Shown: piece after piece, positions 1-64,000 of the stretch | Numbering within the stretch: position 1 is the first letter of the stretch | How the letters are laid out: every line of letters begins with the position of its first letter | Origin: Candidatus Giovannonibacteria bacterium RIFOXYD1_FULL_48_21 | GTDB taxonomy: Bacteria > Patescibacteriota > Minisyncoccia > JACPKW01 > UBA11713 | Length of the DNA stretch: 64,000 bases | Direction of reading: 5' to 3' | NCBI GenBank assembly: GCA_001778985.1 | Contig: MFIU01000001.1 | Location: forward strand, 190,934 to 254,933 | Program-made: the position numbers and the translations under genes | Notes under the pieces: model-generated | The model's input: only the letters and a program-made list of their open reading frames with translations | What the model was told of the DNA's origin: nothing | Databases searched by the model: none

Positions 1-1
1 C

Positions 2-553
2 CATATCCGCCTGGGCGTTCGCTCTTATGATATGTTTGACGAGCGAAGGTACGCCCTCACGGTTTTGCAAACGATTTTGGGCGGGAATTGGTCCTCGCGC
101 TTGTTCATGGAACTGCGGGAGAAGCTCGGACTCACTTATTACGTCAGGGCTTTTCAGGAGCAGTACACCGATACGGGCTATCTTATGGCCGCGGCTGGCG
201 TTCCCCACGAAAAACTGCCGGAAACGGCCCGAAAAATTGTGGAGATTTTGCGTTTGTTTCGGACGAAAGGCGTTTCGGAAAAGGAGATTAAATTTGCAAA
301 AGAGTACATCCGCGGCTCCATGGCGCTCGCCTTCGAATCCACGGATGAGGTGGCGACTTTCCTCGCTTCCCAGGAGCTTTTCTATAAAAAAATTCTCACC
401 CCTCCGGAGGTCTTGGCCAAGATTGAGCGGGTTCAAAGAGATGATATCATGAAGATAGCTCGCGACATTTTCCGGCCGGAGAAAGTCAATCTCGCGGCCA
501 TCGGTCCGCATGACAATATCCAGGCATATGAGAAAATTTTAGCTAAATTATAA
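2..553 (+). CDS. M16 (pitrilysin/insulinase) family zinc peptidase, C-terminal part; start lies upstream of the window
   Basis: Open frame from the window edge; the translation resembles the C-terminal inactive half-domain of M16 peptidases. Confidence 0.55.
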   Translation, partial: HIRLGVRSYDMFDERRYALTVLQTILGGNWSSRLFMELREKLGLTYYVRAFQEQYTDTGYLMAAAGVPHEKLPETARKIVEILRLFRTKGVSEKEIKFAKEYIRGSMALAFESTDEVATFLASQELFYKKILTPPEVLAKIERVQRDDIMKIARDIFRPEKVNLAAIGPHDNIQAYEKILAKL

Positions 554-558
554 GCATA

Positions 559-1596
559 ATGGACCAGCAAAAAATAACCATTGACATTTCGACCTCGACG
601 CTCCTACGCTTTTTACTGCTGGCCGTCTTGTTTTGGCTGTTTTATCAGCTGCGGGAAGTGATCGCCATTCTATTAGCCTCGGTGGTGATCGCTTCGGCGG
701 TAGAGCCAGCGGCCCATTGGTTTTCGAGCTATAAAATTCCACGCTTGTTGGGAGTGTTATTTGTATATTTGGTGGCTTTTGCCGTTCTGGGTTTGGTTTT
801 TTACCTGGTACTGCCGCCCCTGGTTTCGGATTTGGCCGGATTTCTTTCAGATTTGCCCAGCTACCTTGAAAAAAGTTTTGAGCCCACCAATATTTTGTTT
901 TTTCTGCCCCAGCTTCCGACCGGTTTTTCCGCGGTCTTGCGCGAGGCTGTCTTGAATCTGGAGCTTATTTCGCCGGGCACGGCCGCCGACTTATTCAGCA
1001 CCGCCGCCGCGATTTTCGGAGGCGCCCTTTCTTTTTTCTTGATTATCGTCATCTCCTTTTATCTTTCTGTGCAGGAGCATGGCATCGAGAATTTTTTGAG
1101 AATCGTGACGCCGCGCGAGTACGAAGGCTACATTTTGGATCTCTGGACGAGAAGCCGCCGGAAGATAGGCTGGTGGCTCCAGGGGCAATTTCTTTTGGGA
1201 ATTTTGGTCGGGGTCTTGGTGTTTTTGGGCCTCACGATTCTGGGAGTCAACTACGCGCTTCTGCTCGCGATTCTGACCGCGATTTTCGAGGTTATTCCGG
1301 TCTTCGGGCCGGTGATCGCCGCGATTCCCGCGGTCGGGATCGCTCTTTTGCAAAAGCCGATTTTAGGCTTGGCGGTTTTAATTCTTTACGTAATCGTCCA
1401 GCAGTTTGAAAACCATCTGATTTATCCTTTGGTGGTCAGCAAGACTATCGGCATCCCGCCGCTTCTGGTGATTTTGTCGCTCGTCATCGGCGGAACCCTC
1501 GCTGGTTTTTTCGGTCTCTTATTGGCGGTTCCAGTGGCCACGGTTTTGATGGAATTTATAAACGACCTCGCCCGCAAAAAAGAGATTCAGCTTTGA
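559..1596 (+). CDS. AI-2E family transporter (PerM/UPF0118-like permease)
   Basis: 345 aa, multi-TM; its conserved hydrophobic core is typical of AI-2E transporters. Confidence 0.7.
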   Translation: MDQQKITIDISTSTLLRFLLLAVLFWLFYQLREVIAILLASVVIASAVEPAAHWFSSYKIPRLLGVLFVYLVAFAVLGLVFYLVLPPLVSDLAGFLSDLPSYLEKSFEPTNILFFLPQLPTGFSAVLREAVLNLELISPGTAADLFSTAAAIFGGALSFFLIIVISFYLSVQEHGIENFLRIVTPREYEGYILDLWTRSRRKIGWWLQGQFLLGILVGVLVFLGLTILGVNYALLLAILTAIFEVIPVFGPVIAAIPAVGIALLQKPILGLAVLILYVIVQQFENHLIYPLVVSKTIGIPPLLVILSLVIGGTLAGFFGLLLAVPVATVLMEFINDLARKKEIQL

Positions 1597-1599
1597 GGG

Positions 1600-3132
1600 A
1601 TGTCAAAATTCTATATAACCACTCCCATCTATTATGTGAATGCCCCACCTCACCTGGGGCATGCTATTACGAGCGTTCTGGCTGACATCGTCGCCCGCTA
1701 CCATCGTCTTTCAGGAAAAGAGGTTTTTTTTCTGACCGGAACCGATGAGCACGGTGCTAAAATTTTACGCGCTTCCGAAAAGGCCGGGCGCGAAGTTTCA
1801 TCGTTCGTTGTCGAGATAAGAGAAAGTTTTAGAAATTTATCTCCAGCGCTCAATCTTTCCAACGATGATTTTATTTATACCCCCGACAAGAAACGCCACT
1901 GGCCCGGAGCCCAGAAGCTTTGGCAAAAACTTAAAGAAGCAGGTGATATCTATAAAGGAAAATATAAAGGACTTTACTGCGTAGGGCACGAAGCTTTTGT
2001 TACCGAGAAAGATTTGGTGGGCGGAAAATGCGCCGACCATGATGAAAAACCGCAATTGATTGAAGAGGAGAACTATTTTTTTAGACTTTCTAAATATACA
2101 GCCGAGATTAAGAGGCGAATCGAATCCAAGGAACTTTTAATCTTGCCAGAAAGCCGCCGAAACGAAGTTTTGGCTTTAATGGGAGAGGGGCTGAAAGATG
2201 TAAGTTTTTCCAGGCCTAGCCAGGATATTTCGTGGGGCATTCCGGTTCCGGGAGACGAAAGTCAGACCATGTATGTCTGGTGCGACGCGCTTTCTAACTA
2301 TATTTCAGCTCTTGGTTATGGAAGCGAAGACGAAACTAAATTTTTGAAATTCTGGCCGGCAGATATTCATTTCATTGGTAAAGATATCTTGCGTTTTCAT
2401 GCCGCCATCTGGCCCGGAATGCTGTTATCTGCCGGGCTTCTTTTACCGAGAGAACTGGTGGTCACGGGAATGATTCAGGTTGGCGGCCGCAAGATGTCCA
2501 AGACCTTGGGGAATGTGGCTGACCCTTTCGAGCTGGTGGAGCATTTCGGCGCCGACGCGGTTCGTTACTATTTATCGCGCGAGGTGCCGGTTTTCGACGA
2601 CGGCGATTTTACCCAAGAAAAATTTTCTCAAGCCTACGAAGGAAATCTCGTGAACGGACTCGGCAATTATGTGCAGAGAATTTCGACCATGGTTCGGAAT
2701 TATTTCGATTCGCGCTTAGAGAAGCCGGCCGAGGAAGAAATTTTGAAAGCGCCTCTGAAGAAGGGCGAAGTTGAGTATGTTTCCGTTCCGTATTTCATCG
2801 AGAAGATAGTTTTTCCTGAATACAAAAAAACTATGGATAATCTGGAGTTGAATCGGGCGAGCGACGCCGTCTTCGGACTTTTGAAAGAACTAGACGGCTA
2901 TGTCCAACATTACGAGCCCTTCCATCTGATCGAAACCGACAAAGAAAAAACCAGAGTAGTTCTATGGAACCTGGCTTATGGCGCGGTTTCGCTGGCCTGG
3001 TTTCTGGCTCCGTTTCTTCCCCAAACCTCCGATAAAATTTTTGATATTTTCGGGGTCGTCGGAAAGCCGCAGAGCGAGTGGAACACTTTTGTCGTGAAAG
3101 AGCATAAGGCGCTCTTTCCTCGCAAATTGTGA
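1600..3132 (+). CDS. metG: Methionyl-tRNA synthetase
   Basis: Class I HIGH-type motif (PHLGHA) and KMSKT motif; Met-tRNA synthetase-like N-terminus. Confidence 0.92.
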   Translation: MSKFYITTPIYYVNAPPHLGHAITSVLADIVARYHRLSGKEVFFLTGTDEHGAKILRASEKAGREVSSFVVEIRESFRNLSPALNLSNDDFIYTPDKKRHWPGAQKLWQKLKEAGDIYKGKYKGLYCVGHEAFVTEKDLVGGKCADHDEKPQLIEEENYFFRLSKYTAEIKRRIESKELLILPESRRNEVLALMGEGLKDVSFSRPSQDISWGIPVPGDESQTMYVWCDALSNYISALGYGSEDETKFLKFWPADIHFIGKDILRFHAAIWPGMLLSAGLLLPRELVVTGMIQVGGRKMSKTLGNVADPFELVEHFGADAVRYYLSREVPVFDDGDFTQEKFSQAYEGNLVNGLGNYVQRISTMVRNYFDSRLEKPAEEEILKAPLKKGEVEYVSVPYFIEKIVFPEYKKTMDNLELNRASDAVFGLLKELDGYVQHYEPFHLIETDKEKTRVVLWNLAYGAVSLAWFLAPFLPQTSDKIFDIFGVVGKPQSEWNTFVVKEHKALFPRKL

Positions 3133-3953
3133 AATTGTTCGATGTTCATACCCATGTCCAGTTCGCGGCTTTTAAGGATGATTGGCACGAGGTTATAAAG
3201 CGCGCGCTCGACGATAAGGTCTGGCTGATTAACGTCGGAACGCAGAAAAACACGTCGGCCGAGGCAATCGAAATTTCGAAACATTACTCCGAGGGAATAT
3301 ATGCCACGGTAGGGCTCCACCCCATTCATACCGAAAAATCATATCATGACAAACAAGAGCTCGGCGGCACTGGAGGTTTCGAAAGCCGCCGAGAGGATTT
3401 CGATTATGAATACTATAAAAAACTCGCTCAACATCCTAACGTTGTTGCCGTCGGCGAGTGCGGGTTGGATTATTATCGCTTCGGCGAAGAAACGAAAAAG
3501 AAACAGAGAGGAGCTTTTGAAAAACAAATTCAGCTTGCCGAAGAGATTGGAAAGCCGCTCATGATTCACTGCCGCAACGCATTTGATGACTTGGTTTCAA
3601 TTCTTGAATCCAAAATCTTGAATCTTGAATCTCCTGGCGTGGTCCATTTTTTCTCCGGCACGAAAGAAGACGCCAAAAAATTGATGGACTTGGGATTTTC
3701 TTTCTCTTTCGGCGGGGTTTTGACTTTTACGCATGACTACGACGAAGTGGTTCGATATACGGCACTCGATAGAATTTTGCTTGAAACTGACGCGCCTTAC
3801 GTCGCGCCGGTGCCGTATCGCGGCAAACGCAACGAGCCGAGCTATATCGTTGAAGTCGCCAAAAAAATCGCCGAGCTGAAAAAGATAAATTTAGAAGAAG
3901 TTGCCCGAATTACTTTTCAAAACGCCGAAAGGATTTTCTTGAAAAAAAGCTAG
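3129..3953 (+). CDS. tatD: TatD family metal-dependent DNase/hydrolase
   Basis: HTH..H N-terminal motif (DVHTHV) and conserved TatD core; GTG start overlaps the metG stop (GTGA). Confidence 0.8.
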   Translation: MKLFDVHTHVQFAAFKDDWHEVIKRALDDKVWLINVGTQKNTSAEAIEISKHYSEGIYATVGLHPIHTEKSYHDKQELGGTGGFESRREDFDYEYYKKLAQHPNVVAVGECGLDYYRFGEETKKKQRGAFEKQIQLAEEIGKPLMIHCRNAFDDLVSILESKILNLESPGVVHFFSGTKEDAKKLMDLGFSFSFGGVLTFTHDYDEVVRYTALDRILLETDAPYVAPVPYRGKRNEPSYIVEVAKKIAELKKINLEEVARITFQNAERIFLKKS

Positions 3954-3973
3954 GAAAATCGTAAAATTTTGGA

Positions 3974-6715
3974 ATGGCGGGTTTTTCGAGAATTGAGAAA
4001 AAATGGAACGCTCTCTGGAGAAAGACCGGGGTTTTTGAGCCAGAGTTAGGGCGTGCGAAAAAGCCCTTTTATAACTTGATGATGTTTCCGTACCCTTCGG
4101 CCGAGGGGCTCCATGTCGGGAATATGTACGCTTTTGTGGGCTCGGATATTTATGGGCGCTTTCAGCGGATGCGTGGCAATGACGTTTTTGAGCCGATTGG
4201 CTTGGACGGCTTTGGGATTCATTCTGAAAACTATGCTTTGAAAGTAAAAAGGCATCCCGCCAAGCAGGCGAAAATTTCCGAGAAAAATTTTTACCGCCAA
4301 CTCGGGATGATTGGTAACGGCTTTGCCTGGAAGGAGAAACTCGAAACCTATGACCCCGAATACTACAAATGGACCCAGTGGATTTTTGTCCAGATGTTTA
4401 AAAAGGGATTAGCGTATCGCAAGAAACAGGCGGTCAACTGGTGTCCTGACTGCAAAACCGTTTTGGCGGATGAACAAGTCGTTTCGGGAGAGTGCGAACG
4501 TTGCGAATCGAAGGTAATTAAAAAAGAACTCGAGCAGTGGTTTTTCAGAATCACGAATTACGCCGAGCGGCTTTTGAAGGATTTGGAAAAAATCGACTGG
4601 TCGGAAAAGGTGAAAATCGCCCAGAGAAATTGGATTGGACGCTCGGAAGGAGTGGAAATAGAATTCAAAATTCAAAATTCAAATCTCAAAATTAAGGTAT
4701 TTACTACTCGACCGGATACGCTTTTTGGTGCGACTTATATGGTTCTGTCGCCGGAGCACGAGCTGATAGGAAAGCTGGAATCAAGAATTAAAAATTACCA
4801 AGAAGTCAAAAAATATATTCAAAAAGCGAGAACACCTGCGGAGGACAAAGAAAAAACTGGAGTGGAGTTGAAAGGAATTAAAGCTGTAAATCCGGCAAAC
4901 AAAGAGGAAATCCCAATCTGGGTCGCTGATTATGTTTTGGGCGGCGTGGGCACCGGCGCCATTATGGCCGTTCCGGCGCACGATGAGCGCGATTTTGAGT
5001 TCGCGAAGAAGTTCAAACTACCGATTAAACCAGTGATTCGGCGGGCAGATATACCCATACGCAGCGTTCTTATGGGATTTGATAATATTCACAGCGAAGA
5101 GTTGGTCTCTTTGGGGATTAAGGAAGTTTGGCCGGCGGACAAAAATCATAAGTATATTGAGATTCCAGAAAATTCTTTGCCTGCCTTTGAGAAATTAATT
5201 CGAGAGAAAATGACGCCAGGATTTTGGAATGAATATATTACCCATCAACGTGTAATTTTTATTTTCAAGGATAAAAACGGCCTGGTGGAACGTTTGGAAC
5301 TAACACCAGGAACTGACAATAAAATTAATCGCCTCTCCGCTATTTATAATAATGAGCCGGAGCCCAAAGGGAGCGTTTGGAATTGGCTACCAGATGTACC
5401 TTTTTATAAAGAGCTTTTTATTCACACTGAACGAGGTATATTAATTAACTCTGCTAAATTTAGCGGCATGGATTCCGAGGAAGCGAAATGGGAAATCACG
5501 AAATTTGTAGGCGGCGAGAGAAAAGTTCAATATCGCCTGCGGGACTGGCTGATTTCGAGGCAGAGATATTGGGGCCCGCCGATTCCGATGATTTTTTGCG
5601 AAAAATGTAATTGGCAGCCGGTGCCGGAGCAAGATTTGCCGGTGAAGCTTCCTTATTTAAAGGACTGGCGGCCGAAGGGGACAGGTGTTTCGCCTTTGGC
5701 GTCAGAGTCCAAGTTTTACAAGGTTAAGTGCCCAAAATGTAATGGCGAAGCTCGGAGGGAAACCGATGTTTCCGATACTTTTTTGGACTCGGCGTGGTAT
5801 TTTTTCAGATATCTTGACGTGAAAAATAAAAAAGAGATTTTTTCAAAAGCGCTTGCAAGGAAGTGGCTTCCGGTGGATATGTACATCGGCGGGGCAGAGC
5901 ACGCGGTTTTGCATCTTTTGTATGTGCGGTTTATCACCAAAGTTTTTGCGGATTTGGGTTTAGTTGGTTTTCGCGAGCCTTCCAAGAAATTCCGCGCGCA
6001 CGGGCTTTTGATCAAAGATGGGGCGAAGATGTCAAAGTCCCGCGGCAATGTGGTGAGTCCCGATACTTACATTAAAAAATTCGGCGCGGATGCTTTACGG
6101 ATGTATTTGATGTTTTTGGGGCCCTTTGACCAGGGTGGGGATTTTCGCGATTCCGGTATACTCGGGATAACTCGATTTTTGGCGCGCGTGCAAAAATTTG
6201 AGAAAAAACTTGCGAGTACTTCCAAAGAAGGGCTGGCCGAGAATTCCGAACGGATAGTGCACCAAAGCATTAAAAAAATAACCGAAGATATCGAAAGTCT
6301 TCGCTATAATACCGCGGTTTCACAGCTGATGATTCTTTCGAATAAGCTGGAAGAACTTCCCAAAGTGCCTTGGGCGGCTTGGGAAGTTTTTCTGAAACTT
6401 CTCGCGCCCTTCGCGCCTTATATTTCAGAAGAGCTTTATCAGAAATTCGGCAAGAATAAGAGTTTTCGCAAACAAAATTCGGTTCATCTTCAATCTTGGC
6501 CGAAATATAACGCGAAGAAAATAAAGGAAGATGTATTTTTACTAGTGGTGCAGGTTAACGGCAAGGTCCGCGCGACGATTCAGGCGCCGGTCGGAATTTC
6601 GGAGAAGGACGCGGAACGGATTGCGCTTGCGAACGAAAACGTGAAAAAATATTTGTTGCCCGGTCTGCGTAAAACCATTTTTGTTCCGGATAAATTGATA
6701 AATTTTGTAGTATGA
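3974..6715 (+). CDS. leuS: Leucyl-tRNA synthetase
   Basis: HVGN (HIGH) motif, KMSKS motif, editing-domain regions; 913 aa. Confidence 0.93.
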   Translation: MAGFSRIEKKWNALWRKTGVFEPELGRAKKPFYNLMMFPYPSAEGLHVGNMYAFVGSDIYGRFQRMRGNDVFEPIGLDGFGIHSENYALKVKRHPAKQAKISEKNFYRQLGMIGNGFAWKEKLETYDPEYYKWTQWIFVQMFKKGLAYRKKQAVNWCPDCKTVLADEQVVSGECERCESKVIKKELEQWFFRITNYAERLLKDLEKIDWSEKVKIAQRNWIGRSEGVEIEFKIQNSNLKIKVFTTRPDTLFGATYMVLSPEHELIGKLESRIKNYQEVKKYIQKARTPAEDKEKTGVELKGIKAVNPANKEEIPIWVADYVLGGVGTGAIMAVPAHDERDFEFAKKFKLPIKPVIRRADIPIRSVLMGFDNIHSEELVSLGIKEVWPADKNHKYIEIPENSLPAFEKLIREKMTPGFWNEYITHQRVIFIFKDKNGLVERLELTPGTDNKINRLSAIYNNEPEPKGSVWNWLPDVPFYKELFIHTERGILINSAKFSGMDSEEAKWEITKFVGGERKVQYRLRDWLISRQRYWGPPIPMIFCEKCNWQPVPEQDLPVKLPYLKDWRPKGTGVSPLASESKFYKVKCPKCNGEARRETDVSDTFLDSAWYFFRYLDVKNKKEIFSKALARKWLPVDMYIGGAEHAVLHLLYVRFITKVFADLGLVGFREPSKKFRAHGLLIKDGAKMSKSRGNVVSPDTYIKKFGADALRMYLMFLGPFDQGGDFRDSGILGITRFLARVQKFEKKLASTSKEGLAENSERIVHQSIKKITEDIESLRYNTAVSQLMILSNKLEELPKVPWAAWEVFLKLLAPFAPYISEELYQKFGKNKSFRKQNSVHLQSWPKYNAKKIKEDVFLLVVQVNGKVRATIQAPVGISEKDAERIALANENVKKYLLPGLRKTIFVPDKLINFVV

Positions 6716-6784
6716 ATCCCGTTAGAAATTCAGCGGGGATCATTAGTCGCGGTGAATGTTTATTGGTTAAATTTCTAACGGGAT
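6716..6784. repeat. Perfect 15-bp inverted repeat (ATCCCGTTAGAAATT ... AATTTCTAACGGGAT) with a 39-nt spacer; lies between the leuS stop and the next start codon
   Basis: Read directly from the sequence; the right arm ends in the AT of the ATG at 6783. Confidence 0.8.
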
Positions 6785-7475
6785 GAAAGCCATAATTCCC
6801 TGTGCCGGGGAGGGGGTACGGATGCGCCCGCTTACTTTGGAAAAGCCCAAACAGCTTTTGGAAATCGCCGGCAGGCCGATTTTAGTTCGTATTTTTGAAA
6901 ATCTTCCCGATGAAATTGGCGAGGTGGTTTTAGTCGTTGGATATATGGGCGATAAAATCCGGGATTATTTTGGAGACAAATTCCTAGGAAGAAAAATTCG
7001 CTACGTGGAGCAAAAAGAAAAACTCGGAACGGCTGACGCGCTTTGGAGCTGCCGCGATATTTTGGGCGAGGAGCGCTTTTTGATGCTCTACGGCGACGAT
7101 ATTTTGGATAAAGAAAGCATTGAGAGATGTTTGACTCACGACTTGGCGCTCTTGGTTAAAGAAGTTGGTGACCCTCGGAGGTTCGGCGTGGTGGTGGCGG
7201 ATGAAAGAGGCAGAGTGATTGATATTGTAGAAAAGCCGGAAGTCCCTCTTTCCAGTTTGGCTTCCACGGGAGTTAAAGTACTGGACGGCAGGATTTTTGA
7301 CTATCCCGCGCGCCAGCACCCGAATGGCGAGTATTATATAACTGATTCCTTGGCACAACTCATAAAAAACCATGATATTTTTGTGGAGCATGCCAAGTTT
7401 TGGTTTTCCATCGCCACCCCGGAGGATTTAAAAAAAGTTAATGAAAGTTTTAAAATTTTCAGCGAAAAATATTGA
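6783..7475 (+). CDS. Sugar-phosphate nucleotidyltransferase (NTP_transferase domain)
   Basis: N-terminal GxGxR-like motif (PCAGEGVRMRPLT) typical of sugar-1-phosphate nucleotidyltransferases. Confidence 0.7.
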   Translation: MKAIIPCAGEGVRMRPLTLEKPKQLLEIAGRPILVRIFENLPDEIGEVVLVVGYMGDKIRDYFGDKFLGRKIRYVEQKEKLGTADALWSCRDILGEERFLMLYGDDILDKESIERCLTHDLALLVKEVGDPRRFGVVVADERGRVIDIVEKPEVPLSSLASTGVKVLDGRIFDYPARQHPNGEYYITDSLAQLIKNHDIFVEHAKFWFSIATPEDLKKVNESFKIFSEKY

Positions 7476-7941
7476 AGAGGCTGTCCGAGTTTTGAAAAAA
7501 GGCGGCGTGGTTGAGATTCCGACAGACACGGTAGATGGTTTGGTTTGCGATTACTACAACAAAGCCGCCGAGGAAGAGATATTCCGGCTTAAGAAGCGCC
7601 CGAGAGAAAAAATTCTTTCGATTTTTGTGAGTTCGATTGATGAGGTTAAAAAAATTGTTCCGGTGAGCGAGAATCAGGAAAAATTTTTAAGAAAGATCTG
7701 GCCAGGTAAGGTTACGGCAGTTCTTAAAAAAGATGTCGGCGGGTTTAGGATTCCAAATGATGAATTTGTCCTCGAGGTTTTGAAAAAATTCGGCGGGCCT
7801 TTATTGCAGACCTCGGCCAATATTTCAGGCGAACCGCCTGCCGGAGGAACGCCGTCAACCGTCGTGGATTTGACTAAGTGGCCATTCAAAATCCTCCGCC
7901 AAGGCGCAGTTTCAGAAAAGGAATTAAATGAGCTATATTGA
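7441..7941 (+). CDS. tsaC: L-threonylcarbamoyladenylate synthase (YrdC/TsaC family)
   Basis: YrdC-domain-like sequence (GGVVEIPTDTVDGLVCD ... LLQTSANISGEP). Confidence 0.65.
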   Translation: MKVLKFSAKNIEEAVRVLKKGGVVEIPTDTVDGLVCDYYNKAAEEEIFRLKKRPREKILSIFVSSIDEVKKIVPVSENQEKFLRKIWPGKVTAVLKKDVGGFRIPNDEFVLEVLKKFGGPLLQTSANISGEPPAGGTPSTVVDLTKWPFKILRQGAVSEKELNELY

Positions 7942-9119
7942 GTGATATGAAAGACCGGGAAATAGAAAAATTAATTAAAGCGGAAGAGAAACGCCAGAAG
8001 CGGGTGATTAATTTAATTCCCTCGGAAAATTATGTTTCTCAAGACGTGCTTCGGGCGCTGGGCTCGGTGCTGAATAATAAATATTCCGAAGGGTATCCCG
8101 GGAAGCGTTATTACGGCGGAAATGTCATTATCGACAAAGTAGAAAACCTTTGCCGCAAGCGAGCTCTTAAACTTTTCAAATTAAAACCGGAGGAATGGCA
8201 CGTAAACGTGCAGCCGCTTTCGGGGAGCCCGGCGAATCTCGCGGTCTACGCGGCCTTGGTGCCGCTGGGCGGAAAAATCATGGGCTTGACGCTCTCCTCG
8301 GGCGGGCATCTTACCCACGGACAGAAAGGTTCTGTAACCGGAAAAATTTGGACGCAGGTGCCCTACGCGGTTGACCCCAAAACAGAGACGCTTGATTACG
8401 ATGCTCTCCAGAAACTCGCGATACAAGAAAAACCAAATATAGTCGTGGCTGGCTATACGGCTTACCCGCGATTTGTTGATTGGAAAAAATTCAAAGAGAT
8501 AGCAAATGCTTCCGGCGCCATACTTATGGTCGACATGTCTCATATGGCGGGGCTCATTGCCGGCGGAGTATATCCGAGTCCGTTTCCGTACGCGGATGTG
8601 GTGACTACCACAACGCATAAAACTCTCCGCGGCCCGCGCGCCGCGATTATTTTTGCGAAAAAGGACGCGCGAGAATTTGATAAAAAAATCGACAAAGCGA
8701 TTATCCCCGGGCTCCAGGGTGGGCCGCATGAAAACCAAATCGCGGCGGTCGCGGTTTGTCTCAAGGAAGCCATGAATCCCGCGTTTAAAAAGTATGTTAA
8801 GCAAATTATAAAAAACGCGAAAGTATTGGCACTGAGCTTGTCGAAGTGTGGCTGGCGGGTTATTTCGGGGGGCACGGATTCGCATCTGCTTCTGGTAGAC
8901 ACCTGGATGGACGGCAAGGGAATTTCAGGCAAGGATGCCGAAGCCGCTCTTGAAAAAGCCGATATTATCGTAAATAAAAATACGATTCCCGGAGACCAGC
9001 GAAGCCCGCTTGACCCATCCGGCATTCGCCTCGGCACCCCGGCCGTGACCACGCAAGGAATGAAAGAACGCGACATGAAAAAAATCGCCGAAAGAATTCA
9101 TAAGATTTTGTCGCGATGA
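7938..9119 (+). CDS. glyA: Serine hydroxymethyltransferase
   Basis: LIPSENYVS, YSEGYPGKRYYGG, and the PLP-Lys region (TTTTHKTLRGPR). Confidence 0.95.
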   Translation: MSDMKDREIEKLIKAEEKRQKRVINLIPSENYVSQDVLRALGSVLNNKYSEGYPGKRYYGGNVIIDKVENLCRKRALKLFKLKPEEWHVNVQPLSGSPANLAVYAALVPLGGKIMGLTLSSGGHLTHGQKGSVTGKIWTQVPYAVDPKTETLDYDALQKLAIQEKPNIVVAGYTAYPRFVDWKKFKEIANASGAILMVDMSHMAGLIAGGVYPSPFPYADVVTTTTHKTLRGPRAAIIFAKKDAREFDKKIDKAIIPGLQGGPHENQIAAVAVCLKEAMNPAFKKYVKQIIKNAKVLALSLSKCGWRVISGGTDSHLLLVDTWMDGKGISGKDAEAALEKADIIVNKNTIPGDQRSPLDPSGIRLGTPAVTTQGMKERDMKKIAERIHKILSR

Positions 9120-9964
9120 TTGTTGACGGCAAAGCGCTTGCGGAGAAAATAAAAGCCGAATTGAAAGCGGATGTTTCGAAGCTAAACAAAAAAATTCGAC
9201 TGGCGGTGGTTAAAATCAGCTCGGATGCCGCGACTGAAAAATTTTTGGAGCAGAAAAGGAAATTCGCAGAGGCGATTGGAGTGGATGTCAGAATTTATGA
9301 AATACATCCGGATATCTCCACGAATAAACTCCGCGAGAAAGTTTCAGAGATTGTGCATATCAAAGAAAACAACGGGGTCATAGTTCAGCTTCCTTTGCCG
9401 CCGCAGATAAACACGCAATATATTCTGGACGCGATAGTTCCGGAAAAAGACCCGGACATGCTTTCTTCTAAAAGCTGGGGAGCGTTTGCGGCCGGATCCG
9501 CCCGCCGGCGGACAAAGATTCTGCCGCCGGTTGCGGGAGCGGTTAAAGCCGTATTTGATGAGCATAAAGTCGAGATTCGCGATAGAAACGCAGTAGTGAT
9601 AGGCGCCGGCCGCCTGGTGGGCAAGCCCCTCGCGACCTGGCTTTTGAACGCCGGGGCCACGGTTTCCGTGATTCACAGGGGCACCAAGAATCCGGAAGAA
9701 TATACTCGAAAAGCCGATATTATTATTTCCGGAGTTGGAAAACCGAAATTGATAACTCCTGTGATGGTGAAAGACGGGGTGGTGGCGATTGATTGCGGCA
9801 CTTCGGAGTCCCCGCCTGGGGCGGGGCAGGCCTCCAGGCAGGTGGTCGGAGATATTGACCCTGGAGTTTCAGAGAAAGCTTCTCTTTTCGCGCCGGTTCC
9901 GGGCGGGGTCGGCCCGGTTACGGTCGCGATGCTGTTTAAAAATCTAGTTGAGCTGTCAAAATGA
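9116..9964 (+). CDS. folD: Bifunctional methylene-THF dehydrogenase / methenyl-THF cyclohydrolase
   Basis: Typical FolD N-terminus (IDGKALAEKIK) and dinucleotide-binding region. Confidence 0.9.
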   Translation: MIVDGKALAEKIKAELKADVSKLNKKIRLAVVKISSDAATEKFLEQKRKFAEAIGVDVRIYEIHPDISTNKLREKVSEIVHIKENNGVIVQLPLPPQINTQYILDAIVPEKDPDMLSSKSWGAFAAGSARRRTKILPPVAGAVKAVFDEHKVEIRDRNAVVIGAGRLVGKPLATWLLNAGATVSVIHRGTKNPEEYTRKADIIISGVGKPKLITPVMVKDGVVAIDCGTSESPPGAGQASRQVVGDIDPGVSEKASLFAPVPGGVGPVTVAMLFKNLVELSK

Positions 9965-10428
9965 ATTATCTGGATTTGTTGATTATTTTTCTCGCGAAAT
10001 ATCTCGGCTGGGCGCTTGGAATTCTGGCGGTTTTTATTTTTTTAAAAAATAGGCGTCTTCTTTTGGAATCCTTCCTCTCGGCCGCGGTTGCGCGTTTCGG
10101 GATTACGGACCTTATCCGCTATTTTTACAATAGGCCGCGGCCATTTGAAGTTGGAGATTTCACTCCTTTGATTTCGCATGAATACGGCTATTCTTTTCCA
10201 TCTGGGCACGCCGCTTTTTTCTTCGCGCTCGCGACTGCGATATTTTTATACAACCGCCGCTGGGGCGCGGTGTTTTTCATCGGCGCTATTTTAATCAGCC
10301 TCGGCCGCGTTTGGGCTGGCGTTCATTGGTACTCGGACATTTTAGGAGGCGCGATTGTCGGTATTTTGACGAGTATTTTAGTTAATTTTCTTGTCAGAAA
10401 ATTTCAAAGGCCCGGGTCAAGTGTCTGA
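9961..10428 (+). CDS. PAP2 family phosphatase (undecaprenyl-diphosphatase-like), membrane
   Basis: All three PAP2 motifs present: KxxxxxxRP (YFYNRPRPF), PSGH, RxxxxxHxxxD (RVWAGVHWYSD). Confidence 0.8.
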   Translation: MNYLDLLIIFLAKYLGWALGILAVFIFLKNRRLLLESFLSAAVARFGITDLIRYFYNRPRPFEVGDFTPLISHEYGYSFPSGHAAFFFALATAIFLYNRRWGAVFFIGAILISLGRVWAGVHWYSDILGGAIVGILTSILVNFLVRKFQRPGSSV

Positions 10429-10704
10429 CCGCGGGCCTTGAGGTTGGTAAGGAACATCCGGTATAGATTTTATAAATTCATTATATTTTATTTCTTCAAG
10501 TTCCCTCCTAAGTAGTGCCTCAATGTGTCCAATGGCTTCTCCGGAGAGCCGCACCAGATATGACTTTCTGTCATTTCCACCTTGACGCGCTTTATTGAAT
10601 TCCGCGAGAATTTCTTCGAGCATGGCCCGCACGTCAACCGACTTTTTTCTGCGGCCGCCGAGATGCAGGTATAGCGCAAAACGTCTCCACCATAAAAAAG
10701 TCAT
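10417..10704 (-). CDS. Hypothetical small protein; weak HisE/MazG-like resemblance; real start probably the internal Met at about 10623
   Basis: ORF only; convergent with the PAP2 gene; no confident motif. Confidence 0.3.
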   Translation of the reverse strand: MTFLWWRRFALYLHLGGRRKKSVDVRAMLEEILAEFNKARQGGNDRKSYLVRLSGEAIGHIEALLRRELEEIKYNEFIKSIPDVPYQPQGPRSDT

Positions 10705-10743
10705 TTTATCCTCCTTTAATCTTTAAATTTTTTAAATTGCTGT

Positions 10744-10830
10744 TGGTGCCGCGGGAGGGGGTCGAACCCTCATGAGCTTTCGCTCGCAGGATTTTGAGTC
10801 CTGTGCGTCTGCCAGTTCCGCCACCGCGGC
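10744..10830 (-). tRNA. tRNA-Leu(CAA) with a long variable arm and encoded CCA
   Basis: Hand-folded cloverleaf: acceptor GCCGCGG/CCGCGGC, anticodon loop CTCAAAA, T-loop TTCGACC. Confidence 0.85.
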
Positions 10831-10837
10831 ATATTAT

Positions 10838-11074
10838 TTATTTTAATTGATCTAGAAATTTTCTTCCTTGCCCACTTTTAAGAAATTTTTCTCTTTTGCG
10901 TGCTTCCTCGTATGAAGCACAATTTTCAACAAGTACAGTTTCAAATGTTGCGTACGGTTTCGTAGTCAAATTATATCCTTCGTTGTGCTGTTTTAATCTT
11001 CTCGCGAAATTATTGGTAATTCCTACATATCTGTAGTTGTGTTTCATACTTTTAATTACATATACATGCACCAT
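10838..11074 (-). CDS. Small GIY-YIG nuclease family protein (paralog 1)
   Basis: VYVIKS...YVGIT...RL..HN GIY-YIG signature; 78 aa; stop lies 7 nt from the tRNA-Leu 5' end. Confidence 0.8.
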   Translation of the reverse strand: MVHVYVIKSMKHNYRYVGITNNFARRLKQHNEGYNLTTKPYATFETVLVENCASYEEARKREKFLKSGQGRKFLDQLK

Positions 11075-11185
11075 AGGATTTTGAGCTTGCCCGCCTTAGG
11101 CGGGTCGTGCGCGGTCGCCAGAGGCGACTAAATCTGCCAGTTCCGCTTTACCCGCCAGAGGCGGGCACCGCGGCCCGTCTCGTCT
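11075..11185 (-). pseudogene. Degenerate duplicate of the tRNA-Leu(CAA) 5' half (GCCGCGGTG..GCGGAACTGGCAGA..CTCAAAATCCT), interrupted by three 15-nt GC hairpins; ends exactly at the GIY-YIG ATG
   Basis: About 34 nt of ordered identity to nt 1-43 of the downstream tRNA; inserted hairpins CCCGCCTCTGGCGGG, GTCGCCTCTGGCGAC and CCCGCCTAAGGCGGG. Confidence 0.7.
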
Positions 11186-11270
11186 CGCCTCGTCGAGACA
11201 AGCAATACCTCGAATTTAAAAGTTTTTTAGCTTATTGTCAATTTGATTAATTTTTTATACGATTTTATAT

Positions 11271-12170
11271 ATGGCGGAATTTGGAGAACCCAGAAGAAGT
11301 TCAAGTATTTTCTTTATCGAACTTGACCGCATCAAGCCCAATTCCATGCAGCCCCGCACCGAATTCGATGAGGGGCGGCTTTCTGAACTCGCGGAATCAA
11401 TCCGGCAGTATGGGGTGCTGCAGCCGCTGGTGGTTCTCCGCCAGGAGAAGGCCACACCCACCGGCGTTGTCGCTGAATATGAGCTTATTGCCGGCGAGCG
11501 CCGTTTGCGCGCGGCCCGCTTAGCGGGCCTTCGCGAGGTGCCGGTTATCATCCGGCAGGAGTCCGCGGACAAAATTAAACTTGAGCTCGCCTTGGTGGAA
11601 AACGTCCAGCGGGAGGATTTAAACGTGGTTGACCGCGCCCAGGCCTTCCGCCGGTTGAATGAAGAATTCGGTCTTGGTCACAGGGATATCGGCGCGAGAA
11701 TCGGAAAATCGCGCGAATACGTTTCAAACTCGCTGCGTCTTTTGTCCCTTCCTTCCGAACTCCAGGCCTCGTTGCGGGACGGACGCATAACCGAAAGCCA
11801 CGCCCGGCTGTTGCTGACTTTGCAGTCTCAACCCCAGGAACAAAAAGCGCTCATGGACGATATTATTTTCAGAGGGCTTAACGTTCGCGAAACCGAACGC
11901 CTCACCAAAGAGCTTACCGCCGGAGTTAAAAAAGAAATCAAAAATCTTGACCCGGAAACAAAGACTTTGGAAGAAAAGCTCGCCGCGGCCCTGGGGGCTC
12001 GCGTCTATATTTCAAAAAATGAATCAGGCGGCCGGGTTTCGATTGAATTTTTTTCGCCGGAAGAATTAAGGGCTTTTGTGGAACGCTTCGAGCCCGAACC
12101 TATGAGCCCAGAAGGACAAGTGGTTTTGGCCGAGGTTCGGCCGGAAGACTTGGAAGAGTTTACGATCTGA
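11271..12170 (+). CDS. parB: ParB/Spo0J family partition protein
   Basis: ParB N-terminal box (GVLQPLVV, LIAGERRLRAARLAGL) and HTH region. Confidence 0.85.
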   Translation: MAEFGEPRRSSSIFFIELDRIKPNSMQPRTEFDEGRLSELAESIRQYGVLQPLVVLRQEKATPTGVVAEYELIAGERRLRAARLAGLREVPVIIRQESADKIKLELALVENVQREDLNVVDRAQAFRRLNEEFGLGHRDIGARIGKSREYVSNSLRLLSLPSELQASLRDGRITESHARLLLTLQSQPQEQKALMDDIIFRGLNVRETERLTKELTAGVKKEIKNLDPETKTLEEKLAAALGARVYISKNESGGRVSIEFFSPEELRAFVERFEPEPMSPEGQVVLAEVRPEDLEEFTI

Positions 12171-13884
12171 CCTCGGTGGTAACTTTTTTAACCCCCGCTA
12201 TTTTTTCGAGCTTCGGCTTGATTTTTTCAATCTCAGCCTTGTTTTTAGGGATGAACCTTACACGGATGGGCGCTTCTTCGTTGCCGGAGCGGGCCGATAT
12301 TAAAGTCTGAATGTTGATGCGGTTCTTGGCGAAGATTGAAGTGATGTCTTTGATAAAGCCCACCCGACTTTTTCCGTAAATTTTTACTTCCACCAGTTTT
12401 TCTTCAGGTTCCAGAAAAGTTCTCTTTGGCGAAATCCGGAGCGCCCTTCGAATTCTGTTTTTAGCCAGATTGGTTTTAACCAACGAGAGCCATTCCGGCG
12501 AAGGCCTTTTGTTTTTTTGGGTGATTATTTCTACCACTTCTCCCGACTGGAGTTCCCGCTCGAAAGCGACCATCCGTCCGTCTACTTTGGCGCCAGACGC
12601 GCGGTTGCCGATCTCCGAATGGATATGATAAGCGAAGTCCAGAGGAGTGGCGCCCTTGGGCAGGTCGATTACGTCGCCCTTCGGCGTTAAGACGAAAATT
12701 CGGTCTTGGAAAAAATCTATCTTGAACGCTTCGAGAAGTTCTTCGGAAGAAGAGCGCTCTTTTTTGAATTCCTTGTGCCAGTCGTGAAGTTGGCGAATCC
12801 AATTAAATTTCTGGCCCAGGATTTTTAAACCTTCTTTCGGTTTTCCGGCCTCGCTCCAGGCCCAATGGGCCGCAATGCCCGCTTCGGCCTCGCGGTGCAT
12901 CTGGGGAGTCCGAATCTGGAATTCCACCATGGTCCTGGCTTTGGTAAAAACGCTGGTGTGGAGCGATTGGTAGCCGTTCGGCTTGGGGAGAGCGATGTAA
13001 TCCTTGAATTTTCCAGGGACCGGTTTCCATAGTTTGTGGATTATGCCCACCGCGGCGTAGCAGTCCTTAATGTCGGGTACGATGATTCTTAAAGCTATCA
13101 AGTCTGCCAGATGCGTCCAGTCGCCGTCGTATCGCTTCAATTTTTGCCAGATGGAATAAAGGTGCTTGGCGCGGTAAGAGAGTTCGAGCGGTCTGATATT
13201 TTCTTTTAAAAGTTCTGCTTCGACCTGCGGCGCGATTTTCTTGAGGTAGCGTTCCCGCTCCGGCGCGATTTTTTTAACTTCGGAGGAAATCCTTTCGTAC
13301 TCCTGGGGGTAGAGGTATTTCATCGATAAATCTTCCAGCTGGGCTTTGACATTCCACATCCCCAAGCGTTCGGCCAGCGGGGCGTAGAGCGAGAGCGTTT
13401 CTCCGGCAATCCGTTCCCGCTTTTCCGGAGCAAGCCAGTCGGCAGTTTCCATATTATGGAGGCGGTCCGCGAGCTTGATGATTACCACCCGGATATCTTC
13501 GGCTACCGCCATGAACATTTTTCTGACCGACTCCAAGGCGCGGTCGGTGCCGGAGGCTTTAACTTTCTCCACCTTGGTGACCGCGTCCACCAAAAAGGCG
13601 ATTTCTTCTCCGAATTTTTTTCTAATCTCTGCGAGGGAGGTCGGGGTAGTTTCGGCCACGTCGTGCAGAAGCCCGGCCGCGATTGTGGCCCGATCCATTT
13701 TTAACTTAGCCAGTTTTAGCGAGACGGCGGCGGAATGAGTGAGGTAATCCTCGCCGGAGAGTCTTTTTTCGCCCGCGTGGATTTGGGCGGCGAAATCAAA
13801 AACCTTTTTCAAAAATTCTCTGTCTTTGACGGCGAGATTTAGGGAACTTAGTTCGCGTTCGTAATTCTCCCAACCCATAGTCAT
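12160..13884 (-). CDS. rel: Bifunctional (p)ppGpp synthetase/hydrolase, RelA/SpoT family
   Basis: HD hydrolase domain (LLHDVAE), synthetase domain and TGS region; the MTMGW start overlaps the topA stop (ATGA). Confidence 0.85.
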   Translation of the reverse strand: MTMGWENYERELSSLNLAVKDREFLKKVFDFAAQIHAGEKRLSGEDYLTHSAAVSLKLAKLKMDRATIAAGLLHDVAETTPTSLAEIRKKFGEEIAFLVDAVTKVEKVKASGTDRALESVRKMFMAVAEDIRVVIIKLADRLHNMETADWLAPEKRERIAGETLSLYAPLAERLGMWNVKAQLEDLSMKYLYPQEYERISSEVKKIAPERERYLKKIAPQVEAELLKENIRPLELSYRAKHLYSIWQKLKRYDGDWTHLADLIALRIIVPDIKDCYAAVGIIHKLWKPVPGKFKDYIALPKPNGYQSLHTSVFTKARTMVEFQIRTPQMHREAEAGIAAHWAWSEAGKPKEGLKILGQKFNWIRQLHDWHKEFKKERSSSEELLEAFKIDFFQDRIFVLTPKGDVIDLPKGATPLDFAYHIHSEIGNRASGAKVDGRMVAFERELQSGEVVEIITQKNKRPSPEWLSLVKTNLAKNRIRRALRISPKRTFLEPEEKLVEVKIYGKSRVGFIKDITSIFAKNRINIQTLISARSGNEEAPIRVRFIPKNKAEIEKIKPKLEKIAGVKKVTTEVRS

Positions 13885-16001
13885 GGTGCGGGCTTGGGGG
13901 GTAATTCTTTGGCTTGAAAGTCGCAGGATTTGGAGGAACATTTTATTCCGTTCTTAACCTCAACGAGGGGTGAGGAGCATTGGGGGCAGGTCTGACCGTT
14001 TGGTTTGGGCCAAGAGGCAAAGTCGCACTTGGGCCAGCGGGAACAGCCGTAGAAAATTTTTCCGCGCCGGGTAGAGCGCTCCACGATTTCGCCCTCATGG
14101 CATTTTAGGCAAGTTAAGTTTAACGACACCGGCGGCAGGGGCTTGGTGTTTTTGCATTCCGGAAATCCGGAGCAGGCTAAAAATCGTCCGAAACGCCCCC
14201 GCTTTATCACCATCGGTTTTCCGCATTTCTCGCAGAGCTCATCGGTGGCTTCTTGGAAATCCCGCTTCTCGACGCTTTCATATTTTTCCGCGAGATGCCG
14301 GGAGAAGGGGCCGTAGAATTCTCTGATGATTTTCTGCCAGGAAATTTCGCCGGAAGCCACTTCGTCCAGCTCCTCCTCCATTTTGGCCGTAAACTGGATG
14401 TCCACGATTTCCGGAAAATGTTCGACCAGCATGTCGTTGACGATGAAGCCGATTTCCGTCGGAACCAGGCGCTTTTTATCGTTGCGCTGGACGTAGCCCC
14501 GTTCCTGAATCGTGGCGATAATCGGAGCATAAGTGGAAGGCCGGCCGATTCCGTATTTCTCAAGTATTTTTACCAGGCTCGCTTCGGTCCAGCGGGGCGG
14601 CGGCTCGGTAAAATGCTCGAGGGGCGTTATTTCCCGCAGATTCAATTTTGTCCCGGGTTCGAGCTTGGGCAGCTGGACTTCCAAAAATTTTGATGGATAG
14701 ATTTTAAGAAAACCGTCGAATTTCATCGCCTGCCCGGTAGCCCGAAAGGTATAATTGCCGGCTTTAATGTCCGCCGTGGTGGTGTCGAAAAGCGATGGCG
14801 GCATCTGGGAAGCTGAAAATCTCCGCCAAATCAGCTCGTAGAGTTTCAGCTGCCGCCGGTTCAAGAAATTTTTTATTGATTCCGGGGTTCTCGCTGGATC
14901 GGTGGGACGGATTGCTTCGTGGGCCTCTTGGGCGCCTTTAGTTTTGGTTTTGAAAATGCGGGGCGTTTTTAAGGCGTATTTTTCTCCTTGTTCTTTAATC
15001 AGAAATTCTCTGGCGGCCGCGAGAGCATCCTGGGAAAGATTCAAAGAGTCCGTACGCATGTAGGTGATGAGTCCCACCGGACCTTCGCCAAGTTCAATTC
15101 CCTCATAGAGCTGTTGGGCTAAGAGCATGGTTTGTTTAGCGGTGAAGCCAAGGCGCCGGAAAGCTTCTTGCTGCAGGGTGGAGGTGGTGAAAGGCGCCGG
15201 GGGGTTTTTGACCATTTCTTTTTTTTCAGAGTTTTCCACCAGCCAGTCTTTTCCCGCGAGTCGGGCCAGAATTTCTTCCGCCGCCTGCTTATTTTTGATG
15301 GCAAATTTGTCTAGCGTTTCGCCGTCTTTTTTTATCAAGACAGCTTCAAATTCTTTTCCGGTCTTTTTTTCAGTTTCGAGTTTAGCCAAGATGGTCCAAT
15401 ACTCTTGGGGCTGGAAGCTCTGAATTTCCCGCTCGCGCTCGACAATCAGCCGAACCGCCACGGATTGGACTCGGCCGGCCGAGAGGCCGCGGTAGATTTT
15501 TTTCCACAAAAAAGGAGAAAGCTTGTAGCCGACCAGGCGGTCAAGGATTCTTCGTGCCTGCTGGGCATCCACCAATTTCATGTCCATCTCTCGCGGATTC
15601 TTAAGCGCTTCCTCAATGGCCCGCTTGGTGATTTCGTGAAAAACAATTCTCTCCGTTTTTGGAATTTGGTTTTTGGAATTTGGTTTCTCCAGGTCCAGGG
15701 CCTCGGTCAGGTGCCAGGCGATGGCCTCGCCTTCCCGGTCTTCATCCGTGGCGAGAATGATTTTGTCCGCCTTCTGGACTTCTTTCTTTAGGGTGTTTAC
15801 GTTTTTTCGGGCCCGGGTGGGAATGACGTACTTCGGCTTAAAATCTTTATTTTCGTCGATGCCCAGCGAAGATTTGGGAAGATCGCGGATGTGTCCGTAG
15901 GAAGAAAGAACCTTAAAATCTCCAGGAACAAAACTGGAGATGGTGCGCGCTTTGGTGGGCGACTCTACGATTATTAATTTCACCCCGTTAGAATTTTTCA
16001 T
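13881..16001 (-). CDS. topA: DNA topoisomerase I
   Basis: TOPRIM N-terminus (KLIIVESPTKARTI), active-site region and C-terminal Cys4 zinc ribbons. Confidence 0.95.
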   Translation of the reverse strand: MKNSNGVKLIIVESPTKARTISSFVPGDFKVLSSYGHIRDLPKSSLGIDENKDFKPKYVIPTRARKNVNTLKKEVQKADKIILATDEDREGEAIAWHLTEALDLEKPNSKNQIPKTERIVFHEITKRAIEEALKNPREMDMKLVDAQQARRILDRLVGYKLSPFLWKKIYRGLSAGRVQSVAVRLIVEREREIQSFQPQEYWTILAKLETEKKTGKEFEAVLIKKDGETLDKFAIKNKQAAEEILARLAGKDWLVENSEKKEMVKNPPAPFTTSTLQQEAFRRLGFTAKQTMLLAQQLYEGIELGEGPVGLITYMRTDSLNLSQDALAAAREFLIKEQGEKYALKTPRIFKTKTKGAQEAHEAIRPTDPARTPESIKNFLNRRQLKLYELIWRRFSASQMPPSLFDTTTADIKAGNYTFRATGQAMKFDGFLKIYPSKFLEVQLPKLEPGTKLNLREITPLEHFTEPPPRWTEASLVKILEKYGIGRPSTYAPIIATIQERGYVQRNDKKRLVPTEIGFIVNDMLVEHFPEIVDIQFTAKMEEELDEVASGEISWQKIIREFYGPFSRHLAEKYESVEKRDFQEATDELCEKCGKPMVIKRGRFGRFLACSGFPECKNTKPLPPVSLNLTCLKCHEGEIVERSTRRGKIFYGCSRWPKCDFASWPKPNGQTCPQCSSPLVEVKNGIKCSSKSCDFQAKELPPKPAP

Positions 16002-16095
16002 AAATTTTCCCCTTGATCATAGCCGAAAGCCGCGAGGCGAGTTCGCTTCTTAAAAAATATAATGGACACAATCTCGGTTGAAATTCTAACGGGGT
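15982..16095. repeat. Perfect 15-bp inverted repeat (ACCCCGTTAGAATTT ... AAATTCTAACGGGGT) with an 84-nt spacer; spans the topA start codon and the dprA-topA intergenic region
   Basis: Read directly; the core CCCGTTAGAA is shared with the 6716-6784 repeat. Confidence 0.8.
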
Positions 16096-16956
16096 TCATA
16101 TAGATTTGTGCCAAAGTCCGCCCTTTTGTTTTACTAAATTTTTTAGTTCGAGTTCCATCAATTTTTGACTCAAAAGCGAAGGTTTTAATTTGAGCTCGAG
16201 AATAATTTCATCCGCGCTTTTAGGTTCCTCGAGATATTGAAGCAAAGTTTGGGCGAATTCGTCCAGCTTGTCAAGCCCGGCGTTTTTTTCTTTGGGTACT
16301 TTCCCTATAAGATAGAGCGCGTCCTCGGGGCTTAAAATCGGGTGCGCTCCTTCTCTCAAGAGGCGGTTTGAGCCTATGAAATTCGAACGCGAGATGTCCG
16401 CCGGCACAACCGCCACTTCGCGTCCGGCCTCGAGGGCCAATCGCGCCGTAATCAAGGCGCCTGATTTCTCCGGAGCTTCTATTACAATAATTAGCTGCGA
16501 GAGCCCGGCGATTATCCGATTTCTTTCCGGAAAAGTGAAATATTGCCCCTTGGTTTCCGGAGGATATTCCGTTATCAAAGCGCCGCCCTTTTGGACAATG
16601 GAATTCGCGAGAGGTAAGTTTATTTTAGGCCAAACATTATCCAAGCCCGAACCCAAAACCGCCCAGGTTACGCCTTCGCCCGCCAGCGCTCCTTCGTGCG
16701 CGCTCGAATCTATTCCGAGCGCGAGACCCGACACCACCAAAACTCCTTCCCGAGCCAGAGTTTCGGCTATTTTGAAAGCCGTTTCTTTGCCGTAGGAAGT
16801 CGCGCGCCTCGTTCCCACGATCGCCACTTTGGGAGCACTCGACTGAAGATTTCCTCTTATATAAAGACCCTTGGGCGGCCAAGGAGTTTCGAGAAGCTCT
16901 TTCGGAAAATTCTCTGTGTCTTTCTTCACAAAATAAATTTCTTCCCTCGCTTCCAT
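16096..16956 (-). CDS. dprA: DNA processing protein DprA (Smf)
   Basis: Rossmann-like DprA core (VAIVGTRRATSYG...VVSGLALGIDSSAH). Confidence 0.85.
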   Translation of the reverse strand: MEAREEIYFVKKDTENFPKELLETPWPPKGLYIRGNLQSSAPKVAIVGTRRATSYGKETAFKIAETLAREGVLVVSGLALGIDSSAHEGALAGEGVTWAVLGSGLDNVWPKINLPLANSIVQKGGALITEYPPETKGQYFTFPERNRIIAGLSQLIIVIEAPEKSGALITARLALEAGREVAVVPADISRSNFIGSNRLLREGAHPILSPEDALYLIGKVPKEKNAGLDKLDEFAQTLLQYLEEPKSADEIILELKLKPSLLSQKLMELELKNLVKQKGGLWHKSI

Positions 16957-17062
16957 ATTTTTTAACTATACTTCAATTAAAATTTAAGGTAAAATTTTGG
17001 GCATGAAATGGATTGGAATAAGCGGAGTTGATTTTGTGAAAGAATTTTGCTAAACTTAAAAA

Positions 17063-17257
17063 ATGGCAAAGGACTGGACAAAGATTTGGGAAAAATACAA
17101 AGGGCTTTGGGTGGCTTTGGATGAGGATGAGGAAACGGTATTGGGGGCAGGGAAGACCGTGCGTGAGGCCTTGGAGGAAGCAAAGAAAAAGACTGACAAA
17201 ACGCCTTATTTAACTCGGATGCCAGAAAAGCTCGTCGCTTATGTCGGCGTTCTATGA
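17063..17257 (+). CDS. Small DUF5678-like protein (64 aa)
   Basis: WVAL.DE..VLGAG.T..EALEEA pattern; overlaps the next ORF by 4 nt (ATGA). Confidence 0.5.
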   Translation: MAKDWTKIWEKYKGLWVALDEDEETVLGAGKTVREALEEAKKKTDKTPYLTRMPEKLVAYVGVL

Positions 17258-17655
17258 AGTTCAGATATGCCCGATATGGTTCGATACTTCGACCGGTCAT
17301 ACCGATAAAAGTTAAGAATGGCGGTAATGAAATTGGTTATCACGTTCTCGTAGATTCAGGAGCGGATCTATGTTTGTTTGACGAGGAGATCGGGCAAACT
17401 TTGGGCATCGATGTGCGAAGCGGAAGGGCGCAAGAAGTTTTTGGCGTTGGAGGTAAAACCTCGGCGTATTATCTTCACAGGGTACAAGTAGAAATCGGTG
17501 GTCATGAATATGATATTGAAGCCGGATTTATGCAGAATGTGGCCGGTCATATTATGACTTATGGCATAGTTGGCCAGAAGGGATTCTTTGATATCTTTGT
17601 TGTAAAATTTGATCTTACTAAGGAGGAAATAGAGCTGAAAGAACGGAGAAGATAA
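17254..17655 (+). CDS. Retropepsin-like (clan AA) aspartic protease
   Basis: Catalytic D-S-G-A motif (HVLVDSGADLCLF) followed by a hydrophobic-hydrophobic-Gly region; 133 aa. Confidence 0.6.
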   Translation: MKFRYARYGSILRPVIPIKVKNGGNEIGYHVLVDSGADLCLFDEEIGQTLGIDVRSGRAQEVFGVGGKTSAYYLHRVQVEIGGHEYDIEAGFMQNVAGHIMTYGIVGQKGFFDIFVVKFDLTKEEIELKERRR

Positions 17656-17708
17656 TTTTTAGAGTGAACCCCTTTTCTTTTTTTGGGAAATATATATAAT
17701 GTAGAAAC

Positions 17709-19568
17709 ATGAAGCTTATTTCAAAGAATATCATTGTAGCTTTTCTTATTTTGATGCTCCTGGCCGGGGCGTATTCGGTTTTGCAGGAAAACCTCCGCTC
17801 CCAGGACGAATTATCCCTTTCCGAACTCGTCAAAAAGATTAACGCCGGCGAGGTTGGGAGCATTGTCGTCAGGGGAGACGAGCTTGAGGTAACCTTGAAA
17901 AACGACGCGGTTTTCCTTGCTAAAAAGGAAGCCGAGAGTTCGCTTTCTGAAACCTTGGCCAACTACAGCGTTTCCAAAGAAGCGCTGGGCCAGGTTTCAG
18001 TTGAAGTAAAAAATCCCTCGGGCTTTTTATTCTGGCTCGCGGCCCTCCTGCCGTTTCTGCTTCCGTTTCTGCTGATCGCGCTTTTTTTCTGGCTAGCGGC
18101 CCGGCAGGTACAGAGGGCGAATATTCAAGCTTTCACCTTCGGGCAATCCAGAGCCCGCGTGGTTCAGCCTGATTCCAAAAAAGAAAGGGTTACTTTTCGG
18201 GACGTGGCCGGAGTTAAAGAAGCCAAAGAAGAGCTCGTTGAGATTGTGGAATTTCTGCGCGCCCCAAAGAAATTTTTAGATATCGGCGCCAGGATTCCCA
18301 AAGGGGTTTTATTGATGGGAGCTCCGGGCACGGGAAAAACGCTTTTAGCGCGAGCGGTGGCGGGGGAGGCCAACGTTCCGTTCTTTCATATCTCGGGTTC
18401 TGAATTCGTGGAGATGTTCGTGGGAGTCGGGGCTTCGCGAGTCCGCGATTTGTTCAAAATGGCTAAGCGCTCCGCGCCGGCGATTGTATTCATCGATGAG
18501 ATTGACGCGGTCGGGCGTCATCGCGGCGCGGGACTTGGCGGCGGACATGACGAGCGGGAGCAGACCTTGAACCAAATTCTGGTTGAGATGGACGGCTTTG
18601 AGCCGCACGAGTCCGTGATTGTGATGGCTGGCACCAATCGTCCGGATGTTCTGGACCCCGCGCTTCTGCGTCCCGGAAGATTTGACCGCAGGGTGATTCT
18701 CGACCTTCCGGATATTAACGACCGCGAAGAGATTTTAAAACTTCACGCTTTGAAAAAACCTTTAGGCAAGGAAATAAGCCTTAGGCTCATTGCCGAGCGC
18801 ACCCCGGGTTTTTCCGGAGCGGATTTGGCGAACTTGATGAATGAGGCCGCGATTCTGGCGGCGAGAGAAAACCGGAAAACAGTAAGCCAGCTGGATTTAA
18901 CCCGCTCTATCGAGAAAGTCCTCCTGGGTCCTGAGCGGAAAAGCCACATCCTTTCGCAGAAAGAAAAAGAAATTTCAGCTTATCACGAGGCCGGGCACGC
19001 CCTGGTGGCCGCAGTTTTACCTAATGCTGACCCCGTCCACAAAATTACAATTGTGGCCCGCGGCCGGGCGGCCGGCTACACTCTGAAACTTCCCTCTGAA
19101 GACCGCCATCTCTACTCTCGGCCGAATTTTTTGGATGAGCTGGCCGCCGCGCTCGGCGGTTACGCTTCGGAGAAACTGGTTTTCGGAGAACTTACCACCG
19201 GCTCGGCCGATGATATTCGCAAGGCCACAATGATTGTGCGGGATTTGGTAACAAGATACGGCATGTCTGAGAAAATCGGGCCCATAACCCTCGGCGAGAG
19301 AGATGAACTTGTGTTTCTGGGTAAGGAGCTCGGAATCGAGAAAAATTATTCCGAAGAAACGGGCCGGCTGATTGATTCTGAAATGAAGCGCTTCATGAAA
19401 AACGCGTTTTCGCGCGCCCTGGGAATCTTGAGAAAATACCGAAAGGTGCTCAACGCTCTCGCCGGACGTTTGATTGAAAACGAGACCATCGAGCGCGAGG
19501 AGTTCGAAGCGATTTTGAGCTCTTTCGGTCTGAAGCAAATCCTGCTCGCGCCTGTAGCTCAACGGTAG
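17709..19568 (+). CDS. ftsH: ATP-dependent zinc metalloprotease FtsH
   Basis: N-terminal TM helices, Walker A (GPPGTGKT), SRH region and HEAGH zinc motif; the 3' end overlaps tRNA-Ile by about 20 nt. Confidence 0.95.
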
Positions 19569-19622
19569 AGCACGGAGCTTATACCTCCGCGGTTCTAGGT
19601 TCAAATCCTAGCAGGCGCACCA
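19548..19622 (+). tRNA. tRNA-Ile(UAU) (anticodon TAT) with encoded CCA
   Basis: Cloverleaf: acceptor GCGCCTG/CAGGCGC, anticodon stem CGGAG/CTCCG, loop CTTATAC, T-loop TTCAAAT. Confidence 0.8.
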
Positions 19623-19694
19623 AAACTTGACTTTAGACACGCTCAAAAAATTGCGAAAGCCCTCGAGATAAGTGTTGATGATTTAATCAAATAA
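19599..19694 (+). pseudogene. Remnant of the C-terminal half of an XRE-family HTH protein (..KLDFRHAQKIAKALEISVDDLIK*) with no start codon, directly after the tRNA
   Basis: The translation matches the helix 4-5 consensus of Cro/C1 HTH; the frame is closed by TAG at 19596 with no ATG. Confidence 0.5.
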
Positions 19695-19698
19695 TTTT

Positions 19699-20355
19699 AT
19701 GGGATTTTTCAATTTTTCGAAATATAACGATATGGAAAAGGCCATGCTCGATATGTATTCCCAAATGTTGAGTATGCGGGGCATTCCATCTTCTGAGGCG
19801 AAAAAGCTAACAGAGGATATGCTCGATCAGGCAATCGAGGAATCTAAAAAAGATGGGACTTACAATCTCCCTCAAAATTTGGGCGATATCATTTTTGGAG
19901 ACGTGGGTACAGATAATCTAACTATCAAAAAAATTGCAGAGAGTATTCGACAGAAATTACCTTACAAAAAAGAAGAGGGTGTTCGAGATCAAGATGTTCG
20001 GTGGTGGTGGAATTTGAATGATATTGAGCGTCGAATGATGCTGAAACAAGATGACGCCGCTCGCATGACACTAATTCTCCACGAACTCGAAAATAGTACC
20101 GAGCCATCTAAAGAAAAGGCATTCGACACCGCAACTATAAAGGTGCGGAAATTTCATCCTATCTACGGCGACCCCAAAGATACCGCCCATACTAAAGGCG
20201 AAGATCGACCATTGCCTTATGAACTAAAAGACAGGATCAATATCTATATTGAAAAGAGGGCAAAAGAGAGTTCTGGAAATTATAAAGCAGAAATTGAGAA
20301 AGCAACTACTTTCAACGCGCTCGTTAGAAAAGAAATTCGAGCGGGGAAACTTTAA
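19699..20355 (+). CDS. Hypothetical protein (218 aa), AT-rich
   Basis: ORF only; no recognisable motif. Confidence 0.4.
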   Translation: MGFFNFSKYNDMEKAMLDMYSQMLSMRGIPSSEAKKLTEDMLDQAIEESKKDGTYNLPQNLGDIIFGDVGTDNLTIKKIAESIRQKLPYKKEEGVRDQDVRWWWNLNDIERRMMLKQDDAARMTLILHELENSTEPSKEKAFDTATIKVRKFHPIYGDPKDTAHTKGEDRPLPYELKDRINIYIEKRAKESSGNYKAEIEKATTFNALVRKEIRAGKL

Positions 20356-20370
20356 TAATTAGTAAAATTT

Positions 20371-20772
20371 ATGCAACAAGGTCTTATAGTAAAACCAGAT
20401 ATAGAAGAGGAGGATTTGAATAGATTGGTTCAGGTGGTGTATAAAAATGGGTGCACTTATATATCAGTTGTTACCCCGCATAATGAATCGACCCGTCTGA
20501 CAGCTAGAGTGGAGAGGGCAGAGGGGTTTAATCGTGTGGAAATTGATATGCGTAGTTGTAATTGGAATATCAGTGAGGCGGGACAAGGGGTTTTTATTAA
20601 ATTAGCAGAAGATTGGCCGGAGGATATAAAAAACGCGTATTGTGGTAAAAGTATCATGCGGGTTTATATAAAACATGATGACGAAAAAATGTGGGGAGTA
20701 GGATTATGGTTGATGTACATGTTAAAAGTTTTAGCAAAAGGCGAGAATCTGGAGGAAGTAAAATTATCCTAA
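20371..20772 (+). CDS. Hypothetical protein (133 aa)
   Basis: ORF only; 16 nt downstream of the previous gene. Confidence 0.4.
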   Translation: MQQGLIVKPDIEEEDLNRLVQVVYKNGCTYISVVTPHNESTRLTARVERAEGFNRVEIDMRSCNWNISEAGQGVFIKLAEDWPEDIKNAYCGKSIMRVYIKHDDEKMWGVGLWLMYMLKVLAKGENLEEVKLS

Positions 20773-20793
20773 AAGTTTTGAAAGGAATAATGA

Positions 20794-22422
20794 TTGGTTT
20801 TAAATTTGATGGCGAAAAAATTTTGGCCTCCCGCGAGGGCGCGGTTGTATAATTACACTATGGCCTACCCCTATCTCCACTTGGCGCATGCGCCGGAATT
20901 GAAAGGAAAAGACTGGATAATTTTTAGGTTTCTAGAAATTTTTCCCGGAGGAATCGCGTGGCTGACGCTTGTGGGGATGGTTTTAGTTTCGTGGCTCGCT
21001 CCGGTCGCGGGGGCGATTTTTATAATTCTTTTTGATTTATATTGGCTTATAAAAACCATCTATCTTTCAATTCATCTTCGCGGAAATTGGAAGAGATTGC
21101 GGCATAATTTAAAGATTGATTGGAAAGAGCGCGTCCAAAAATTATGCTGGGAGCACGTCTGGCAGGTGGTCATTCTGCCCTTTTATAAAGAGTCTTATGA
21201 AGTGATAGAAAGTTCATTCCAAGCTCTCGTTAAATCAGATTGGCCCAAAGAGCGGATGATTTTAGTTCTGGCCAGGGAAGAGAAAGGAGGCGAGGGAACG
21301 CGCGAGACAATTTGGAAAATCCGCGAAAAATACAAAAATCAGTTTCCGCATTTTCTGGAAACCAAACATCCCGTAAACCTCGAAGGCGAGATTCCCGGCA
21401 AAGGCTCCAATGCCGCTTGGGCCGGACGCGAAGTAAAAAAATATATTGATAAACTCAATGTTCCTTACGGCGATATTCTTGTTTCGTCCCTGGATATCGA
21501 CACCCAGGTTCCTGAGCAATATTTTTTGGTCTTGGCCTATCATTTTCTGACGGTGGAAAATCCGCATCGGACCGCTTACCAGCCGGTTCCGGTCTACAAC
21601 AATAATATTTGGGAAGCGCCATCTTTCTCGCGCGTGGTCGCGAACTCCGGAACTTTCTGGCAAATGATGCAGCAGGAGCGTCCGGAAAGGCTGGCAACTT
21701 TCTCTTCGCACTCCATGAGTTTTAAGGCGCTCGTCGAGCTCGATTTTTGGCAGAGAAACATGGTTTCCGAAGATTCAAGAATTTTCTGGCAGGGATTTCT
21801 CTATTATAAAGGCGATTACAAATCTCAACCTATCGCTTATCCGGTCTGGATGGACGCGCCCATTGGCAGAAATCTCTGGGAAACCGCGCAAAGTGTCTAT
21901 AAACAGCAGAGGCGCTGGGCCTGGGGCGTGGAGAATTTTCCGTACACTCTTTTCGGATTTTTGAAAATTCCTGAAATTCCCTTGCGAAAAAAACTTTATT
22001 TCACCCTGATTATGTTTGAGGGGCTTTGGTCTTGGTCCACGAACGCGATTTTGATGTTTTTCTTGGGCTGGCTTCCTTTGATTCTTGGGGGCGAAGCTTT
22101 TAACTCAACTATTCTCTCCTACAATCTGCCGCGCGCGACGAGACTGATTATGACCTTAGCCATGGTCGGGATTATAACTTCCATCGTAATTTCGACTTCG
22201 CTTCTGCCGCCCCGTCCGGAGAAGACGCCTCGCCGAAAATATCTTTACATGATTTTGCAGTGGCTTTTGATGCCCGTGACTCTAATTTTCTTCGGCGCGA
22301 TTCCGGCGCTCGACGCCCAAACCCGCTTAATGCTCGGCAAGTACATGGGTTTCTGGGTGACGCCTAAATATAGAAAGACTCCGGAGTTTATTCGAAATGA
22401 AGCGATGCGGACTGCGCGCTGA
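20794..22422 (+). CDS. Membrane-embedded processive family-2 glycosyltransferase (cellulose/chitin-synthase-like)
   Basis: D..D (SLDIDTQ), ED (SEDSRIFWQ) and QQRRW motifs, flanked by multiple TM segments. Confidence 0.55.
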   Translation: MVLNLMAKKFWPPARARLYNYTMAYPYLHLAHAPELKGKDWIIFRFLEIFPGGIAWLTLVGMVLVSWLAPVAGAIFIILFDLYWLIKTIYLSIHLRGNWKRLRHNLKIDWKERVQKLCWEHVWQVVILPFYKESYEVIESSFQALVKSDWPKERMILVLAREEKGGEGTRETIWKIREKYKNQFPHFLETKHPVNLEGEIPGKGSNAAWAGREVKKYIDKLNVPYGDILVSSLDIDTQVPEQYFLVLAYHFLTVENPHRTAYQPVPVYNNNIWEAPSFSRVVANSGTFWQMMQQERPERLATFSSHSMSFKALVELDFWQRNMVSEDSRIFWQGFLYYKGDYKSQPIAYPVWMDAPIGRNLWETAQSVYKQQRRWAWGVENFPYTLFGFLKIPEIPLRKKLYFTLIMFEGLWSWSTNAILMFFLGWLPLILGGEAFNSTILSYNLPRATRLIMTLAMVGIITSIVISTSLLPPRPEKTPRRKYLYMILQWLLMPVTLIFFGAIPALDAQTRLMLGKYMGFWVTPKYRKTPEFIRNEAMRTAR

Positions 22423-24535
22423 CGCGCCGTGCCAACTCGGGATATTTTTGAATCGAATTCGCTTCAATTATTTTCCTGGCTTCTTCTCTGGCGGCTTCCA
22501 CCATTTTGATATTTTTTAAAGCTTCCATGCCGACGTCAGAGATGCCCCATTGTTTTTGGCCGGTTAGTTCGCCTGGGCCGCGAAGCTCTAGGTCATATTC
22601 CGCAAGCTCGAATCCGGACTTGGCTTCCAAAAGCGCTTGAAGCCGCGCCTTTGTTTTTTGCGAATTTGATTCCGTGAACAAGAAGCAATAGGGCTGATGT
22701 TCCGAGCGCATCACGCGTCCCCGAAGCTGGTGCAGTTGCGCGAGACCGAAGCGTTCGGCGCCTTCAATCAAAATAATTGTTGCGTTCGGGACATCCACGC
22801 CGACCTCGATGACGGAAGTCGCCACCAAAAGCTGGATTTTTCCCTCCCGAAATTCTTTCATTATTTTTTCTTTTTCTTTGGGTTTGAGCTTTCCGTGGAG
22901 CATCGCGACCTTAAACTCCGGGAAAATATTTTCCGAAAGAGTTTTATATTCTTTTTTTACGGCGCGCATCTCTGGAAGTCCGACTTCCCGGAGAAGTCGG
23001 ACTTCCTCGGATTCAATCCGCGGGCAGAGAACGTAGGCCTGGCGCCCGAATGAAATTTTTTTCCGGACGTGCTCGTAGGCATGTTTTCGTTTCTCGGGGG
23101 CGATAATCTCGGTAATTATTTTTTTTCTTCCAGCTGGCATCTCGTCCAAAAGCGTTAAATCCAAATCTCCGTAAATTGTAAGCGCCAAAGTTCGAGGGAT
23201 TGGGGTCGCAGTCATGGACAAAAGATGGGGAATCTGCCCGCCGGCAGGCAGGTTTTCTTCGTGACCTTTTTGCGTCAATTTCAAGCGCTGATTTATGCCA
23301 AAGCGATGCTGTTCGTCCACGATCACCAGCGCCAGTTTTTTGAATTTTATTTTTTCCTGAATCAAAGAATGGGTGCCGATTAAAATTTGAATCTCACCCG
23401 ATGCTAACCATTTCAAGAGGGGAGCGCGCGCAATGTGAGTCGGTTTCCCGGCGAAAGCTTTGGAGGGATATTTTAAAAATTCTGAAGAGGTAGCCAAGCC
23501 TATTTTTATATTCAACTGCTTAAAACGGCGGATGAATTCTTCAAAATGCTGGCGCGCCAAAACCTCGGTCGGCGCCATGTAGGCCACCTGAAAATTGTTC
23601 TGGACGGCGGCAAAACTCGCCACGGCCGCGACCGCGGTTTTTCCGGAACCGACATCTCCTTCCAAGAGTCTGGACATCGGCTTCGCTCGGCCCAGATCTT
23701 CGAGAATATGTTCGCTGGCTCGTTTTTGGGCGCCGGTCAGTTCGAAAGGGAAGGCTTTTACGAAATCTTTAATTTTTTCCGGCTCAATGGCTATCTGATA
23801 CGAAGGATGTTCATCGCGTTTTTTGCGCCAGGCTTGCCGGATTAGCTGGATTATGAAAATTTCTTCAAAGGCGAAGCGCTTTCTGGCGGCCTCGGCCCAT
23901 TTCAAATTCCGCGGGAAGTGAATTTCTTTTATGGCCGATTTTAAGGAGGGGAGATTGTATTTTTTTAAAATTTCTTCCGGAATGGAGTCTTTTAGGGAAG
24001 TCGGACTTCCACTTGGAAGTCCGACTTCCAAGTGGTCCAAAATTCGTTTTATTGCAAAGCGGAGCCAGCGCGAAGTGAGGCCCCGCGTCTCCGGGTAAAT
24101 TGGTACAAGTATTCCAGACTCATTCGCGGTTATCTCTCCTGCTTCAAACACGGGATTCATCATGGAAAGCCCGTTTTTATCTCGTTTTATGGTTCCAGTG
24201 AAAGTGTAGTCGGTATTGGGTTTTAAGATATTAACCATATATGGCTGGTTGAACCAGACAATTTTTAAAGAGCCGGTGCCGTCAGAAATCAAAGTCTGGG
24301 CAAGGCTGATTTTTTTGCGAAAGGTTTTTTTGGCTTCGGTTTTAATCACACGGCCGTGCACCGAGGCCCGTTCGCCCGCGACTAAATCCGCGACAGCTTT
24401 TCTGCCGGCAAACCCTTCGTATCTTACGGGAAAATGCCACAATAAATCACGGACTATTTGGAGTCCGAACTTTTTTAAAATTAGAATTTGTCTCTCGGTC
24501 AGGCGAAAATAATTCGAGAGCGGGGAGTCGAGCAT
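22388..24535 (-). CDS. recG: ATP-dependent DNA helicase RecG
   Basis: Wedge/OB N-terminus, helicase motifs I (GDVGSGKT), II (DEQH) and VI (QLRGRV); contains two in-frame REP-like doublets. Confidence 0.9.
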   Translation of the reverse strand: MLDSPLSNYFRLTERQILILKKFGLQIVRDLLWHFPVRYEGFAGRKAVADLVAGERASVHGRVIKTEAKKTFRKKISLAQTLISDGTGSLKIVWFNQPYMVNILKPNTDYTFTGTIKRDKNGLSMMNPVFEAGEITANESGILVPIYPETRGLTSRWLRFAIKRILDHLEVGLPSGSPTSLKDSIPEEILKKYNLPSLKSAIKEIHFPRNLKWAEAARKRFAFEEIFIIQLIRQAWRKKRDEHPSYQIAIEPEKIKDFVKAFPFELTGAQKRASEHILEDLGRAKPMSRLLEGDVGSGKTAVAAVASFAAVQNNFQVAYMAPTEVLARQHFEEFIRRFKQLNIKIGLATSSEFLKYPSKAFAGKPTHIARAPLLKWLASGEIQILIGTHSLIQEKIKFKKLALVIVDEQHRFGINQRLKLTQKGHEENLPAGGQIPHLLSMTATPIPRTLALTIYGDLDLTLLDEMPAGRKKIITEIIAPEKRKHAYEHVRKKISFGRQAYVLCPRIESEEVRLLREVGLPEMRAVKKEYKTLSENIFPEFKVAMLHGKLKPKEKEKIMKEFREGKIQLLVATSVIEVGVDVPNATIILIEGAERFGLAQLHQLRGRVMRSEHQPYCFLFTESNSQKTKARLQALLEAKSGFELAEYDLELRGPGELTGQKQWGISDVGMEALKNIKMVEAAREEARKIIEANSIQKYPELARRVSAQSASLHFE
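22974..23006. repeat. REP-like palindrome doublet (GGAAGTCCGACTTCC ..7nt.. GAAGTCGGACTTCC) in frame inside recG; encodes EEVRLLREVGLPE
   Basis: Read directly; the same 13-15-nt palindrome recurs at 23996, 40198, 40926 and 40988. Confidence 0.8.
23996..24035. repeat. REP-like palindrome doublet (GGAAGTCGGACTTCC + 27-nt perfect palindrome CCACTTGGAAGTCCGACTTCCAAGTGG) in frame inside recG; encodes LEVGLPSGSPTS
   Basis: Read directly. Confidence 0.8.
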
Positions 24536-24556
24536 GAGATTATTTTACACTTTTGC

Positions 24557-24627
24557 GCCCTCGAGAGGAATTGAACCTCTATCACAAGCTCCGCAAGCTT
24601 GCATTCTGTCCGTTGAACTACGAGGGC
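24557..24627 (-). tRNA. tRNA-Arg with anticodon GCG (unusual), no encoded CCA
   Basis: Cloverleaf: acceptor GCCCTCG/CGAGGGC, anticodon stem CAAGC/GCTTG, loop TTGCGGA, T-arm AGAGG-TTCAATT-CCTCT; G10-U25 in the D stem. Confidence 0.6.
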
Positions 24628-24902
24628 AAATTAATAAGTTTTGGAAGTGCGCGTTTGATGTAATTTATATCAATAATTTTTCGATTTTCATCCATTTCAT
24701 AGAAAATTCGATAAGCTCCTACCCGACGGCGCCACTCGTTTTCTTTATCTTTCATCTTGGCGATATCTCCAGAATAAGGATTTACGGCCAGTTCTTGAAA
24801 AGCAAGGAAAACCCGTTCCGCGTCTTTTTTCGGAATCTTTCTGAGGAATTTTCTGGAAGACTTACTTATTATTAATTTCCAACTCACGCTGCAGTTCCTC
24901 AA
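24618..24902 (-). CDS. relE: RelE/ParE family type II toxin
   Basis: C-terminal R..VG.YRI.Y..D..N....I..I..R pattern typical of RelE/ParE; the stop TAG lies inside the tRNA-Arg acceptor stem; start is probably the internal GTG/ATG. Confidence 0.65.
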   Translation of the reverse strand: MRNCSVSWKLIISKSSRKFLRKIPKKDAERVFLAFQELAVNPYSGDIAKMKDKENEWRRRVGAYRIFYEMDENRKIIDINYIKRALPKLINLPS

Positions 24903-25095
24903 GAGTTACATATTCGCCTCGTGCAATTTCACGGCGTCCTCTTTCAACGGCTTTTTTTTCTGCCGTGGTCGACTTGAAGGTTCTGGCAGATTTTATCTTT
25001 CTCTGCCATTCCAAAAACTCCTCGTAGGTCTTTCTGGAAATAGCTATGAGTTTTTCGTTCTGATTAACTCCTCTAGGAATGGTAATTATTGGCAT
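24862..25095 (-). CDS. Putative type II antitoxin, partner of the RelE-like toxin
   Basis: 77 aa, directly upstream of and overlapping the toxin; C-terminus acidic and helical. Confidence 0.45.
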   Translation of the reverse strand: MPIITIPRGVNQNEKLIAISRKTYEEFLEWQRKIKSARTFKSTTAEKKAVERGRREIARGEYVTLEELQRELEINNK

Positions 25096-25107
25096 AGATA
25101 TACTCTA

Positions 25108-25578
25108 TCAAAACCTGAAAAATCGCGCAATCGTGTCGAAGAGCGATTCTTCAATTTCCTTCTCCTCCAGGAATTTTATCAAATGCTCGCGGACTTCGTT
25201 GGGGTCGGCTTGGCCGAGCGGAATCGAAATCTGCGGCTGAAAAGTTTTTTTTGAAATCAGATATAATTCGCGAACGTGCGGCGGGTCGTAGTTAATCCAG
25301 AAAAATTGCAAATTATCGTAAGGGTAAAGTTTGTCTTCGACTTTAATCCCGCGCGAGGTTATGGCGAAGTTTACGATTTTCGGCTGTTTCACCCCGTACA
25401 TCGCGACCGTGAAACCGCCCAAGAGAACCAGAATCGCGAAAAGAAAATTTTTAAGCAAAATCGCCAGGATTAGAAAGCCGAAAGCGATAATTCCCACGGC
25501 CCAGTACCAGTCCGGCGTTTTTTCCCGCAATTCGTGCTCCGGCGCCTCCCAGGACATTAAAACCAAAAATTCAGCCAT
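25108..25578 (-). CDS. Hypothetical membrane protein (2 TM)
   Basis: ORF plus hydrophobic segments. Confidence 0.4.
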   Translation of the reverse strand: MAEFLVLMSWEAPEHELREKTPDWYWAVGIIAFGFLILAILLKNFLFAILVLLGGFTVAMYGVKQPKIVNFAITSRGIKVEDKLYPYDNLQFFWINYDPPHVRELYLISKKTFQPQISIPLGQADPNEVREHLIKFLEEKEIEESLFDTIARFFRF

Positions 25579-26018
25579 TACTTAAAGTATATCAGATTGC
25601 CGACTTGAATTCCTTTTTCCCGGGCCCTGCCGCCGCTGATTTCGAGAACATAGCGGACTGGGCCGGGCGGAGAGAAAGTTTTCGGAAAAGATTGGGGGGA
25701 AAGTTCCGGCTCGACCCCGATGACTTTCAGGTTTTCGTCAATCCAGACGATGTCAATCGCGAATTTCATGTCCTTCATCCAGAAAGAATAAAAATCCGGC
25801 TTTTCAAAAACAAAAAGCATCCCTTCATTTTCTCCGAGCGAGTTTCTGCCGGAAAGACCTCTGGTATATTCATGAGGTTCGTCCGCGACCTCGACCAAAA
25901 ACTCGGCTTCGTTGATTTTTATGAATTTCGTTTCAGACCCTTTCGGATAATTATAAAGAAATCCCGCGACCAGAAGAAAGAGCAGGAGAGCAAAAATTAA
26001 AATTATGGCGGGTTTCAT
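25578..26018 (-). CDS. DUF192 domain protein (exported, signal/TM N-terminus)
   Basis: MLFVFEKP...FWMKDM.F.IDIVWID pattern characteristic of DUF192 (COG1430). Confidence 0.55.
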   Translation of the reverse strand: MKPAIILIFALLLFLLVAGFLYNYPKGSETKFIKINEAEFLVEVADEPHEYTRGLSGRNSLGENEGMLFVFEKPDFYSFWMKDMKFAIDIVWIDENLKVIGVEPELSPQSFPKTFSPPGPVRYVLEISGGRAREKGIQVGNLIYFK

Positions 26019-26209
26019 TTTTGCGGGCCGCCCGAGTTAAATGCTCGGACAATACAAGCATTGTAAGGCTTCTCTGGCGGTTTTGTCACGTTTCAATTTG
26101 AGGCTCTATCGACCCAGAACGGTGTAGGTCGGTCTAGAACCAACTTTGAGCAAACCGTTACAGCGTTTTTTGAAAATTAACCTTTTGAGGTGGGGATCGG
26201 GGCTTGCTT

Positions 26210-26833
26210 CTATCCTAATCGTTGTTGATCGTTTAATGTAATAAGCTTCCAAGCATCCATTTCTTTTTCGCATAATGTCAGCGAGGTATTGTTGAGAAGG
26301 GTGAAATAAAAAAAGTTTCTAAAAATCTCATAGGATAGCTGATCGTCGAGCATCATGGTCGCAATAACCATTTTTATAAGATATTCATGAGATACCGCCA
26401 AAATATTTTTGGCAGGAAGCTCGGAAACGTATTTTATAAAAAGTTTGGCACGTTTTTTTATATCAAGAAAGTTTTCTTCATCGCTGTAATGCCAATTCGG
26501 ATCGGTATTATTTCTCTCTTTTAGTAGATCGAAAACTTTTTCAACTTCCGGATCTTTTAATAATTTGCCCTCGATTTCACTCGGCCACTTCTTTTCTCCC
26601 AGAAGAGTGGTTTCTTGAACGTCTTTATTAATTTTCCTAGCAATTATTTCTGCGGTTTCTTTTGTTCGCTTATGCGGACTGGCGATCATTACGTCAATTG
26701 AAACATGGGCGATTCGCTCGGCTAGTTCCTGGGCTTGCTTGCGTCCCAGTTCGGTTAGTTGGTCATTAAAACTTACTACGCTTTTTTGTAGATTGCTATT
26801 TGTTTCTCCGTGGCGCACAAAATATAGTTTCAT
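26210..26833 (-). CDS. Histidine phosphatase family protein (phosphoglycerate-mutase-like)
   Basis: RHGE(T) catalytic motif at the N-terminus (LYFVRHGETNSN). Confidence 0.65.
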   Translation of the reverse strand: MKLYFVRHGETNSNLQKSVVSFNDQLTELGRKQAQELAERIAHVSIDVMIASPHKRTKETAEIIARKINKDVQETTLLGEKKWPSEIEGKLLKDPEVEKVFDLLKERNNTDPNWHYSDEENFLDIKKRAKLFIKYVSELPAKNILAVSHEYLIKMVIATMMLDDQLSYEIFRNFFYFTLLNNTSLTLCEKEMDAWKLITLNDQQRLG

Positions 26834-26889
26834 AAGATTTATTATTCGATTTTAACAGTTTTCGGTCCCTCGATAAAAAATGCTGTCTG

Positions 26890-26977
26890 CGGTAGGGGTG
26901 AGATTCGAACTCACGGTGCCATTTCTGACACAGCAGTTTTCAAGACTGCCGCCTTAAACCACTCGGCCACCCTACCG
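26890..26977 (-). tRNA. tRNA-Ser(UGA) with a long variable arm, no encoded CCA
   Basis: Cloverleaf: acceptor GGTAGGG/CCCTACC, anticodon stem GCAGT/ACTGC, loop CTTGAAA, T-loop TTCGAAT. Confidence 0.85.
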
Positions 26978-27235
26978 TTACTCTTTTAACGAGTCTGTTA
27001 ATCTCGATAATAAATGTCTTTTTTCGGTATATTTTTCTTTCAATTCTTTTTCTCTTTTGAAAGCATCATATTTACTTGTAAATGCTTCGTAATATATAAG
27101 CTTCCAAGGCCTCCCCCTTTTAGTTGAACTTACGCCTCCACTGTTATGTTCTACTAATCTTTTTTTGAGATCACCGGTACAACCTATATATTTTGTACCT
27201 GTGATACTGCTTTTAAGGAGATAGACGTAATGCAT
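26978..27235 (-). CDS. Small GIY-YIG nuclease family protein (paralog 2); the ORF track extends it to a TTG at 27244
   Basis: HYVYLLKS..YIGCT.DL.KRL.EHN signature; the stop codon abuts the 5' end of tRNA-Ser(UGA). Confidence 0.8.
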   Translation of the reverse strand: MHYVYLLKSSITGTKYIGCTGDLKKRLVEHNSGGVSSTKRGRPWKLIYYEAFTSKYDAFKREKELKEKYTEKRHLLSRLTDSLKE

Positions 27236-27292
27236 TTTATTCAACCACTCCCTCGGCCGTAGCCCGGCCTACGGGCGAGGCTGCCACCCCAC
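27236..27292 (-). pseudogene. Degenerate duplicate of the 5' about 20 nt of tRNA-Ser(UGA) (GGTGGGGTGGC..CCGAGGGAGTGGTTGAAT) interrupted by a GC hairpin; ends at the GIY-YIG start
   Basis: Ordered identity to the tRNA acceptor/D-arm; inserted palindrome CCGTAGGCCGGGCTACGG. Confidence 0.55.
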
Positions 27293-27294
27293 CT

Positions 27295-27531
27295 TCATCG
27301 GCCGTATTTTTTTAGGCGGTAAGCGTCCGAGTGGTCTATCAGGTTTTCTTTATCGGCTCTGTCTATTATTTTGTTTAGCTCTTTTTTTGACAAACCAGAT
27401 GGTCGCAAAGTTTCTGGCTTGGCCATCTTAAAAAGCTCTTTCTTTTCTTTTGGGCCTAACTTCAATCCCTTGACTAAACCCTTAAGTTCTTTACTTGATT
27501 TGATATGACTTTTTTCGTCAAACAGTCCCAT
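27295..27531 (-). CDS. Hypothetical Lys-rich small protein (78 aa)
   Basis: ORF only. Confidence 0.35.
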   Translation of the reverse strand: MGLFDEKSHIKSSKELKGLVKGLKLGPKEKKELFKMAKPETLRPSGLSKKELNKIIDRADKENLIDHSDAYRLKKYGR

Positions 27532-27544
27532 GTTGTTATTTTAG

Positions 27545-27802
27545 TTATTTCTTAATAAAAGGCAATCGGATTAATTTCTTAAAGGCCTCTCCAGATTTAT
27601 AAGATTTGATCTCGATCTCTCTTTTTCTGGCAGACGTTTTGTCGGTCATGAATTCTTTATAAATTAGTTGCCACTGGCGGTAAGCTTTTGTGGAACGAAC
27701 CTTCCCAGCATTGTGAGACCTTAGTCTTTTATCCAGGTTTCCCGTGTATCCAATGTAGTGGCGCTGGAAATTTATACTTTTTAGGATATAGACCTCATAC
27801 AT
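27545..27802 (-). CDS. Small GIY-YIG nuclease family protein (paralog 3)
   Basis: YEVYILKS..YIGYT.NL.KRL.SHN signature; 85 aa. Confidence 0.8.
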   Translation of the reverse strand: MYEVYILKSINFQRHYIGYTGNLDKRLRSHNAGKVRSTKAYRQWQLIYKEFMTDKTSARKREIEIKSYKSGEAFKKLIRLPFIKK

Positions 27803-27874
27803 TTTTTAAGTATTTTCCCCGCTTGCTACTTTAAATATTTTAATCAAGGTAAGCGGGGTCACGCCTTCCGTGAA

Positions 27875-28363
27875 TTATTTTTTATTATTGTTCAGGCGTG
27901 AATCCACCATTTTAATTTCTTCGTCAATGCCGTCTATCAATTCGTAATTTTGAACTTCGTCGGAGCCTATCCAGGCATGGTCAATACTTTCGGGGTTTAA
28001 CGTAACCTCTCCGGATTTGAACGGCGCGTAAAAGCTCAAAGTCACAACGGGAGTTTTGTCGGGACGAATGAAAGTCATATCCAAGAGATAATCTATCTTT
28101 CCGACTTCTAATCCGACTTCCTCTTTAAGCTCTCTGCGAAGCGTCTTCTCCAGAGCGTTATACCAAACGCCGTGCTCATTGGCCTTTTCGCCTGCGTAAT
28201 CGTCCACCGTCATCCCGCCTCCGGGCACGGTCCAGAAACCCGGCCAGGCTTTTTTGTTTAAGGCGCGGCGCGTGATTAAAAACTTGCTATCTTTATGTAT
28301 GATGCAAGTCGCGACGATGCGATGCAGTTCTTTGTTGTTCGGAAGTTCCATACTACGGGGCAA
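27875..28363 (-). CDS. NUDIX hydrolase
   Basis: Nudix box (G.GG....E.....L.RELKEEVGL). Confidence 0.75.
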   Translation of the reverse strand: MPRSMELPNNKELHRIVATCIIHKDSKFLITRRALNKKAWPGFWTVPGGGMTVDDYAGEKANEHGVWYNALEKTLRRELKEEVGLEVGKIDYLLDMTFIRPDKTPVVTLSFYAPFKSGEVTLNPESIDHAWIGSDEVQNYELIDGIDEEIKMVDSRLNNNKK

Positions 28364-28589
28364 GAAGTTTTTTGATTTCTGAAATATTTTCCAGGGTCAC
28401 GAAAAGAGAATTCAGATAAGGCTGGAGCTGGAGAAAGCCGATTACCAGAATGGCGACCACGAGAAGTATTTTTGAAATTGAATAAATTCTCCGCCAGGTT
28501 AAATCGCGGCGCAGTTTTTGCAAAATCTCAAGCGATTTTTGCGAAGCCTCTAAATTTTTCTCCAAAAGCTCTTTAATTTTTTCGTCCAT
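28353..28589 (-). CDS. Hypothetical small membrane protein
   Basis: ORF plus one TM segment. Confidence 0.3.
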   Translation of the reverse strand: MDEKIKELLEKNLEASQKSLEILQKLRRDLTWRRIYSISKILLVVAILVIGFLQLQPYLNSLFVTLENISEIKKLLAP

Positions 28590-28660
28590 ACCTTGAGTTT
28601 AACATATTTATTGTTTATACTTTATTTGATTAATTTGGAGGAGTGGCTCGTCGGAATGAC

Positions 28661-28749
28661 GGTGGGTTGGCCGAGCGGCTTAAGGCAACGGATTGCTAAT
28701 CCGTGGGGGCGAAAGCCCCACAGAGGTTCGAATCCTCTACCCACCGCCA
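28661..28749 (+). tRNA. tRNA-Ser(GCU) with a long variable arm and encoded CCA
   Basis: Cloverleaf: acceptor GGTGGGT/ACCCACC, anticodon stem ACGGA/TCCGT, loop TTGCTAA, T-loop TTCGAAT. Confidence 0.85.
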
Positions 28750-28769
28750 GTTAGGAAATAAAGTCATTG

Positions 28770-28885
28770 GCTCGCCCGCTACCTGCCCGTCCGGCAGGCG
28801 GGCGCGGGCTCGCCAGCCCTGCCTGCGGCAGGCAGGCGTTTTTCGGGGAAATTTTCCGCCATAGGCGGATCTGCCTATGGCATGA
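28770..28885 (+). terminator. Cluster of GC-rich hairpins after tRNA-Ser(GCU): CCTGCC-CGTCC-GGCAGG; CCTGCCTGC-GGCAGGCAGG followed by TTTTT (likely intrinsic terminator); GCCATAGGC-GGATCT-GCCTATGGC
   Basis: Read directly; a T-run follows the second hairpin. Confidence 0.55.
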
Positions 28886-29034
28886 CAAGCCGTTTTGAAT
28901 TCAGTAAAGCCAGAGTTCAATAGTAGATTTGATAAGACAAACTTATTGTTTATAAATATATTTAAAAACGGTTTTTTGTTAAGATGAAGCAAGGAGATAC
29001 GAAATAATTTATTAATAGCACAAGAAGAATTGAA

Positions 29035-29220
29035 TTGATGAAAGAAAACATTATTAACAACATTAAATTTATTGTTTTTGGAACATTGGTAGTTGTAGAG
29101 ATTCTTATTTTTTTGGTCATAGCGCTTTCTTTAGAGGGGGAATTACTTATTTTGTTTACTATTGGGATAATTTTAATACCTATTTTAATCTGGTTAGGAA
29201 ATATCAAAACAAAACTATGA
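29035..29220 (+). CDS. Hypothetical small membrane protein (61 aa, 2 TM), very AT-rich
   Basis: ORF plus hydrophobicity. Confidence 0.3.
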   Translation: MMKENIINNIKFIVFGTLVVVEILIFLVIALSLEGELLILFTIGIILIPILIWLGNIKTKL

Positions 29221-29331
29221 AAGAAGAAATTAAGTAAATAAAAGGATTGGAAGAATTAGCCGCCAGAGAAAAAAGATGTAATACTCGCAAGGTTGATAGT
29301 AATTAAGTCTAAAGGGAGATGAAAAATACTT

Positions 29332-29517
29332 ATGAAAACTCTTAAATGTGACCTGTGCGAAGTAACGGCGAAGGGCGAAACATTCGAAGAATGGATGGAG
29401 GCACTGAAGCCACATTATATGCAAGCGCACGCAGATGTGATGAACAATCCAAAAAACGGAAAGAAAGAAATGGAGAAATGGATGGCTGAAAACAAGGCGC
29501 GGTTTGATGCTGCCTAA
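29332..29517 (+). CDS. Small DUF1059-like protein (61 aa)
   Basis: MKT.KC..C......GET.EE....A..H....H pattern resembling DUF1059. Confidence 0.35.
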   Translation: MKTLKCDLCEVTAKGETFEEWMEALKPHYMQAHADVMNNPKNGKKEMEKWMAENKARFDAA

Positions 29518-29616
29518 AAATACACAAAAAATCAGTTCTAAAATTATCGTGTGTAGTATAGAATCTGCCGCCAAAGAGAAACTTAACATTATTACTAATA
29601 AAAGATGATTTAAAAT

Positions 29617-30009
29617 ATGAGAAACTTACTAACAACTGGAGAAGCATTCTTGAAGGCGCTGACCGCTCGTGATTTTAAACGAATGGGGACTTTCTTGGTC
29701 CCGGATGTAAAGTTCCGCGCCCTTCTCCCGCCAGGCTCATTTGAGTGGAACGGCCCCGCCGCTGTAATCGAGAATCTTTCCAGTTGGTTTGGATCCGCGG
29801 AGGATTTTGAAGTGCTTGACTCTCAAATTGAAGAAGTAAATGGCCGTCTGCGACTCGCATACAAGTTTCGGCTCCGTCCCCATCCGTTTAAACCCGGCTC
29901 GGGGTGGCATGTCATCGAGCAGCAACTGTTTTGTGACGGAGGAGCCGAGGCACTTATTGGCATTGATTTACTTTGTTCCGGTTTTCTTCCCGAAATCGAG
30001 AATAAGTAA
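29617..30009 (+). CDS. Hypothetical NTF2/SnoaL-like fold protein
   Basis: ORF; weak pattern similarity to NTF2-like superfamily; GC-richer than its surroundings. Confidence 0.3.
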   Translation: MRNLLTTGEAFLKALTARDFKRMGTFLVPDVKFRALLPPGSFEWNGPAAVIENLSSWFGSAEDFEVLDSQIEEVNGRLRLAYKFRLRPHPFKPGSGWHVIEQQLFCDGGAEALIGIDLLCSGFLPEIENK

Positions 30010-30287
30010 GGCCTCTCTCTTTTATAGATTTGAATCAAATTTAGCTTCCGCGGCGTTATACTGATATCCATGACCAGAAACCCATTCATCAATGCTTTCG
30101 CGGCGCCCGTGATGGGCTATTTTTTTCTACCAGCCGTTCCAGCTTTATTTTGACGGAGAGAAGAAAAACGCCGCAAATCTTTTTCTAAAAACCCTCGGTA
30201 TTTTCGCTGGAATAACCATCCTATTGCTTATTTTCATATTCATGTTAAACTCGTTTTGAATAATTCATCAAAAGAAAGGAGCGGGAG

Positions 30288-30989
30288 ATGAAAAGCAATG
30301 ACGAGCTCTTTGGAGTTAAGCAGAAATTGAGGGTCGCCGCGGAATGCGCGTTTTTACAGCAGAGACATCGTCAGGCCTATCATAGTTTTTTAAAAACAGG
30401 ATTGCCCGACGAAGTTGAAAAGGCGATAAAGACTTGCCTCTTGGCCGACGTTTCGGAAGGGGTCGTGTATCATATCATAGACGCGGCTTGGAAGATGGCG
30501 CTCCAACGCCACGAGGCGCGGAAGGAAGTTTTTGTGGCCGCAAGCCTCACTCGCGCGCGGAGCACTCTTCCTTACGTCAAGTTCGCCATCAAGTTTGTCC
30601 GCGGACAGGGATACCGCGTGCTCTCGGAGCACAACGGGGCCGACCATCCGCTTAAAACTTTTCTCGAACAAGTCGGCAATCCGGAAACATACAATCATAA
30701 CCTCTTCCGCGACACCGACAACACGTGGATTAAAAAGTGCGGGTTATTTATAGCAGACCTCACCGACCCGAGCCACGGCGTGGGAGGAGAGTGGGAAAAC
30801 TGCCGCTTGAAGCCGGAGCTGGGCTCGTTTTTGACCCCCATGCTCGGCATTTCCCTGGCAGACACCAAGGTTTCCGCCTATGTCGATGGAATTAGAGAGG
30901 AAGAAAAGTCGTTCATCTGGTTTCGTTCTTACCGCGATGAGGATGATTTAGCCGGAATTCTTTCGGAATTTTTGGAAAAGTTCGGCTAG
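30288..30989 (+). CDS. Hypothetical protein with a C-terminal nucleoside 2-deoxyribosyltransferase-like (Rossmann) domain
   Basis: KEVFVAASL (beta1) ... GLFIADLTDPSHGVGGEWENC resembles the NDT catalytic-Glu region (D..D...D.GTAFEIG). Confidence 0.3.
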   Translation: MKSNDELFGVKQKLRVAAECAFLQQRHRQAYHSFLKTGLPDEVEKAIKTCLLADVSEGVVYHIIDAAWKMALQRHEARKEVFVAASLTRARSTLPYVKFAIKFVRGQGYRVLSEHNGADHPLKTFLEQVGNPETYNHNLFRDTDNTWIKKCGLFIADLTDPSHGVGGEWENCRLKPELGSFLTPMLGISLADTKVSAYVDGIREEEKSFIWFRSYRDEDDLAGILSEFLEKFG

Positions 30990-31013
30990 ATTTCGGCAAG
31001 TGCTTACTCACTG

Positions 31014-31050
31014 TTTTGAAGGGGCCGGTTCGTTTTACGAACCGGCTTTC
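31014..31050. terminator. Bidirectional intrinsic terminator: GCCGGTTCG-TTTTA-CGAACCGGC followed by TTTCTTTTTT
   Basis: 9-bp GC stem plus T-run, between convergent genes. Confidence 0.75.
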
Positions 31051-31054
31051 TTTT

Positions 31055-31711
31055 TTATCCTCTCGCTACCACCAGACCGATGACCGCTTTGGCTCCGGAG
31101 GATTTTAGAACGCGCGCCGCTTCGGAAAGCGTGGCGCCGGTGGTAGAGATGTCGTCCACCAAAAGCACGGTTTTGTTTTTGACGCGTTCCGGAAACTTTA
31201 CCCCGAAGGAATCGTAAACGTTCAAGACTCTTTCCCGGCCGGAGAGCGCGGTCTGCGAGGGCGTGGCTTTTATTTTTTTCAGAAGGCCGGCGTCAAAGGG
31301 GATTTTCGTTTCGGCGGACAATTTTTCCGCGAGAAGCGCGGCTTGGTTGTAGCCGCGGTCCAATTCTTTTCTGAGATGGAGGGGAATGGGCAGTATTACG
31401 GTTTTTTCAGAAAAAGAAGAAAGATAGGGCTTTATCAAATCATGAAGAATCTTGGTAAGGGGACTCGCGAGCCCGTAAGTGCCGTGGTATTTGAAGCGGC
31501 GAAGTGCCTCTCTTAAAATTTTATCCTCGTATGAACCCCAGCTGAAAAGCCGGTCCAAAAAGGGCAGGGAAGATTTTTCTCTGAAATTTTTTCTAGATTT
31601 CGCCAGGCAGTTTTTGCACAAGAGTTCGCCTTCCTGGCGGCAGCCCAAGCAGCGTTGGGGGAATAAAACCTCGAGGAATCTATTTAAAACCGTGTGGATA
31701 AGCCGCCGCAT
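31055..31711 (-). CDS. comFC: ComF family protein (ComFC; zinc ribbon plus phosphoribosyltransferase domain)
   Basis: N-terminal CxxC..CxxC and PRTase motif (VLLVDDISTTGATL). Confidence 0.8.
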   Translation of the reverse strand: MRRLIHTVLNRFLEVLFPQRCLGCRQEGELLCKNCLAKSRKNFREKSSLPFLDRLFSWGSYEDKILREALRRFKYHGTYGLASPLTKILHDLIKPYLSSFSEKTVILPIPLHLRKELDRGYNQAALLAEKLSAETKIPFDAGLLKKIKATPSQTALSGRERVLNVYDSFGVKFPERVKNKTVLLVDDISTTGATLSEAARVLKSSGAKAVIGLVVARG

Positions 31712-31751
31712 ATGTTATTATTATGATATAATATAAAGGAAGCTCTAGGGC

Positions 31752-32873
31752 ATGGATTTACCTTTGTTTAAAAAGTACAGCGAAAAGGGATTAGCTCTTT
31801 TCAAAAGACAGACGAGCGTCGTCGGCATTGATTTGGGTTCGTCGAGCCTGAAGATTGTTCAGCTTCGCAAGGAGAAAGAGCGAGCAGTACTCGAAACCTA
31901 CGGCGAGATTTCCACCGGACCTTACGCTGGTTCGCCCGTGGGAAAAAGCGTGCGTCTCTTGGACAAGAAAGTTGTGGAGATGCTGACGGACTTGCTCCGC
32001 GAGGCCAATGCCAAGGCCGTCCAAGCCGTGGTTTCCATTCCGCTCCGTTCGAGTTTCATCCGAATGATTTCGATGCCTCTGATGTCCGAGAAAGAGCTGG
32101 CGGAAGCCATCCCCTTCGAGGCCAGAAAATATATTCCGGTTCCGGCCAGCGAAGTGGTCATCGACTGGTGGCTTTTGCCGGAAGGGATAAGCTCCGAAGG
32201 AAAAGACAGCGAAGGCTTTATCAAAGAGCGGAAGTTTGCGGAAGTCTTGCTGGTGGCGATTCACCGCGAAGCCATCGAGAAATATAAGCGCATTTTTCAG
32301 GAAGCTAAGCTCGAAGTGAATTCTTTTGAAATCGAAGTTTTCAGCCAAGTGCGCTCGATTCTTGGCCGCGAGATTCAGCCGGTTTTGATGGTGGATTTCG
32401 GCGCGCAGGCTACCCGGTTCGTGGTGGTGGATTACGGCATCGTGCGCTTGGCGCACACCGTGGAGCGCGGTTCTCTGGAGCTGACCGACGCCCTCTCGCG
32501 TTCTCTGGGGGTGGATTTCGAAAGAGCCGAGCGCTTAAAACAGGACATCGGTTTCTCGCCGCGGCCGGAGCATAAAGAGACCGCGAACGTGATTGAGCCG
32601 CTCTTGGACCATATTTTTTCGGAAGGGCTGAGAGTGGTGACAGAATATCACCGCCGTTCCGAGCGGCCGATTAAAAAAGTTTGGCTCACTGGAGGCGGCT
32701 CGCTCTTGAAGGGACTGGTTGATTTTTCCATAAACAAGTTTGGACTCGAGGCCAGGCTCGCCGAACCGTTTTCAAAAACCGAATATCCGGCCTTTTTGGA
32801 AGAAAATTTGAAAGAGATCGGACCGATTTTCGCCACGGCCCTGGGAAGTGCGCTTAGAGCTTTGCAAGAATAG
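31752..32873 (+). CDS. pilM: Type IV pilus assembly protein PilM
   Basis: Actin-like ATPase fold motifs (VGIDLGSSSLKIV), 373 aa. Confidence 0.85.
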   Translation: MDLPLFKKYSEKGLALFKRQTSVVGIDLGSSSLKIVQLRKEKERAVLETYGEISTGPYAGSPVGKSVRLLDKKVVEMLTDLLREANAKAVQAVVSIPLRSSFIRMISMPLMSEKELAEAIPFEARKYIPVPASEVVIDWWLLPEGISSEGKDSEGFIKERKFAEVLLVAIHREAIEKYKRIFQEAKLEVNSFEIEVFSQVRSILGREIQPVLMVDFGAQATRFVVVDYGIVRLAHTVERGSLELTDALSRSLGVDFERAERLKQDIGFSPRPEHKETANVIEPLLDHIFSEGLRVVTEYHRRSERPIKKVWLTGGGSLLKGLVDFSINKFGLEARLAEPFSKTEYPAFLEENLKEIGPIFATALGSALRALQE

Positions 32874-32890
32874 ATTAAAATTTAATTATC

Positions 32891-33439
32891 ATGGCAGAAC
32901 CATCCTTTATACCAAAAAGTCTTCCCCAACGCCTCGCCCAAGCGCGGGAACCCTTGGGAACTTTTCTGTTTTTGGGAGTTTTGGTTTTCGTGATTTCGCT
33001 TTTGGCGCTCGGCGGCTTATTTTTCTACGAGCGCTTGCTTTCCAGCCAGATTACGGACCTCGTAAAATCGCTGGAGCGTCTGAAGGCCGACTTTGACGCG
33101 GACTCCATAAACGAACTCGCCCGCGTTTCAGAGTCAATCCAGACCGCCCAAGAGGTCCTGTTCAGTCACCGCCGCGTTTCCAACGTGTTCATGCTTCTGG
33201 AGTCAAGCACCCTGCCGGAGGTCAGGTTTTCAAAGTTTTCTTTCGACGCGGCTTCCAACCAGCTTACCCTCGCGGCCGAAGCCAAAAGTTACACGGCCCT
33301 CGCCCACCAGACCGAAATTTTTAAGAAATCCTCCGGCGTATCAAAAACATCTTTGTCGAGTTTTTCCCTGACTCCTGCCGGAGGCGTTGATTATGAGGTC
33401 GACCTTACTTTTAATCCCGCTTTGGTTCTCGCACGCTGA
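32891..33439 (+). CDS. pilN: PilN-like pilus assembly protein
   Basis: N-terminal TM plus coiled periplasmic region; positioned after pilM. Confidence 0.6.
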   Translation: MAEPSFIPKSLPQRLAQAREPLGTFLFLGVLVFVISLLALGGLFFYERLLSSQITDLVKSLERLKADFDADSINELARVSESIQTAQEVLFSHRRVSNVFMLLESSTLPEVRFSKFSFDAASNQLTLAAEAKSYTALAHQTEIFKKSSGVSKTSLSSFSLTPAGGVDYEVDLTFNPALVLAR

Positions 33440-33987
33440 TGGGACGGAATTTTTTAGGCCTGGTTCTGATTGTGGCGGCGGCCGGGGTGAGCGCTTTCTG
33501 GGCTTATCCCTTATGGCTGGAGGTAGGCGAATTGGGCGGGACGAAAGAGGAGCTGACTCGAACCGTGAACCAAGTTAAAGACTTGGCGCGTCGGCGGGAC
33601 GATCTTTTGGCCAGTTACAATTCCATTCCCCGCCAGGATTTGGAAAGTTTGGAAGAATTTTTTCCGAGCAGTCCGGAGGCCGGACTGCTCTTGGTTAACC
33701 TCGAGAGTCTCGCCCGGGGCTCGGGGCTTTTGCTCAAAACCATCGCCGTGAGCGAAGGCGGAGAGCTTCAAGTTCAGCCGGCGGACCAGCCCCAGGAGAA
33801 AGTTTCGAGCTTGCCTTTTCAGATTTCAGTTTCCGGTTCGTACGCCGCTTTTCGTTCTTTTCTGGCCGCCTTGGAGTCTTCGCGCCGCCTTATTGAGCTC
33901 GACCAAATTTCCTTCGACTCCGGCAAGGCCGGAACAAAAGAGTCTTACGAGTTTACGATTCAGGCTCACACTTATTGGAGAAAATAA
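33439..33987 (+). CDS. pilO: PilO-like pilus assembly protein
   Basis: N-terminal TM, coiled-coil, C-terminal alpha/beta domain; operon position. Confidence 0.55.
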   Translation: MGRNFLGLVLIVAAAGVSAFWAYPLWLEVGELGGTKEELTRTVNQVKDLARRRDDLLASYNSIPRQDLESLEEFFPSSPEAGLLLVNLESLARGSGLLLKTIAVSEGGELQVQPADQPQEKVSSLPFQISVSGSYAAFRSFLAALESSRRLIELDQISFDSGKAGTKESYEFTIQAHTYWRK

Positions 33988-34292
33988 ATGGCATGGGTAT
34001 TTCCAAACAAAACATTCTTACCGTAATCCTGTTTTTGGCTTTGTTCGGCATCGCCTATATTTGGTACACTTCTTTCTTTTCCAAGCCTCAGGAGGAAGAG
34101 GAAAGTCAGTCCACTCCAGCCGCAACACTTTCAACCCCCGATGAATTTCTCGCACTTTTGTTTCTTTTGGAACAGACAAAAATCGACCTGGAATTTTTTC
34201 AGAGCGAGAGTTTTAAAGAACTTAAGGGCGGGATTAAGCTGCCGCCTCTGCCAGCCGAGCGGGGACGGGTAAATCCTTTCGCACCTTTTTAA
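33975..34292 (+). CDS. Small PilP-like / pilus assembly membrane protein
   Basis: N-terminal TM, C-terminal RVNPFAP (PilP-type R-[DN]-P-F motif); operon position. Confidence 0.4.
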   Translation: MEKINGMGISKQNILTVILFLALFGIAYIWYTSFFSKPQEEEESQSTPAATLSTPDEFLALLFLLEQTKIDLEFFQSESFKELKGGIKLPPLPAERGRVNPFAPF

Positions 34293-34299
34293 AACTGGC

Positions 34300-36009
34300 A
34301 TGTCCGACACGCGTTTTGCGGATTTGCTTTTGCAAAAAGGTCTTATCACCAGGGATAAGTTTGAGAGCGCCCGAGGGGAAGCCGAACGCACCGGCCTTCT
34401 CCTTGAAGAAATTTTAGAAAACCAGGGGCTAAGTTCGGCCCAGATTCTCGAAGCCAAAACCAAGGCGACCGGCATCCCGGCCAAAAGTCTCGAGGGCGGC
34501 CGGGTGCCTTTCGATATCCTGCGCTACGTTCCGGAGGATTCCGCCCGCAACTACAGATTTGTGCCGCTTGGCATGAAAGAAGGGGTTTTGGAAATCGGCA
34601 TGCTTGACCCTTCGGACTTGGACGCCCGCGAAGCTCTCCAATTCATCGCCTCGCGCTTGAACCTGCCTTTCCGGGTTTATCTTATTTCCGCGGCGGATTT
34701 TAAACGTGTTTTGGAAGAATACAAAGGTTTGGGCGGAGAGGTTACCCGGGTTCTGGGCGAGCTGGAAATGGCGCTAAGCGAGGGAGGTCCTGTTCCGGAA
34801 GAATTGGCCGTTGAATCAAAGCTCGTCGAGGAAGCTCCCATTACCAAGATGGTCGCGGTTATTTTGAAACACGCCACCGAAGGCAAGGCTTCGGACGTCC
34901 ATATCGAGCCTTCCCGCGACAAACTCCGGGTGAGGTTTAGGGTGGATGGAATTTTACACACGAGTTTGATTTTGCCTCTGAAAGTGCACGAGGCCATAAT
35001 TTCCCGCATCAAGATTTTGACAAACATGCAGTTAGACGAAAAGAGAAAGCCGCAGGACGGCAGATTTTCCGCCCGGATTGAAAGCCGGGAAATAGACTTT
35101 CGCGTTTCCAGCTTCCCGACCACTTTCGGCGAGAAGATGGCGATTAGGATTTTGGATCCGGAAACCGGAGTGAAAAGCCTGGAAGCGCTGGGGCTCGATG
35201 GCCGGAATCTCGAGGCCATCCAAGCGGGCCTGAAGCGTCCCTACGGCATGATTTTGCTCACTGGTCCGACCGGCTCCGGAAAAACCACCACCCTTTACGC
35301 CATGCTCCAGACTTTGAATAAAGAGCGCTACAATATCGTCAGCTTGGAGGACCCCATTGAATACAATATAGAAGGCGTCAACCAATCGCAGGTCCGGCCA
35401 GAGATAAATTACGATTTTGCTTCAGGGCTCCGTTCCATCCTAAGGCAGGACCCTGATATAATTATGGTAGGCGAGATTCGCGACCGCGAAACCGCCGGCC
35501 TCGCGATTCACGCGGCCTTGACCGGCCATATTGTTCTTTCCACCCTGCACACCAATTCCGCCATCGGGGTCATTCCGAGGCTTATCGATATGGGAGTTGA
35601 CCCCTTCCTGATTGCTCCTACCCTTACCCTTGCCATCGGTCAGCGTCTGGTGCGAACCCTCTGCCCGGATTCCAAGAAAAAAGTGTCCCTGGTCGGTAGT
35701 GTTAGGGAAAAAATAGACGAGGAGTTTAAAGACATGTCGGAATCGGAAAAAAGACAGGTTAAATTTCCGAAAGAAATTTATCAAGCCTTGCCCTCGGCCT
35801 CTTGTCCCAAGGGCACCTCCGGCCGCATCGGCGTTTTCGAAGTTTTATCCATGACGCCCCAGCTTGAGAAGATTATTTTGAAAGTTCCGACCGAGACGGA
35901 AATTAGCGCGGAGGCCCGGCGCCAGGGTATGATAACCATGAGGGAGGACGGGATTTTAAAAGTGCTCTCCGGCCGGGTCGGCCTGGAGGAGCTCTCTGAA
36001 GTAACTTGA
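34300..36009 (+). CDS. pilB: Type IV pilus assembly ATPase PilB (GspE family)
   Basis: N-terminal MshEN-like domain, Walker A (LTGPTGSGKTTT), Asp/His boxes, tetracysteine. Confidence 0.92.
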   Translation: MSDTRFADLLLQKGLITRDKFESARGEAERTGLLLEEILENQGLSSAQILEAKTKATGIPAKSLEGGRVPFDILRYVPEDSARNYRFVPLGMKEGVLEIGMLDPSDLDAREALQFIASRLNLPFRVYLISAADFKRVLEEYKGLGGEVTRVLGELEMALSEGGPVPEELAVESKLVEEAPITKMVAVILKHATEGKASDVHIEPSRDKLRVRFRVDGILHTSLILPLKVHEAIISRIKILTNMQLDEKRKPQDGRFSARIESREIDFRVSSFPTTFGEKMAIRILDPETGVKSLEALGLDGRNLEAIQAGLKRPYGMILLTGPTGSGKTTTLYAMLQTLNKERYNIVSLEDPIEYNIEGVNQSQVRPEINYDFASGLRSILRQDPDIIMVGEIRDRETAGLAIHAALTGHIVLSTLHTNSAIGVIPRLIDMGVDPFLIAPTLTLAIGQRLVRTLCPDSKKKVSLVGSVREKIDEEFKDMSESEKRQVKFPKEIYQALPSASCPKGTSGRIGVFEVLSMTPQLEKIILKVPTETEISAEARRQGMITMREDGILKVLSGRVGLEELSEVT

Positions 36010-36022
36010 TGCGAACGCGAAT

Positions 36023-36403
36023 ATGAACAAAAAGATTTTGATAATTGACGACGACGAATTTTTGCTGGATATGTACTCTTTGAAGTTTCGGGAAGCCGGT
36101 TTTCAAGTGGAAGTGGGCCGGAGCGGAGAAGAGGCGCTGAATCTGGTGCGCCAGGGCTTGAAGCCGGAAGTGGTTTTGCTGGACATCGTGATGCCCACGA
36201 TTGACGGCTTTGAATTTCTGCGGCTCGTGAAAAAAGAAAATCTCCTGCAAGGAGCGCTGGTGGTGATTTTGTCCAACTTGGGCCAGCGGGAAGATATCGA
36301 GAAAGGCTTGGCTTTGGGAGCTAACGACTATATCGTGAAAGCTCACTCCACCCCCTCCGAAGTGCTTCGAAAAATTGAAACCCTCTTAGAGAAGAAAGCA
36401 TGA
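36023..36403 (+). CDS. Stand-alone response-regulator receiver domain protein (CheY-like)
   Basis: DD..D...K receiver signature (IIDDDEFL...LLDIVMP...K). Confidence 0.85.
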   Translation: MNKKILIIDDDEFLLDMYSLKFREAGFQVEVGRSGEEALNLVRQGLKPEVVLLDIVMPTIDGFEFLRLVKKENLLQGALVVILSNLGQREDIEKGLALGANDYIVKAHSTPSEVLRKIETLLEKKA

Positions 36404-37482
36404 GTCCTCTCAAGGATTACGAAGCGGAGCTGAAAGAGCTTATTGGAGCCGTGCTCCGCGAGCAGGCCTCCGACCTCCATATCTCGGCTGGACGCCACCC
36501 CACTTTACGGATTGCCGGCCGCTTGACGCCCTTGGTGAAAACGCAGGTTTTGACTCCCCAAGACACCGAGGGTTTCATCTTCGCCATGCTGGATGACCAA
36601 AAACGCTCTAAGCTCATCTCTGAACGGGAGCTGGATTTTTCTTACAATTTTGAAACGAAGGCCCGCTTTCGGGTGAACGCCTATTTTGAGCGCGGCTTTC
36701 TGGCCGTGGCGCTTCGGTTTGTGCCAGTGGAGATTAAGAGCTTAAAGGATTTGAACCTGCCGGATATTCTTTTGAACTTCGTAAGAAAAAAACAGGGATT
36801 TTTTCTGGTAGCGGGTCCGACCGGACACGGCAAATCCACCACCCTGGCCTCGCTTCTCAACGCCGTCAATCAGGAAAGATTTGAACACCTGCTTACGATT
36901 GAGGATCCGATCGAGTTTCTTTTCACTCCGGACAAATCTATTATCGACCAGCGCGAGGTCGGTTTTGACACCAAAGATTTTCACCGCTCTCTTCGCTCCA
37001 TGTTTCGGCAGGACGTCAACGTGGCCATGATCGGCGAGATGCGGGACCAGGAGACCATGTCCACGGCGGTGACCGCGGCCGAAACCGGGCATCTTATTCT
37101 TTCTTCCCTGCACACCAATAACGCCGCCCAAACCATTGACCGGATTATTGATTCTTTCCCGCCGGGTCAGCAAAATCAGATTCGCTCCCAGCTCGCCTCC
37201 ACTCTCTTGGGTATTTTCTCCCAAAGGCTTTTACCCCGTATTTCCGGGGGCTTGGTGCCGGCCTACGAGCTTTTAATCGCGACCACGGCCGTTCGGAATT
37301 TGATTCGGGAGGGGAAAAATCACGAACTTGATTTGGTGATTGAGACTTCGGCCGAGCTCGGCATGATAACTTTGAATCAATCCCTCCTCAACTTGGTCCA
37401 GCAGGACGAGATAACTTTTGAGACCGCGCTCGCTTACTCCATCGACCCTAAGAATTTAGAAACTTTATTGGGCCGAAGATGA
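36400..37482 (+). CDS. pilT: Twitching-motility ATPase PilT
   Basis: Walker A (AGPTGHGKSTT), PilT-type core, 360 aa. Confidence 0.92.
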   Translation: MSPLKDYEAELKELIGAVLREQASDLHISAGRHPTLRIAGRLTPLVKTQVLTPQDTEGFIFAMLDDQKRSKLISERELDFSYNFETKARFRVNAYFERGFLAVALRFVPVEIKSLKDLNLPDILLNFVRKKQGFFLVAGPTGHGKSTTLASLLNAVNQERFEHLLTIEDPIEFLFTPDKSIIDQREVGFDTKDFHRSLRSMFRQDVNVAMIGEMRDQETMSTAVTAAETGHLILSSLHTNNAAQTIDRIIDSFPPGQQNQIRSQLASTLLGIFSQRLLPRISGGLVPAYELLIATTAVRNLIREGKNHELDLVIETSAELGMITLNQSLLNLVQQDEITFETALAYSIDPKNLETLLGRR

Positions 37483-37485
37483 AAA

Positions 37486-38697
37486 ATGTCTCTTTATAAC
37501 TATCAAGCCAGAACTCCTGAGGGCGAGGTGAGGGCCGGCACGATCGAATCCCCGAGTTTGGACCTGGCGGTCTCCGCGCTCCAGCGCCGTTCTTTAGTCA
37601 TTGTTTCTCTGACTCCGGCCGAGGAAAAAGTTCCGTGGTACCGCCGGGAGGTTTTACGTTTCGGCGGCATTAAGTTGCGGGACATCGTGATTCTTTCAAG
37701 ACAGCTTGCCATTCTCTTCGAAGCCAAAGTTCCTATCGTTGATTCTCTTAAAATTTTAGCCGCCGAGAGTTTGAAACCTAAACTTCGTCAGGCTCTGGGC
37801 GAGATTTCCACGGACATTCAAGGCGGTTTTTCCATCACCCAGGCCCTCGCGAAACGCCCCGATATTTTTTCAGAATTCTACGTCAATATGGTGCGCTCCG
37901 GCGAAGAGTCCGGCAAGCTGGAAGAAGTGTTTTTGTATCTCGCCGATTATCTGGAGCGAAGTTATGAACTTTTGTCCAAAGCTCGAAACGCCTTGATTTA
38001 CCCCGCTTTCGTGCTGGTTGTTTTTGTGGGAGTGATGGCCGGAATGCTGGTGGGTGTAATTCCGCAGATTTCCGTGATTCTCATCGAGGCCGGGGCCGAT
38101 GTGCCGATTTACACCCAAATTATCATCGCGCTTTCTGATTTTTTGCGGCGTTTTGGAGTTTTGATTTTGATCGCCGCGGGGCTTGGCGGCATTTTTCTCT
38201 GGCGTTACTCCCAGACCGAGGCCGGGCGCTTGTCTCTTTCGCGCTTGGTGCTGGATTTGCCCTGGGTTGGGAATTTGGTTAGAAAATTCTACGTCGCGCG
38301 TTTCGTGGACAACCTCGAAACTCTAATTGTGGGAGGGGTGAGCGTTTTGCGGGCGCTGGAGCTTTCGGCCGAAGTGGTCGGTAACGAAATTTTTTCAAAA
38401 ATCATCCGGGAGGCGGCCGAGGCGGTCAAAGGCGGCGCCCCCATCTCCGAGGCCCTCTCGCGCTGGGAAGACATCCCGCCTTTGGTGACGCAGATGATAA
38501 AGATAGGCGAGGAGACGGGCAAACTCGACTTTATGCTGAAAACTATGGCCCGTTTTTACCGCCGGGAGGTAGAGAACACGGTGGACAACTTGGTGGGCCT
38601 CATTGAACCTGTGATGATAATTATTTTGGGCCTGGGGGTCGGGATTTTGGTGGTATCCGTACTTTTGCCCATCTACAATATTTCCTCAACCTTTTAA
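37486..38697 (+). CDS. pilC: Type IV pilus platform protein PilC (GspF family)
   Basis: Two GspF repeats, 3 TM segments, 403 aa. Confidence 0.9.
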   Translation: MSLYNYQARTPEGEVRAGTIESPSLDLAVSALQRRSLVIVSLTPAEEKVPWYRREVLRFGGIKLRDIVILSRQLAILFEAKVPIVDSLKILAAESLKPKLRQALGEISTDIQGGFSITQALAKRPDIFSEFYVNMVRSGEESGKLEEVFLYLADYLERSYELLSKARNALIYPAFVLVVFVGVMAGMLVGVIPQISVILIEAGADVPIYTQIIIALSDFLRRFGVLILIAAGLGGIFLWRYSQTEAGRLSLSRLVLDLPWVGNLVRKFYVARFVDNLETLIVGGVSVLRALELSAEVVGNEIFSKIIREAAEAVKGGAPISEALSRWEDIPPLVTQMIKIGEETGKLDFMLKTMARFYRREVENTVDNLVGLIEPVMIIILGLGVGILVVSVLLPIYNISSTF

Positions 38698-38715
38698 TTG
38701 TTTTATAATTGAATT

Positions 38716-39168
38716 ATGAAAAAAGCCGGTTTTACTTTAATTGAACTTCTGGTGGTTATCGCGATTATAGGCATTCTGGCCTCCGTGGTTTTAGCTTCGC
38801 TGAATACGGCTAGGAAAAAAGGCAACGATGCCAAAGTCAAAGCCCAGCTCTCGGGCCTGCGGGTCGCGGCGGAGCTCTATTGGGATTCCGCAGGCAATTA
38901 CGGAATCACAACTAATGCCTGCAGTGGCGGTGTTGGAAATATGTTTGCCGATACTGCGTCGAACATGGCAACATATGTCGATGGCGCCAACTACCCTGCT
39001 GGGACCACGATAACTTGCCGCGCCATAGCTGCTCCAGCTTCCTACGCGGTTTCCGCTAATTTAAGCGATGCCAACGCGGCCGCGGTTGACAACTGGTGCG
39101 TGGACTCGACCGGCGTTTCCAAAGCTATCGCTAGTTACCTGGCAAGCGGAGACACCACCTGCAACTAA
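38716..39168 (+). CDS. Type IV pilin (prepilin-type N-terminal cleavage/methylation domain), paralog 1
   Basis: GFTLIELLVVIAIIGILA class III signal; C-terminal Cys pair. Confidence 0.9.
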   Translation: MKKAGFTLIELLVVIAIIGILASVVLASLNTARKKGNDAKVKAQLSGLRVAAELYWDSAGNYGITTNACSGGVGNMFADTASNMATYVDGANYPAGTTITCRAIAAPASYAVSANLSDANAAAVDNWCVDSTGVSKAIASYLASGDTTCN

Positions 39169-39266
39169 ACTCTTATCCACACTGAAAAATTATTCCGTCC
39201 GGCAACGGGGTATAATAATAGTATTAGAAAAAGAAGGTCGTTTTACTCTTAGACATTAATGTTTTT

Positions 39267-39725
39267 ATGAATATTTTTAGGAAGAAAGCAGGTTTTACCC
39301 TTATTGAACTTCTGGTGGTTATCGCGATTATTGGCATTCTGGCCTCCGTGGTTTTAGCTTCGCTGAATACGGCCCGAAAGCGCGGGAACGACGCCAAAGT
39401 CAAGGCCCAGCTCTCTGGACTTCGCGTGGCCGCGGAATTGTATTTTGATTCCAACGGCGGCTATGGCGCCACCACCGATGTTTGCAGTGTTGGAATGTTC
39501 CCAGATACCGCGTCGAACATGGCCACCTATGTTGACACGGCGAACTATCCTGCTGGGACTACAATAGACTGCCACGCAGTCACTTCCCCGTCTGCCGCCT
39601 ACGCTGTTTCAGCTACTTTGAGTGATGCTAACCCGGCTACAGCCGACGTCTGGTGCGTGGATTCAACCGGCGCCTCCAAAGCTATCGGTGATCGTCTAAC
39701 CACCGCCGGAGACGTTACCTGCTAG
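39267..39725 (+). CDS. Type IV pilin, paralog 2
   Basis: GFTLIELLVVIAIIGILA; 5' 160 nt about 90% identical to paralog 1. Confidence 0.9.
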   Translation: MNIFRKKAGFTLIELLVVIAIIGILASVVLASLNTARKRGNDAKVKAQLSGLRVAAELYFDSNGGYGATTDVCSVGMFPDTASNMATYVDTANYPAGTTIDCHAVTSPSAAYAVSATLSDANPATADVWCVDSTGASKAIGDRLTTAGDVTC

Positions 39726-40195
39726 TGAGAAAGGGTTTTACTTTAATTGAACTCCTGGTGGTAATTGCCGTTATTGGAATTATTGCCGCCATTATAGTTG
39801 TCGCGCTTGGCGGCGCCAGAAATCGCTCTCAAGACGCCAAGGTCAAGGTTCAGGTGTCCGGAGCCAAAAACGCGGCTGAAATTTATTTCAATTCCTCGGG
39901 CGGCTACGGCGCCGCCAATGTTTCCGTCGTTTCGGGAGGAGCATCCTGCGCCGGCGCTATGTTCACGGACGCAAATTCCAGCATGGCCGCGTACGCTGAC
40001 TCTGATAATTATCCCGGAGGAGCCGGGTTGGTCTGCGTTCAGAATTCCAGCGCTTTTGCCTTCGCGGCCTCTCTTTCAATTTCCGGCGAGTACTGGTGCG
40101 CGGACTCCAGCGGCAACCCAGGCAAAATCACGATTTCTAACCCCGCGAGCGTAGTCACCTCTGATGACACCTGCTCCGAACTCGACGCCAGATGA
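39725..40195 (+). CDS. Type IV pilin, paralog 3
   Basis: GFTLIELLVVIAVIGIIA prepilin signal. Confidence 0.9.
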   Translation: MRKGFTLIELLVVIAVIGIIAAIIVVALGGARNRSQDAKVKVQVSGAKNAAEIYFNSSGGYGAANVSVVSGGASCAGAMFTDANSSMAAYADSDNYPGGAGLVCVQNSSAFAFAASLSISGEYWCADSSGNPGKITISNPASVVTSDDTCSELDAR

Positions 40196-40197
40196 GT

Positions 40198-40218
40198 TAT
40201 CGAAGTCCGACTTCGATA
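40198..40218. repeat. REP-like 21-nt perfect palindrome TATCGAAGTCCGACTTCGATA between the convergent pilin and RAYT genes
   Basis: Read directly. Confidence 0.85.
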
Positions 40219-40219
40219 G

Positions 40220-40909
40220 TTATTCTATTATCACCTCTTTGTCCATCTCCTTATAATTTTCTGAACGGAGCCATTCGGTAATATTGGCTTGATATTGTTT
40301 GGGGCCTCCAAAAGATTCATCAAGCAGACCCATATCCAATAATTCTGGGAAATTCATTTTTCCAAGGTAATCCTGGTGACTTGACCATCGGTATGATGCT
40401 AAAAAGTCTAAAGCTTTTTCTGGATTTTTAATGCCGTTTATTTTCCACTCTGGCTCAATCGCCTCGAGCGGGTTTAGATGAATATAGTAGGGGAGATAAA
40501 TAAAATGTCGCTCATTTTTTAATCTCGCGGCTTTATATTTTCCTTGAAAAAGCGGCCCCACCCTCTGATACTTTTTATTAAAATAATTTGTGTATCCGGC
40601 CCCAACCTTTCTCATAAACTCCGTGATTCCATTTCCTGCTATCTGTTCAAGCAGCAAGTGGTAGTGATTTGACATCAGCGCAAACGCCAACACCCTAACT
40701 AATTTCTTACGCGGATATTGAAGTCGGATTTCGATAGATTTTATATCGAAAAAATAGCCTATATTGGTGGCTGAGCTTGAATCATTGAAAAGAGTTAAGC
40801 TATAAACAAATCTTAAGCGGTCACGATCGTTAAGAAAAATGTTCCTTTTTTCCACACCACGATTATAAACGTGATAAATTTTACCGGTGGCAGGTTTTTC
40901 TCTTGGCAT
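40220..40909 (-). mobile_element. REP-associated tyrosine transposase (RAYT / IS200-like HUH Y1 transposase), 229 aa
   Basis: HUH motif (HYHLLLEQ), IHLNPL and RWSSHQDY regions resembling E. coli RayT/YafM; flanked by REP-like palindromes. Confidence 0.7.
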
Positions 40910-40925
40910 ATCTTTAATTCTATTC

Positions 40926-40943
40926 TATCGAAGTCGGACTTCC
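40926..40943. repeat. REP-like half-palindrome TATCGAAGTCGGACTTCC upstream of the RAYT gene
   Basis: Read directly. Confidence 0.8.
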
Positions 40944-40980
40944 AAATGCTTGTTGGGACTTTTCTTTATAGAATAAATAA

Positions 40981-41751
40981 GTGGATTCTATCGAAATCGG
41001 ACTTCTAGTTTTCTTTTTTGGGCTTGCCGTCGGTAGTTTTCTTAACGTAATAATTTTTCGGCATAATACTGGCGAGAAAGTTATTGCCGGACGTTCTAGA
41101 TGTTTCGCCTGCGGGAAGACGCTTCGTTGGCATGAGCTTATTCCGGTTTTAAGTTTTTGCATCCAGAAGGGACGTTGCCGGGACTGCCGCAGTAAAATTT
41201 CCTGGCAGTACCCGGCCGTGGAAATTCTGACTGGACTTCTCTTTTTGTTTTTTTATCTTAAGTGGCGTATAGCGTATAGCCTGCCTGCCGGCGAGGCAGG
41301 CGCCGGGCAGGATTTGATAATTCTACTCTGGTGGTTTTCGATTGCGGCGCTTTTGGTCCTGCTCACCGTCTATGACCTCAAGCATAAAATTCTTCCGGAT
41401 AGATTCAATTACGCCTTTCTAGCTTTAAGCTTTTTTAATATCTTTAATGATTTCGCCGCCCTAACTTTCCTTTTAAGTCTTGGGCCGGCTTTTTTCCTGT
41501 TTTTGCTGTGGTTCATTTCAAGGGGCCGCTGGATGGGTTTGGGCGACGCCAAGCTTATGGCGGCGGGCGGCATTTTTTTGGGTCACATTCAAAGTTTGGT
41601 TGCTCTGGTCTTGAGTTTCTGGATTGGGGCGGCCGTTGGGATTTTCTTGCTTTTCCTGAACCCGAATATTAAACTTAAAAGTGAGATTCCTTTCGGGCCG
41701 TTTCTCGCGCTCGGAATAATCTTGGCTTTTTTCTTTTCTCCCTATGGCTAA
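40981..41751 (+). CDS. pilD: Prepilin peptidase (type IV leader peptidase / N-methyltransferase, A24 family)
   Basis: GSFLNV, zinc-binding CxxC...CxxC, catalytic Asp regions (GLGDAKLMAAGG); start uncertain (GTG at 40981). Confidence 0.85.
   Translation: MDSIEIGLLVFFFGLAVGSFLNVIIFRHNTGEKVIAGRSRCFACGKTLRWHELIPVLSFCIQKGRCRDCRSKISWQYPAVEILTGLLFLFFYLKWRIAYSLPAGEAGAGQDLIILLWWFSIAALLVLLTVYDLKHKILPDRFNYAFLALSFFNIFNDFAALTFLLSLGPAFFLFLLWFISRGRWMGLGDAKLMAAGGIFLGHIQSLVALVLSFWIGAAVGIFLLFLNPNIKLKSEIPFGPFLALGIILAFFFSPYG
40988..41008. repeat. Degenerate REP-like palindrome CTATCGAAATCGGACTTCTAG; encodes the first codons (SIEIGLL) of pilD
   Basis: Read directly. Confidence 0.7.
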
Positions 41752-42133
41752 AAAAGTGAATTCCAGGCTGGGAAAAACGACTATTTTTTGGGCGGGAGTG
41801 GGTATTCTTCTAGCCGCCATATTTATTTTTTCTTTCTATCCTTCCAGGAAAGGGTTAACGCTGATTATTGATTACGGTGGAGGCGACATAAGAACTTTCA
41901 AGACGAGTTATCAGGACGGCCTCACGGCCTGGGATATGCTTCAGCAGGCGAATGCAAACTATCAGATTGTTCTTGAACCGGAGACAGATTTTCGTCCGAA
42001 GGCTATCGGCGAGTTTAAAAACGGCACCGGAGGCAAACATTGGGTTTTATATAAAAACGGCCGGCGACAGGAAGCCAGTCCTATCCAGACCGATCTTTCC
42101 AGCGGAGAGATAATTCGTTTTAGATTTGAATAG
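41744..42133 (+). CDS. DUF4430-like domain protein with an N-terminal TM
   Basis: C-terminal HWVLYKNG....SP....L..GEIIRFRF resembles DUF4430. Confidence 0.45.
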   Translation: MAKKVNSRLGKTTIFWAGVGILLAAIFIFSFYPSRKGLTLIIDYGGGDIRTFKTSYQDGLTAWDMLQQANANYQIVLEPETDFRPKAIGEFKNGTGGKHWVLYKNGRRQEASPIQTDLSSGEIIRFRFE

Positions 42134-42693
42134 TGCGCGGGTTCACCTTACTCGAACTTATAATCACCCTCGCCATTTTCACGATTGTGGCCGGCATTTT
42201 ATTGGCCGATTATCCGCGTTTCGCCGCCCGGATCAACCTCCGCCGCTCCGCCCAGGAGATTGCGCTCTCGATCCGCGAGGCTCAATTCTCGGCTTTCGCG
42301 GTGAGGGGATTTCAGAGCGGCGGGCAGACGATTTTCAAATCCTGGGGGATTAATTTCAACAAAAGCGTTTCGGACAAAGAATATACTTTGTTCGTGGATG
42401 CCAATGGGGATTTTGAGTATGACCCGCCGCCGGCCGCGCCGAACGAACTTGTCAAAAAATTTCAAGTTGCCGGAACTTCCAAAATCGTAAGCCTTTGCGC
42501 CGGGCTTAAAACCGCGATCCCGGACACCTGCAGTCTCAACCGGCTCGATATAATTTATCAGCGCCCCAACCCGGATACCATCCTGAAAGGCAACGGCAGC
42601 GTGTATTCGGATTTGGAGATAATTATTCGGTCCCCGGACGGGCTCCAGAGGACCATCGTGGTTTGGTCAACCGGCCAGATATCCGTAGAGTGA
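42133..42693 (+). CDS. Minor pilin / pseudopilin (GspH/FimT-like)
   Basis: GFTLLELIITLAIFTIVAG prepilin N-terminus. Confidence 0.75.
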   Translation: MRGFTLLELIITLAIFTIVAGILLADYPRFAARINLRRSAQEIALSIREAQFSAFAVRGFQSGGQTIFKSWGINFNKSVSDKEYTLFVDANGDFEYDPPPAAPNELVKKFQVAGTSKIVSLCAGLKTAIPDTCSLNRLDIIYQRPNPDTILKGNGSVYSDLEIIIRSPDGLQRTIVVWSTGQISVE

Positions 42694-42695
42694 TT

Positions 42696-43187
42696 ATGAA
42701 GGGTTTTTCTCTTCTGGAAACAATTGTCGCCATCTCGATACTGACGCTCGCCCTTTTGGGGCCGCTGGCGCTGGCCGCTTTCGCGCTCCGCTCCGCCAGC
42801 TTGTCTGAAAATCAAGTCATCGCTTTTAATTTGGCGGAAGAGGGGATGGAGTTTGTCATAAATAAAAGGGATTCCAACATTTTCGCTGGCGCCGGAAACT
42901 GGCTCGAGGGCCTGACCAACTGCCAGTCTGCCAACGGCTGTTTTGTTGATGTTACCAATAATTCAGTGCAGAGATGTTCTGCGAATTGCCCTTTTCTGAA
43001 ACGCAATTCATCTTCCGGGTTGTACAACTATGCTTCCGGTCCTGATACTATTTTCCGGAGAAGAACGGTGCTTGAAAATGTGGGCTCAAACCAGGACGAA
43101 CGCAAAGTCAAGGTGAGCGTTTCTTGGGCGGAACGCTTCGGGAACCGCTCTTTTACCTTGGAACATAATATTTTTAAGAAGAGATGA
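42696..43187 (+). CDS. Minor pilin (PilV/GspI-like); the ORF track starts earlier, at 42663
   Basis: KGFSLLETIVAISILTLALLG prepilin N-terminus. Confidence 0.7.
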   Translation: MKGFSLLETIVAISILTLALLGPLALAAFALRSASLSENQVIAFNLAEEGMEFVINKRDSNIFAGAGNWLEGLTNCQSANGCFVDVTNNSVQRCSANCPFLKRNSSSGLYNYASGPDTIFRRRTVLENVGSNQDERKVKVSVSWAERFGNRSFTLEHNIFKKR

Positions 43188-43188
43188 T

Positions 43189-43769
43189 ATGAAACGCGAA
43201 GCAGGTTTTACGTTGTTGGAAATGCTGGTATCTTTGGCGGTTTTTTCAGTCGCGCTTTTAATAATTATGGTTACTCTTTTTTCCGTCTTTAACGCCCAGC
43301 GAAAAGCCATCGCGATTCAAAACGCCCAAGACAATCTGCGTTTCGCTTTTGAACATATGACCAAGGAGATTCGGGTCGGCCGCGTTTTTCACTGCGGCAT
43401 TTCCGGCACGCTGACCCAGCCTCAAGATTGCCCCAACGGTTCAACTCCTTCTTCTTTCAGTTTTAAAAATGACGTCGGCCAGACCGTGACTTATCAAGTT
43501 ATTTCCAATCAGCTGGTAAAATCCTCCACCGCCTCCCGGCCCTGCGACAATAGTCCGCCTACGCTCGCGGACTGCCAGAAAATCACGGCGCCGGAAGTGG
43601 TGATAGTGGATCGAGTTGCTTTTTACGTTGACGGTTCGGCCGCTTTTGATGGCAAGCAGGATAGGGTAACGATTGTGCTGGAAGGCCAGGTGCGGGATCC
43701 GCGGGGGATAGGCACCGCCGAGCTTAATCTTCAGACTACGGTTTCCAAAAGAAGTTTAGTCGACCAGCC

Positions 43770-43773
<4 letters not shown>
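43189..43773 (+). CDS. Minor pilin (PilW/GspJ-like)
   Basis: AGFTLLEMLVSLAVFSVALL prepilin N-terminus. Confidence 0.7.
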
Positions 43774-46856
<3,083 letters not shown>

Positions 46857-46881
<25 letters not shown>

Positions 46882-47507
46882 AAATCTCAAAGCATATTCA
46901 TTCGTGTTTACTGGTAGAGGACGAGAGCAAAACGATTTTGATTGACCCGGGGAATTATACTTTTGAAGAGAAGGGGCTTGATATTGGGAAATTAGAAAAG
47001 CTGGACTTTCTTTTGATAACCCATGAGCATCCCGACCACATGCACATGCCTTTGATTAAAGAAATATTGGAGAAATTTCCACAAGCCCAAATTATAAGCA
47101 ACAATTCCGTCAAAAAAATTTTAGAAGAAAGAGGGATAAACGCAACCGAAAATGTTGAACATTCAATGTTCAACATTTTGAAAGCACCGCACGAGCTTTT
47201 GCTCGGAGGCCGCACGGCGGAAAATACCTTGTTTAATATCTCGCAAAAATTAACTCATCCCGGGGACTCTCTTAAATTTGATAAGACCTGCGAGATTTTG
47301 GCGCTTCCCATTCAGGCGCCGTGGGGAAGCTTTGTCGCCTCGGTGGAAAAAGCGGCTCTTTTAAAGCCGAAAATCGTCATTCCAATTCACGACTGGCATT
47401 GGAAGGACGCCGCCCGCCGGAGAATGTACGATATGGCGAGCCAATATCTGTCAGAAAAAGACATTGATTTTCGCGGCCTCGAAACTGGCGAAGAAATATC
47501 GCTATGA
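46857..47507 (+). CDS. MBL-fold metallo-hydrolase
   Basis: HxHxDH motif (THEHPDHMH). Confidence 0.55.
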
Positions 47508-47516
47508 TATATCATA

Positions 47517-49235
47517 GTGGTTGAGTTTATGAATCAAGAGACTAAAATTTGTCAAAATTGTAAAAGCGAATTCGTAATAGAACCCGAGGATTTCAAGTTC
47601 TACGAAAAAATGCAGGTGCCTCCGCCGACATTTTGTCCGGAGTGCAGGTTTCAGCGGAGGTTGATGTTTAGAAACGAACGGAGTTTATACAAACGAAAAT
47701 GTGATTTGTGCGGGAAAGAAATTATAACCGCTTATTCTCCGGATAAACCCTACAAAGTTTATTGCAATCCCTGCTGGTGGTCTGATAATTGGGACGTTTT
47801 AGGATATGGGCAGGAGTATAACCCCTCTAGAACTTTTTTCGAACAATTTCGCGCCCTTCAGTTTAAGGTGCCCTATCCAAATCTTATAATGGATCATCCC
47901 ACCTTGATAAATAGCGAATATACCAATCATAGTGGCCATCTGAAGAATTGTTATTTAATCTATAACGCAGATATCTGTGAAAATGTTCATTATGCAGAGA
48001 TTTTAGCAAATGATAAAGATAGTATGGATTCGACCATGCTTGGCGAGTCCGAACTCTGCTATCAAAATATAAATTGCGGACATTGTTATAAAACTTTTTT
48101 CTCGGAAGACTGCAACGATTGTGTAGAAGTGTATTTTTCAAAGGCCTGCATTGGATGTAGTAAATGTTTTGGCTGCATCAACTTAAGGAACAAGCAATAC
48201 CATATTTTTAACAAGCCCTACACTAAAGAAGAATATGAACAAAAACTGAAAGAATTTCTGCTCGATTCTCATACGGGTATCGAGAATCTGAAAAAGGAAG
48301 CAATTAAGTTCTGGCAGTCCATCCCTCATAAATTTATGCATGAGCGTCACAACGTGAATGTTTCGGGAGATTATGTTTTTGTTTCCAAAAATGCGAAGGA
48401 TATGTATCAGGTCCGCGGCATAGAAGATGGCAAGTACTGCCAATGGATTACTACGCAACCAGTGAAAGATGTTTATGATTATACAGAATGGGGGAATAAT
48501 GCCCAAAGGATTTATGAATGCATAACGGTTGGGGAATTTGTTGATAATGTGAAGTTTTCCTACTTCGGCGCCTTTAAACATTCTATGAATGTGGAATATT
48601 CAAGCGGTTGTATTTCATCTTCTGATATATTTGGGTGTATTGGAGTTCGGAAAAAGCAGTACTGTATTTTAAATAAGCAGTATACGAAGGAGGGTTATAT
48701 AAAATTGCGTGAACGGATTATTAAAGATATGGACGAGAGACCTTATGTAGATTCAAAGGGGCGAGTATTCAAATACGGAGAATTTTTTCCGTATGATTTA
48801 AGTTTATTTGATTATAACGAGTCTAGCGCCGATCAATATTTCTATCCCTTGTCCAAAGAGAAGGTTTTGGAAAGAGGATGGCGGTGGTATGAGGGGAAGC
48901 CGGGGGAGTATAAAATTACGATGAAGAAAGAGGATATTCCGGACAGCATTAATGATGTTCAAGATAGCATTGTGGACGAAGTTATAGAATGCGCGGAGTG
49001 CCAGAGGCCATATCGCATTATTGATAGGGAACTAGCTTTGCTGAGGCGCTTTGGCCTGCCAATTCCCAGAAAATGCCCGAACTGCCGCCACAAGGAACGC
49101 TTAACTAGGATAAACCCGCCACGTTTATGGGACAGAAAATGCGACCGTTGCGGCGCTGATATTAAAACCAGTTATGCTCCCGAGCGTCCCGAAAAGATTT
49201 ATTGCGCGAAATGTTATCAAGAGGAATTTGTATGA
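47517..49235 (+). CDS. Large Cys-rich protein: duplicated double zinc-ribbon modules at both termini and internal Cys-containing repeats; function unknown
   Basis: N-terminus FCPECRFQRRL...KCDLCGKEI..YSPDKPYKVYCNPCWW parallels C-terminus KCPNCRHKERL...KCDRCGADI..YAPERPEKIYCAKCYQ; internal repeats FGCINLRNKQYHIFNKPYTKEEY / FGCIGVRKKQYCILNKQYTKEGY. Confidence 0.5.
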   Translation: MVEFMNQETKICQNCKSEFVIEPEDFKFYEKMQVPPPTFCPECRFQRRLMFRNERSLYKRKCDLCGKEIITAYSPDKPYKVYCNPCWWSDNWDVLGYGQEYNPSRTFFEQFRALQFKVPYPNLIMDHPTLINSEYTNHSGHLKNCYLIYNADICENVHYAEILANDKDSMDSTMLGESELCYQNINCGHCYKTFFSEDCNDCVEVYFSKACIGCSKCFGCINLRNKQYHIFNKPYTKEEYEQKLKEFLLDSHTGIENLKKEAIKFWQSIPHKFMHERHNVNVSGDYVFVSKNAKDMYQVRGIEDGKYCQWITTQPVKDVYDYTEWGNNAQRIYECITVGEFVDNVKFSYFGAFKHSMNVEYSSGCISSSDIFGCIGVRKKQYCILNKQYTKEGYIKLRERIIKDMDERPYVDSKGRVFKYGEFFPYDLSLFDYNESSADQYFYPLSKEKVLERGWRWYEGKPGEYKITMKKEDIPDSINDVQDSIVDEVIECAECQRPYRIIDRELALLRRFGLPIPRKCPNCRHKERLTRINPPRLWDRKCDRCGADIKTSYAPERPEKIYCAKCYQEEFV

Positions 49236-49522
49236 TTACCCCAGAAGACATAAAAAAATTAGCCGAATTGGCGAGGATTCATTTGACGGAAAAAGAAGAA
49301 AAAAGTTTGGAGAAAGACCTCAAGAGCATCTTGAGCTATGTGGAGAAGTTGAAGGAGGTGGATGTTTCCGGGGTTCACGAAATGACGCACGCGGTCGCGG
49401 CTAAAAATGTGTTTCGCGGGGACGAACCAGGGGAAGAGGACGATGGAACTTTGCTTACCGAACAATTTCCGGAAGAAGAGAGGGGTTATTTAAAAGTTAA
49501 AGGAGTTTTCGAACGTGATTAA
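49232..49522 (+). CDS. gatC: Asp/Glu-tRNA amidotransferase subunit C
   Basis: Typical GatC (ITPEDIKKLAELARI...). The ATG overlaps the upstream stop (ATGA); the track ORF starts earlier, at 49202. Confidence 0.8.
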   Translation: MITPEDIKKLAELARIHLTEKEEKSLEKDLKSILSYVEKLKEVDVSGVHEMTHAVAAKNVFRGDEPGEEDDGTLLTEQFPEEERGYLKVKGVFERD

Positions 49523-50903
49523 AGAGACGATAGCAAAACTTGAGAAGGGAGAAATTTCCGCAAGAGAATTAGTTTCGGGATATTTAGACACAATCAAGAA
49601 AAAAGACCCGAGTTTGAACGCCTATCGGGAAGTATTTGACGACGCGATGGAAGAAGCTGAAAAAATTGATTTGAAGATAAAACACGGCGATACGCCTCGT
49701 CCGCTCGAGGGCATTCCTTTCGCGATTAAGGACAATATCTTAATCAAAGGTAAAATGGCTGGGGCGGCCTCGAAAATTCTGGAAGGATATACCGCGAGTT
49801 ACGACGCGGCTTGCATAAAGAAACTTCGCGAGGCTGGCGCGATTTTTCTCGGCAGAACAAACATGGATGAATTCGCGATGGGCTCTTCCACTGAAAACTC
49901 CGCCTACGGCGCGACCAAAAATCCTCACGATGAATCTCGCGTTCCGGGCGGCTCTTCGGGCGGCTCGGCTGTGGCTGTGGCGGCGGATATGGCCATGGCC
50001 GCTTTAGGTTCTGACACCGGCGGCTCTATCCGCCAGCCCGCGGCTTTTTGCGGCGTGGTCGGCTTAAAGCCGACTTACGGCGCGGTTTCGCGCTCCGGAC
50101 TGATTGCCATGGCTTCATCTTTGGACCAGATCGGACCGATTGCCAAGACCGTAGCTGATGCCGAGGTGGTTTTCGAAGCAATAAAAGGAAGTGACCTTCG
50201 CGACGCTACTTCTGTCCAAAATCCAAAATCCAAGTCCCAAGTTCCAAAAGTAATAGGAATACCCAAAGAGTATTTTTTGAAAGAAGGAATGGACGCCGAA
50301 GTTTTAAAGAAAGTTGAAGAAGCCATTGAATTTCTGAAAGAAAAAGGATTTGAAATCAAAGAAGTTTCTTTGCCCTATACCCAATACGCCCTCGCGGCCT
50401 ATTACATAGTGATGCCGGCCGAAGTTTCGGCGAACCTCGCTCGTTTTGACGGGATGCGCTACGGGCCTCGCGCGGAAGAAAAAAATCTTTTCGGGGTTTA
50501 CGCGAAAACACGCGAGAAGGGATTTGGTCCGGAAGTGAGGCGCCGGATTGTTCTGGGGACTTATGTTTTGTCCGCCGGATATTACGACGCTTATTACGGA
50601 CGCGCGCAGAAAGTGAGATATTTAATCCGCAAAGATTTTGAAAATGAATTTAAAAACGTGGATGTGATTTTAACGCCCACCGCTCCAACTTTACCTTTCA
50701 AAATCGGAGAAAAAACAAAAGACCCCCTTTCAATGTATCTTGAAGATATTTTCACCGTTCCCGCGAACCTTGCCGGAGTTCCGGCAATGTCCGTGCCGTT
50801 CGGTGAAGCAAGAGGCCTGCCCGTCGGCATTCAGCTCATTGCCCCGTGGTTTGAAGAGCGGCGGCTTTTTGAAGTTGGAAAAGTTTTGGAGAACGTGCTA
50901 TAG
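49515..50903 (+). CDS. gatA: Glutamyl-tRNA(Gln) amidotransferase subunit A
   Basis: Amidase signature (GGSSGGSAVAVAA), Ser-cisSer-Lys triad region. Confidence 0.93.
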   Translation: MIKETIAKLEKGEISARELVSGYLDTIKKKDPSLNAYREVFDDAMEEAEKIDLKIKHGDTPRPLEGIPFAIKDNILIKGKMAGAASKILEGYTASYDAACIKKLREAGAIFLGRTNMDEFAMGSSTENSAYGATKNPHDESRVPGGSSGGSAVAVAADMAMAALGSDTGGSIRQPAAFCGVVGLKPTYGAVSRSGLIAMASSLDQIGPIAKTVADAEVVFEAIKGSDLRDATSVQNPKSKSQVPKVIGIPKEYFLKEGMDAEVLKKVEEAIEFLKEKGFEIKEVSLPYTQYALAAYYIVMPAEVSANLARFDGMRYGPRAEEKNLFGVYAKTREKGFGPEVRRRIVLGTYVLSAGYYDAYYGRAQKVRYLIRKDFENEFKNVDVILTPTAPTLPFKIGEKTKDPLSMYLEDIFTVPANLAGVPAMSVPFGEARGLPVGIQLIAPWFEERRLFEVGKVLENVL

Positions 50904-50941
50904 TAATCCCGAATCAAAAACTCGGAAGGAGGTATTAAAAA

Positions 50942-51964
50942 ATGAGATATATGCCTGCGGAGTGGGAGGAACACAGGGCGACATGGCTCGCCTGGCCGCA
51001 CAACAAGGAGCACTGGCCAGGGATGGATTTGGAACGGATTTGGCTCACTTATGTCAGAATAATTCAGCTTTTAATCTCGTCGGGAGAGAAAGTGGGCGTT
51101 CTGGCGGATGACGCCTTGATGCAGGAACAGGCTAGGTCATTCCTCTGGAAGAGGGATGTGCCGATTGACAGCGAGATAATCCAGTTCGTCCACATTCCCA
51201 CGAACTCCTCGTGGGTCCGTGACTGGGGCCCGATTTTTGTTAGAACCATCCATGGAATTTGGGCCACAGATTGGAGGTTTAACGGGTGGGGCGGAGAATA
51301 CCCGCCGTGGGAAAAGGACGATGCAGCGCCGACAAAAATAGCCGAGGATTTAAAAATCCCCTGCCTTGATATTAGCGACATTTGCCTTGAAGGGGGCGCT
51401 ATTGAAGTCAATGGCGAGGGCACTCTTCTTACTGTGGAGGGTTGCCTAAATCATAAAAAGCGAAACCCCCGGTTAGAAAAAGAGAATCTGGAATATCTCT
51501 TTAGGGATGAGCTTGGTGTCACCAACGTTATCTGGCTTCCCCGTAAAATCGCGTCTGATCACACTGGGCACGTGGATAATATCGCCCGGTTCGTTTATAC
51601 AAACGTCATTCTTTGCGCTCTGGAGGATGACCGCCGCGATGAGAATTACGAAGCGCTTCGGGAGAATTTTCTGGCGCTTGAACGTGCTCGCGACGCGAAA
51701 GGGGAACGTTTAGTGGTTTTGCCGCTGCCCATGCCCGAGCCTGTGTATTACGAAAAGGAGCGTCTGCCCGCGAGCTACGCGAATTTTTACATCGCGAACC
51801 GCGCGGTGCTTGTTCCTACTTTTAACTGCAGTCGGGACGAGAAAGCGCTGAAGTTGATTGAGGAGTTTTTCCCTCGCCGCAGGGTTGTCGGCATTGACTG
51901 CCGCGACCTTCTCTGGGGTATGGGGACAATCCATTGCTCCGCGATGCAGCAGCCCGTAGCGTAG
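50942..51964 (+). CDS. aguA: Agmatine deiminase (porphyranase-type PAD superfamily)
   Basis: MPAEWE.H..TW..WPH N-terminus and C-terminal GGG.IHC (here GMGTIHCSAMQQP). Confidence 0.8.
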   Translation: MRYMPAEWEEHRATWLAWPHNKEHWPGMDLERIWLTYVRIIQLLISSGEKVGVLADDALMQEQARSFLWKRDVPIDSEIIQFVHIPTNSSWVRDWGPIFVRTIHGIWATDWRFNGWGGEYPPWEKDDAAPTKIAEDLKIPCLDISDICLEGGAIEVNGEGTLLTVEGCLNHKKRNPRLEKENLEYLFRDELGVTNVIWLPRKIASDHTGHVDNIARFVYTNVILCALEDDRRDENYEALRENFLALERARDAKGERLVVLPLPMPEPVYYEKERLPASYANFYIANRAVLVPTFNCSRDEKALKLIEEFFPRRRVVGIDCRDLLWGMGTIHCSAMQQPVA

Positions 51965-52059
51965 CGCCAGCTTGGATAGGCCGTTGCGCTTCTTGTTCTA
52001 AAAAAGGGAACCCCGATGGTCACACCTGACCGTCGGGGCCTTTTGTTTCTTGCCTCCTT

Positions 52060-53517
52060 TTATATTGTCTCCATTACATACTTCACCAGAAACGGCCAAG
52101 CTATGGTCGCGTCCGCCTTTATTTCAGCGGTTTTGGCATCCGGCTCGAATTTTCTCCAGGAGATGTTTTCTGAATATTTGCATCCCCCCAGGCTACCGAT
52201 ATGTTCAGGGTCCGGACATATCCGCACACCCATCGAGTACATCACCTCCGGCAGGCTTCTCCCTGTATGGATTTTCTCGATTTCTATCAGCGGCGCTATG
52301 TTTTGGACATTATTTCTGGGCCCGCCTCCGCCGATCGTGAAGATCGCCAGCTTCTTCCCGTTCCTTTTTGCCTCGAGAACGAAGTTTCGGAGAAAAAGCG
52401 TGGAGTGCTCCGCGTTCATAATCAGCCGCTCGAGTCCTTTTTCCTCTCTGTTTTGATTGTGAACGAAGAAATCATTGAACATCTCCGAGTTGGTCATGTC
52501 GGGGATATCTACTGGGATACCCTTTTCATAGGCGGATTTAAGAATGGCGCGCTGTTCCTTAAAATGCTCCGTTAAATATTCTCCGATCATGCGATTGAGC
52601 TCAATCCAGCCGATGTGTTTTAAACCATCGAGGTTTATTATAACTTCCCGGAAAATTTTCTCGACGTGGTCGAGATTGGTTTCCGGTTCGATGAGATCAG
52701 TAATGCGGTTGAGCTTAAGCGCGGCCAGAAGTTTGTCGGACATTTTTGGGTCGTGCTTAAAATGCTTAAGCCCCATACCTTCAACTAAGCCGTGCGCCTG
52801 GATGGCCCCGGTCGATGAGATAAAATCGACCATGCCAAAATCAATCATGTCGCAGATTACTAACCCCATTTTGGCCGGAGTCATCGCTCCCGATAGAGTA
52901 AGGATTGTTTTATATTCCGGATCGCGGAACATAATTCCGGCAAGCCGCGCGCCTTCTTTCATCGAGGCGCCGATTTCTCCGAAACTTCCTAAAAATTTTA
53001 TCAGAGAGGCGACGCCCGAAGTTTCCCCATCTAGGTATTCTTTCAAAGTCAGGTAAAGAATGGGAATGACCAAATATGGGTCTGCGAAAATCACGTCAGG
53101 GTAGTATCCGGTCTGCGTTTGCTTCGGCTTTGCTTTTTCAAACTGGTTGATGAAGATTGCCCGGTCCGGTTTCTTGAAGATGGCGTCTTCGTACCGCTCC
53201 GAGAAATATCCCACCACTACCGCGGTCCCGCCTTGATAGGGGGCCACGGCGTATCTTTCCGGAGTAATTAGGTCGCAAAACCATTTTTTATCAACCATTT
53301 CCTGTAAAAGTCTGCCCAGGGGACTTTCCGGCTTGCCGTCATAGATCAAAAACGGTTTAAGCGATTTTCGGCATTCTCCCGTGAGCGTATGCGCCACCTC
53401 GCCGAGCATTCTTGCGCCGAAGGAGCAAAAACGCATGCCTTCCACGACGATTTCGCCGACGGTTTGATGCTTTCGCAAATCCAGAGGTATCAGTTCTTCC
53501 AGCTTCAAGTTTTTCAT
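52060..53517 (-). CDS. Deoxyhypusine synthase family protein (possible homospermidine-synthase-like role), with an N-terminal extension of about 95 aa
   Basis: TLSGAMTPAKMGLVICDMIDFGMVDFISSTGA, IFTIGGGGPRNNV and ISWRKFEPDAKTAEIKADATIAWPFLV align with DHS conserved blocks. Confidence 0.55.
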   Translation of the reverse strand: MKNLKLEELIPLDLRKHQTVGEIVVEGMRFCSFGARMLGEVAHTLTGECRKSLKPFLIYDGKPESPLGRLLQEMVDKKWFCDLITPERYAVAPYQGGTAVVVGYFSERYEDAIFKKPDRAIFINQFEKAKPKQTQTGYYPDVIFADPYLVIPILYLTLKEYLDGETSGVASLIKFLGSFGEIGASMKEGARLAGIMFRDPEYKTILTLSGAMTPAKMGLVICDMIDFGMVDFISSTGAIQAHGLVEGMGLKHFKHDPKMSDKLLAALKLNRITDLIEPETNLDHVEKIFREVIINLDGLKHIGWIELNRMIGEYLTEHFKEQRAILKSAYEKGIPVDIPDMTNSEMFNDFFVHNQNREEKGLERLIMNAEHSTLFLRNFVLEAKRNGKKLAIFTIGGGGPRNNVQNIAPLIEIEKIHTGRSLPEVMYSMGVRICPDPEHIGSLGGCKYSENISWRKFEPDAKTAEIKADATIAWPFLVKYVMETI

Positions 53518-53693
53518 CGCTCTCTCCTTCCAAGTTAAAGAATTTTTTCTATAGTAGCATATTTTATAAAAGATAAAGACCCCTAATAAAAAGTATAATT
53601 ATTTTTCTTCCTCGAGGACTTGTTTCAGAAGCTCCGCAGTTGTAGCACATACAACTTGATTTTATTTATTTTGAGTTTACAATGCAATATATC

Positions 53694-53766
53694 GCGGGGT
53701 GGAGGAGTAGTACCTCGGGGGGCTCATAACCCCCAGGCGCCGGTGCAATTCCGGCCCCCGCAACAA
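53694..53766 (+). tRNA. Initiator tRNA-fMet(CAU)
   Basis: C1xA72 mismatch, anticodon stem GGGGG/CCCCC with loop CTCATAA; near-identical to the E. coli tRNA-fMet acceptor and anticodon arms. Confidence 0.8.
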
Positions 53767-53771
53767 AATTG

Positions 53772-53843
53772 GCCGGCGTAGCTCAGTGGCAGAGCGAGGG
53801 ACTCATAAGCCCTAGGCCGCAGGTTCAATCCCTGCCGCCGGCA
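53772..53843 (+). tRNA. tRNA with CAU anticodon (elongator Met or Ile2-lysidine type)
   Basis: Cloverleaf: acceptor GCCGGCG/CGCCGGC, loop CTCATAA, T-loop TTCAATC; A31.G39 mismatch. Confidence 0.7.
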
Positions 53844-53933
53844 CACTTCGACTCACTGTGTTCGCTCAGTGTAAACTTTTAAATAAGAGAGTCGAAGTGC
53901 CCTGAGCCTGTCGAAGGGCAACAAGTTTTATTT

Positions 53934-54011
53934 GCGGGCGTGGTGTAGCCTGGTTAACACGCCTCCCTGTCACGGAGGAGATCGTGGGTTCAAATCCCAT
54001 CGCCCGCGCCA
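53934..54011 (+). tRNA. tRNA-Asp(GUC) with encoded CCA
   Basis: Cloverleaf: acceptor GCGGGCG/CGCCCGC, anticodon stem CCTCC/GGAGG, loop CTGTCAC, T-loop TTCAAAT. Confidence 0.85.
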
Positions 54012-54022
54012 AGATTCAAACC

Positions 54023-55339
54023 CTATTCCATGTATAAACTTACAAAGGATGATTCGCTGGAAGTAGCGGTGTTTCCGGCGGCGTCAGCAGAGGTCACGAG
54101 GAAGTAATAAGTAGTGCTCGCGGTCAATCCCGATAGCGCGACGCTGTGGCTCGTCACTAGACTTGTTGAACCGGTATGCGGCGTTGTGCTTGCGATCGCG
54201 AGAGGAGTCGCGGTTGAGTACCATACTTGAGAGTCTGCGGCCTCGTTAGTGCTCCATGTGACCACAGCCGAGGTTGAAGAAGCGTTCACGCTGAGATTGG
54301 AGATAATGGGCGCGTCATCATCATCGTCATCGTCACGGTTAAAGATTCTATCGAAGCGTTCCCGCAGACGTTCGCGAAGAGATTCTTCTCTTTCGCGAAT
54401 CCTCTCTTTCTGTTCTTCAAGCCGTTCCTCGAGTCGGTCAAAACGTTCTTTCAGCTCTTCCTCTTTGCGCTCAAATTTTTCTTCAAAACGCTTTTCCAAA
54501 TCTTCCTCGTGGTCGTCATCTCTGTCTGGGGGAGTCGTGGTCGCATTATTCTCGTGCTTGATTTCAAATTTAAATTTGCCCTTTAGCTCTTTGCCCGAAG
54601 CTTCGATTGCGATTTTCAAGCCATTATCGTTTTGTTTGATGTTCGCCCTGAACTTGTCGAGCCGGGCAATATGATTTTCCGCAAGTTCGGTGAGCTCTGC
54701 GATAAGGGAGTCAATCGCGCGAACGGCCGAAGCGTTTCCTTTCGCTTCGAGCTCGGCTCTGGTCGCGCGAAGTTTTTCCAGCGCAACTTCCAGAGCTTGT
54801 CGTGCCTGTTCGATGCCCCTTGCGCTTATTTTGCCGTTCACTGCGCTGGGAGTGGAAGTTGAGGTTGGATGTGTTGAAGTGGCTCCGTTTGTCGGCGGGC
54901 TTGATGTCGCACTGACGCCAGCATTCGCGCTTACAAAAATACTCACCGCAACCCTGGCTTCATCGACGCGCTCCTGGGCGAACCTCAAACGGAGTTCGTC
55001 CTTTTTGGTATCGCTGGCGAGAACAATCCGAATTCGCTCGGAGGCGAGGTCGAGCGGAAAGAGAAAATCGCCGGGTTTCGCGCTGTCAGCCGCCGCCGCC
55101 GCCGCCGTGGCCAGAGAACTTCCCAGAAGAATAACCACGGCGGCAAGCGCCATGGCCCTTCGCTTCGCGAAAATATCGAAGAGGGGAAAGCTATAGCCGC
55201 TAAACTCTTTTTGCTTTTCGAGAGCGATTCTTTGCCGGATGAACGACCACGCCTTCGTTTTTTCTTCTGGGGTTAGCGGTTTCGGGCTCATATTTTTAAG
55301 CTTGGTCTCAATATCGAATTGATTAAATTGCTTCTCCAT
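54023..55339 (-). CDS. Putative anti-sigma factor / membrane protein with coiled-coil, poly-Asp tract and C-terminal fibronectin-III-like domain
   Basis: Overlaps and follows the ECF sigma gene; single TM (AMALAAVVILL); Arg/Glu-rich coiled region; DDDDDDD; C-terminal W..Y...YYF FN3-like pattern. Confidence 0.45.
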   Translation of the reverse strand: MEKQFNQFDIETKLKNMSPKPLTPEEKTKAWSFIRQRIALEKQKEFSGYSFPLFDIFAKRRAMALAAVVILLGSSLATAAAAAADSAKPGDFLFPLDLASERIRIVLASDTKKDELRLRFAQERVDEARVAVSIFVSANAGVSATSSPPTNGATSTHPTSTSTPSAVNGKISARGIEQARQALEVALEKLRATRAELEAKGNASAVRAIDSLIAELTELAENHIARLDKFRANIKQNDNGLKIAIEASGKELKGKFKFEIKHENNATTTPPDRDDDHEEDLEKRFEEKFERKEEELKERFDRLEERLEEQKERIREREESLRERLRERFDRIFNRDDDDDDDAPIISNLSVNASSTSAVVTWSTNEAADSQVWYSTATPLAIASTTPHTGSTSLVTSHSVALSGLTASTTYYFLVTSADAAGNTATSSESSFVSLYME

Positions 55340-55841
55340 GTTGTTCCATTAACGTTTGTAATTTTTTTATGGCGCGGTGGTGCCAGACCTTGGCTCGGCC
55401 TTCCCGGATGTTGAGCACCGAGGCGATTTCGGCGAAAGTGAGTCCGGACCAGTAGCGCAATTTTAGAAGTTCTTGATACTTTTCCGCCAGCATATTTATG
55501 TGTTTTGTCAGATAACGGTAGTCGTTTGTCTCCATTTCATAGCTCGCGCCGGGGAGATTTTCGTCCAAGGGGATGGTTTCGCGTTTGGATTGATAATAAT
55601 GGTAGAGCTTCCGCTTCGCGATGGAAAAGATAAATCCGGAAAAGGCCTCGTCGGAGCGGAACTCGAACGTTCCGAGTTCCTTCCAGAGGTCGATGAAGAT
55701 TTCCTGCGCGAGGTCGAGGGCGTCTTCGCGGGCGGACGTTCTGGAAAGAAGGTATAAAAAGAGCTTCGACGAAAAACTCTCAAAGATTTCCCGAAAAGCT
55801 TGGACGTCTCCGGTTTTCGCTTTTTGAACTAACGTTTCCAA
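55323..55841 (-). CDS. ECF-type RNA polymerase sigma-70 factor
   Basis: Region 2 (DLAQEIFIDLW) and region 4 HTH (LTFAEIASVLNIREGRAKVWHHRAIKKL). Confidence 0.8.
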   Translation of the reverse strand: METLVQKAKTGDVQAFREIFESFSSKLFLYLLSRTSAREDALDLAQEIFIDLWKELGTFEFRSDEAFSGFIFSIAKRKLYHYYQSKRETIPLDENLPGASYEMETNDYRYLTKHINMLAEKYQELLKLRYWSGLTFAEIASVLNIREGRAKVWHHRAIKKLQTLMEQHGEAI

Positions 55842-55894
55842 GTTAATGCCGGCTACTCCAATAATATGTAACTTTATATCAAAAAGGTTACAGT

Positions 55895-57037
55895 TTACCT
55901 TAATTCAGCCGCGAATTGTTCGGCGGTTTCGCGATAAAGTTTGGCTTGGATTTTGTCTACTTCTTCGCTGGTCAAAGTTCTTGAATTCGAGCGATAGACA
56001 ATTCTATAGGTATAGCTCGTTTTCTCCGGCCCGAATTTTTCCACGTTTTCGTATTTATCCAGCAATTGAACTTCTTCAACCAAATCTCCGCCCAAGTCCC
56101 TGATTAAATCAAAATAATTGTTCGAGATAAAATCATTTTTTACGATGAAGGAAATATCGCGCGTTATGGGCGGGTATTTCGACACCTCTTTAAATTTATT
56201 TCCGAGCTTGAGCTGCTTTTTTACGCGCGGGTCTTCGGACCAGAATAACCGGATATCCGGCAAGTCCATGCTCAAAATCGCTAACCTTTCGAGGCCGAAG
56301 CCAAAGGCCCAGCCGGTGTAGTTGTCCGAGTCCACCCCTAATTTTTTCAAAACATTGCCGCTCACGACGCCCGACCCAAGAACTTCTATCCATTTTTCTC
56401 CGCCAGGGAGTTGTATCTCCATTTCTATCGAAGGGTCGGTGTAGGGGAATTTGTCTTCGTTAAAGCGGTATTTGATTTTTTTGCCGAAAATCGCCTGGGC
56501 GATTTTAATTAAAATATCTTCGAGGTCCTTGATGGTGATGATTTTTTTGCTCTTTGGCGCCAGATACCAGCCGTCCATCTGATGAAAAACGTTCATGTGA
56601 TTGCGGTCGATTTCGTCTTTGCGGTAAACCTTGCCGTAGGAAAGCGAGCCGACGGCTTCGCTGTTTTTAATTTTTTCTTTTATGCGCTCGTCCCGCAAAT
56701 AGTAATACCACATTACGGTCGTGTGCGTTCGCAGAACATTATTTTCATCTGTATAGTAAGTGTCCGATTTTGAACGGACCGGATGGTCTTTCGGAAAATC
56801 AAAGAGGTCGAAACTTATATCGGCCGGGACAACTTCAGGCACTTCAATGATGTCAAAATCTTTGAAATCTTGGAGATTAATAATGCGCTCGGCAAGCTCG
56901 CGGAGGGGACTCCCGGGCGTTCGCGACAAGTCGGGCATCTTCAAAAAACGCGCCATTCTCTTCGATTCCGGGTCCTGTTTTTTCGCCAAAACTTTCAGGA
57001 TGTCTTTTTCTTCTTCGGATTCAATTTTAATTTGCAT
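55895..57037 (-). CDS. pheS: Phenylalanyl-tRNA synthetase, single-chain architecture (PheS-type catalytic core plus C-terminal FDX-ACB anticodon-binding domain; no N-terminal coiled coil)
   Basis: Class II motifs (FPYTDPSIEMEI motif 2; GWAFGFGLERLAIL motif 3); the C-terminal about 100 aa match the FDX-ACB fold pattern; no pheT in the window. Confidence 0.8.
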   Translation of the reverse strand: MQIKIESEEEKDILKVLAKKQDPESKRMARFLKMPDLSRTPGSPLRELAERIINLQDFKDFDIIEVPEVVPADISFDLFDFPKDHPVRSKSDTYYTDENNVLRTHTTVMWYYYLRDERIKEKIKNSEAVGSLSYGKVYRKDEIDRNHMNVFHQMDGWYLAPKSKKIITIKDLEDILIKIAQAIFGKKIKYRFNEDKFPYTDPSIEMEIQLPGGEKWIEVLGSGVVSGNVLKKLGVDSDNYTGWAFGFGLERLAILSMDLPDIRLFWSEDPRVKKQLKLGNKFKEVSKYPPITRDISFIVKNDFISNNYFDLIRDLGGDLVEEVQLLDKYENVEKFGPEKTSYTYRIVYRSNSRTLTSEEVDKIQAKLYRETAEQFAAELR

Positions 57038-57090
57038 TTCTTAAAATTAGCAAAAATCAGCGCTGTTTACCAGCGATGACTGGAATCGGA

Positions 57091-57115
57091 TTTTCTGTCA
57101 AGTTTTGGGGTTAGG
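57091..57115 (+). promoter_or_regulatory. Conserved promoter element TTTTCTGTCAAGTTTTGGGGTTAGG (copy 1); a -35-like TTAGGA with an 18-nt spacer to an extended -10 TGGTATGAT; upstream of the DUF4258/DUF2283 pair
   Basis: Read directly; 20/20-nt identity with copy 2 at 57679-57698. Confidence 0.55.
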
Positions 57116-57148
57116 ACTTGAACAGATTTTGTGGTATGATTTTTATAG

Positions 57149-57376
57149 GTGAGCGAGATTATATTCACTAAACACGCTCTGAGAAAACTTAAACAGAGAG
57201 GCATAAGTCGTTCAACGGTTATTAGAGCTGTTTTCAGTCCAGAGAAGTTGATTCTTGATGGAGGCAAGTATCTCTCTTATCGAAGATTTGGTCGATTATA
57301 CTTGAAGGTAATTTTTAAAAGGATGGGGAGATCAATAATTATAATTACGCAACATTTCGTGGAGAAAATAAAATGA
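57149..57376 (+). CDS. DUF4258 family protein (putative toxin-like component)
   Basis: IIFTKHALRKLKQRGIS...V...E......GGKYL.....G....V pattern of DUF4258; overlaps its partner by 4 nt. Confidence 0.55.
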   Translation: MSEIIFTKHALRKLKQRGISRSTVIRAVFSPEKLILDGGKYLSYRRFGRLYLKVIFKRMGRSIIIITQHFVEKIK

Positions 57377-57609
57377 AAGCAACTTATGATCCATTAGCAG
57401 ACGCAGTTAGTATAATTTTCAAGAGAGGAAAAGTTGCGAGAACGAAAGAAGTGAGCAGGGGAGTACTTTTGGACGTGGATAAAAATGATACGCCGCTTTA
57501 CTTAGAGATTTTAGATGCGAGCAAACGCTTTAAGAGGAGCAAAAAAGATTTAGGGAGCTTTTCCCTAGTCCCGTTTACTTATTCCAGGAGCGAGTTAGCG
57601 AGTCTCTAA
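57373..57609 (+). CDS. DUF2283 family protein (partner of DUF4258)
   Basis: YDP.ADA..I.F......T.EV..GVLLD.D.....L.LEILDAS pattern of DUF2283. Confidence 0.55.
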   Translation: MKATYDPLADAVSIIFKRGKVARTKEVSRGVLLDVDKNDTPLYLEILDASKRFKRSKKDLGSFSLVPFTYSRSELASL

Positions 57610-57611
57610 TA

Positions 57612-57660
57612 AAAAAGGCGTGGGGAGCGATGTTCTCGCCCACCCACGCGCTTTTTTCGA
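57612..57660 (+). terminator. Intrinsic terminator: GGCGTGGG...CCCACGC stem followed by TTTTTTCG
   Basis: GC stem plus T-run immediately after the DUF2283 stop. Confidence 0.6.
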
Positions 57661-57673
57661 GGAGTTAAATTAG

Positions 57674-57698
57674 ATTTTTTGTCAAGTTTTGGGGTTAG
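57674..57698 (+). promoter_or_regulatory. Conserved promoter element TTTTTTGTCAAGTTTTGGGGTTAGG (copy 2); TTAGGT with a 19-nt spacer to TGCTAAAAT; upstream of gyrB
   Basis: Read directly. Confidence 0.55.
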
Positions 57699-57759
57699 GT
57701 TTCGGCGAGGTTTTGTGCTAAAATTTGAGCATAGCTGTGGATTACTTTTGGCATAAATA

Positions 57760-59727
57760 ATGGCAAAAAAAGCGAAGAAAAATAAGGCCGCCCGGGCAGG
57801 GGGGCAAGGGGGGAACAATTCCAATAATTACACCGCCAAAGACATCTATGTTTTGGAGGGACTTGAGCCTGTCCGCAAGCGGCCCGGGATGTACATCGGG
57901 ACGACAGGAATTGACGGCCTGCATCATTTGATTTGGGAAGTCGTAGACAACTCGCTCGACGAGGCCATGTCCGGGTACGCGAAAAGTATTCTCGTAACCC
58001 TTTTGCCAAAAAATCGAGTGCGGGTCGTGGATGACGGCCGCGGGATTCCGGTTGAGACCCACAAGCAGACAAAAAAATCCGCGCTCGAAACCGTGATGAC
58101 GACTCTCCACGCCGGAGGGAAATTCGGCGGTGAGAGTTACAAAGTTTCCGGAGGTCTTCACGGCGTGGGGGTTTCGGTGGTCAACGCCCTTTCGAAATAT
58201 TTGGTCGCAGAGGTCTGCCGCGACGGAGAGAGATGGCAACAGGAATATGAACGGGGCGAACCCTTGGCCAAAGTCAAGAAAATCGGAAGCTGTAAAGGTT
58301 CAGGTACGGCGATTACTTTTGAGCCTGATTCTGAAATTTTTCGAGAAATCCGCTTTGATTTGGATACTATTCTGGAGCATCTGCGACAGCAAGCCTATTT
58401 GACTCCGGGAGTAAAAATCCAAATCAAAGATGAGCGCGAAAAAGAAGAACATTTGCACCAATTCTATACTTTTTATTTCGAATCCGGCATTCGCTCCTAT
58501 GTTACGTATTTGAACCGCGACCATAAAGCCAAGCACGATGATATTTTCTATGTTGGGAAAGAGTACGAGAAGATTCAGGTGGAGGTTGCACTTCAATATA
58601 TTGATGACCTTTCAACGCGGGAGCTCGCGTTCGCGAACAACATCTACAATCCCGAGGGCGGAACGCATCTTACCGGTTTTCGTTCAGCTCTGACGCGCGT
58701 TCTTAACGACTACGCCCGCAAAAACAGCTATCTTAAAGAAAAAGACAGCTTGACCGGAGAAGATGTCCGCGAAGGCCTGACCGCCGTGATTTCAGTGAAA
58801 ATCGTTACCGCCCAGCTTCAGTTTGAAGGCCAAACCAAGGCCAAGCTCGGAAATCCGGAAGCGCGGACCGCGGTGGAAAGCGTTTTCGGCGAAGCTTTCG
58901 CGGATTTTCTTGAACAAAATCCTTCTCAAGCCCGCGCGATTTTGGAGAAAGTCATTTTAGCTCTGGAGGCGCGAAAAGCCGCTAAGGCCGCGAAGGACAC
59001 GGTTTTGAGAAAAGGGATTTTAGAAGGATTGACTCTGCCGGGCAAACTCGCGGACTGCCAGTCGCGAAAACCCGAGGAGTCGGAGATTTTCGTGGTGGAG
59101 GGGGACAGCGCGGGTGGCTCGGCCAAGCAGGCGCGCGACCGGAGGTTCCAGGCCATTTTGCCTTTGCGCGGAAAAATTTTGAACGTGGAGCGGGCGCGTT
59201 TGGACAAAATGCTTGCTTCCAAGGAAATCAAAGCGCTTATCATCGCGCTCGGGGCGGCGATCGCGGATGAGCTCGACATCTCCAAAATCCGCTACCACAA
59301 AGTGGTGATTATGACGGACGCGGACGTGGACGGAGCGCACATCCGGACGCTTTTGCTGACTTTGTTTTACCGTTATTATCTTCCGGTCATCGAGGCGGGA
59401 TATTTATACATAGCCCAGCCGCCTTTATACCGAATTGCCAAAGGCAAAGAGGTTCGCTATGCCTATTCCGATGAAGAGAAAGCGCGGGTGGTGAAAGAAA
59501 TGAAAGAGAACGTTTCCATCCAGCGCTACAAGGGGCTCGGCGAGATGAATCCTTCCCAGCTTTGGGAAACCACTATGGATCCGGCCGTTCGGATTTTAAA
59601 ACAGGTTACGATCGGCGATGCGGCCGAAGCTTCCAAAACGTTCGAGATTTTAATGGGCGACGAAGTCGCCCCGAGAAAGTTGTTTATCCAGACCCACGCC
59701 AGAGCCGTTCAGAATTTGGATGTGTAA
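57760..59727 (+). CDS. gyrB: DNA gyrase subunit B
   Basis: GHKL ATPase N-terminus (YTAKDIYVLEGLEPVRKRPGMYIG), TOPRIM (EGDSAGG), C-terminal tail. Confidence 0.93.
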   Translation: MAKKAKKNKAARAGGQGGNNSNNYTAKDIYVLEGLEPVRKRPGMYIGTTGIDGLHHLIWEVVDNSLDEAMSGYAKSILVTLLPKNRVRVVDDGRGIPVETHKQTKKSALETVMTTLHAGGKFGGESYKVSGGLHGVGVSVVNALSKYLVAEVCRDGERWQQEYERGEPLAKVKKIGSCKGSGTAITFEPDSEIFREIRFDLDTILEHLRQQAYLTPGVKIQIKDEREKEEHLHQFYTFYFESGIRSYVTYLNRDHKAKHDDIFYVGKEYEKIQVEVALQYIDDLSTRELAFANNIYNPEGGTHLTGFRSALTRVLNDYARKNSYLKEKDSLTGEDVREGLTAVISVKIVTAQLQFEGQTKAKLGNPEARTAVESVFGEAFADFLEQNPSQARAILEKVILALEARKAAKAAKDTVLRKGILEGLTLPGKLADCQSRKPEESEIFVVEGDSAGGSAKQARDRRFQAILPLRGKILNVERARLDKMLASKEIKALIIALGAAIADELDISKIRYHKVVIMTDADVDGAHIRTLLLTLFYRYYLPVIEAGYLYIAQPPLYRIAKGKEVRYAYSDEEKARVVKEMKENVSIQRYKGLGEMNPSQLWETTMDPAVRILKQVTIGDAAEASKTFEILMGDEVAPRKLFIQTHARAVQNLDV

Positions 59728-59785
59728 ACTTGACTTTTTTGTTTTTATAGATTAATCTTTAATTTAAAGAAAGGAGGGTTCAAAG

Positions 59786-60076
59786 ATGTTTGACATTTTT
59801 AACCTGCAGAGCCTCGCGGTGGGGCTTTTCCTGGGCATCGCCTTCATGTTTTTCTTGGGATGGTTGCGAAACCGGAATGAACTCGGTGATATTCACATCG
59901 AGGTTTCTCCTAATCTGAAAGAGGTCAACATACGCCTCCCCGATTTAAAGGGTTTCAAGGGGATATCGGAAGAGGACCGACGCCGCGCCCGCCTTATTCT
60001 GGCCTCGGCAATTAACAAGCTGTCAAGGGCTATACAGAATCTGGAGAACGGATTTCGGTACGAATACACTATGTAA
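59786..60076 (+). CDS. Hypothetical membrane-anchored small protein
   Basis: ORF plus an N-terminal TM. Confidence 0.35.
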   Translation: MFDIFNLQSLAVGLFLGIAFMFFLGWLRNRNELGDIHIEVSPNLKEVNIRLPDLKGFKGISEEDRRRARLILASAINKLSRAIQNLENGFRYEYTM

Positions 60077-60103
60077 AATCAGAGCGGAGAAAGGAGAGGA
60101 AAG

Positions 60104-60391
60104 ATGGCCGAGATGAAGATCGTGGGCGACGGCGAGGTGCTTATAAGATTGGAGAGGCGCCTCGCGCCGGCAGTTCAGTTCCAGCTTGGAAGGATAATCC
60201 CCACTCCTCCCAAGGACTGCAAGGTCACGCCATGTCGGGACGAAGGATATTGCGCCTATCGCATAACCTTCAAAAAGTTCAGCGAAGGCGTGAGGCGGTA
60301 TTTAGTGTCAGTGGCTCTGGATATTGGGGACTGGACGGGGGAGACCATCCATGGCATGGGGCCAACAATTGATGCCCTAAAGGCTGCCTAG
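60104..60391 (+). CDS. Hypothetical small protein (95 aa)
   Basis: ORF only. Confidence 0.35.
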   Translation: MAEMKIVGDGEVLIRLERRLAPAVQFQLGRIIPTPPKDCKVTPCRDEGYCAYRITFKKFSEGVRRYLVSVALDIGDWTGETIHGMGPTIDALKAA

Positions 60392-60532
60392 GGCTCTGCA
60401 GGTCCAAGAAAAAAGGGAGTGGTACTTGATATCACCCCTTTTTTTATTTGACTTTTCTTTTTACTTTGCTACCCTTAATTTAAGCCCTCTGGGGCTTTTA
60501 AAAATCCCCGCCAAAGGCGGGCAAGCCCAAAA

Positions 60533-60724
60533 ATGAATCTATTTCAAAAACTTATCAATTATTTCAAGGAAACCCGGCAGGAGATGCGCCACGTCAATTG
60601 GCCCACGCGCCAAAACACGATTCGCTTCACGCTTTTGGTCGTAGGCGTTTCGGTCGCGGTGGCGGCCCTTCTGGGCCTTCTGGACATTCTTTTCCAATTT
60701 TTATTGAATAGGTTTGTTTTGTAA
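60533..60724 (+). CDS. secE: Preprotein translocase subunit SecE
   Basis: 63 aa, single C-terminal TM, position directly upstream of nusG; E..KV.WP SecE pattern (EMRHVNWPT). Confidence 0.75.
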   Translation: MNLFQKLINYFKETRQEMRHVNWPTRQNTIRFTLLVVGVSVAVAALLGLLDILFQFLLNRFVL

Positions 60725-60726
60725 TT

Positions 60727-61272
60727 ATGGCGAAGCAGACTGCGGAATTCGGAAAAAACTGGTACGCGGTGCATACTTATTCAGGATACGAGGACGCCGT
60801 AGCCAGAAATTTGAGGCAAAGAATTGAATCTTTGGGCATGGAAGATAAAATTTTTAACGTTCTGGTCCCGATTGAGAAGAAAATAAAAATCAAGGGCGGC
60901 AAGCGCCGGACCGTGGAGGAAAAAATTTATCCCGGCTATGTTTTGGTGGAGATGACGGTTACTGACGATTCCTGGTACGTGGTTCGAAACACTCCGCGGG
61001 TGACGGGCTTTGTCGGCTCCGGAACCACGCCCACTCCTCTATCCCGGGAAGAAGTGGATAATCTTTTCCGGCGGATGGGCGAGGCCGAGCCGAAATTCAG
61101 AGTGGATGTTTCGGTGGGAGACGTGGTCAGGATTACCGACGGCCCTTTCAAAGAATTTGAGGGCAAAGTGAGCGAAGTGGATGAAGAGCGTGGCAAGATT
61201 AAAGTTTTGGTTTCGATGTTCGGCCGGGAAACCCCGGTGGAGCTCGATTTCCTCCAGGTGAAAAAGCTCTAA
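60727..61272 (+). CDS. nusG: Transcription termination/antitermination factor NusG
   Basis: NGN domain ([11 protein letters not shown]) and KOW motif. Confidence 0.92.
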
Positions 61273-61274
61273 TC

Positions 61275-61700
61275 ATGGCAAAAGCAATAAAAACAATTTT
61301 GAAGCTGCAGCTTCCGGCTGGAAAAGCTACGCCGGCCCCTCCGGTGGGGACGGCCCTCGGTCCGCACGGGATTAATATCGGTGAGTTTGTCAAAAAATTC
61401 AACGACGCGACCGCCGACAAGGGCGGCGAGATTATTCCGGCTGAAATTACGATTTATGAAGACCGGACCTTCACTTTTGTCCTGAAAACTCCGCCGGCTT
61501 CGGATTTGCTCCGAAGGGCGGCCGGAGTCGAGAAAGGTTCCGGCTCGCCGCTCAAGGAAAAGGTAGGCAAAGTTACGCGTTCTCAAATTCGCGAGATTGC
61601 CGAGAAAAAAATGGAAGACCTGAACGCGAACGACATTGAAGCCGCCATAAAGATAGTGGAGGGCTCTGCCCGTTCCATGGGAATTGAGGTAGTTGATTAA
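61275..61700 (+). CDS. rplK: 50S ribosomal protein L11
   Basis: [21 protein letters not shown]11 N-terminal signature. Confidence 0.95.
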
Positions 61701-61726
61701 GCTAAATCTTTAGATAAGATTAGGAT

Positions 61727-62836
61727 ATGGCGAAACTTGGCACCCTTCCGTGCCAGATGATAAATGAAATGGTCAAAGCCGGCCATATCCAGAATGTCTT
61801 AGAACAAAACATACGTCCGGCTTCGGTGGATTTACGTCTTTCCGAGGAATTTTATCGCGTGGACGGAGTTTTTCTGCCCCGGCCCGGAGAATCCGTACGG
61901 GAAATTATCTCTAAAATGGGCGCTTCTCTTCATGATTTAAATTATCCCCTAGAAAGAGGCACGACCTACTTGGCTCGCCTGGAAGAGAGTTTAAAACTTC
62001 CTCCGGATATCTATGCTTACTGCAATCCAAAATCCAGCACAGGGAGAAACGATATTCACGTGCGGGTGATTGCCGACCGCATTTCGCGCTATGATACGGT
62101 AGCACCGGCGGGATATGCGGGTGAACTTTGGATGGCCGTTGAACCGCGTTCTTTTCCCATCAAACTTAAACCTGGAGTGTCTTTGAGCCAAATCCGTTTT
62201 TTCAACCACGATACTCGTTTTGATGAAAAAGAATTGGAATTCTTTTGTGAAAGGGATAAACTGCTCTGGTATAAAGGCAGTCCTCTTTCCTATGAGGAAA
62301 TAAAAATCAAGGATTACGACGGCTCTCTGATTCTCACGATAGATTTAAGCGGGGAGATGGCTGGCTATGAATGCCGCGGCTCAAGCAAAGTTTTAGATTT
62401 TACGGCCAAGGATAGATACCTGCCGGAAGAGTTTTTCGAACCTTTAAGAATTTCTGGCAAAACCGCCCTTCTGAAAAAGGACAGTTTCTATATTCTCCGC
62501 ACGCGGGAAGCCGTGAGGGTTCCTCTGCATTTTTCTTCGGAAATTGTTCCGATGGACGAGCGTTCCGGGGAATTTCGCACCCACTACGCGGGATTTTTCG
62601 ATCCGGGCTGGGGCTGGGGTGCGTCCGGAGAGGGCAAGGGCCGGGTAGCGGTTTTGGAAATTCGCCCCTTTTCAGACGTCATTCTTCGCGATAACCAGCC
62701 GGTGGCGAAATTTAGATTTGAGAAAATGATCGAAGCTCCCACCGCAAGTTACGACTCCCTTCCCGATTCTTCCTATAATTCTCAACGCGAAGAGATTCTG
62801 CCGCGTCTTTCCAAGCATTTCAAAGTCGCGGTATGA
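61727..62836 (+). CDS. dcd: 2'-deoxycytidine 5'-triphosphate deaminase, long form (about 370 aa)
   Basis: dCTP deaminase/dUTPase-fold N-terminus (IRPASVDLRL); length and pattern of the long DCD family. Confidence 0.65.
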   Translation: MAKLGTLPCQMINEMVKAGHIQNVLEQNIRPASVDLRLSEEFYRVDGVFLPRPGESVREIISKMGASLHDLNYPLERGTTYLARLEESLKLPPDIYAYCNPKSSTGRNDIHVRVIADRISRYDTVAPAGYAGELWMAVEPRSFPIKLKPGVSLSQIRFFNHDTRFDEKELEFFCERDKLLWYKGSPLSYEEIKIKDYDGSLILTIDLSGEMAGYECRGSSKVLDFTAKDRYLPEEFFEPLRISGKTALLKKDSFYILRTREAVRVPLHFSSEIVPMDERSGEFRTHYAGFFDPGWGWGASGEGKGRVAVLEIRPFSDVILRDNQPVAKFRFEKMIEAPTASYDSLPDSSYNSQREEILPRLSKHFKVAV

Positions 62837-63435
62837 ACCGAAAGCCGCCGTTCATTGTTTTTGAGGGCTTGGACGGGTCGGGTCATTCCACCCAGGCGGA
62901 CTTGCTTAAAAATTTTTTGGAAAAGAGAGGTCGAAAAATTCTTTTGACCAAAGAGCCGACTTTGGATAGCGCGGCCGGAAGAAAAATCAGAAAAACCCTA
63001 GAGCATAAAATAAAATTAAATCCAAAAGAGCTGCAGGATCTCTTCACCAAAGACCGGGCTCAGCACCTCAAAAAAACAATTCTTCCGGCGCTGAAACGCG
63101 GTCAATTTGTTATCTCCGACCGATATTTCTTCTCTACTTTCGCCTTTGGAGCCGCGAGCGGCGTGAATCTCCCTTATCTTATTCGGCAGAATAAAAAATT
63201 TCTGCACCCTGACATAACTTTTATTTTGGATGTAAAGCCCCAAACATCTATTTTCAGAATCGAGAAAAGGGGCAAACCCAAGGAACTTTTTGAGAAAATA
63301 GAAAAACTTTCCAAGGTGCGCGAAGTTTACCGGAGCTTTCCAAAAAAATTCAAAAATGTTTATATGATAAATGGAGAAAAGAGCATTGGCGAGGTCTTTA
63401 AACAAATTAAGAGGAGGATAATGGATTATGGATAA
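62833..63435 (+). CDS. tmk: Thymidylate kinase
   Basis: P-loop (FIVFEGLDGSGHSTQ), DRY/F motif (SDRYFFSTFAF). Confidence 0.88.
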   Translation: MNRKPPFIVFEGLDGSGHSTQADLLKNFLEKRGRKILLTKEPTLDSAAGRKIRKTLEHKIKLNPKELQDLFTKDRAQHLKKTILPALKRGQFVISDRYFFSTFAFGAASGVNLPYLIRQNKKFLHPDITFILDVKPQTSIFRIEKRGKPKELFEKIEKLSKVREVYRSFPKKFKNVYMINGEKSIGEVFKQIKRRIMDYG

Positions 63436-64000
63436 CTTACGCTACGCGCCGAATTTTTCAAGTCCGGAAGAATGGTCAGAGCGGGACCGCTACTATTTGG
63501 CGCCCTTTGTCACCAGTATGGACGGTTTGGTTTCGGTCTTGAGAAATCTGCCGCCGGAGTTGGCAGGCGCGCTTTGTTCGCGCGCGAGCCGCGCCTCAGA
63601 TTCGCTTCTGCGGGTATTGCTGAAAGAGTACATCTATCCGGTGCTGGAAGGGGAAGACAAAGAGCTCGCGGCCGAATTGGAGGAGGTGGTTGCCTTTTTT
63701 CACGCCCATGGCCTAAAATCCGTCCTTAACAACAAAAAAGCCCAGCAATTCTACGCGAAGTGGCTCGCGGCCTACGGCGATGATTCCATCGCGCAGATGG
63801 CCGGAAGTTATTTGGTCATGTGGGGTATCTCGCAGGTGAGCATGAAGTTCATCGAGGATTTTCGGATTGGCCTTGCCCCAATCGAAAAATCCACGCGCTA
63901 CGTCGATTTTTCAAAAAAAACGGGAAGCAAATATCTCTACTACACCGACCCCGATATCAAAGAAGCGGGTCTCGAGAAAGAATATACGTCGGTGATGGAT
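63429..64000 (+). CDS. thyX: FAD-dependent thymidylate synthase ThyX (3' end beyond the window)
   Basis: Open frame to the window end; ...SQVSMKF..DFRIGLAP.EKSTRYV resembles the ThyX block preceding the RHR motif. Confidence 0.55.

Follow-up and report, generated by a model that had tools for sequence, protein, structure and literature searches.

The window analysed here, the whole stretch of 64,000 nucleotides from Candidatus Giovannonibacteria bacterium RIFOXYD1_FULL_48_21, contains an intact tRNA-Ser(UGA) gene preceded on its own strand by a small nuclease gene and, further upstream, by a partial copy of the tRNA's own 5' end. Read along the minus strand, the locus runs from the partial tRNA 5' copy, split by a palindrome, through a GIY-YIG nuclease ORF to the intact tRNA, with a total insert of about 320 nt:

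27295..27531, minus strand: upstream ORF of 78 aa, its stop TGA 1 nt before leader piece a
27293-27283, minus strand: leader piece a, GGTGGGGTGGC, a copy of tRNA-Ser positions 1-11 (10/11 identical)
27280-27251, minus strand: 30-nt GC palindrome, CCTCGCCCGTAGGCCGGGCTACGGCCGAGG, with a C-C mismatch in the stem
27250-27240, minus strand: leader piece b, GAGTGGTTGAA, a copy of the tRNA D-loop (10/11), followed by TAAA and ATG
26978-27235, minus strand: GIY-YIG ORF 2, 85 aa (PF01541, E=1.3e-16)
26889-26976, minus strand: intact tRNA-Ser(UGA), called by ARAGORN

The Rfam tRNA model RF00005 matches tRNA-Ser(UGA) at 26890-26976 (61.1 bits, E=1.8e-12). An earlier sequence-only reading of this DNA had the ORF 2 stop codon abutting the tRNA directly; the adjacency holds, but the TAA occupies 26980-26978 and a single C (26977) precedes tRNA-Ser +1, leaving a 1-nt spacer. 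An alternative TTG start at 27244 would give an 88-aa version of ORF 2, and PF01541, spanning residues 4-74 of that version, is the only domain found in it. A family search with the 78-aa upstream ORF returned no match.

It had also been proposed that a 5' fragment of the tRNA ends at the ORF start, that a GC palindrome is inserted in it, and that its breakpoint lies in the D-loop. All of this is borne out: the two 10/11 pieces lie directly upstream of the ATG, the 30-nt palindrome (with AG between it and piece a on the minus strand) separates them, and piece b is a copy of the D-loop. With at most one mismatch, GGTAGGGTGGC occurs in the window only at tRNA-Ser and in the leader (0.35 occurrences expected in the window), and GAGTGGTTTAA at these two places and one other (0.85 expected). 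By our own arithmetic, the chance that both pieces would stand in tRNA order on the matching strand, no more than 60 nt apart and directly upstream of the ORF, is about 1e-7. An earlier parse, with a 26-nt insert and an extra GGA, was possible because the right arm of the palindrome, GGCCGAGG, mimics the D-arm GGCCGAG of tRNA-Ser; it was abandoned, other loci showing a discrete 30-nt palindrome flanked by G...G.

This palindrome is the sole copy of its family within the window. L016 and L146 carry the same palindrome letter for letter; in L174, L017 and L019 the arms do not vary, and this holds where the adjoining ORFs are only 65-70% identical in DNA (about 30% of bases differ). As RNA, it folds at -19.2 kcal/mol. 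A role as a terminator was rejected, as no T-run follows, as was sequestration of the Shine-Dalgarno sequence by the GAGG in its arm, which is not general because the Leu-type hairpins are without GAGG. The TTCG and GAAG loops are not RNA tetraloops; pairing gives the triloops C-TTC-G and C-GAA-G, each the reverse complement of the other, so that they neither show a strand bias nor speak for a role at the RNA level.

A comparable arrangement, reported earlier as a first instance, lies elsewhere in the window:

11075..11174, minus strand: leader of ORF 1, with tRNA-Leu positions 1-43 in four pieces
10838-11074, minus strand: GIY-YIG ORF 1, 78 aa, its stop 7 nt before tRNA-Leu (PF01541 on record)
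10744-10830, minus strand: intact tRNA-Leu(CAA), called by ARAGORN

This instance is real: the four pieces (GCCGCGGTG, GCGGAACTGGCAGA, CGCGCACGA and CTCAAAATCCT) precede ORF 1 and are parted by three 15-nt hairpins at 11151-11165, 11114-11128 and 11090-11104. Of these hairpin sites, L222 and L224 retain the first two, and also the linkers TAAA and TTTA. L224, from a species whose ParB is 72% identical, has an orthologous leader, ORF and tRNA-Leu, with varying loops; its ortholog of ORF 1 is 62% identical with saturated dS and a dN of 0.29, compared with a dN of 0.25 for ParB. Since the tRNA-Leu cassette is orthologous at this ParB identity, its leader is conserved and not decaying. The sequence-only reading's description of the fragment as degenerate must accordingly be given up, for the pieces, hairpin positions and linkers are conserved at the orthologous tRNA-Leu locus despite saturated synonymous sites. 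Fragment and tRNA copies in the window both have AACTGG, where relatives have AATTGG. In L221 (ParB 98% identical) the tRNA-Leu 5' end is uninterrupted, and the contig stops 27 nt into the tRNA.

The window holds a third paralog as well:

27817..27869, minus strand: hairpin CCCCGCTT...AAGCGGGG, preceded by GGAAGGCGTGA, upstream of paralog 3
27545..27802, minus strand: GIY-YIG paralog 3 (ORF 3), 85 aa (PF01541, E=3e-14)

ORF 1 matches ORF 3 (phmmer E=1e-11), while no tRNA adjoins the latter and its clade differs from that of ORF 2. It had been said to have no recognisable tRNA remnant, and we likewise see none that convinces, only the hairpin, at 27817-27858, and a weak match of GGAAGGCGTGA to the tRNA-Ser 5' end, for which the comparison with the tRNA-Ser(CGA) of L174 was post hoc and non-significant. 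Hairpins in the window average about one per 1.1 kb. Palindromes also cluster near other tRNAs without an ORF (28770-28885 in the window, and L149).

Judged by profile comparison, the nuclease is a minimal stand-alone UPF0213/SLX1-like (URI) domain. Among 37 sequences, the residues characteristic of the GIY-YIG superfamily are retained, Y5, Y16, G18 and H30 being invariant and R26 and E62 at least 90% conserved. Against the PDB, the family profile finds the UPF0213 structures 1zg2 (4.4e-15) and 1ywl (1.3e-9) and SLX1 chains at 8e-6 (7cq2) to 5e-4, with no further matches, and the NCBIfam model for group I intron endonucleases scores 19 bits against a cut-off of 56. Domain searches of the nuclease revealed no DNA-binding module for a long specific site. 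With dN of 0.21-0.29 and saturated dS between ORF 2 and its homologues, the substitution pattern indicates that the nuclease is under purifying selection. A search for small GIY-YIG genes gave 8,683 clusters at 50% identity; Patescibacteria genomes are tiny, yet hold many copies of such genes.

The layout recurs in relatives. At 18 of 80 homologous loci, against an expectation of 0.19 (P=2e-30), a tRNA on the same strand starts within -23 to +60 nt of the ORF stop, a placement in or beside a conserved target gene that is one mark of homing endonuclease genes; homologues at the other 62/80 lie away from tRNAs. Linked ORFs are always on the tRNA strand and on its 5' side, and abut or overlap the intact tRNA. 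A hairpin-split 5' copy of the ORF's own tRNA is present at 13 of these 18, with no fragment detectable at five. Its boundaries, which are seed-based (cheap-gap alignment over-extended into AT-rich flanks and was dropped), lie a few nt before +1 at one end and between tRNA positions 13 and 43 at the other. One to three palindromes interrupt the partial copy, the intact tRNA is never interrupted, and in the genome scan all 13 fragments (20-45 nt) carry a palindrome. The direct repeat reaches 7-16 nt upstream of +1 in L074, L064, L068 and L130, an extension that we count as likely support for duplication at the DNA level. The fragment covaries with the local tRNA in both halves (L106, L124, L164 and L172), and the hairpin-to-ATG distance stays at about 10-26 nt although the tRNA coordinate of the hairpin varies. 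Nuclease clades track tRNA identity and the hairpin family tracks nuclease clade (5/5 vs 0/10), statistics drawn from related, non-independent loci and from clades defined post hoc. Nucleases with 74% identity adjoin genes for different Ser isoacceptors, and some of the Gln type are found at Glu genes. In copies linked to a tRNA, only one flank of the ORF bears a palindrome, and the long direct repeat varies in length; some non-tRNA homologues (L061, L062, L063, L071 and L028) have inverted palindrome arms on both sides. Apparent insertions in L013 and L015 proved to be runs of N placed in repeats and not biology.

Matches to the window palindrome, CCTCGCCCGTAG...CTACGGCCGAGG, number more than 120 in metagenomes, and 80 of these loci were read for context. 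The order palindrome-ORF-tRNA was found at 25 (tRNA-Gln, Glu or Ser), palindrome-ORF at a contig end at 3, and palindrome-tRNA without an ORF at 6; the remaining 46 are solitary palindromes in many contexts, some being in-frame 27-nt inserts in long ORFs. Across about 20 independent Gln/Glu loci the position of the palindrome in the tRNA is constant, and a search of viral contigs found it absent there. The palindrome belongs to a widespread element family and is no local oddity, and the contention that two occurrences made chance unlikely has gained from 13/18 tRNA-adjacent homologues in other genomes and at least 25 metagenome loci. Some units lack an ORF, and others are duplicated in tandem.

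One relative (L096/L097) has tRNA-Ser(UGA) beside His_Phos_1 (75% identity) with neither ORF nor fragment; its upstream gene differs, and only the downstream gene is in common with the window locus. In L098 to L100, also His_Phos_1 relatives, a tRNA is missing from this position, which makes them unusable for comparison. No presence/absence polymorphism of ORF 2 could be seen, its ATG version matching only 100% identical copies, and a search with the TTG-start version found no encoding contigs; copies from one and the same population do not differ. An apparent loss of a 95-aa neighbour gene in L226 was a gene-calling difference between otherwise identical copies.

Taken together, we give a probability of roughly 0.55 to the reading that these loci are examples of a widespread and persistent Patescibacteria cassette, a nuclease gene and GC palindrome nested in a tRNA 5' end, that targets tRNA genes and inserts by duplication. 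The cassette would have arisen when the ORF was inserted, with duplication of DNA, into the 5' portion of a tRNA gene. Staggered breaks may have been filled in, or repair may have copied the ORF from a donor bearing part of the tRNA; in both cases an intact tRNA would remain beside a displaced copy of its 5' end. Related cassettes may then have moved among tRNA genes with common D-arm sequence (the Ser isoacceptors; Gln and Glu), and gene conversion with the neighbouring tRNA could keep the fragment similar. The palindrome is envisaged as the functional partner of the nuclease, most likely as cruciform or hairpin DNA cut by a structure-specific enzyme lacking further domains, and it may also break up a direct repeat that would otherwise delete the ORF.

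Such an arrangement has consequences for expression. No promoter-like site lies between the ORF 2 start and tRNA-Ser, and the only one upstream of the leader on the same strand (27393-27365) falls inside the 78-aa ORF. As the ORF has no room for a promoter-to-tRNA spacing of its own, we infer that ORF and tRNA are probably co-transcribed, presumably from the original tRNA promoter, which would lie ahead of the fragment. RNase P would then free the tRNA and set the mRNA 3' end, or remove it where the ORF overlaps the tRNA, which could keep nuclease levels low; a shared transcript would also tie loss of the cassette to lost expression of an essential tRNA.

A bolder version, to which we give perhaps one chance in a few, would make nuclease and palindrome a two-part, structure-guided mobile system of an undescribed kind: the palindrome, once extruded as hairpin or cruciform, would be recognised in place of a DNA-binding domain, the pair would spread to tRNA genes by duplicative repair, and it would seed solitary palindromes throughout the genome, among them the 27-nt in-frame inserts in proteins. 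Several observations seem to count against mobility or against the cassette as conceived here. The empty site of L096/L097 matches the window only downstream, and L221 ends 27 nt into the tRNA; a nuclease without a DNA-binding domain would hardly explain specificity for a tRNA type; and a palindrome embedded in local tRNA sequence, yet inherited with the nuclease lineage, does not look like part of a simple contiguous mobile unit. The five tRNA-adjacent ORFs at which no fragment is detectable count here as well.

Another explanation, somewhat less probable still, takes the loci for domesticated cis-acting modules: the hairpin-decorated copy would be a structured leader (as RNA or DNA) and the nuclease a host gene coupled to the tRNA, which might serve, for example, in the control of precursor processing or folding, or in tRNA gene maintenance or repair, and would not be currently mobile. 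The orthologous leader, ORF and tRNA of L224, with hairpin sites and TAAA/TTTA linkers kept, are what it would lead one to expect, as are palindrome arms that stay invariant where the ORFs differ at about 30% of bases and the hairpin-to-ATG distance of about 10-26 nt. Moreover, the similar dN of ORF 1 and ParB (0.29 vs 0.25), with the orthology of the tRNA-Leu cassette, is easier to reconcile with a domesticated gene than with a homing endonuclease that persists only briefly. It accommodates less readily the 74%-identical nucleases at different Ser isoacceptors and the Gln-type ones at Glu, since related nucleases at different tRNA genes require movement. Nor does it account for the relative with the tRNA but without the module, for ORF-less and tandemly duplicated units, or for the same palindrome scattered in unrelated contexts, coding regions included; Rfam, moreover, offered no matching family, and no shared fold is obvious.

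Less probable again, and in our view doubtful, is that selfish GIY-YIG ORFs, mobile palindromes and local duplications pile up independently at tRNA borders, with no functional link between them. Palindromes do stand alone at 46/80 scan loci and cluster near ORF-less tRNAs (28770-28885, L149), and 62/80 GIY-YIG homologues lie away from tRNAs; but independent accumulation would not readily place a palindrome in 13/13 fragments of 20-45 nt when hairpins come on average about once every 1.1 kb in the window, fix its position at about 20 independent Gln/Glu loci, make the hairpin family track the nuclease clade, or keep the ORF always on the tRNA strand and 5' side. Finally, although group I introns are frequent in the tRNA genes of Patescibacteria (PMC13011429), and tRNA genes are classic integration sites where integration leaves partial duplicates, an ORF left from an intron-encoded homing endonuclease, or a fragment left as an att-site duplicate, is very improbable and already contradicted by the data: Rfam searches for introns and ribozymes at a permissive E<=5 gave the tRNA as the sole significant match (a few others fell far below gathering scores), the downstream tRNA is complete from +1 and therefore nothing needs splicing, the duplicate is the 5' and not the 3' part, and no recombinase gene lies between fragment and tRNA-Ser in an insert of only about 320 nt.

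For the preferred reading, a tRNA-targeting cassette that inserts by duplication, the significance lies in a three-part layout found again at numerous tRNA genes of the ultra-small Patescibacteria. Its fixed architecture brings a nuclease together with essential tRNA genes and a conserved palindrome family, and so offers a candidate substrate, target and route of expression; it also explains assembly breaks at tRNA loci and 9-codon palindromic inserts inside proteins. Should the link between nuclease and palindrome be real, this would be among the smallest self-propagating DNA systems known.

A literature search found no description of a nuclease-palindrome-tRNA architecture, nor any that links UPF0213 proteins to tRNA genes or palindromes. 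By profile, UPF0213 (YazA/YhbQ) and SLX1 are the nearest structural relatives, sharing the stand-alone GIY-YIG (URI) domain, although SLX1 acts in partnership with SLX4 and contains a RING domain. Within the same phylum, rRNA genes of CPR bacteria carry GIY-YIG ORFs in insertions other than group I/II introns, and most insertions of all types there occur at the top or base of stem-loops (PMC11270868). That work likewise places GIY-YIG ORFs in structural RNA genes, but it concerns rRNA without mention of tRNA, and describes neither partial gene duplication nor palindromes. Integrase-type islands and prophages share with our loci the tRNA target and the coexistence of an intact tRNA with a partial direct repeat; there, however, it is the 3' part that is duplicated, by site-specific recombination, and the insert spans kilobases, whereas here it is the 5' part, about 320 nt, and no recombinase.

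SegB, a GIY-YIG homing endonuclease encoded in the tRNA gene cluster of phage T4, is reportedly a larger protein with a DNA-binding part. It resembles our nucleases as a non-intron GIY-YIG ORF among tRNA genes whose inheritance is linked to tRNA-gene DNA (PMC2330249), but it is a phage protein, and neither a duplicated tRNA 5' piece nor palindromes occur at its locus. The cassette, by comparison, belongs to a cellular genome, its product is a catalytic domain of 85 aa, and its ORF adjoins the tRNA directly or overlaps it.

Bacterial palindromic repeat systems include REP elements with their RAYT transposases and the Rickettsia palindromic elements. Such systems share with our loci short GC-rich palindromes at scattered genomic sites, some in frame within proteins (27 nt here) and some beside or around the gene of an enzyme that may mobilise them. 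Here, however, the palindrome-associated ORF is GIY-YIG in place of a Y1/HUH transposase, and the palindromes lie within tRNA-derived sequence. The mobile GIY-YIG ORFs of fungal mitochondria, which carry or duplicate part of the host gene, as in the Allomyces atp6 insertion, similarly leave one functional gene and a displaced partial copy beside the ORF. In the Allomyces type, however, the duplication concerns the 3' end of a protein gene, with which the ORF forms an in-frame fusion, whereas in the cassette it concerns the 5' end of a tRNA, and the displaced copy is conserved and in every case split by palindromes.

The GIY-YIG ORF before tRNA-Ser(UGA), ORF 2, belongs to a cassette of tRNA fragment, palindrome, nuclease ORF and intact tRNA whose architecture recurs in other genomes with specificity for the tRNA, and in which both the palindrome and the leader (the partial 5' tRNA copy directly upstream of the nuclease ATG) are conserved. 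Its components in the window are as follows.

27293-27283, minus: leader piece 1, GGTGGGGTGGC, followed by AG
27280-27251, minus: 30-nt palindrome, CCTCGCCCGTAGGCCGGGCTACGGCCGAGG, between the two leader pieces
27250-27240, minus: leader piece 2, GAGTGGTTGAA, followed by TAAA and then ATG
26978-27235, minus: GIY-YIG ORF 2, 85 residues (Pfam GIY-YIG, E=1.3e-16)
26980-26978, minus: ORF 2 stop codon, TAA, one base before tRNA +1
26889-26976, minus: tRNA-Ser(UGA) (ARAGORN; Rfam tRNA model, 61 bits)

The sequence-only reading had the ORF 2 stop directly abutting the tRNA; the adjacency holds, with one base intervening. Its proposal of a 5' tRNA-Ser fragment with a GC palindrome at the ORF start is borne out: read on the minus strand, the span between the start of the upstream piece and the ATG is 58 nt, and relative to the 5' start of the tRNA, GGTAGGGTGGCCGAGTGGTTTAAGG, both leader 11-mers are (at one mismatch or fewer) essentially unique to the tRNA and the leader, where chance would supply 0.35 and 0.85 matches per window. 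By our own arithmetic, the joint chance of both 11-mers occurring in order directly 5' of ORF 2 is ~1e-7. Just beyond the leader, between GIY-YIG paralogs 3 and 2, a 78-aa ORF without a family match (27295-27531, minus strand) stops 1 nt short of the tRNA fragment, mirroring the nuclease ORF, which stops 1 nt short of the real tRNA. Public copies of the locus (GCA_003510385.1 and many metagenome contigs, Rifle aquifer) are 100% identical, the only differences being N runs placed exactly within the tRNA/fragment repeats. Scaffold gaps of this type in public assemblies are the following (L numbers denote compared loci in other genomes or metagenome contigs).

L013, 9905-9914: assembly gap inside the tRNA/fragment repeats
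L015, 10260-10391: assembly gap inside the tRNA/fragment repeats
L093, about 45 N, ending roughly 110 nt 5' of the ATG at 2501: assembly gap inside the tRNA/fragment repeats

As such, the duplication is real and disturbs assemblers, and cassettes of this kind seem to break short-read assembly at tRNA loci or to confuse it.

The first instance claimed for the window, at tRNA-Leu(CAA), is equally real, and a third nuclease gene lies near ORF 2.

10838-11074, minus: GIY-YIG ORF 1, 5' of tRNA-Leu(CAA) at 10744-10830
11174-11075, minus: ORF 1 leader, tRNA-Leu positions 1-43 as four pieces with three 15-nt triloop hairpins between them
27545-27802, minus: GIY-YIG paralog 3
27817-27869, minus: hairpin 5' of paralog 3, CCCCGCTT...AAGCGGGG, preceded by GGAAGGCGTGA

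One 14-mer of the ORF 1 leader is an exact tRNA match, against 0.02 matches expected. ParB orthologues were used to find the orthologous tRNA-Leu locus in another Giovannonibacteria species (L224; ParB 72% identical), which holds the same fragment, with the first two hairpins again following positions 9 and 23, identical linkers (TAAA, TTTA), different hairpin loops, and the third hairpin and last tRNA piece absent. Its ORF is intact and 62% identical to ORF 1 (dN 0.29, compared with 0.25 for ParB; dS saturated). The leader is thus no remnant in decay. The motif AACTGG is common to the window's tRNA-Leu and its fragment while the tRNAs of relatives read AATTGG, suggesting that gene conversion has acted between tRNA and fragment. 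At L221 (ParB 98% identical), the ParB promoter region runs directly into unbroken GCCGCGGTGGCGGAATTGGCAGACGCA, where the contig ends as expected of a de Bruijn assembler at a repeat; either the site is empty here or the repeat is unbroken. Elsewhere in the window, two paired intergenic hairpins (60482-60536) precede CCCGCCAAAGGCGGGCAAGCCCAAAAATG, which is closely like the tRNA-Leu leader's last hairpin with its linker, CCCGCCTAAGGCGGGCAAGCTCAAAATCCTATG, and stands before another short ORF. Upstream of paralog 3, in agreement with the earlier statement that it has no recognisable tRNA remnant, we found only the hairpin and an unconvincing tRNA-like 11-mer; the sequence before this hairpin may be an old fragment, as it resembles, in a weak match and a post hoc comparison, the 5' end of a tRNA-Ser(CGA) at L174, GGAAGCGTGGC.

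The recurrence that had been held to exceed chance extends well beyond this genome. Among 80 loci encoding close relatives, fetched from the genomes of different species, 18 have a same-strand tRNA starting -23 to +60 nt from the ORF stop (0.19 expected, P=2e-30), the tRNAs being Ser, Leu, Gln, Pro, Glu, Asn, Lys, His and Val. At 13 of the 18, a copy of the 5' part of the locus's own tRNA lies within ~80 nt 5' of the ATG, broken by one or two GC-rich palindromes, the break usually falling behind tRNA position 11-13 or where D-loop and D-stem meet; at the tRNA-adjacent loci examined, a palindrome was never found in the intact tRNA. In some homologues away from tRNAs the ORF lies between the two arms of a palindrome. 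The anatomy is clearest in the Gln/Glu cassettes, which read TGCGGGATCGTC, palindrome, CTAATGGTAGGAC plus 0-8 nt, ATG and ORF, the final 15 nt of the ORF in Gln cassettes, or 22 nt in Glu cassettes, being the first bases of the intact tRNA and the ORF's stop codon being the TAA of the tRNA D-loop. Both fragment halves covary with the local tRNA (TGGGGG in L106, TGGGAG in L124, ATCTGC in L164, AACAGTT in L172). In a second type the palindrome is reversed in orientation and follows tRNA position 4-6 (L115, L158, L175, L143). The direct repeat usually starts at about +1 and extends 7-16 nt further upstream in L074, L064, L068 and L130; it follows that the duplication happened at the DNA level and is not something fixed by RNA processing. 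Reduced and multiplied forms also occur: fragment, palindrome and tRNA without an ORF (L140), fragment-palindrome units in tandem (L102), and an ORF-bearing unit followed by an identical unit minus exactly the ORF (L109).

Several other arrangements were seen. In L046, an intact tRNA-Val (2420-2494) lies just 5' of the nuclease ORF, a tRNA-like sequence split by two long palindromes lies just 3' of it (about 2735-2900), and the same palindrome-bearing piece is also found 5' of tRNA-Val. In the window, four or five GC hairpins without an ORF (28770-28885) directly follow tRNA-Ser(GCU) (28661-28749, plus strand); in a related contig (L149), a pseudo tRNA-Ser with a CCTCG palindrome (the family of the ORF 2 palindrome) in its D-loop comes after an intact tRNA-Ser(GCU), and a hairpin-bearing duplicate of a 3' tRNA piece comes next. 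The ARAGORN tRNA-Ile call at 19548-19622 has the anticodon TAT, unusual as a gene-encoded anticodon in bacteria.

In a neighbour-joining tree the tRNA-adjacent nucleases group by tRNA identity; the groups include a Ser clade, in which isoacceptors GCU, UGA, CGA and GGA are all represented, and a Gln clade, inside which two Glu nucleases form a pair. The ORF 2 protein is 74% identical to a nuclease at a tRNA-Ser(CGA), which suggests that cassettes have moved between genes with a common D-arm. The ORF 2 palindrome has an identical copy in L016, is slightly changed in L017 and L019, and is present in L043 at tRNA-Gln; its arms are invariant among Ser-clade loci despite saturated dS in the ORFs. 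A metagenome contig scan with the pattern CCTCGCCCGTAG-N(0-30)-CTACGGCCGAGG gave at least 120 matching stretches, of which the 80 readable loci were classified: 25 have palindrome, GIY-YIG ORF and tRNA (mostly Gln, also Glu and Ser), 3 have palindrome and ORF at a contig end, 6 have palindrome and tRNA with no ORF, and 46 are solitary palindromes. The solitary copies always have a G on either side (G...G). Long ORFs at L145, L168, L142, L166, L121, L170 and other metagenome loci hold a 27-nt in-frame insert, the 26-nt palindrome form plus one flanking G, encoding ASPVGLRPRE or TLGRSPTGEA by orientation; L145 and L168 encode homologous proteins of 600-700 aa, and the insert position is shared between the two. 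Tandem 39-nt palindromes, three or four copies with a 40-nt period, stand directly 5' of GIY-YIG ORFs at tRNA-Gln (L103, 4245-4403; L151, 1115-1233). In the window, recG (22388-24535, minus strand) contains two long in-frame GC palindromes of another family (22974-23006 and 23996-24035), with GGAAGTCGGACTTCC arms and 14-15 bp stems, encoding ...REVGLPE... and ...LEVGLPSGSPTS..., so this genome also has palindromic insertions within proteins.

The long vertical retention of the cassette is what one would expect of a domesticated cis-acting module, but such a module is at odds with the movement between tRNA genes, the scattered palindromes, and the apparent empty site in a relative (His_Phos_1 75% identical), in which tRNA-Ser(UGA) lies directly 5' of His_Phos_1 with no ORF and no fragment, the previous gene ending 19 nt before the tRNA. 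Debris accumulating independently at tRNA genes does not fit palindromes that occupy 13/13 fragments at fixed positions, nor the link between clade and hairpin: the CCTCG palindrome is found at 5/5 fragment-bearing Ser/Gln-clade loci and at 0/10 others, some of which are also Ser or Glu loci (nominal P of 3e-4, an optimistic value given related loci and clades defined post hoc), and hairpin family goes with nuclease clade, not with tRNA identity. A remnant of an intron or integrase is excluded by the complete downstream tRNA, the lack of a ribozyme match (Rfam) and the 5' polarity of the duplicate.

The ORF 2 protein consists of the catalytic domain alone (Pfam), and a profile from 37 family members matches the UPF0213 structures 1zg2 and 1ywl, then SLX1, with no other match. 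The catalytic Tyr, Tyr, Arg, His and Glu are conserved in the family, which comprises 8,683 clusters at 50% identity (E<=1e-3), most of the 150 best-scoring being 80-120 aa. The ORF is under purifying selection (ORF 2 against Ser-clade relatives, dN 0.21-0.29, dS saturated). Given the 1-nt gap to the tRNA, and that we found no promoter-like site inside ORF 2 on the tRNA strand, ORF and tRNA would most simply form a single transcript from which RNase P frees the tRNA; a promoter-like site lies 5' of the leader (27393-27365). In the cases of ORF/tRNA overlap, the RNase P cut would take away the stop codon. It is reasonable to postulate that the ORF entered the 5' part of a tRNA gene by duplicative insertion, that the promoter of this gene would then serve cassette expression, and that a predicted structure-specific, domain-less nuclease is functionally partnered with a palindrome capable of forming a hairpin or cruciform. 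The palindrome passes down with the nuclease lineage, although local tRNA sequence flanks it on both sides, a combination that calls for gene conversion from the adjacent tRNA or else for separate, coordinated insertions of palindrome and ORF.

GIY-YIG ORFs that duplicate part of their host gene are known in other systems, as are palindromic elements inserted in frame in proteins. Phage T4 has a free-standing GIY-YIG gene, SegB, among its tRNA genes (PMC2330249), CPR rRNA genes have non-intron insertions that contain GIY-YIG ORFs (PMC11270868), and Patescibacteria tRNAs contain group I introns (PMC13011429). Our literature search found no description of the combination of nuclease, palindrome and tRNA fragment, and the pair of nuclease and palindrome has a real chance of being more unusual than these known kinds.

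Follow-up and report, generated by a model that had tools for sequence, protein, structure and literature searches.

A RAYT-type transposase gene between the pilin genes and pilD

The locus lies in a 64-kb window, by which we mean the whole stretch of DNA that was analysed. It comprises a transposase gene that converges on the last gene of a pilin cluster and diverges from pilD:

39725-40195, plus strand: third and last type IV pilin gene, convergent with the RAYT gene (Pfam N_methyl; conserved synteny)
40220-40909, minus strand: RAYT-type Y1 HUH transposase gene, 229 aa (open reading frame, Pfam PF01797 and motifs)
40981-41751, plus strand: pilD (prepilin peptidase), divergent neighbour (Pfam A24_N_bact and Peptidase_A24; conserved synteny)

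The product of the central gene contains the strings SNHYHLLLEQ, YIHLNPL and YRWSSHQDY, giving an HUH motif at H82-Y-H84, a putative catalytic tyrosine at Y142 (in YIHLNP) and a serine motif at W175-S-S. The original prediction had read this frame as a RAYT-like HUH transposase and proposed a comparison of the 229-aa protein with Pfam Y1_Tnp (PF01797). When run, that comparison passed the cut-off (28 bits against 23), with residues 64-144 covering profile positions 34-119 and the HUH and tyrosine arrangement present. The sole NCBIfam match was to the RAYT equivalog REP_Tyr_transpos (NF047646), at 33.8 bits and thus under the cut-off of 80. Across 119 homologues H13, R17, G18, H82, H84, Q122, Y142, N146 and W175-S-S are unchanged, and P147 is kept in 90% or more. 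The HUH motif and the tyrosine are about 58-60 aa apart, inside the 58-67 aa published as the median range for most subclasses.

We modelled the protein with AF2 from the 119-sequence alignment, which gave a pLDDT of 86.7 (a 14-sequence alignment had given 53 and was discarded). The only disordered part of the model is a loop at residues 50-62, with pLDDT below 50, and residues 155-221 form a helical tail. The best PDB match found by Foldseek was 4ER8_A, the E. coli RAYT in complex with a REP hairpin (E 1.3e-5, target TM 0.67); next came the TnpA proteins of IS608 and ISDra2, with 4ER8, 2A6O, 2VJV and 2XMA at E values of 1e-5 to 1e-3. Searching the PDB by sequence only, with the single protein or with a profile, returned nothing significant, ISDra2 TnpA appearing at E 0.39 and aligned at the HUH strand. 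The C-terminal tail of about 80 aa carries the SS motif and is typical of class 2, and Pfam gave no match in the protein to a C-terminal HTH of the Bac_DnaA_C, HTH_23 or HTH_28 kind at E values up to 0.1. With the Y1_Tnp cut-off passed, H82, H84, Y142 and N146 invariant and 4ER8 as the top fold match, the RAYT-like assignment stands.

The transposase gene is not a recent insertion

The original prediction also described the gene as inserted, splitting the pilin cluster, which implies a recent event. However, the order pilD, RAYT gene, pilin gene is also found in 10 other species whose PilD proteins are only 36-60% identical, and we therefore regard the position as old and inherited. The RAYT gene is no recent insertion, and that part of the description falls away.

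This conserved position also bears on the alternative that the gene is an autonomous IS200/IS605-type insertion sequence, with the flanking hairpins described below as its ends, which transposed as a unit of about 0.8 kb between the pilin genes and pilD. Such an element would share the Y1_Tnp match, the catalytic fold of the IS608 and ISDra2 enzymes and the subterminal DNA hairpins on either side of the gene. Besides the inherited position, several features argue against it. The window holds a single RAYT gene and no second copy, and RAYT paralogues within one MAG are 49-62% identical and have different palindrome cores, whereas IS200 copies average 99% identity (Quentin et al. 2018, Table 1). 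The tyrosine motif is Y---NP, the class 2 signature, rather than the Y---Q of IS200 (Quentin et al. 2018), and the tail with its class 2 SS motif is likewise foreign to the alternative. The neighbours are the pilin gene and pilD, with no tnpB beside the gene. Thus the usual marks of IS200/IS605 elements (Y---Q, proteins of about 150 aa, multiple near-identical copies and a frequent tnpB) are not seen here, and we consider this explanation very unlikely.

Palindrome copies at the transposase locus

Four copies of a palindrome are associated with the transposase gene; the three outside it have no strand assigned:

40198-40218: downstream cognate palindrome TATCGAAGTCCGACTTCGATA, perfect over 21 nt with a 10-bp stem
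40716-40736, minus strand: internal in-frame palindrome TATCGAAATCCGACTTCAATA, core 40720-40732 with 1 mismatch, two stem mismatches
40926-40946: proximal upstream palindrome, core 40930-40942, with 40926-40942 at 0 mismatches to TATCGAAGTCSGACTTC
40989-41009: distal upstream palindrome, core 40993-41005, with 40989-41005 at 1 mismatch, in pilD codons 3-9

The perfect downstream palindrome is as originally predicted, and the two upstream copies, then placed at 40926-40943 and 40988-41008, are confirmed at 0 and 1 mismatch to TATCGAAGTCSGACTTC. The internal copy was absent from that earlier description. Allowing at most one mismatch, the 13-nt core GAAGTCSGACTTC occurs 8 times in the window against 0.07 expected, a count reached by 0 of 100 shuffles.

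The downstream copy nearly fills the 24-nt gap between the stop codons of the convergent pilin and RAYT genes (40193-40195 and 40220-40222), and matches a terminator-like pattern on the plus strand, for the pilin gene. As single-stranded DNA it folds at -7.1 kcal/mol (z -3.7), and it is the only RAYT-associated copy in the window that folds well. The proximal upstream copy, which folds weakly (-3.1 kcal/mol, z -1.3), coincides in part with a promoter-like site of the RAYT gene, at its -35 hexamer and spacer (40945 to 40917 on the minus strand: TTGGAA, 17 nt, TAGAAT, then 7 nt to the ATG). The internal copy encodes S-I-E-I-R-L-Q and falls in the disordered loop that leads from helix aA to the HUH strand; it and the pilD copy are too degenerate to fold (-1.3 and -0.9 kcal/mol, z above 0). 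The RAYT-associated copies in the window are partly decayed.

The claim that the distal upstream copy supplies the first codons of pilD holds for codons 3-9 (SIEIGLL). The GTG at 40981 follows directly on a stop codon and is the sole ATG, GTG or TTG start that yields full-length PilD, and a separate gene call on a public contig has the identical 256-aa product; we therefore take these codons to be encoded by the palindrome. The RAYT gene is present on public contigs of 0.2-1 Mb.

Looking for the 5' GT[AG]G guide tetranucleotide, we found no GTAG or GTGG at the hairpin foot, here or in the homologue loci; the flanks are TATC/GATA here and vary elsewhere (CTATT, CTAAG, CTTAC and others). An Rfam scan of the window returned tRNAs only, and when a second, GC-rich palindrome family was sought by pattern, a single exact copy turned up.

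Three sites of the palindrome covary across homologues

The homologous genes carry the palindrome at three sites: over the -35 hexamer and spacer; in-frame at about codon 60, in a surface loop that is disordered; and just past the stop codon. At 57 of 80 loci the internal 13-mer recurs both upstream and downstream with at most one mismatch. The perfect stem at each site has a median of 10 bp, and the locus-specific palindrome is 21-31 nt long. Across the family, a median of 26 nt separates the end of the upstream core from the ATG, and in the 57 loci the downstream copy lies a median of 10 nt past the stop codon. In 47% of loci, and in 14% of shuffles, a TATAAT-like hexamer stops 3-12 nt short of the start codon; an SD-like motif is found in 8% of loci.

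The palindromes fall into 26 core types, among them GAGGTTCAACCTC, GAAGGTAACCTTC, GATGTCGGACATC and GACATCGCAAGTC, each altered at all three sites, and one 13-nt core is common to 31 of the 67 typed loci, from diverse CPR lineages. Copies away from the gene average 0.51 per locus when of the locus's own type and 0.0096 per locus for any one other type, a difference of about 50-fold. Hairpin type tracks overall protein similarity weakly (0.557 vs 0.544 identity, reached by 58 of 1000 permutations).

At the internal position the palindrome is perfect over at least 13 nt in most homologues, and covaries. Over 29 nt it is 85.5% paired, compared with 66.7% in shuffles, of which 0 of 500 reach the score, and with 30-47% in slid controls. 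Another way to view this segment is that it is kept for its peptide, S-I-E-V-G/R-L, the DNA palindrome being a by-product. E60 and L63 are indeed invariant among the 14 closest homologues. Elsewhere, however, the peptide changes freely (EVQP, EGNL, DVGH, DFVN, DIGR, AIAR and others) while pairing is kept by compensatory change, 12 of the 14 stem pairs being altered on both sides. Moreover, the alternation of G and R is precisely that of the S at the palindrome's centre, no other part of the AF2 model is disordered, and the same DNA recurs outside the reading frame. We give the peptide explanation almost no credence; from the pattern of substitutions, selection on the internal copy appears to act on the nucleic acid and not on the peptide.

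In-frame doublets in recG and in metagenomes

Elsewhere in the window the core recurs as inverted doublets inside recG:

22388-24535, minus strand: recG, host of two doublets (open reading frame; match to RecG structure 1GM5, E 2e-143)
22974-23006, no strand assigned: REPIN-like inverted doublet A in recG, in-frame, encoding EVRLLREVGLP, 14-bp hairpin
23996-24029, no strand assigned: REPIN-like inverted doublet B in recG, in-frame, encoding EVGLPSGSPTS, 15-16-bp hairpin

The original prediction did not include these doublets. Their cores, GAAGTCSGACTTC, are positioned at 22975 and 22993 (A) and at 23997 and 24016 (B), and they fold strongly, at -16.6 kcal/mol (z -5.6) for A and -17.7 kcal/mol (z -6.2) for B. 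Both are missing from RecG orthologues of 73-85% identity, relative to which A is a net gain of 9 codons (27 nt) and B of 7 codons (21 nt). Compared with two orthologue DNAs the boundaries are unclean, 12-15 nt of diverged sequence having been replaced, and because there is no clean junction no target site or duplication can be defined. The doublets share the 13-nt core of the RAYT copies but differ in the outer stem (GG..CC as against TATC..GATA), so an unseen paralogue could be what mobilises them. Of all the features in the window, these doublets and the internal in-frame copy tell us most.

In metagenomes we found at least 103 distinct doublet sites, with doublets of 31-34 nt; the two units are inverted, with opposite central bases, in 97 of 101, and identical 31-nt doublets occur at many distinct sites. 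Their host genes include those for class I aaRS, MetRS, UvrA, TopA, PNPase, RecG, LepA, DnaG, PolX, RNR and TsaD. Stop-free frames of at least 200 aa contain 73% of the doublets, compared with 69% of random positions; doublets lie inside long ORFs as often as chance and are not excluded from coding sequence. The core is stop-free in every frame (EV[GR]L, KSDF, S[PR]TS), which we do not count as selection because, at this length, chance may suffice. Flanking sequence from 101 doublets yielded no target motif, only G/C at -1/+1 and a weak T-rich/A-rich symmetry. In the organism studied here, dispersal amounts to two doublets away from the RAYT gene within the 64 kb seen. With copies in recG, in homologue loci and in metagenomes, the palindrome is not confined to the transposase locus, as the original prediction required.

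These observations bear on three further explanations. The first is that the palindromes are ordinary cis-regulatory DNA or RNA elements (operator, terminator or mRNA stabiliser) whose proximity to a transposase is incidental. The terminator-like downstream copy and the promoter overlap of the upstream copy would suit this, and REPs have been published as terminators and stabilisers (Di Nocera et al. 2013). It leaves unexplained, however, an in-frame copy at a fixed codon position covarying with its flanks in 57 loci, the different palindromes of same-genome paralogues, and doublets in the middle of coding sequences such as recG, aaRS, UvrA and TopA; a regulatory use can also be secondary to the RAYT link. 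We judge this account quite improbable.

A related view is that the hairpins act mainly as RNA in the RAYT and host mRNAs, on translation or decay, DNA transposition having ceased. Transcription necessarily includes the internal copy and those doublets that lie in genes, doublets form very stable hairpins, and many REPs have been argued to work as RNA (Di Nocera et al. 2013). Nevertheless, if transcripts are leaderless, as the promoter-like sites suggest, the upstream copy would be off the mRNA and yet is kept identical. The recG doublets, furthermore, are lineage-specific gains, and this, together with the identical 31-nt doublets at many distinct sites, indicates recent spread at the DNA level. 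A mainly RNA-level role is therefore unlikely in our estimation.

Finally, the palindrome could be a tag resembling a DNA uptake sequence (DUS), read by the type IV pilus machinery nearby. Neisseria DUS are often found in inverted pairs and within genes for genome maintenance, and in 11 species the RAYT gene keeps its place beside pilins and pilD. Against this, about 69 of 79 homologue loci have no pilD or pilin match within about 10 kb on each side, the palindromes differ between same-genome paralogues and covary with the transposase gene, and their density here, about one per 8-16 kb, is far under that known for uptake sequences. We consider an uptake function extremely unlikely.

A probable domesticated transposase with a cognate repeat

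The reading that we prefer, with a probability of roughly 70%, is that the locus encodes a domesticated, vertically inherited RAYT-type (TnpA-REP, class 2) Y1 HUH single-stranded DNA transposase or nuclease together with its cognate palindromic repeat. As drawn from sequence comparison, the link between transposase and palindrome is one of association; we infer enzyme activity, mobility and a role for the internal copy.

In outline, the putative enzyme would bind the hairpin where it extrudes from single-stranded DNA, as at replication forks, and would cut and rejoin beside it by means of Tyr142 and a metal bound by the HUH motif. Such cutting and rejoining could disperse doublets in the manner of REPINs, as non-autonomous elements. 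With almost no room between genes, the genome would retain insertions that leave the frame intact and land in loops able to tolerate them. The three gene-associated copies might be held identical either by enzyme-mediated exchange or by selection for binding. The copy that overlaps the promoter may let the transposase limit its own expression, and the downstream copy may also serve the convergent pilin operon, by terminating its transcript or stabilising the 3' end.

A stronger proposal is that the in-frame hairpin is no mere passenger but a working part of the system, a protected master copy of the enzyme's substrate within the gene, complemented by the promoter copy. Enzyme, recognition site and regulation would then pass on as one inseparable unit that seeds REPIN-like doublets, free of stop codons, into essential genes of highly compact CPR genomes. 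We put this forward tentatively, as possible rather than probable.

Relation to known systems

The closest parallels are with the RAYT/TnpA-REP systems, such as E. coli YafM (4ER8) and the Pseudomonas REPINs. These share with the present family the Y1 HUH fold and Y---NP motif, a REPtron-like layout with the gene between palindromes of its own, a small number of copies, divergent paralogues with their own repeat families, vertical inheritance, and repeats dispersed as inverted doublets that form long hairpins. The original prediction went further and called the arrangement the classic RAYT plus REP one, which it is not. In contrast to the known systems, there is no 5' GT[AG]G guide, the NCBIfam equivalog score falls well short of its threshold, and the motifs are of the 2.1 type. 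Unlike known REPs, the palindromes are perfect and symmetrical, with the 13-nt core shared by nearly half of the typed loci, and they are not extragenic, the recG, pilD and internal copies all being in-frame; a fixed in-frame copy within the transposase gene is a further difference. In most REP hosts intragenic copies are a minority, whereas here the doublets lie in ORFs at the chance frequency.

Within class 2, subclass 2.1 is defined by NH[YF]H, FQ, Y[IV]HLNP and an SS motif in the tail, and its proteins have a median of 238 aa (Quentin et al. 2018, Table 1). The present protein resembles TnpAY1 subclass 2.1 (Bertels group 1) in its NHYH, LFQG, YIHLNP and WSS motifs and its 229 aa, a likeness that is one of motif comparison only. 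However, subclass 2.1 was reported without REP-like sequences nearby (Quentin et al. 2018), whereas a cognate palindrome is the rule in this family. The TIRYT/TIRtron elements are similar in that self-complementary repeats, which make up small dispersed families, lie on either side of some of their genes (Di Nocera et al. 2013); in contrast to subclass 2.1 and TIRYT proteins, Pfam detects no C-terminal HTH/DnaA_C-like domain here.

REPs have been found in-frame inside the tnpA-REP gene itself in subclass 2.4 (Quentin et al. 2018), where, as here, cognate repeats lie within the transposase ORF with the frame intact and in a peripheral loop. Here, by contrast, the copy precedes the HUH strand, has a fixed position in most of the family, and stays in step with the flanking copies by compensatory change. 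Intragenic REPs and the Rickettsia palindromic elements (RPE) are likewise palindromes, often dimers, that lie in-frame in housekeeping genes, among them genes of DNA replication and repair such as uvrA. RPE-1 type elements are about 100-150 bp, however, and the CGTC-type repeats (including RPE-4 and RPE-6) were reported as unassociated with transposase genes (Di Nocera et al. 2013), whereas the repeats described here are doublets of 31-34 nt tied to a specific RAYT. By its motifs, then, the locus appears to be a RAYT/REPIN-like system closest to subclass 2.1. RAYT/REP systems as such are known; the form found here is unusual in that it invades genes.

Significance

In the published view the largest RAYT group (subclass 2.1 / group 1) is repeat-less, and REPs lie between genes. 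Previous searches for REPs required GTAG and would not have picked up short palindromes of this three-site kind. If the in-frame hairpin is indeed a working part, the supposedly repeat-less RAYTs of this group do have cognate repeats, and the family would represent an HUH replicator adapted to intragenic life. The family offers a compact, sequence-defined test case for the host role of RAYTs and for REPIN movement, with a small enzyme, a perfect hairpin of 21-31 nt that covaries at three sites, and many natural variant pairs for specificity swaps. The recent in-frame insertions in essential genes can, in addition, be dated against orthologues.

CPR/Patescibacteria have genomes of about 1 Mb with almost no intergenic DNA. 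In these bacteria short mobile palindromes would persist by residing inside proteins, which bears on the annotation of insertions in CPR housekeeping proteins and of gene starts, here that of pilD.

Copies of the palindrome in the window

The sequence bears out the 21-nt perfect palindrome originally predicted at 40198-40218 (TATCGAAGTCCGACTTCGATA), the minus-strand transposase ORF at 40220-40909 (229 aa) and two upstream copies, one exact over 17 nt (40926-40942) and the other carrying one mismatch (40989-41005). With up to one mismatch allowed, the 13-nt core GAAGTCSGACTTC occurs eight times in the 64-kb window, against 0.07 expected. Five of these eight were absent from the original prediction: one lies in-frame inside the transposase ORF (core 40720-40732, peptide S-I-E-I-R-L-Q), and four lie in recG as two tight pairs (22975 and 22993; 23997 and 24016). 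We computed folding energies and z-scores for the copies as single-stranded DNA.

Palindrome copies in the window: fold (kcal/mol) and z-score
40198-40218, downstream copy: -7.1, z -3.7
40716-40736, internal copy, within the transposase gene: -1.3, z +0.3
40926-40946, proximal upstream copy: -3.1, z -1.3
40989-41009, pilD copy: -0.9, z +0.45
22974-23006, doublet A, within recG (minus strand): -16.6, z -5.6
23996-24029, doublet B, within recG (minus strand): -17.7, z -6.2

The gene-associated copies in the window are less perfect than those of many relatives. Codons 3-9 of PilD are, as predicted, palindrome-derived, because the sole possible start is the GTG at 40981, immediately after a stop codon, and the public gene call gives the identical 256-aa product.

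Other palindromes are also present. Genes also contain, in-frame, a second, GC-rich type. In recG, CTGCCCGCCGGCAGGCAG (23234-23251) encodes LPAGGQ, part of an insertion of 7 codons not shared by most orthologues (the RecG orthologue P0130 likewise has LPAGRQ); CCTGCCTGCGGCAGGCAGG lies at 28818-28836, and CCTGCCTGCCGGCGAGGCAGGCGCCGGGCAGG in pilD (41280-41311) encodes LPAGEAGAGQ. They may represent a further small repeat family, for which no transposase is seen in the window. Two long perfect palindromes, AAAATGTTGAACATTCAATGTTCAACATTTT (47149-47179, 15-bp stem) and GAGCAGTCCGGAGGCCGGACTGCTC (33666-33690, 11-bp stem), are unrelated to the RAYT core.

The transposase

The protein matches Pfam Y1_Tnp at 28 bits, above the cut-off of 23, as the original prediction had anticipated; its sole NCBIfam match is the RAYT model (33.8 bits, far under the equivalog cut-off of 80). 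Of the 2906 homologues retrieved by database search, those with an organism name are mostly CPR/Patescibacteria. An alignment of 119 homologues shows no variation at H82 and H84 (the HUH motif), Q122, Y142, N146 or W175-S176-S177, and at least 90% of the sequences have P147; the window protein retains all the invariant residues, which is true by definition in its own alignment. The AlphaFold model built from this alignment is confident (pLDDT 86.7), with pLDDT below 50 confined to residues 50-55 and 57-62. Among solved structures it is closest to 4ER8, a complex of the E. coli REP-associated tyrosine transposase with a REP hairpin, and then to the TnpA proteins of IS608 and ISDra2. The protein's motifs (NHYH, FQ, YIHLNP, SS) and 229-aa length match subclass 2.1 (Quentin et al. 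2018, Table 1, PMC6006769), and by motifs alone it looks subclass 2.1-like. Short ENA contigs hold two versions about 99% identical to it with in-frame deletions: 24 aa, the HUH motif among them, are missing from P0001, and about 9 aa together with the N-terminus from P0002. Population variation, decay or faulty assembly could account for these deletions.

A three-site layout

In each of 79 homologous loci, taken from species-representative genomes, we located the stretch that aligns with the internal copy of the window. In most, this position is a perfect palindrome of 19-29 nt whose sequence varies by locus, the commonest core being GAAGTCSGACTTC, with 25 further core types. At 57 of the 80 loci (window included), the locus-specific internal 13-mer is repeated upstream of the start and just past the stop, with medians of 26 nt from upstream core end to ATG and 10 nt from stop to downstream copy. 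Each of the three sites has a median perfect stem of 10 bp, and the outer stem too is frequently common to them. Hairpin type follows protein similarity only weakly.

Aligning 61 sequences of the internal site reveals a 14-bp helix that is 85.5% paired, compared with 66.7% when shuffled and 30-47% when slid, and 12 of its 14 pairs have changed on both sides. The encoded peptide is not conserved family-wide and falls in the loop that the model shows as disordered. Thus, it is the nucleic acid and not the peptide that is under selection, and the G/R alternation of close homologues is the central S of the palindrome. The codon-60 palindrome is missing from some homologues, and part of these (L033, L043, L072) have instead an in-frame copy about 90-115 nt ahead of the stop; the repeat therefore appears to have entered the RAYT gene repeatedly. 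At three other loci (L018, L037, L069) the codon-60 copy is kept and the 3' copy lies just within the ORF end.

Dispersal within genes

Away from the gene, a locus's own palindrome type occurs 0.51 times per locus (about 13 kb), against 0.0096 for each other type. A RecG 99% identical to that of the window has both site A (as a spacer variant) and site B, and both are missing from orthologues (692 aa and others) that are 73-85% identical; by sequence comparison, the recG doublets are lineage-specific. They bring a net gain of nine (A) and seven (B) codons in loops that are variable in other lineages too; comparison with orthologues gave no resolved boundary for the insertion junctions. Since the doublets have the core in common with the gene's own copies and differ in the outer stem, a RAYT paralogue outside the window could be responsible for them. 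The loop of doublet A holds a doublet in a metagenomic RecG as well, and unrelated insertions of 6-20 aa in several other lineages; it looks like a hot spot that tolerates insertions (L144, residue ~517; L050 5560-5640; P0126, P0131, P0134, P0136).

Scanning metagenomes for the doublet pattern gave at least 118 stretches, from at least 103 distinct sites. At 97 of 101 sites among the matches listed, the central bases of the two units are opposite, so that the units are inverted, as in REPINs; up to eight different sites share an identical 31-nt doublet. Stop-free frames of at least 200 aa hold 73% of listed sites and 69% of random positions on the same contigs, so the element is not excluded from genes at all; its core is read in all three frames (EV[GR]L, KSDF, S[PR]TS). 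Seventeen of the 20 longest host ORFs among the matches listed have Pfam matches, 16 of them housekeeping (class I aminoacyl-tRNA synthetases, MetRS, UvrA, topoisomerase I twice, PNPase twice, RecG, LepA, DnaG, PolX, ribonucleotide reductase and TsaD) and the other a large LTD/beta-helix protein.

One contig, L085, has a 518-aa ORF with three separate doublets and no Pfam match (8470-10023) and a 2170-codon stop-free frame with one doublet near its 5' end (929-7438). On the Paceibacterota contig L007, doublets at 8352-8390, 9621-9659 and 17299-17337 have 26-nt spacing and inward CTATG tails, which suggests an asymmetric repeat unit (tail plus hairpin), unlike the window's doublets.

Inheritance with the pilus cluster

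The gene was originally taken as an insertion between the pilin genes and pilD. Its position stands, but a recent arrival does not: the order of divergent pilD, RAYT and convergent pilins recurs in ten other species-level genomes, with PilD 36-60% and RAYT 51-59% identical to those of the window, and the gene is not recently arrived at this locus. In 11 species it sits within a conserved gene cluster for type IV pili, made up of pilT, pilC, three pilins, RAYT, pilD and minor pilins (window 36400-44288; loci L001-L005, L007, L011, L025, L031, L060). No second RAYT copy is present in the 64-kb window. Homologue pairs from single assemblies are 49-62% identical and their palindromes differ, whereas IS200 copies average 99% identity (Quentin et al. 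2018, PMC6006769); low copy number and divergent paralogues, each with its own repeat, are instead the pattern of class 2 TnpA-REP.

Possible regulation and probable mechanism

Upstream of the window's RAYT gene we read TTGGAA, 17 nt, TAGAAT, 7 nt and ATG, with the palindrome spanning the -35 hexamer and spacer. Across the loci, a TATAAT-like hexamer ends 3-12 nt ahead of the start codon in 47% (14% of shuffles), and an SD-like motif is found in 8%. This arrangement suggests leaderless RAYT transcripts and an upstream copy that is operator-like in position, and therefore possible autoregulation. Of the 24 nt that separate the stop codons of the convergent pilin and RAYT genes, the downstream copy takes up nearly all. 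For the pilin gene it fits a terminator-like pattern, and it may act as a terminator or 3' stabiliser.

The analysis shows a RAYT fold and motifs, a layout of three sites that change in concert, repeats specific to each paralogue, local enrichment of copies, and in-frame doublets that are lineage-specific. By analogy with IS608, ISDra2 and E. coli TnpA-REP, the protein would bind the hairpin on single-stranded DNA and cut and rejoin beside it via Tyr142 and the HUH metal site, mobilising doublets as non-autonomous elements. In genomes almost without intergenic DNA, the insertions that persist would be frame-keeping ones in tolerant loops, and the three gene-linked copies would be held identical by enzyme-mediated exchange or by selection for binding.

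RAYT, REP and REPIN systems are well described in the literature. Di Nocera et al. 2013 reported intragenic REPs, often as dimers and often in genes for replication and repair, uvrA among them. The classic example of in-frame palindromes is that of the Rickettsia palindromic elements. The present system differs from known ones in its host clade, the CPR, in lacking the GT[AG]G tag, in showing no bias against coding sequence, and in having an in-gene copy whose place, ahead of the HUH strand, is fixed and which stays matched to the flanking copies by compensatory change. Subclass 2.1 was reported without REPs (Quentin et al. 2018, PMC6006769), whereas the protein here, subclass 2.1-like by motifs, has cognate palindromes. 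The observation behind the original prediction is real and its interpretation as a RAYT with REP-like palindromes essentially right: this is a RAYT/REPIN-like system of CPR bacteria, with its repeats inside genes, the RAYT gene included.

Follow-up and report, generated by a model that had tools for sequence, protein, structure and literature searches.

A gene in the window, the whole 64-kb stretch of DNA analyzed here, encodes a member of a very large, ancient family of Patescibacteria proteins that is named by no library and whose core has no known relative. From gene order alone, we tentatively propose that they serve an orphan, membrane-anchored ATPase machine as soluble partner subunits with ligand specificity.

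Searches for homologous proteins were saturated with family members, and the family comprises 2,247 clusters at 50% identity (E ≤ 1e-30) with lengths of 545 to 600 residues. At least 526 family loci are present in species-representative genomes; all named lineages belong to the Parcubacteria group, and no member was seen outside the Parcubacteria-group Patescibacteria. Patescibacteria, which are tiny and symbiotic and have genomes of about 1 Mb, account for a large part of bacterial diversity. Whole-length identity across candidate phyla is 55 to 67%. For 96% of 146 members, the best match in another genome (median identity, 57%) is closer than the best match at the same locus (median identity, 43%), indicating that the family consists of ancient paralogues. 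The genes occur in tandem arrays of one to nine, with a single copy within 10 kb at 38 of 84 loci; longer matches that could have contained inteins or insertions (L014, L018, L030, L037, L053, L071, and L072) turned out to be adjacent paralogues merged by the search. Copy number per genome reaches nine or ten for this 1.7-kb gene, ∼1 to 2% of coding capacity, and the copies are under strong purifying selection. That so many copies are kept under such selection in ∼1-Mb genomes implies an important function.

The original prediction described a Cys-rich, 572-aa open reading frame, which is present as annotated from a GTG start. A product of 568 aa is likelier, since the homologues and a database protein (P0001) that is 100% identical over 568 aa begin at the ATG at 47529, four codons inside the GTG frame; the N termini of orthologues start at MNxET. 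Residues are numbered here on the 568-aa product, with the ATG at 47529 as residue 1. The product (∼65 kDa) has 32 Cys, 12 CxxC motifs, a near-neutral pI of 6.8, and an acidic core; neither a TM segment nor a signal peptide was detected in it (maximum hydropathy, 1.04), and it is predicted to be soluble and cytoplasmic. Its parts follow one another as finger A and finger B, core repeats M1 and M2, a YGEFFP..YNE motif, a linker, and finger A′ and finger B′ (Table 1). The AF2 model has a compact four-zinc-site fold (pTM 0.82), and the extreme C terminus, CYQxEV, is conserved among family members.

Table 1. Coordinates of the gene, its parts, and adjacent genes in the window
Feature	Position	Strand	Remark
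Upstream same-strand genes LigA (44291-46267), HD_3 (46264-46881), and MBL-fold (46857-47507)	44291-47507	+	Local operon context
Whole open reading frame	47517-49235	+	572 aa from GTG 47517; stop TGA 49233-49235
N-terminal double-finger module (residues 3-83)	47535-47777	+	Homologous to C-terminal module; aligns with a stand-alone 93-aa phage protein
N finger A: C8, C11...C36, C39; CxxC-x24-CPxCR; basic helix	47550-47645	+	zf_Tbcl-type treble clef; AF2 knuckle and helix
N finger B: C58, C61...C79, C82; CxxC-x17-CxxC	47700-47774	+	Dispensable finger
Core repeat M1 (residues 112-238), beta-rich, ∼12-residue rungs	47862-48242	+	Ends GCxxCFGC..LRNKxYxIFNxPYxKEEY
G-C-x-x-C-F-G-C motif (C210, C213, C216), end of M1	48153-48176	+	Retention figures from 487 members
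Core repeat M2 (residues 263-392)	48315-48704	+	Ends FGC(370)..RKKxYCILNKQYxKEEY
Post-core family-wide motif PYxDxxGRxxKYGEFFPxxLSxFxYNExxA (residues 405-434)	48741-48830	+	Invariant or near-invariant columns
C-terminal double-finger module (residues 483-563)	48975-49217	+	hhalign to N-terminal module
C finger A: C488, C491...C516, C519	48990-49085	+	Most basic region; co-loss r, 0.85-0.94
C finger B: C538, C541...C559, C562; CxxC-x17-CxxC; zf_Tbcl_2	49140-49214	+	Most conserved finger
ATGA overlap of gatC start and target stop	49232-49235	+	GatC Pfam match

The termini had been read as paralogous 8-Cys modules, and residues 3 to 83 indeed align with residues 483 to 563 (hhalign, 99.5%; E = 5e-23; 36% identity). 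Their description as double zinc ribbons of the DZR type did not hold up: DZR (PF12773 and PF18912) had zero matches at E ≤ 10 for the query or any of 15 paralogues. Instead, each terminal module is predicted to be a divergent treble-clef pair of zf_Tbcl (PF13451) and zf_Tbcl_2 (PF23477/TIGR04272, CxxC-x17-CxxC). N finger A scores 16.7 bits against Pfam zf_Tbcl, under the cutoff of 24, and the zf_Tbcl pattern CxxC...F.F...E..FY...CxxCR is discernible in the target; 8 of the 15 paralogues match zf_Tbcl (best E = 1.7e-5), and the phage protein that aligns with the target N-terminal module scores 88.7 bits. For C finger B, the match to PF23477 is a marginal pass (27.6 bits; cutoff, 27) and that to TIGR04272 lies below threshold (20.9 bits; cutoff, 36). 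zf_Tbcl_2 is matched by 8 of the 15 paralogues, and its CxxC-x17-CxxC spacing and its motif, aromatic-x-P...RP.[VI]YC, are found in both finger B copies. As far as sequence goes, the target is a divergent zf_Tbcl_2 member.

Across 487 members, the four Cys of each finger are kept or lost together (co-loss r, 0.6 to 1.0), which supports four separate predicted Cys4 zinc sites per protein. The Cys of N finger A are retained in 95 to 97% of these members and lost jointly (r, 0.6 to 0.8), those of C finger B in 97.5 to 98.6%; roughly 30% of family members lack N finger B as a unit (co-loss r, 0.59 to 1.00). Treble-clef geometry, with a knuckle and the N terminus of a helix, is present in the AF2 secondary structure. 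C finger A has a mean net charge of +4.6, and finger B is not basic.

A profile match placing the protein in a characterized family is absent from Pfam, NCBIfam, PADLOC, PHROGs, PDB sequences, and Foldseek, in agreement with the earlier view that no such family has this layout. The core was without a match in Pfam, PADLOC, and PHROGs across 15 paralogues and in NCBIfam for three members (the target and two divergent paralogues). With the full-length model, Foldseek found nothing in the PDB (best E = 3.6) and small zinc-ribbon proteins alone in BFVD. PADLOC yielded no match for the query and isolated weak ones for the 15 paralogues (best E = 3.3e-4, in one member), plasmids held no family match, and phages held a single match, to the finger module only; on these outcomes, plasmid or phage carriage was rejected, and the matches do not support a mobile-element, defense, or phage protein. 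Literature searches on the Pfam/TIGR finger names, CxxC-x17-CxxC, and Patescibacteria zinc fingers did not turn up the family.

Stand-alone proteins with zf_Tbcl and zf_Tbcl_2 share the two-finger unit of the target modules in equal order and spacing: CxxC-F.F...E..FY-...-CxxCR and then CxxC-x17-CxxC with RP.YC. Over target residues 4 to 83, a 93-aa frame on gut phage contig MT837064.1 (L085:1489-1770) has 34.6% identity by tblastn. The stand-alone proteins consist of the ∼90-residue module only, with no assigned function or solved structure, whereas the target has two modules around a 400-residue core, and its fingers lie at or under Pfam cutoffs. LIM domains of the CRP family also have two consecutive treble-clef-like fingers with CxxC-x17-CxxC spacing; LIM ligands are C2HC and C4, whereas those of the target fingers are all Cys. 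The family profile matched CRP LIM domains among PDB sequences at positions 513 to 564 (best E = 9.5e-4; about 20 bits), matches that are marginal, are driven by the cysteine pattern, and were the only ones from sequence and profile searches of the PDB, and the Pfam search of the query did not return LIM.

Between the modules lies a tandem duplication of ∼130 residues, M1 and M2 (hhalign, 99.4%; E = 8.5e-22). The units FGC..R.K.Y.I.NK.Y.KE.Y, previously taken for internal Cys-containing repeats, are present as the ends of this larger duplication, but the core Cys do not behave like a metal site. They are retained in 93% (C210), 97% (C213), 80% (C216), 82% (C141), and 96% (C370) of 487 members, and M2 keeps only C370 as a counterpart of the M1 Cys motif. 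An Fe-S or zinc center at the core CxxCxxC was rejected on the pairwise co-loss of core Cys (r ≤ 0.4) and on the presence of C216 in just 80% of members. The core shows rung periodicity at lag 12, and M2 exceeds a pLDDT of 90 in an AF2 run with a deep alignment; the core model contains long beta-hairpins, and a regular triangular helix was not seen in it. Against the PDB, Foldseek matched the core model to beta-helix proteins only, with LpxD, GlmU, LpxA, and gamma-carbonic anhydrase at the top (best, 3pmo; E = 2.4e-4), and these left-handed beta-helix proteins and the target core both have short periodic beta rungs. Kinship was nevertheless discarded: TM-scores were 0.08 to 0.16, rmsd values 15 to 21 Å, and probabilities ≤ 0.6, with no Hexapep match, and the TM-scores, rmsd values, and probabilities mean that there is no true superposition, only a spurious beta-helix texture. 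The duplicated beta-rich core is a candidate new fold. Fingers, repeat ends, and the post-core motif are shared among the paralogues; conservation of the M1 and M2 bodies is 0.62 to 0.65 in the target orthogroup versus 0.39 to 0.41 in other paralogues.

Family genes are part of a conserved cassette composed of a membrane protein (TM450), a small membrane protein (c8), a soluble T4CP/TraG/VirD4-like ATPase, often CutA, and then one or more family genes. Of 81 family loci, 29 have an ATPase within 10 kb and 23 have one directly adjacent (chance, ∼4%; p = 3e-20). In an independent collection built from the short ATPase, at least one family gene was present at 33 of the 36 loci of ≥12 kb; a family gene occupied position +1 or +2 of the short ATPase in 31 of 47 cases and lay within +3 in 36 of 47, while c8 (60 cases) and TM450 (55 cases) were found directly upstream. 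The short ATPase is 67 to 83% identical across lineages. Profile matches of the ATPases include TrwB_AAD_bind, T4SS-DNA_transf, TraG-D_C, and DUF87, as well as the CedD “DNA-translocating ATPase” and TraD; T4CP-like behavior is an extrapolation, since the scores are far under curated T4CP cutoffs and no PDB sequence matched. A longer second ATPase paralogue often stands at the opposite end of the array, and 18 of 19 long forms carry a zf_Tbcl_2 finger (52.6 bits), the same as the family C finger B. SecD/SecF belong to this conserved block as well. Encoding with a T4CP-type ATPase thus holds at the family level, whereas a tblastn search of the 64-kb window found one family copy and no ATPase, TM450, c8, c6, or c16.

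A 2025 survey counted 5,713 VirD4-type T4CP homologues across 2,918 Patescibacteria genomes and placed just 148 of them near virB4; its authors suggested exaptation and left the role open, and the T4CP homologue of the one genetically tractable species was reported to be nonessential (PMC12102498). Known T4CPs work with dedicated recognition subunits, as DotL does with DotM, DotN, IcmS, IcmW, and LvgA (PMC12960579). The subunits of the Legionella DotL complex are soluble, are encoded with and act on a TraG/VirD4-type ATPase, and confer substrate recognition (PMC12960579). The family has no sequence or fold relationship to them, and the likeness is a functional analogy from gene order only. DotN is a zinc-binding protein. 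The family partners differ from the DotL subunits in their size of about 570 aa and in forming an ancient multi-paralogue family, and the ATPase differs from DotL in being an orphan, not near virB4 (PMC12102498), and in having no TM segment of its own.

If the proteins are partner subunits, they would act as adaptors or receptors of the ATPase machine. The fingers (above all C finger B), the repeat ends, and the post-core motif would form a common scaffold and docking interface, and the paralogue-specific faces of M1 and M2 would bind different cargo in each paralogue, either protein or nucleic acid. Against this proposal, conserved order in compact Patescibacteria genomes can reflect descent, as with SecD/SecF; the target orthogroup directly adjoins an ATPase in just 1 of 18 cases; the window lacks the cassette genes; 38 of the 84 loci have a single copy within 10 kb; T4CP-like behavior of the ATPases is itself extrapolated; the T4CP homologue of the tractable species was reported to be nonessential (PMC12102498); and whole-length identity of 55 to 67% exceeds what is usual for a simple adaptor and would be compatible with an enzyme as well. 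It is rather unlikely, though conceivable, that the family, TM450, c8, and both ATPases, perhaps with CutA, constitute a new core membrane translocation machine that is not a T4SS, with 8 to 10 paralogues as interchangeable cargo receptors and a core of new fold. Such a machine would explain the role of thousands of “orphan” VirD4 homologues in Patescibacteria and could be central to the exchange of proteins or nucleic acids between ultrasmall symbionts and their surroundings or hosts. For the orphan VirD4 homologues of the survey (PMC12102498), the family is a candidate partner and the cassette is now defined; the order TM450-c8-ATPase-CutA-family array provides a concrete lead to the core biology of Patescibacteria, and the terminal modules would give the uncharacterized Pfam finger families zf_Tbcl and zf_Tbcl_2 a first functional context.

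Patescibacteria lack nucleotide synthesis and must scavenge DNA. The family might bind or process nucleic acids in DNA uptake, salvage, or repair, with the ATPase as a DNA translocase and the fingers handling DNA, an explanation that we consider unlikely. It would account for the basic helix in finger A (CPxCRxQRR), the charge of C finger A, the ATPase matches to CedD and TraD, the neighboring genes for DNA ligase, a YfbR-like 5′-deoxynucleotidase-type HD protein, an MBL protein, and, upstream, type IV pilins, and the automatic label “Zn ribbon nucleic-acid-binding protein” that one source gives to a homologue. However, the pI is near neutral, the core acidic, and finger B not basic; the LigA/HD/MBL context is not conserved; 8 to 10 ancient paralogues with specific surfaces are ill-suited to generic DNA handling; and signatures of nucleases, helicases, or other nucleic-acid enzymes were not found in family-library searches. 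This explanation overlaps in part with the partner-subunit proposal, in which nucleic acid may be the cargo. Quite unlikely, in our estimate, is an autonomous enzyme or regulator whose active center would be housed by the duplicated core, such as a metal or Fe-S site formed by GCxxCFGC, and for which the ATPase neighborhood would be inherited synteny. High whole-length identity across phyla, a CxxCxxC-like motif in the core, many solo members far from any ATPase, and invariant polar residues in both repeats (K139-N140, E151, and D167; K287-N288, E299, and D317) are in its favor, but core Cys do not disappear together, an invariant His is absent, and neither an enzyme family nor a fold match was found in family libraries, Foldseek, or the PDB. 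Moreover, the K-N/E/D/Y positions repeat in step with the rungs and could represent structural ladders, and the reciprocal linkage at 33 of 36 loci is too strong to dismiss.

The ATPase linkage would also be expected if the proteins were effectors exported by the machine, by analogy with substrate arrays beside secretion ATPases. Arrays of one to nine genes that directly follow a secretion-type ATPase and its membrane partners, the conserved extreme C terminus, and the epibiotic lifestyle of Patescibacteria (PMC12102498) are consistent with this idea, yet we regard it as distinctly improbable given the very high conservation of the family, with orthogroups stable across candidate phyla. Effectors usually diversify fast. 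The compact four-zinc-site model is poorly suited to unfolded translocation, signal peptides are lacking, and the presence of the same finger inside the long ATPase suggests a machine component over a cargo tag. The surroundings of the window copy invite a last explanation, joint work with the HD, MBL, and GatCAB neighbors in nucleotide metabolism or tRNA transamidation. As predicted, the gene follows an HD_3/YfbR-like HD protein and an MBL-fold protein and is coupled to gatC through ATGA (gatC ATG, 49232-49234; target TGA, 49233-49235), and the same-strand genes overlap or are closely spaced. The context of nucleotide-metabolism hydrolases and gatC is lineage specific: among 81 loci, LigA, GatC, and GatA recur at one other, that of the closest relative (L005), and HD or MBL at none. 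A conserved HD/MBL/GatCAB partner set was rejected on this count, and because the context is not conserved, cooperation with these neighbors is largely refuted and very improbable. We infer that the gene in the window stands alone, belongs to the orthogroup with the strongest conservation, and is expressed from the housekeeping operon LigA...GatCAB, downstream of the type IV pilin genes.

Homologs of the Cys-rich protein in Patescibacteria show two-way gene linkage to a cassette around a T4CP-like ATPase. When the flanking ORFs of 82 family loci were clustered, the dominant neighbor was a soluble P-loop ATPase with TrwB_AAD_bind, T4SS-DNA_transf, TraG-D_C, and DUF87 matches; its scores were far under curated T4CP cutoffs, and no PDB sequence match was found. 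A short form (~490 aa, 67 to 83% identical across lineages) and a long form (610 to 870 aa) exist. In 18 of 19 long ATPases, a CxxC-x17-CxxC finger (zf_Tbcl_2, 52.6 bits; TIGR04272, 54.4 bits) follows the ATPase domain and precedes a low-complexity tail. Of 81 family loci, 29 have an ATPase within 10 kb and 23 have one as the immediate neighbor, against ~4% expected by chance (P = 3e-20) if a ~1-Mb genome is assumed to hold ~2 copies. Conversely, when the short ATPase served as the starting point among metagenome contigs from an independent collection, a family gene was present at 33 of the 36 loci spanning ≥12 kb. Of 47 ATPase genes followed by ≥2.5 kb of sequence, 15 have a family gene at +1, 31 at +1 or +2, and 36 within +3, often with CutA between the short ATPase and the family gene. 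The recurrent order is SecD-SecF-c6 (Sigma70_r4 plus HARE-HTH)-TM450-c8-ATPase (short)-[CutA]-family × n-[ATPase (long)-LTD/PKD surface protein].

The short ATPase (20 sequences compared) has a conserved EP[LM]I C terminus, and its conservation across Parcubacteria lineages is far above expectation for a conjugation-derived gene. The small membrane protein c8, immediately 5′ of it in 60 cases, has a conserved RAHR[IV]RN[DE]LVH motif whose Rx4H pattern resembles the HEPN signature; no Pfam, NCBIfam, or PADLOC model matched. TM450 (~450 aa; N-terminal TM helices; conserved C-terminal GPPAGLPIF tail) is always two genes 5′ of the short ATPase (55 cases); the ATPase has no membrane anchor of its own, and TM450 may provide it. 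Neither c8 nor TM450 had a match in family libraries or PDB sequences. According to a 2025 survey, 2,918 Patescibacteria genomes encode 5,713 VirD4-type T4CP homologs in total, of which only 148 lie near virB4; its authors suggested exaptation (PMC12102498), and the ATPases described here are evidently these homologs. Within the target's own orthogroup, direct adjacency to an ATPase was seen in only 1 of 18 cases; members usually sit inside arrays abutting one or between TM450 and c8 (loci L015 and L027). No cassette genes were found in the 64-kb window.

Coordinates of the features discussed. Residues are numbered on the 568-aa product; L numbers are related loci elsewhere; retention and co-loss are from 487 family members.
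Feature	Location	Observation
Target ORF	Window 47517-49235 (+)	572 aa from GTG
Probable start	Window ATG 47529	MNQET...; residue 1
N finger A	C8, C11, C36, C39	Retained in 95-97%; co-loss r 0.6-0.8
N finger B	C58, C61, C79, C82	Missing as unit in ~30%; r up to 1.00
C finger A	C488, C491, C516, C519	Co-loss r 0.85-0.94
C finger B	C538, C541, C559, C562	Retained in 97.5-98.6%
Core repeat M1	Residues 112-238	
Core repeat M2	Residues 263-392	
TM450	L078:6388-7794	
c8	L078:7797-8312	~60 loci
Short ATPase	L078:8316-9770	19 other sequences (set A4)
Phage finger protein and sigma-70-like gene	L085:811-1770	Contig MT837064.1, human gut
N-terminal extensions	L002:4517-6199, 9698-11461, 11517-13286, 13326-15065	Motif three times in last ORF
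Pilin/pseudopilin-like ORFs	Window 42663-44288	Three ORFs
Pilin-ligA synteny	L005:1784-6177	
Low-GC genes (HD, target)	Window 46264-49235	
Polyamine-related pair	Window 50942-53517	

The ORF probably starts at the internal ATG, because a 100%-identical 568-aa database protein and all orthologs begin there. The product has 32 Cys and 12 CxxC motifs and is near neutral overall, with an acidic core; C-terminal finger A is its only clearly basic part. As the original prediction held, its termini are paralogous: residues 3 to 83 and 483 to 563 match in a profile-profile comparison (99.5%, E = 5e-23). The term "double zinc ribbons" stood only in part. The 8-Cys modules are homologous, but no DZR model matched the target or its paralogs (15 proteins), and DZR identity was rejected in favor of zf_Tbcl/zf_Tbcl_2-type fingers. 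In Pfam, C-terminal finger B scores 27.6 bits for zf_Tbcl_2 (PF23477; cutoff, 27), and N-terminal finger A matches zf_Tbcl (PF13451) under its cutoff; the NCBIfam match of the target to TIGR04272 (CxxC-x17-CxxC) is likewise subthreshold. A 93-aa phage ORF, a clean pair of zf_Tbcl (88.7 bits) and zf_Tbcl_2 (72 bits), aligns to residues 4 to 83, which argues that each terminus is a divergent copy of this two-finger module. The modules thus belong to cataloged yet uncharacterized finger families; we found no solved structure, literature, or assigned function for the pair. The phage gene lies directly 3′ of a sigma-70-like gene, and the Patescibacteria cassette likewise has c6 nearby. The co-loss of Cys sets in the 487-member alignment independently supports four discrete Cys4 sites. 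The AlphaFold2 (AF2) model has a treble-clef knuckle-plus-helix arrangement.

The repeated FGC..R.K.Y.I.NK.Y.KE.Y segments noticed originally proved to be the ends of two ~130-residue units, M1 and M2, forming a tandem duplication (profile-profile, 99.4%, E = 8.5e-22). Residues ~95 to 480 had no match in Pfam, PADLOC, or PHROGs (target and 14 paralogs) or in NCBIfam (target and two divergent paralogs). PDB sequence and profile searches gave merely marginal LIM-type matches, on the C-terminal fingers. AF2 yielded a pLDDT of 81 and pTM of 0.82 for the target with 41 orthologs, the repeats being less confident, and 86.7 and 0.83 for the core with 131 diverse sequences (M2 half, >90). Foldseek against PDB returned no match for the full-length model and only left-handed beta-helix proteins for the core (TM, ~0.1; rmsd, 18 to 20 Å). 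The latter fold was rejected: the beta-rung texture is alike, but the folds do not match. Core periodicity is ~12 and ~25 residues. A conserved metal center in the core was also rejected, because conservation of its Cys, those of GCxxCFGC among them, is only partial and they are not co-lost (r ≤ 0.4; 487 members). The core and overall layout have no detectable relative in sequence, profile, and Foldseek/PDB searches, in agreement with the claim that no characterized family has this layout; provisionally, the modeled core is a candidate new fold.

Two word-indexed protein searches gave at least ~8,000 matches; all those listed were annotated "hypothetical protein" and came from Patescibacteria. 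When 1.84 billion representatives were searched exhaustively, 2,247 clusters matched at E ≤ 1e-30 (3,830 at 1e-10; 5,461 at 1e-3), nearly all 545 to 600 aa long, and species-representative genomes hold at least 526 family loci. All named lineages fall in the NCBI Parcubacteria group. Records labeled Burkholderiales (L046, JAMPXW010000001.1), Bdellovibrionales (L051), and Gammaproteobacteria (L052) are probably misbinned or mislabeled, since at least L046 shares neighbor-gene clusters with Patescibacteria loci. Plasmid and phage searches found no family copies, the phage match being to the finger module only. Orthologs are 55 to 67% identical over their full length across candidate phyla. The window has a single copy; in other genomes as many as nine full-length paralogs stand in tandem on one strand, and some genomes have extra copies on separate contigs. 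These paralogs are ancient, because the nearest relative lies in another genome, not in the same array, for 96% of 146 members (median identity, 57% between genomes versus 43% within arrays). The family is under strong purifying selection. In several paralogs (locus L002) the N terminus is extended and includes a KTLRQ[DG]SASST motif.

Gene order, our only guide to function, tentatively points to family proteins as soluble partners, each specific for its ligand, of a T4CP-like ATPase anchored in the membrane, analogous to the dedicated recognition subunits of known T4CPs (PMC12960579). Fingers, repeat ends (FGC..N.K.Y), helix 93-118, and the YGEFFP..YNE motif are conserved across all paralogs and would form a common docking scaffold. 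The M1/M2 bodies would be paralog-specific recognition faces, since their conservation is 0.62 to 0.65 within orthogroups versus 0.39 to 0.41 between them. A common binding partner is suggested by the family's most conserved finger, since the long ATPase has it too.

Nucleic acid handling for DNA uptake or salvage is distinctly less probable and, with DNA as the cargo, would partly overlap the partner reading. An autonomous enzyme or regulator is unlikely, and slightly more so is that family proteins are themselves exported cargo; sequence analysis found no TM segment or signal peptide in the target. A role together with its window neighbors is very improbable: among other family loci, only L005, the closest relative, has any of them, and a conserved HD/MBL/GatCAB context was rejected. 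We found no description of family or cassette in the searchable literature.

Locally, the predicted neighbors are present: HD_3/YfbR-like and MBL-fold genes upstream, along with LigA, and an ATGA overlap with gatC. The order pilin genes-LigA-HD-MBL-target-GatCAB has its counterpart in L005 only, where two family copies follow LigA and HD and MBL are absent; the place of the second copy corresponds to that of HD and MBL in the window. The ORFs resembling type IV pilins or pseudopilins carry GFTLLE motifs at the N terminus and immediately precede ligA; L005 shows this synteny too, with PilT/PilC-like genes and a prepilin peptidase-like gene. GC is markedly lower in the HD gene (0.37; GC3, 0.33) and the target (0.40; GC3, 0.42) than in the flanking LigA (0.48), GatA (0.49), and agmatine deiminase (0.53). 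The last (PAD_porph, E = 7.6e-112) adjoins a long (485-aa) deoxyhypusine synthase-like gene on the opposite strand, a polyamine-related pair.
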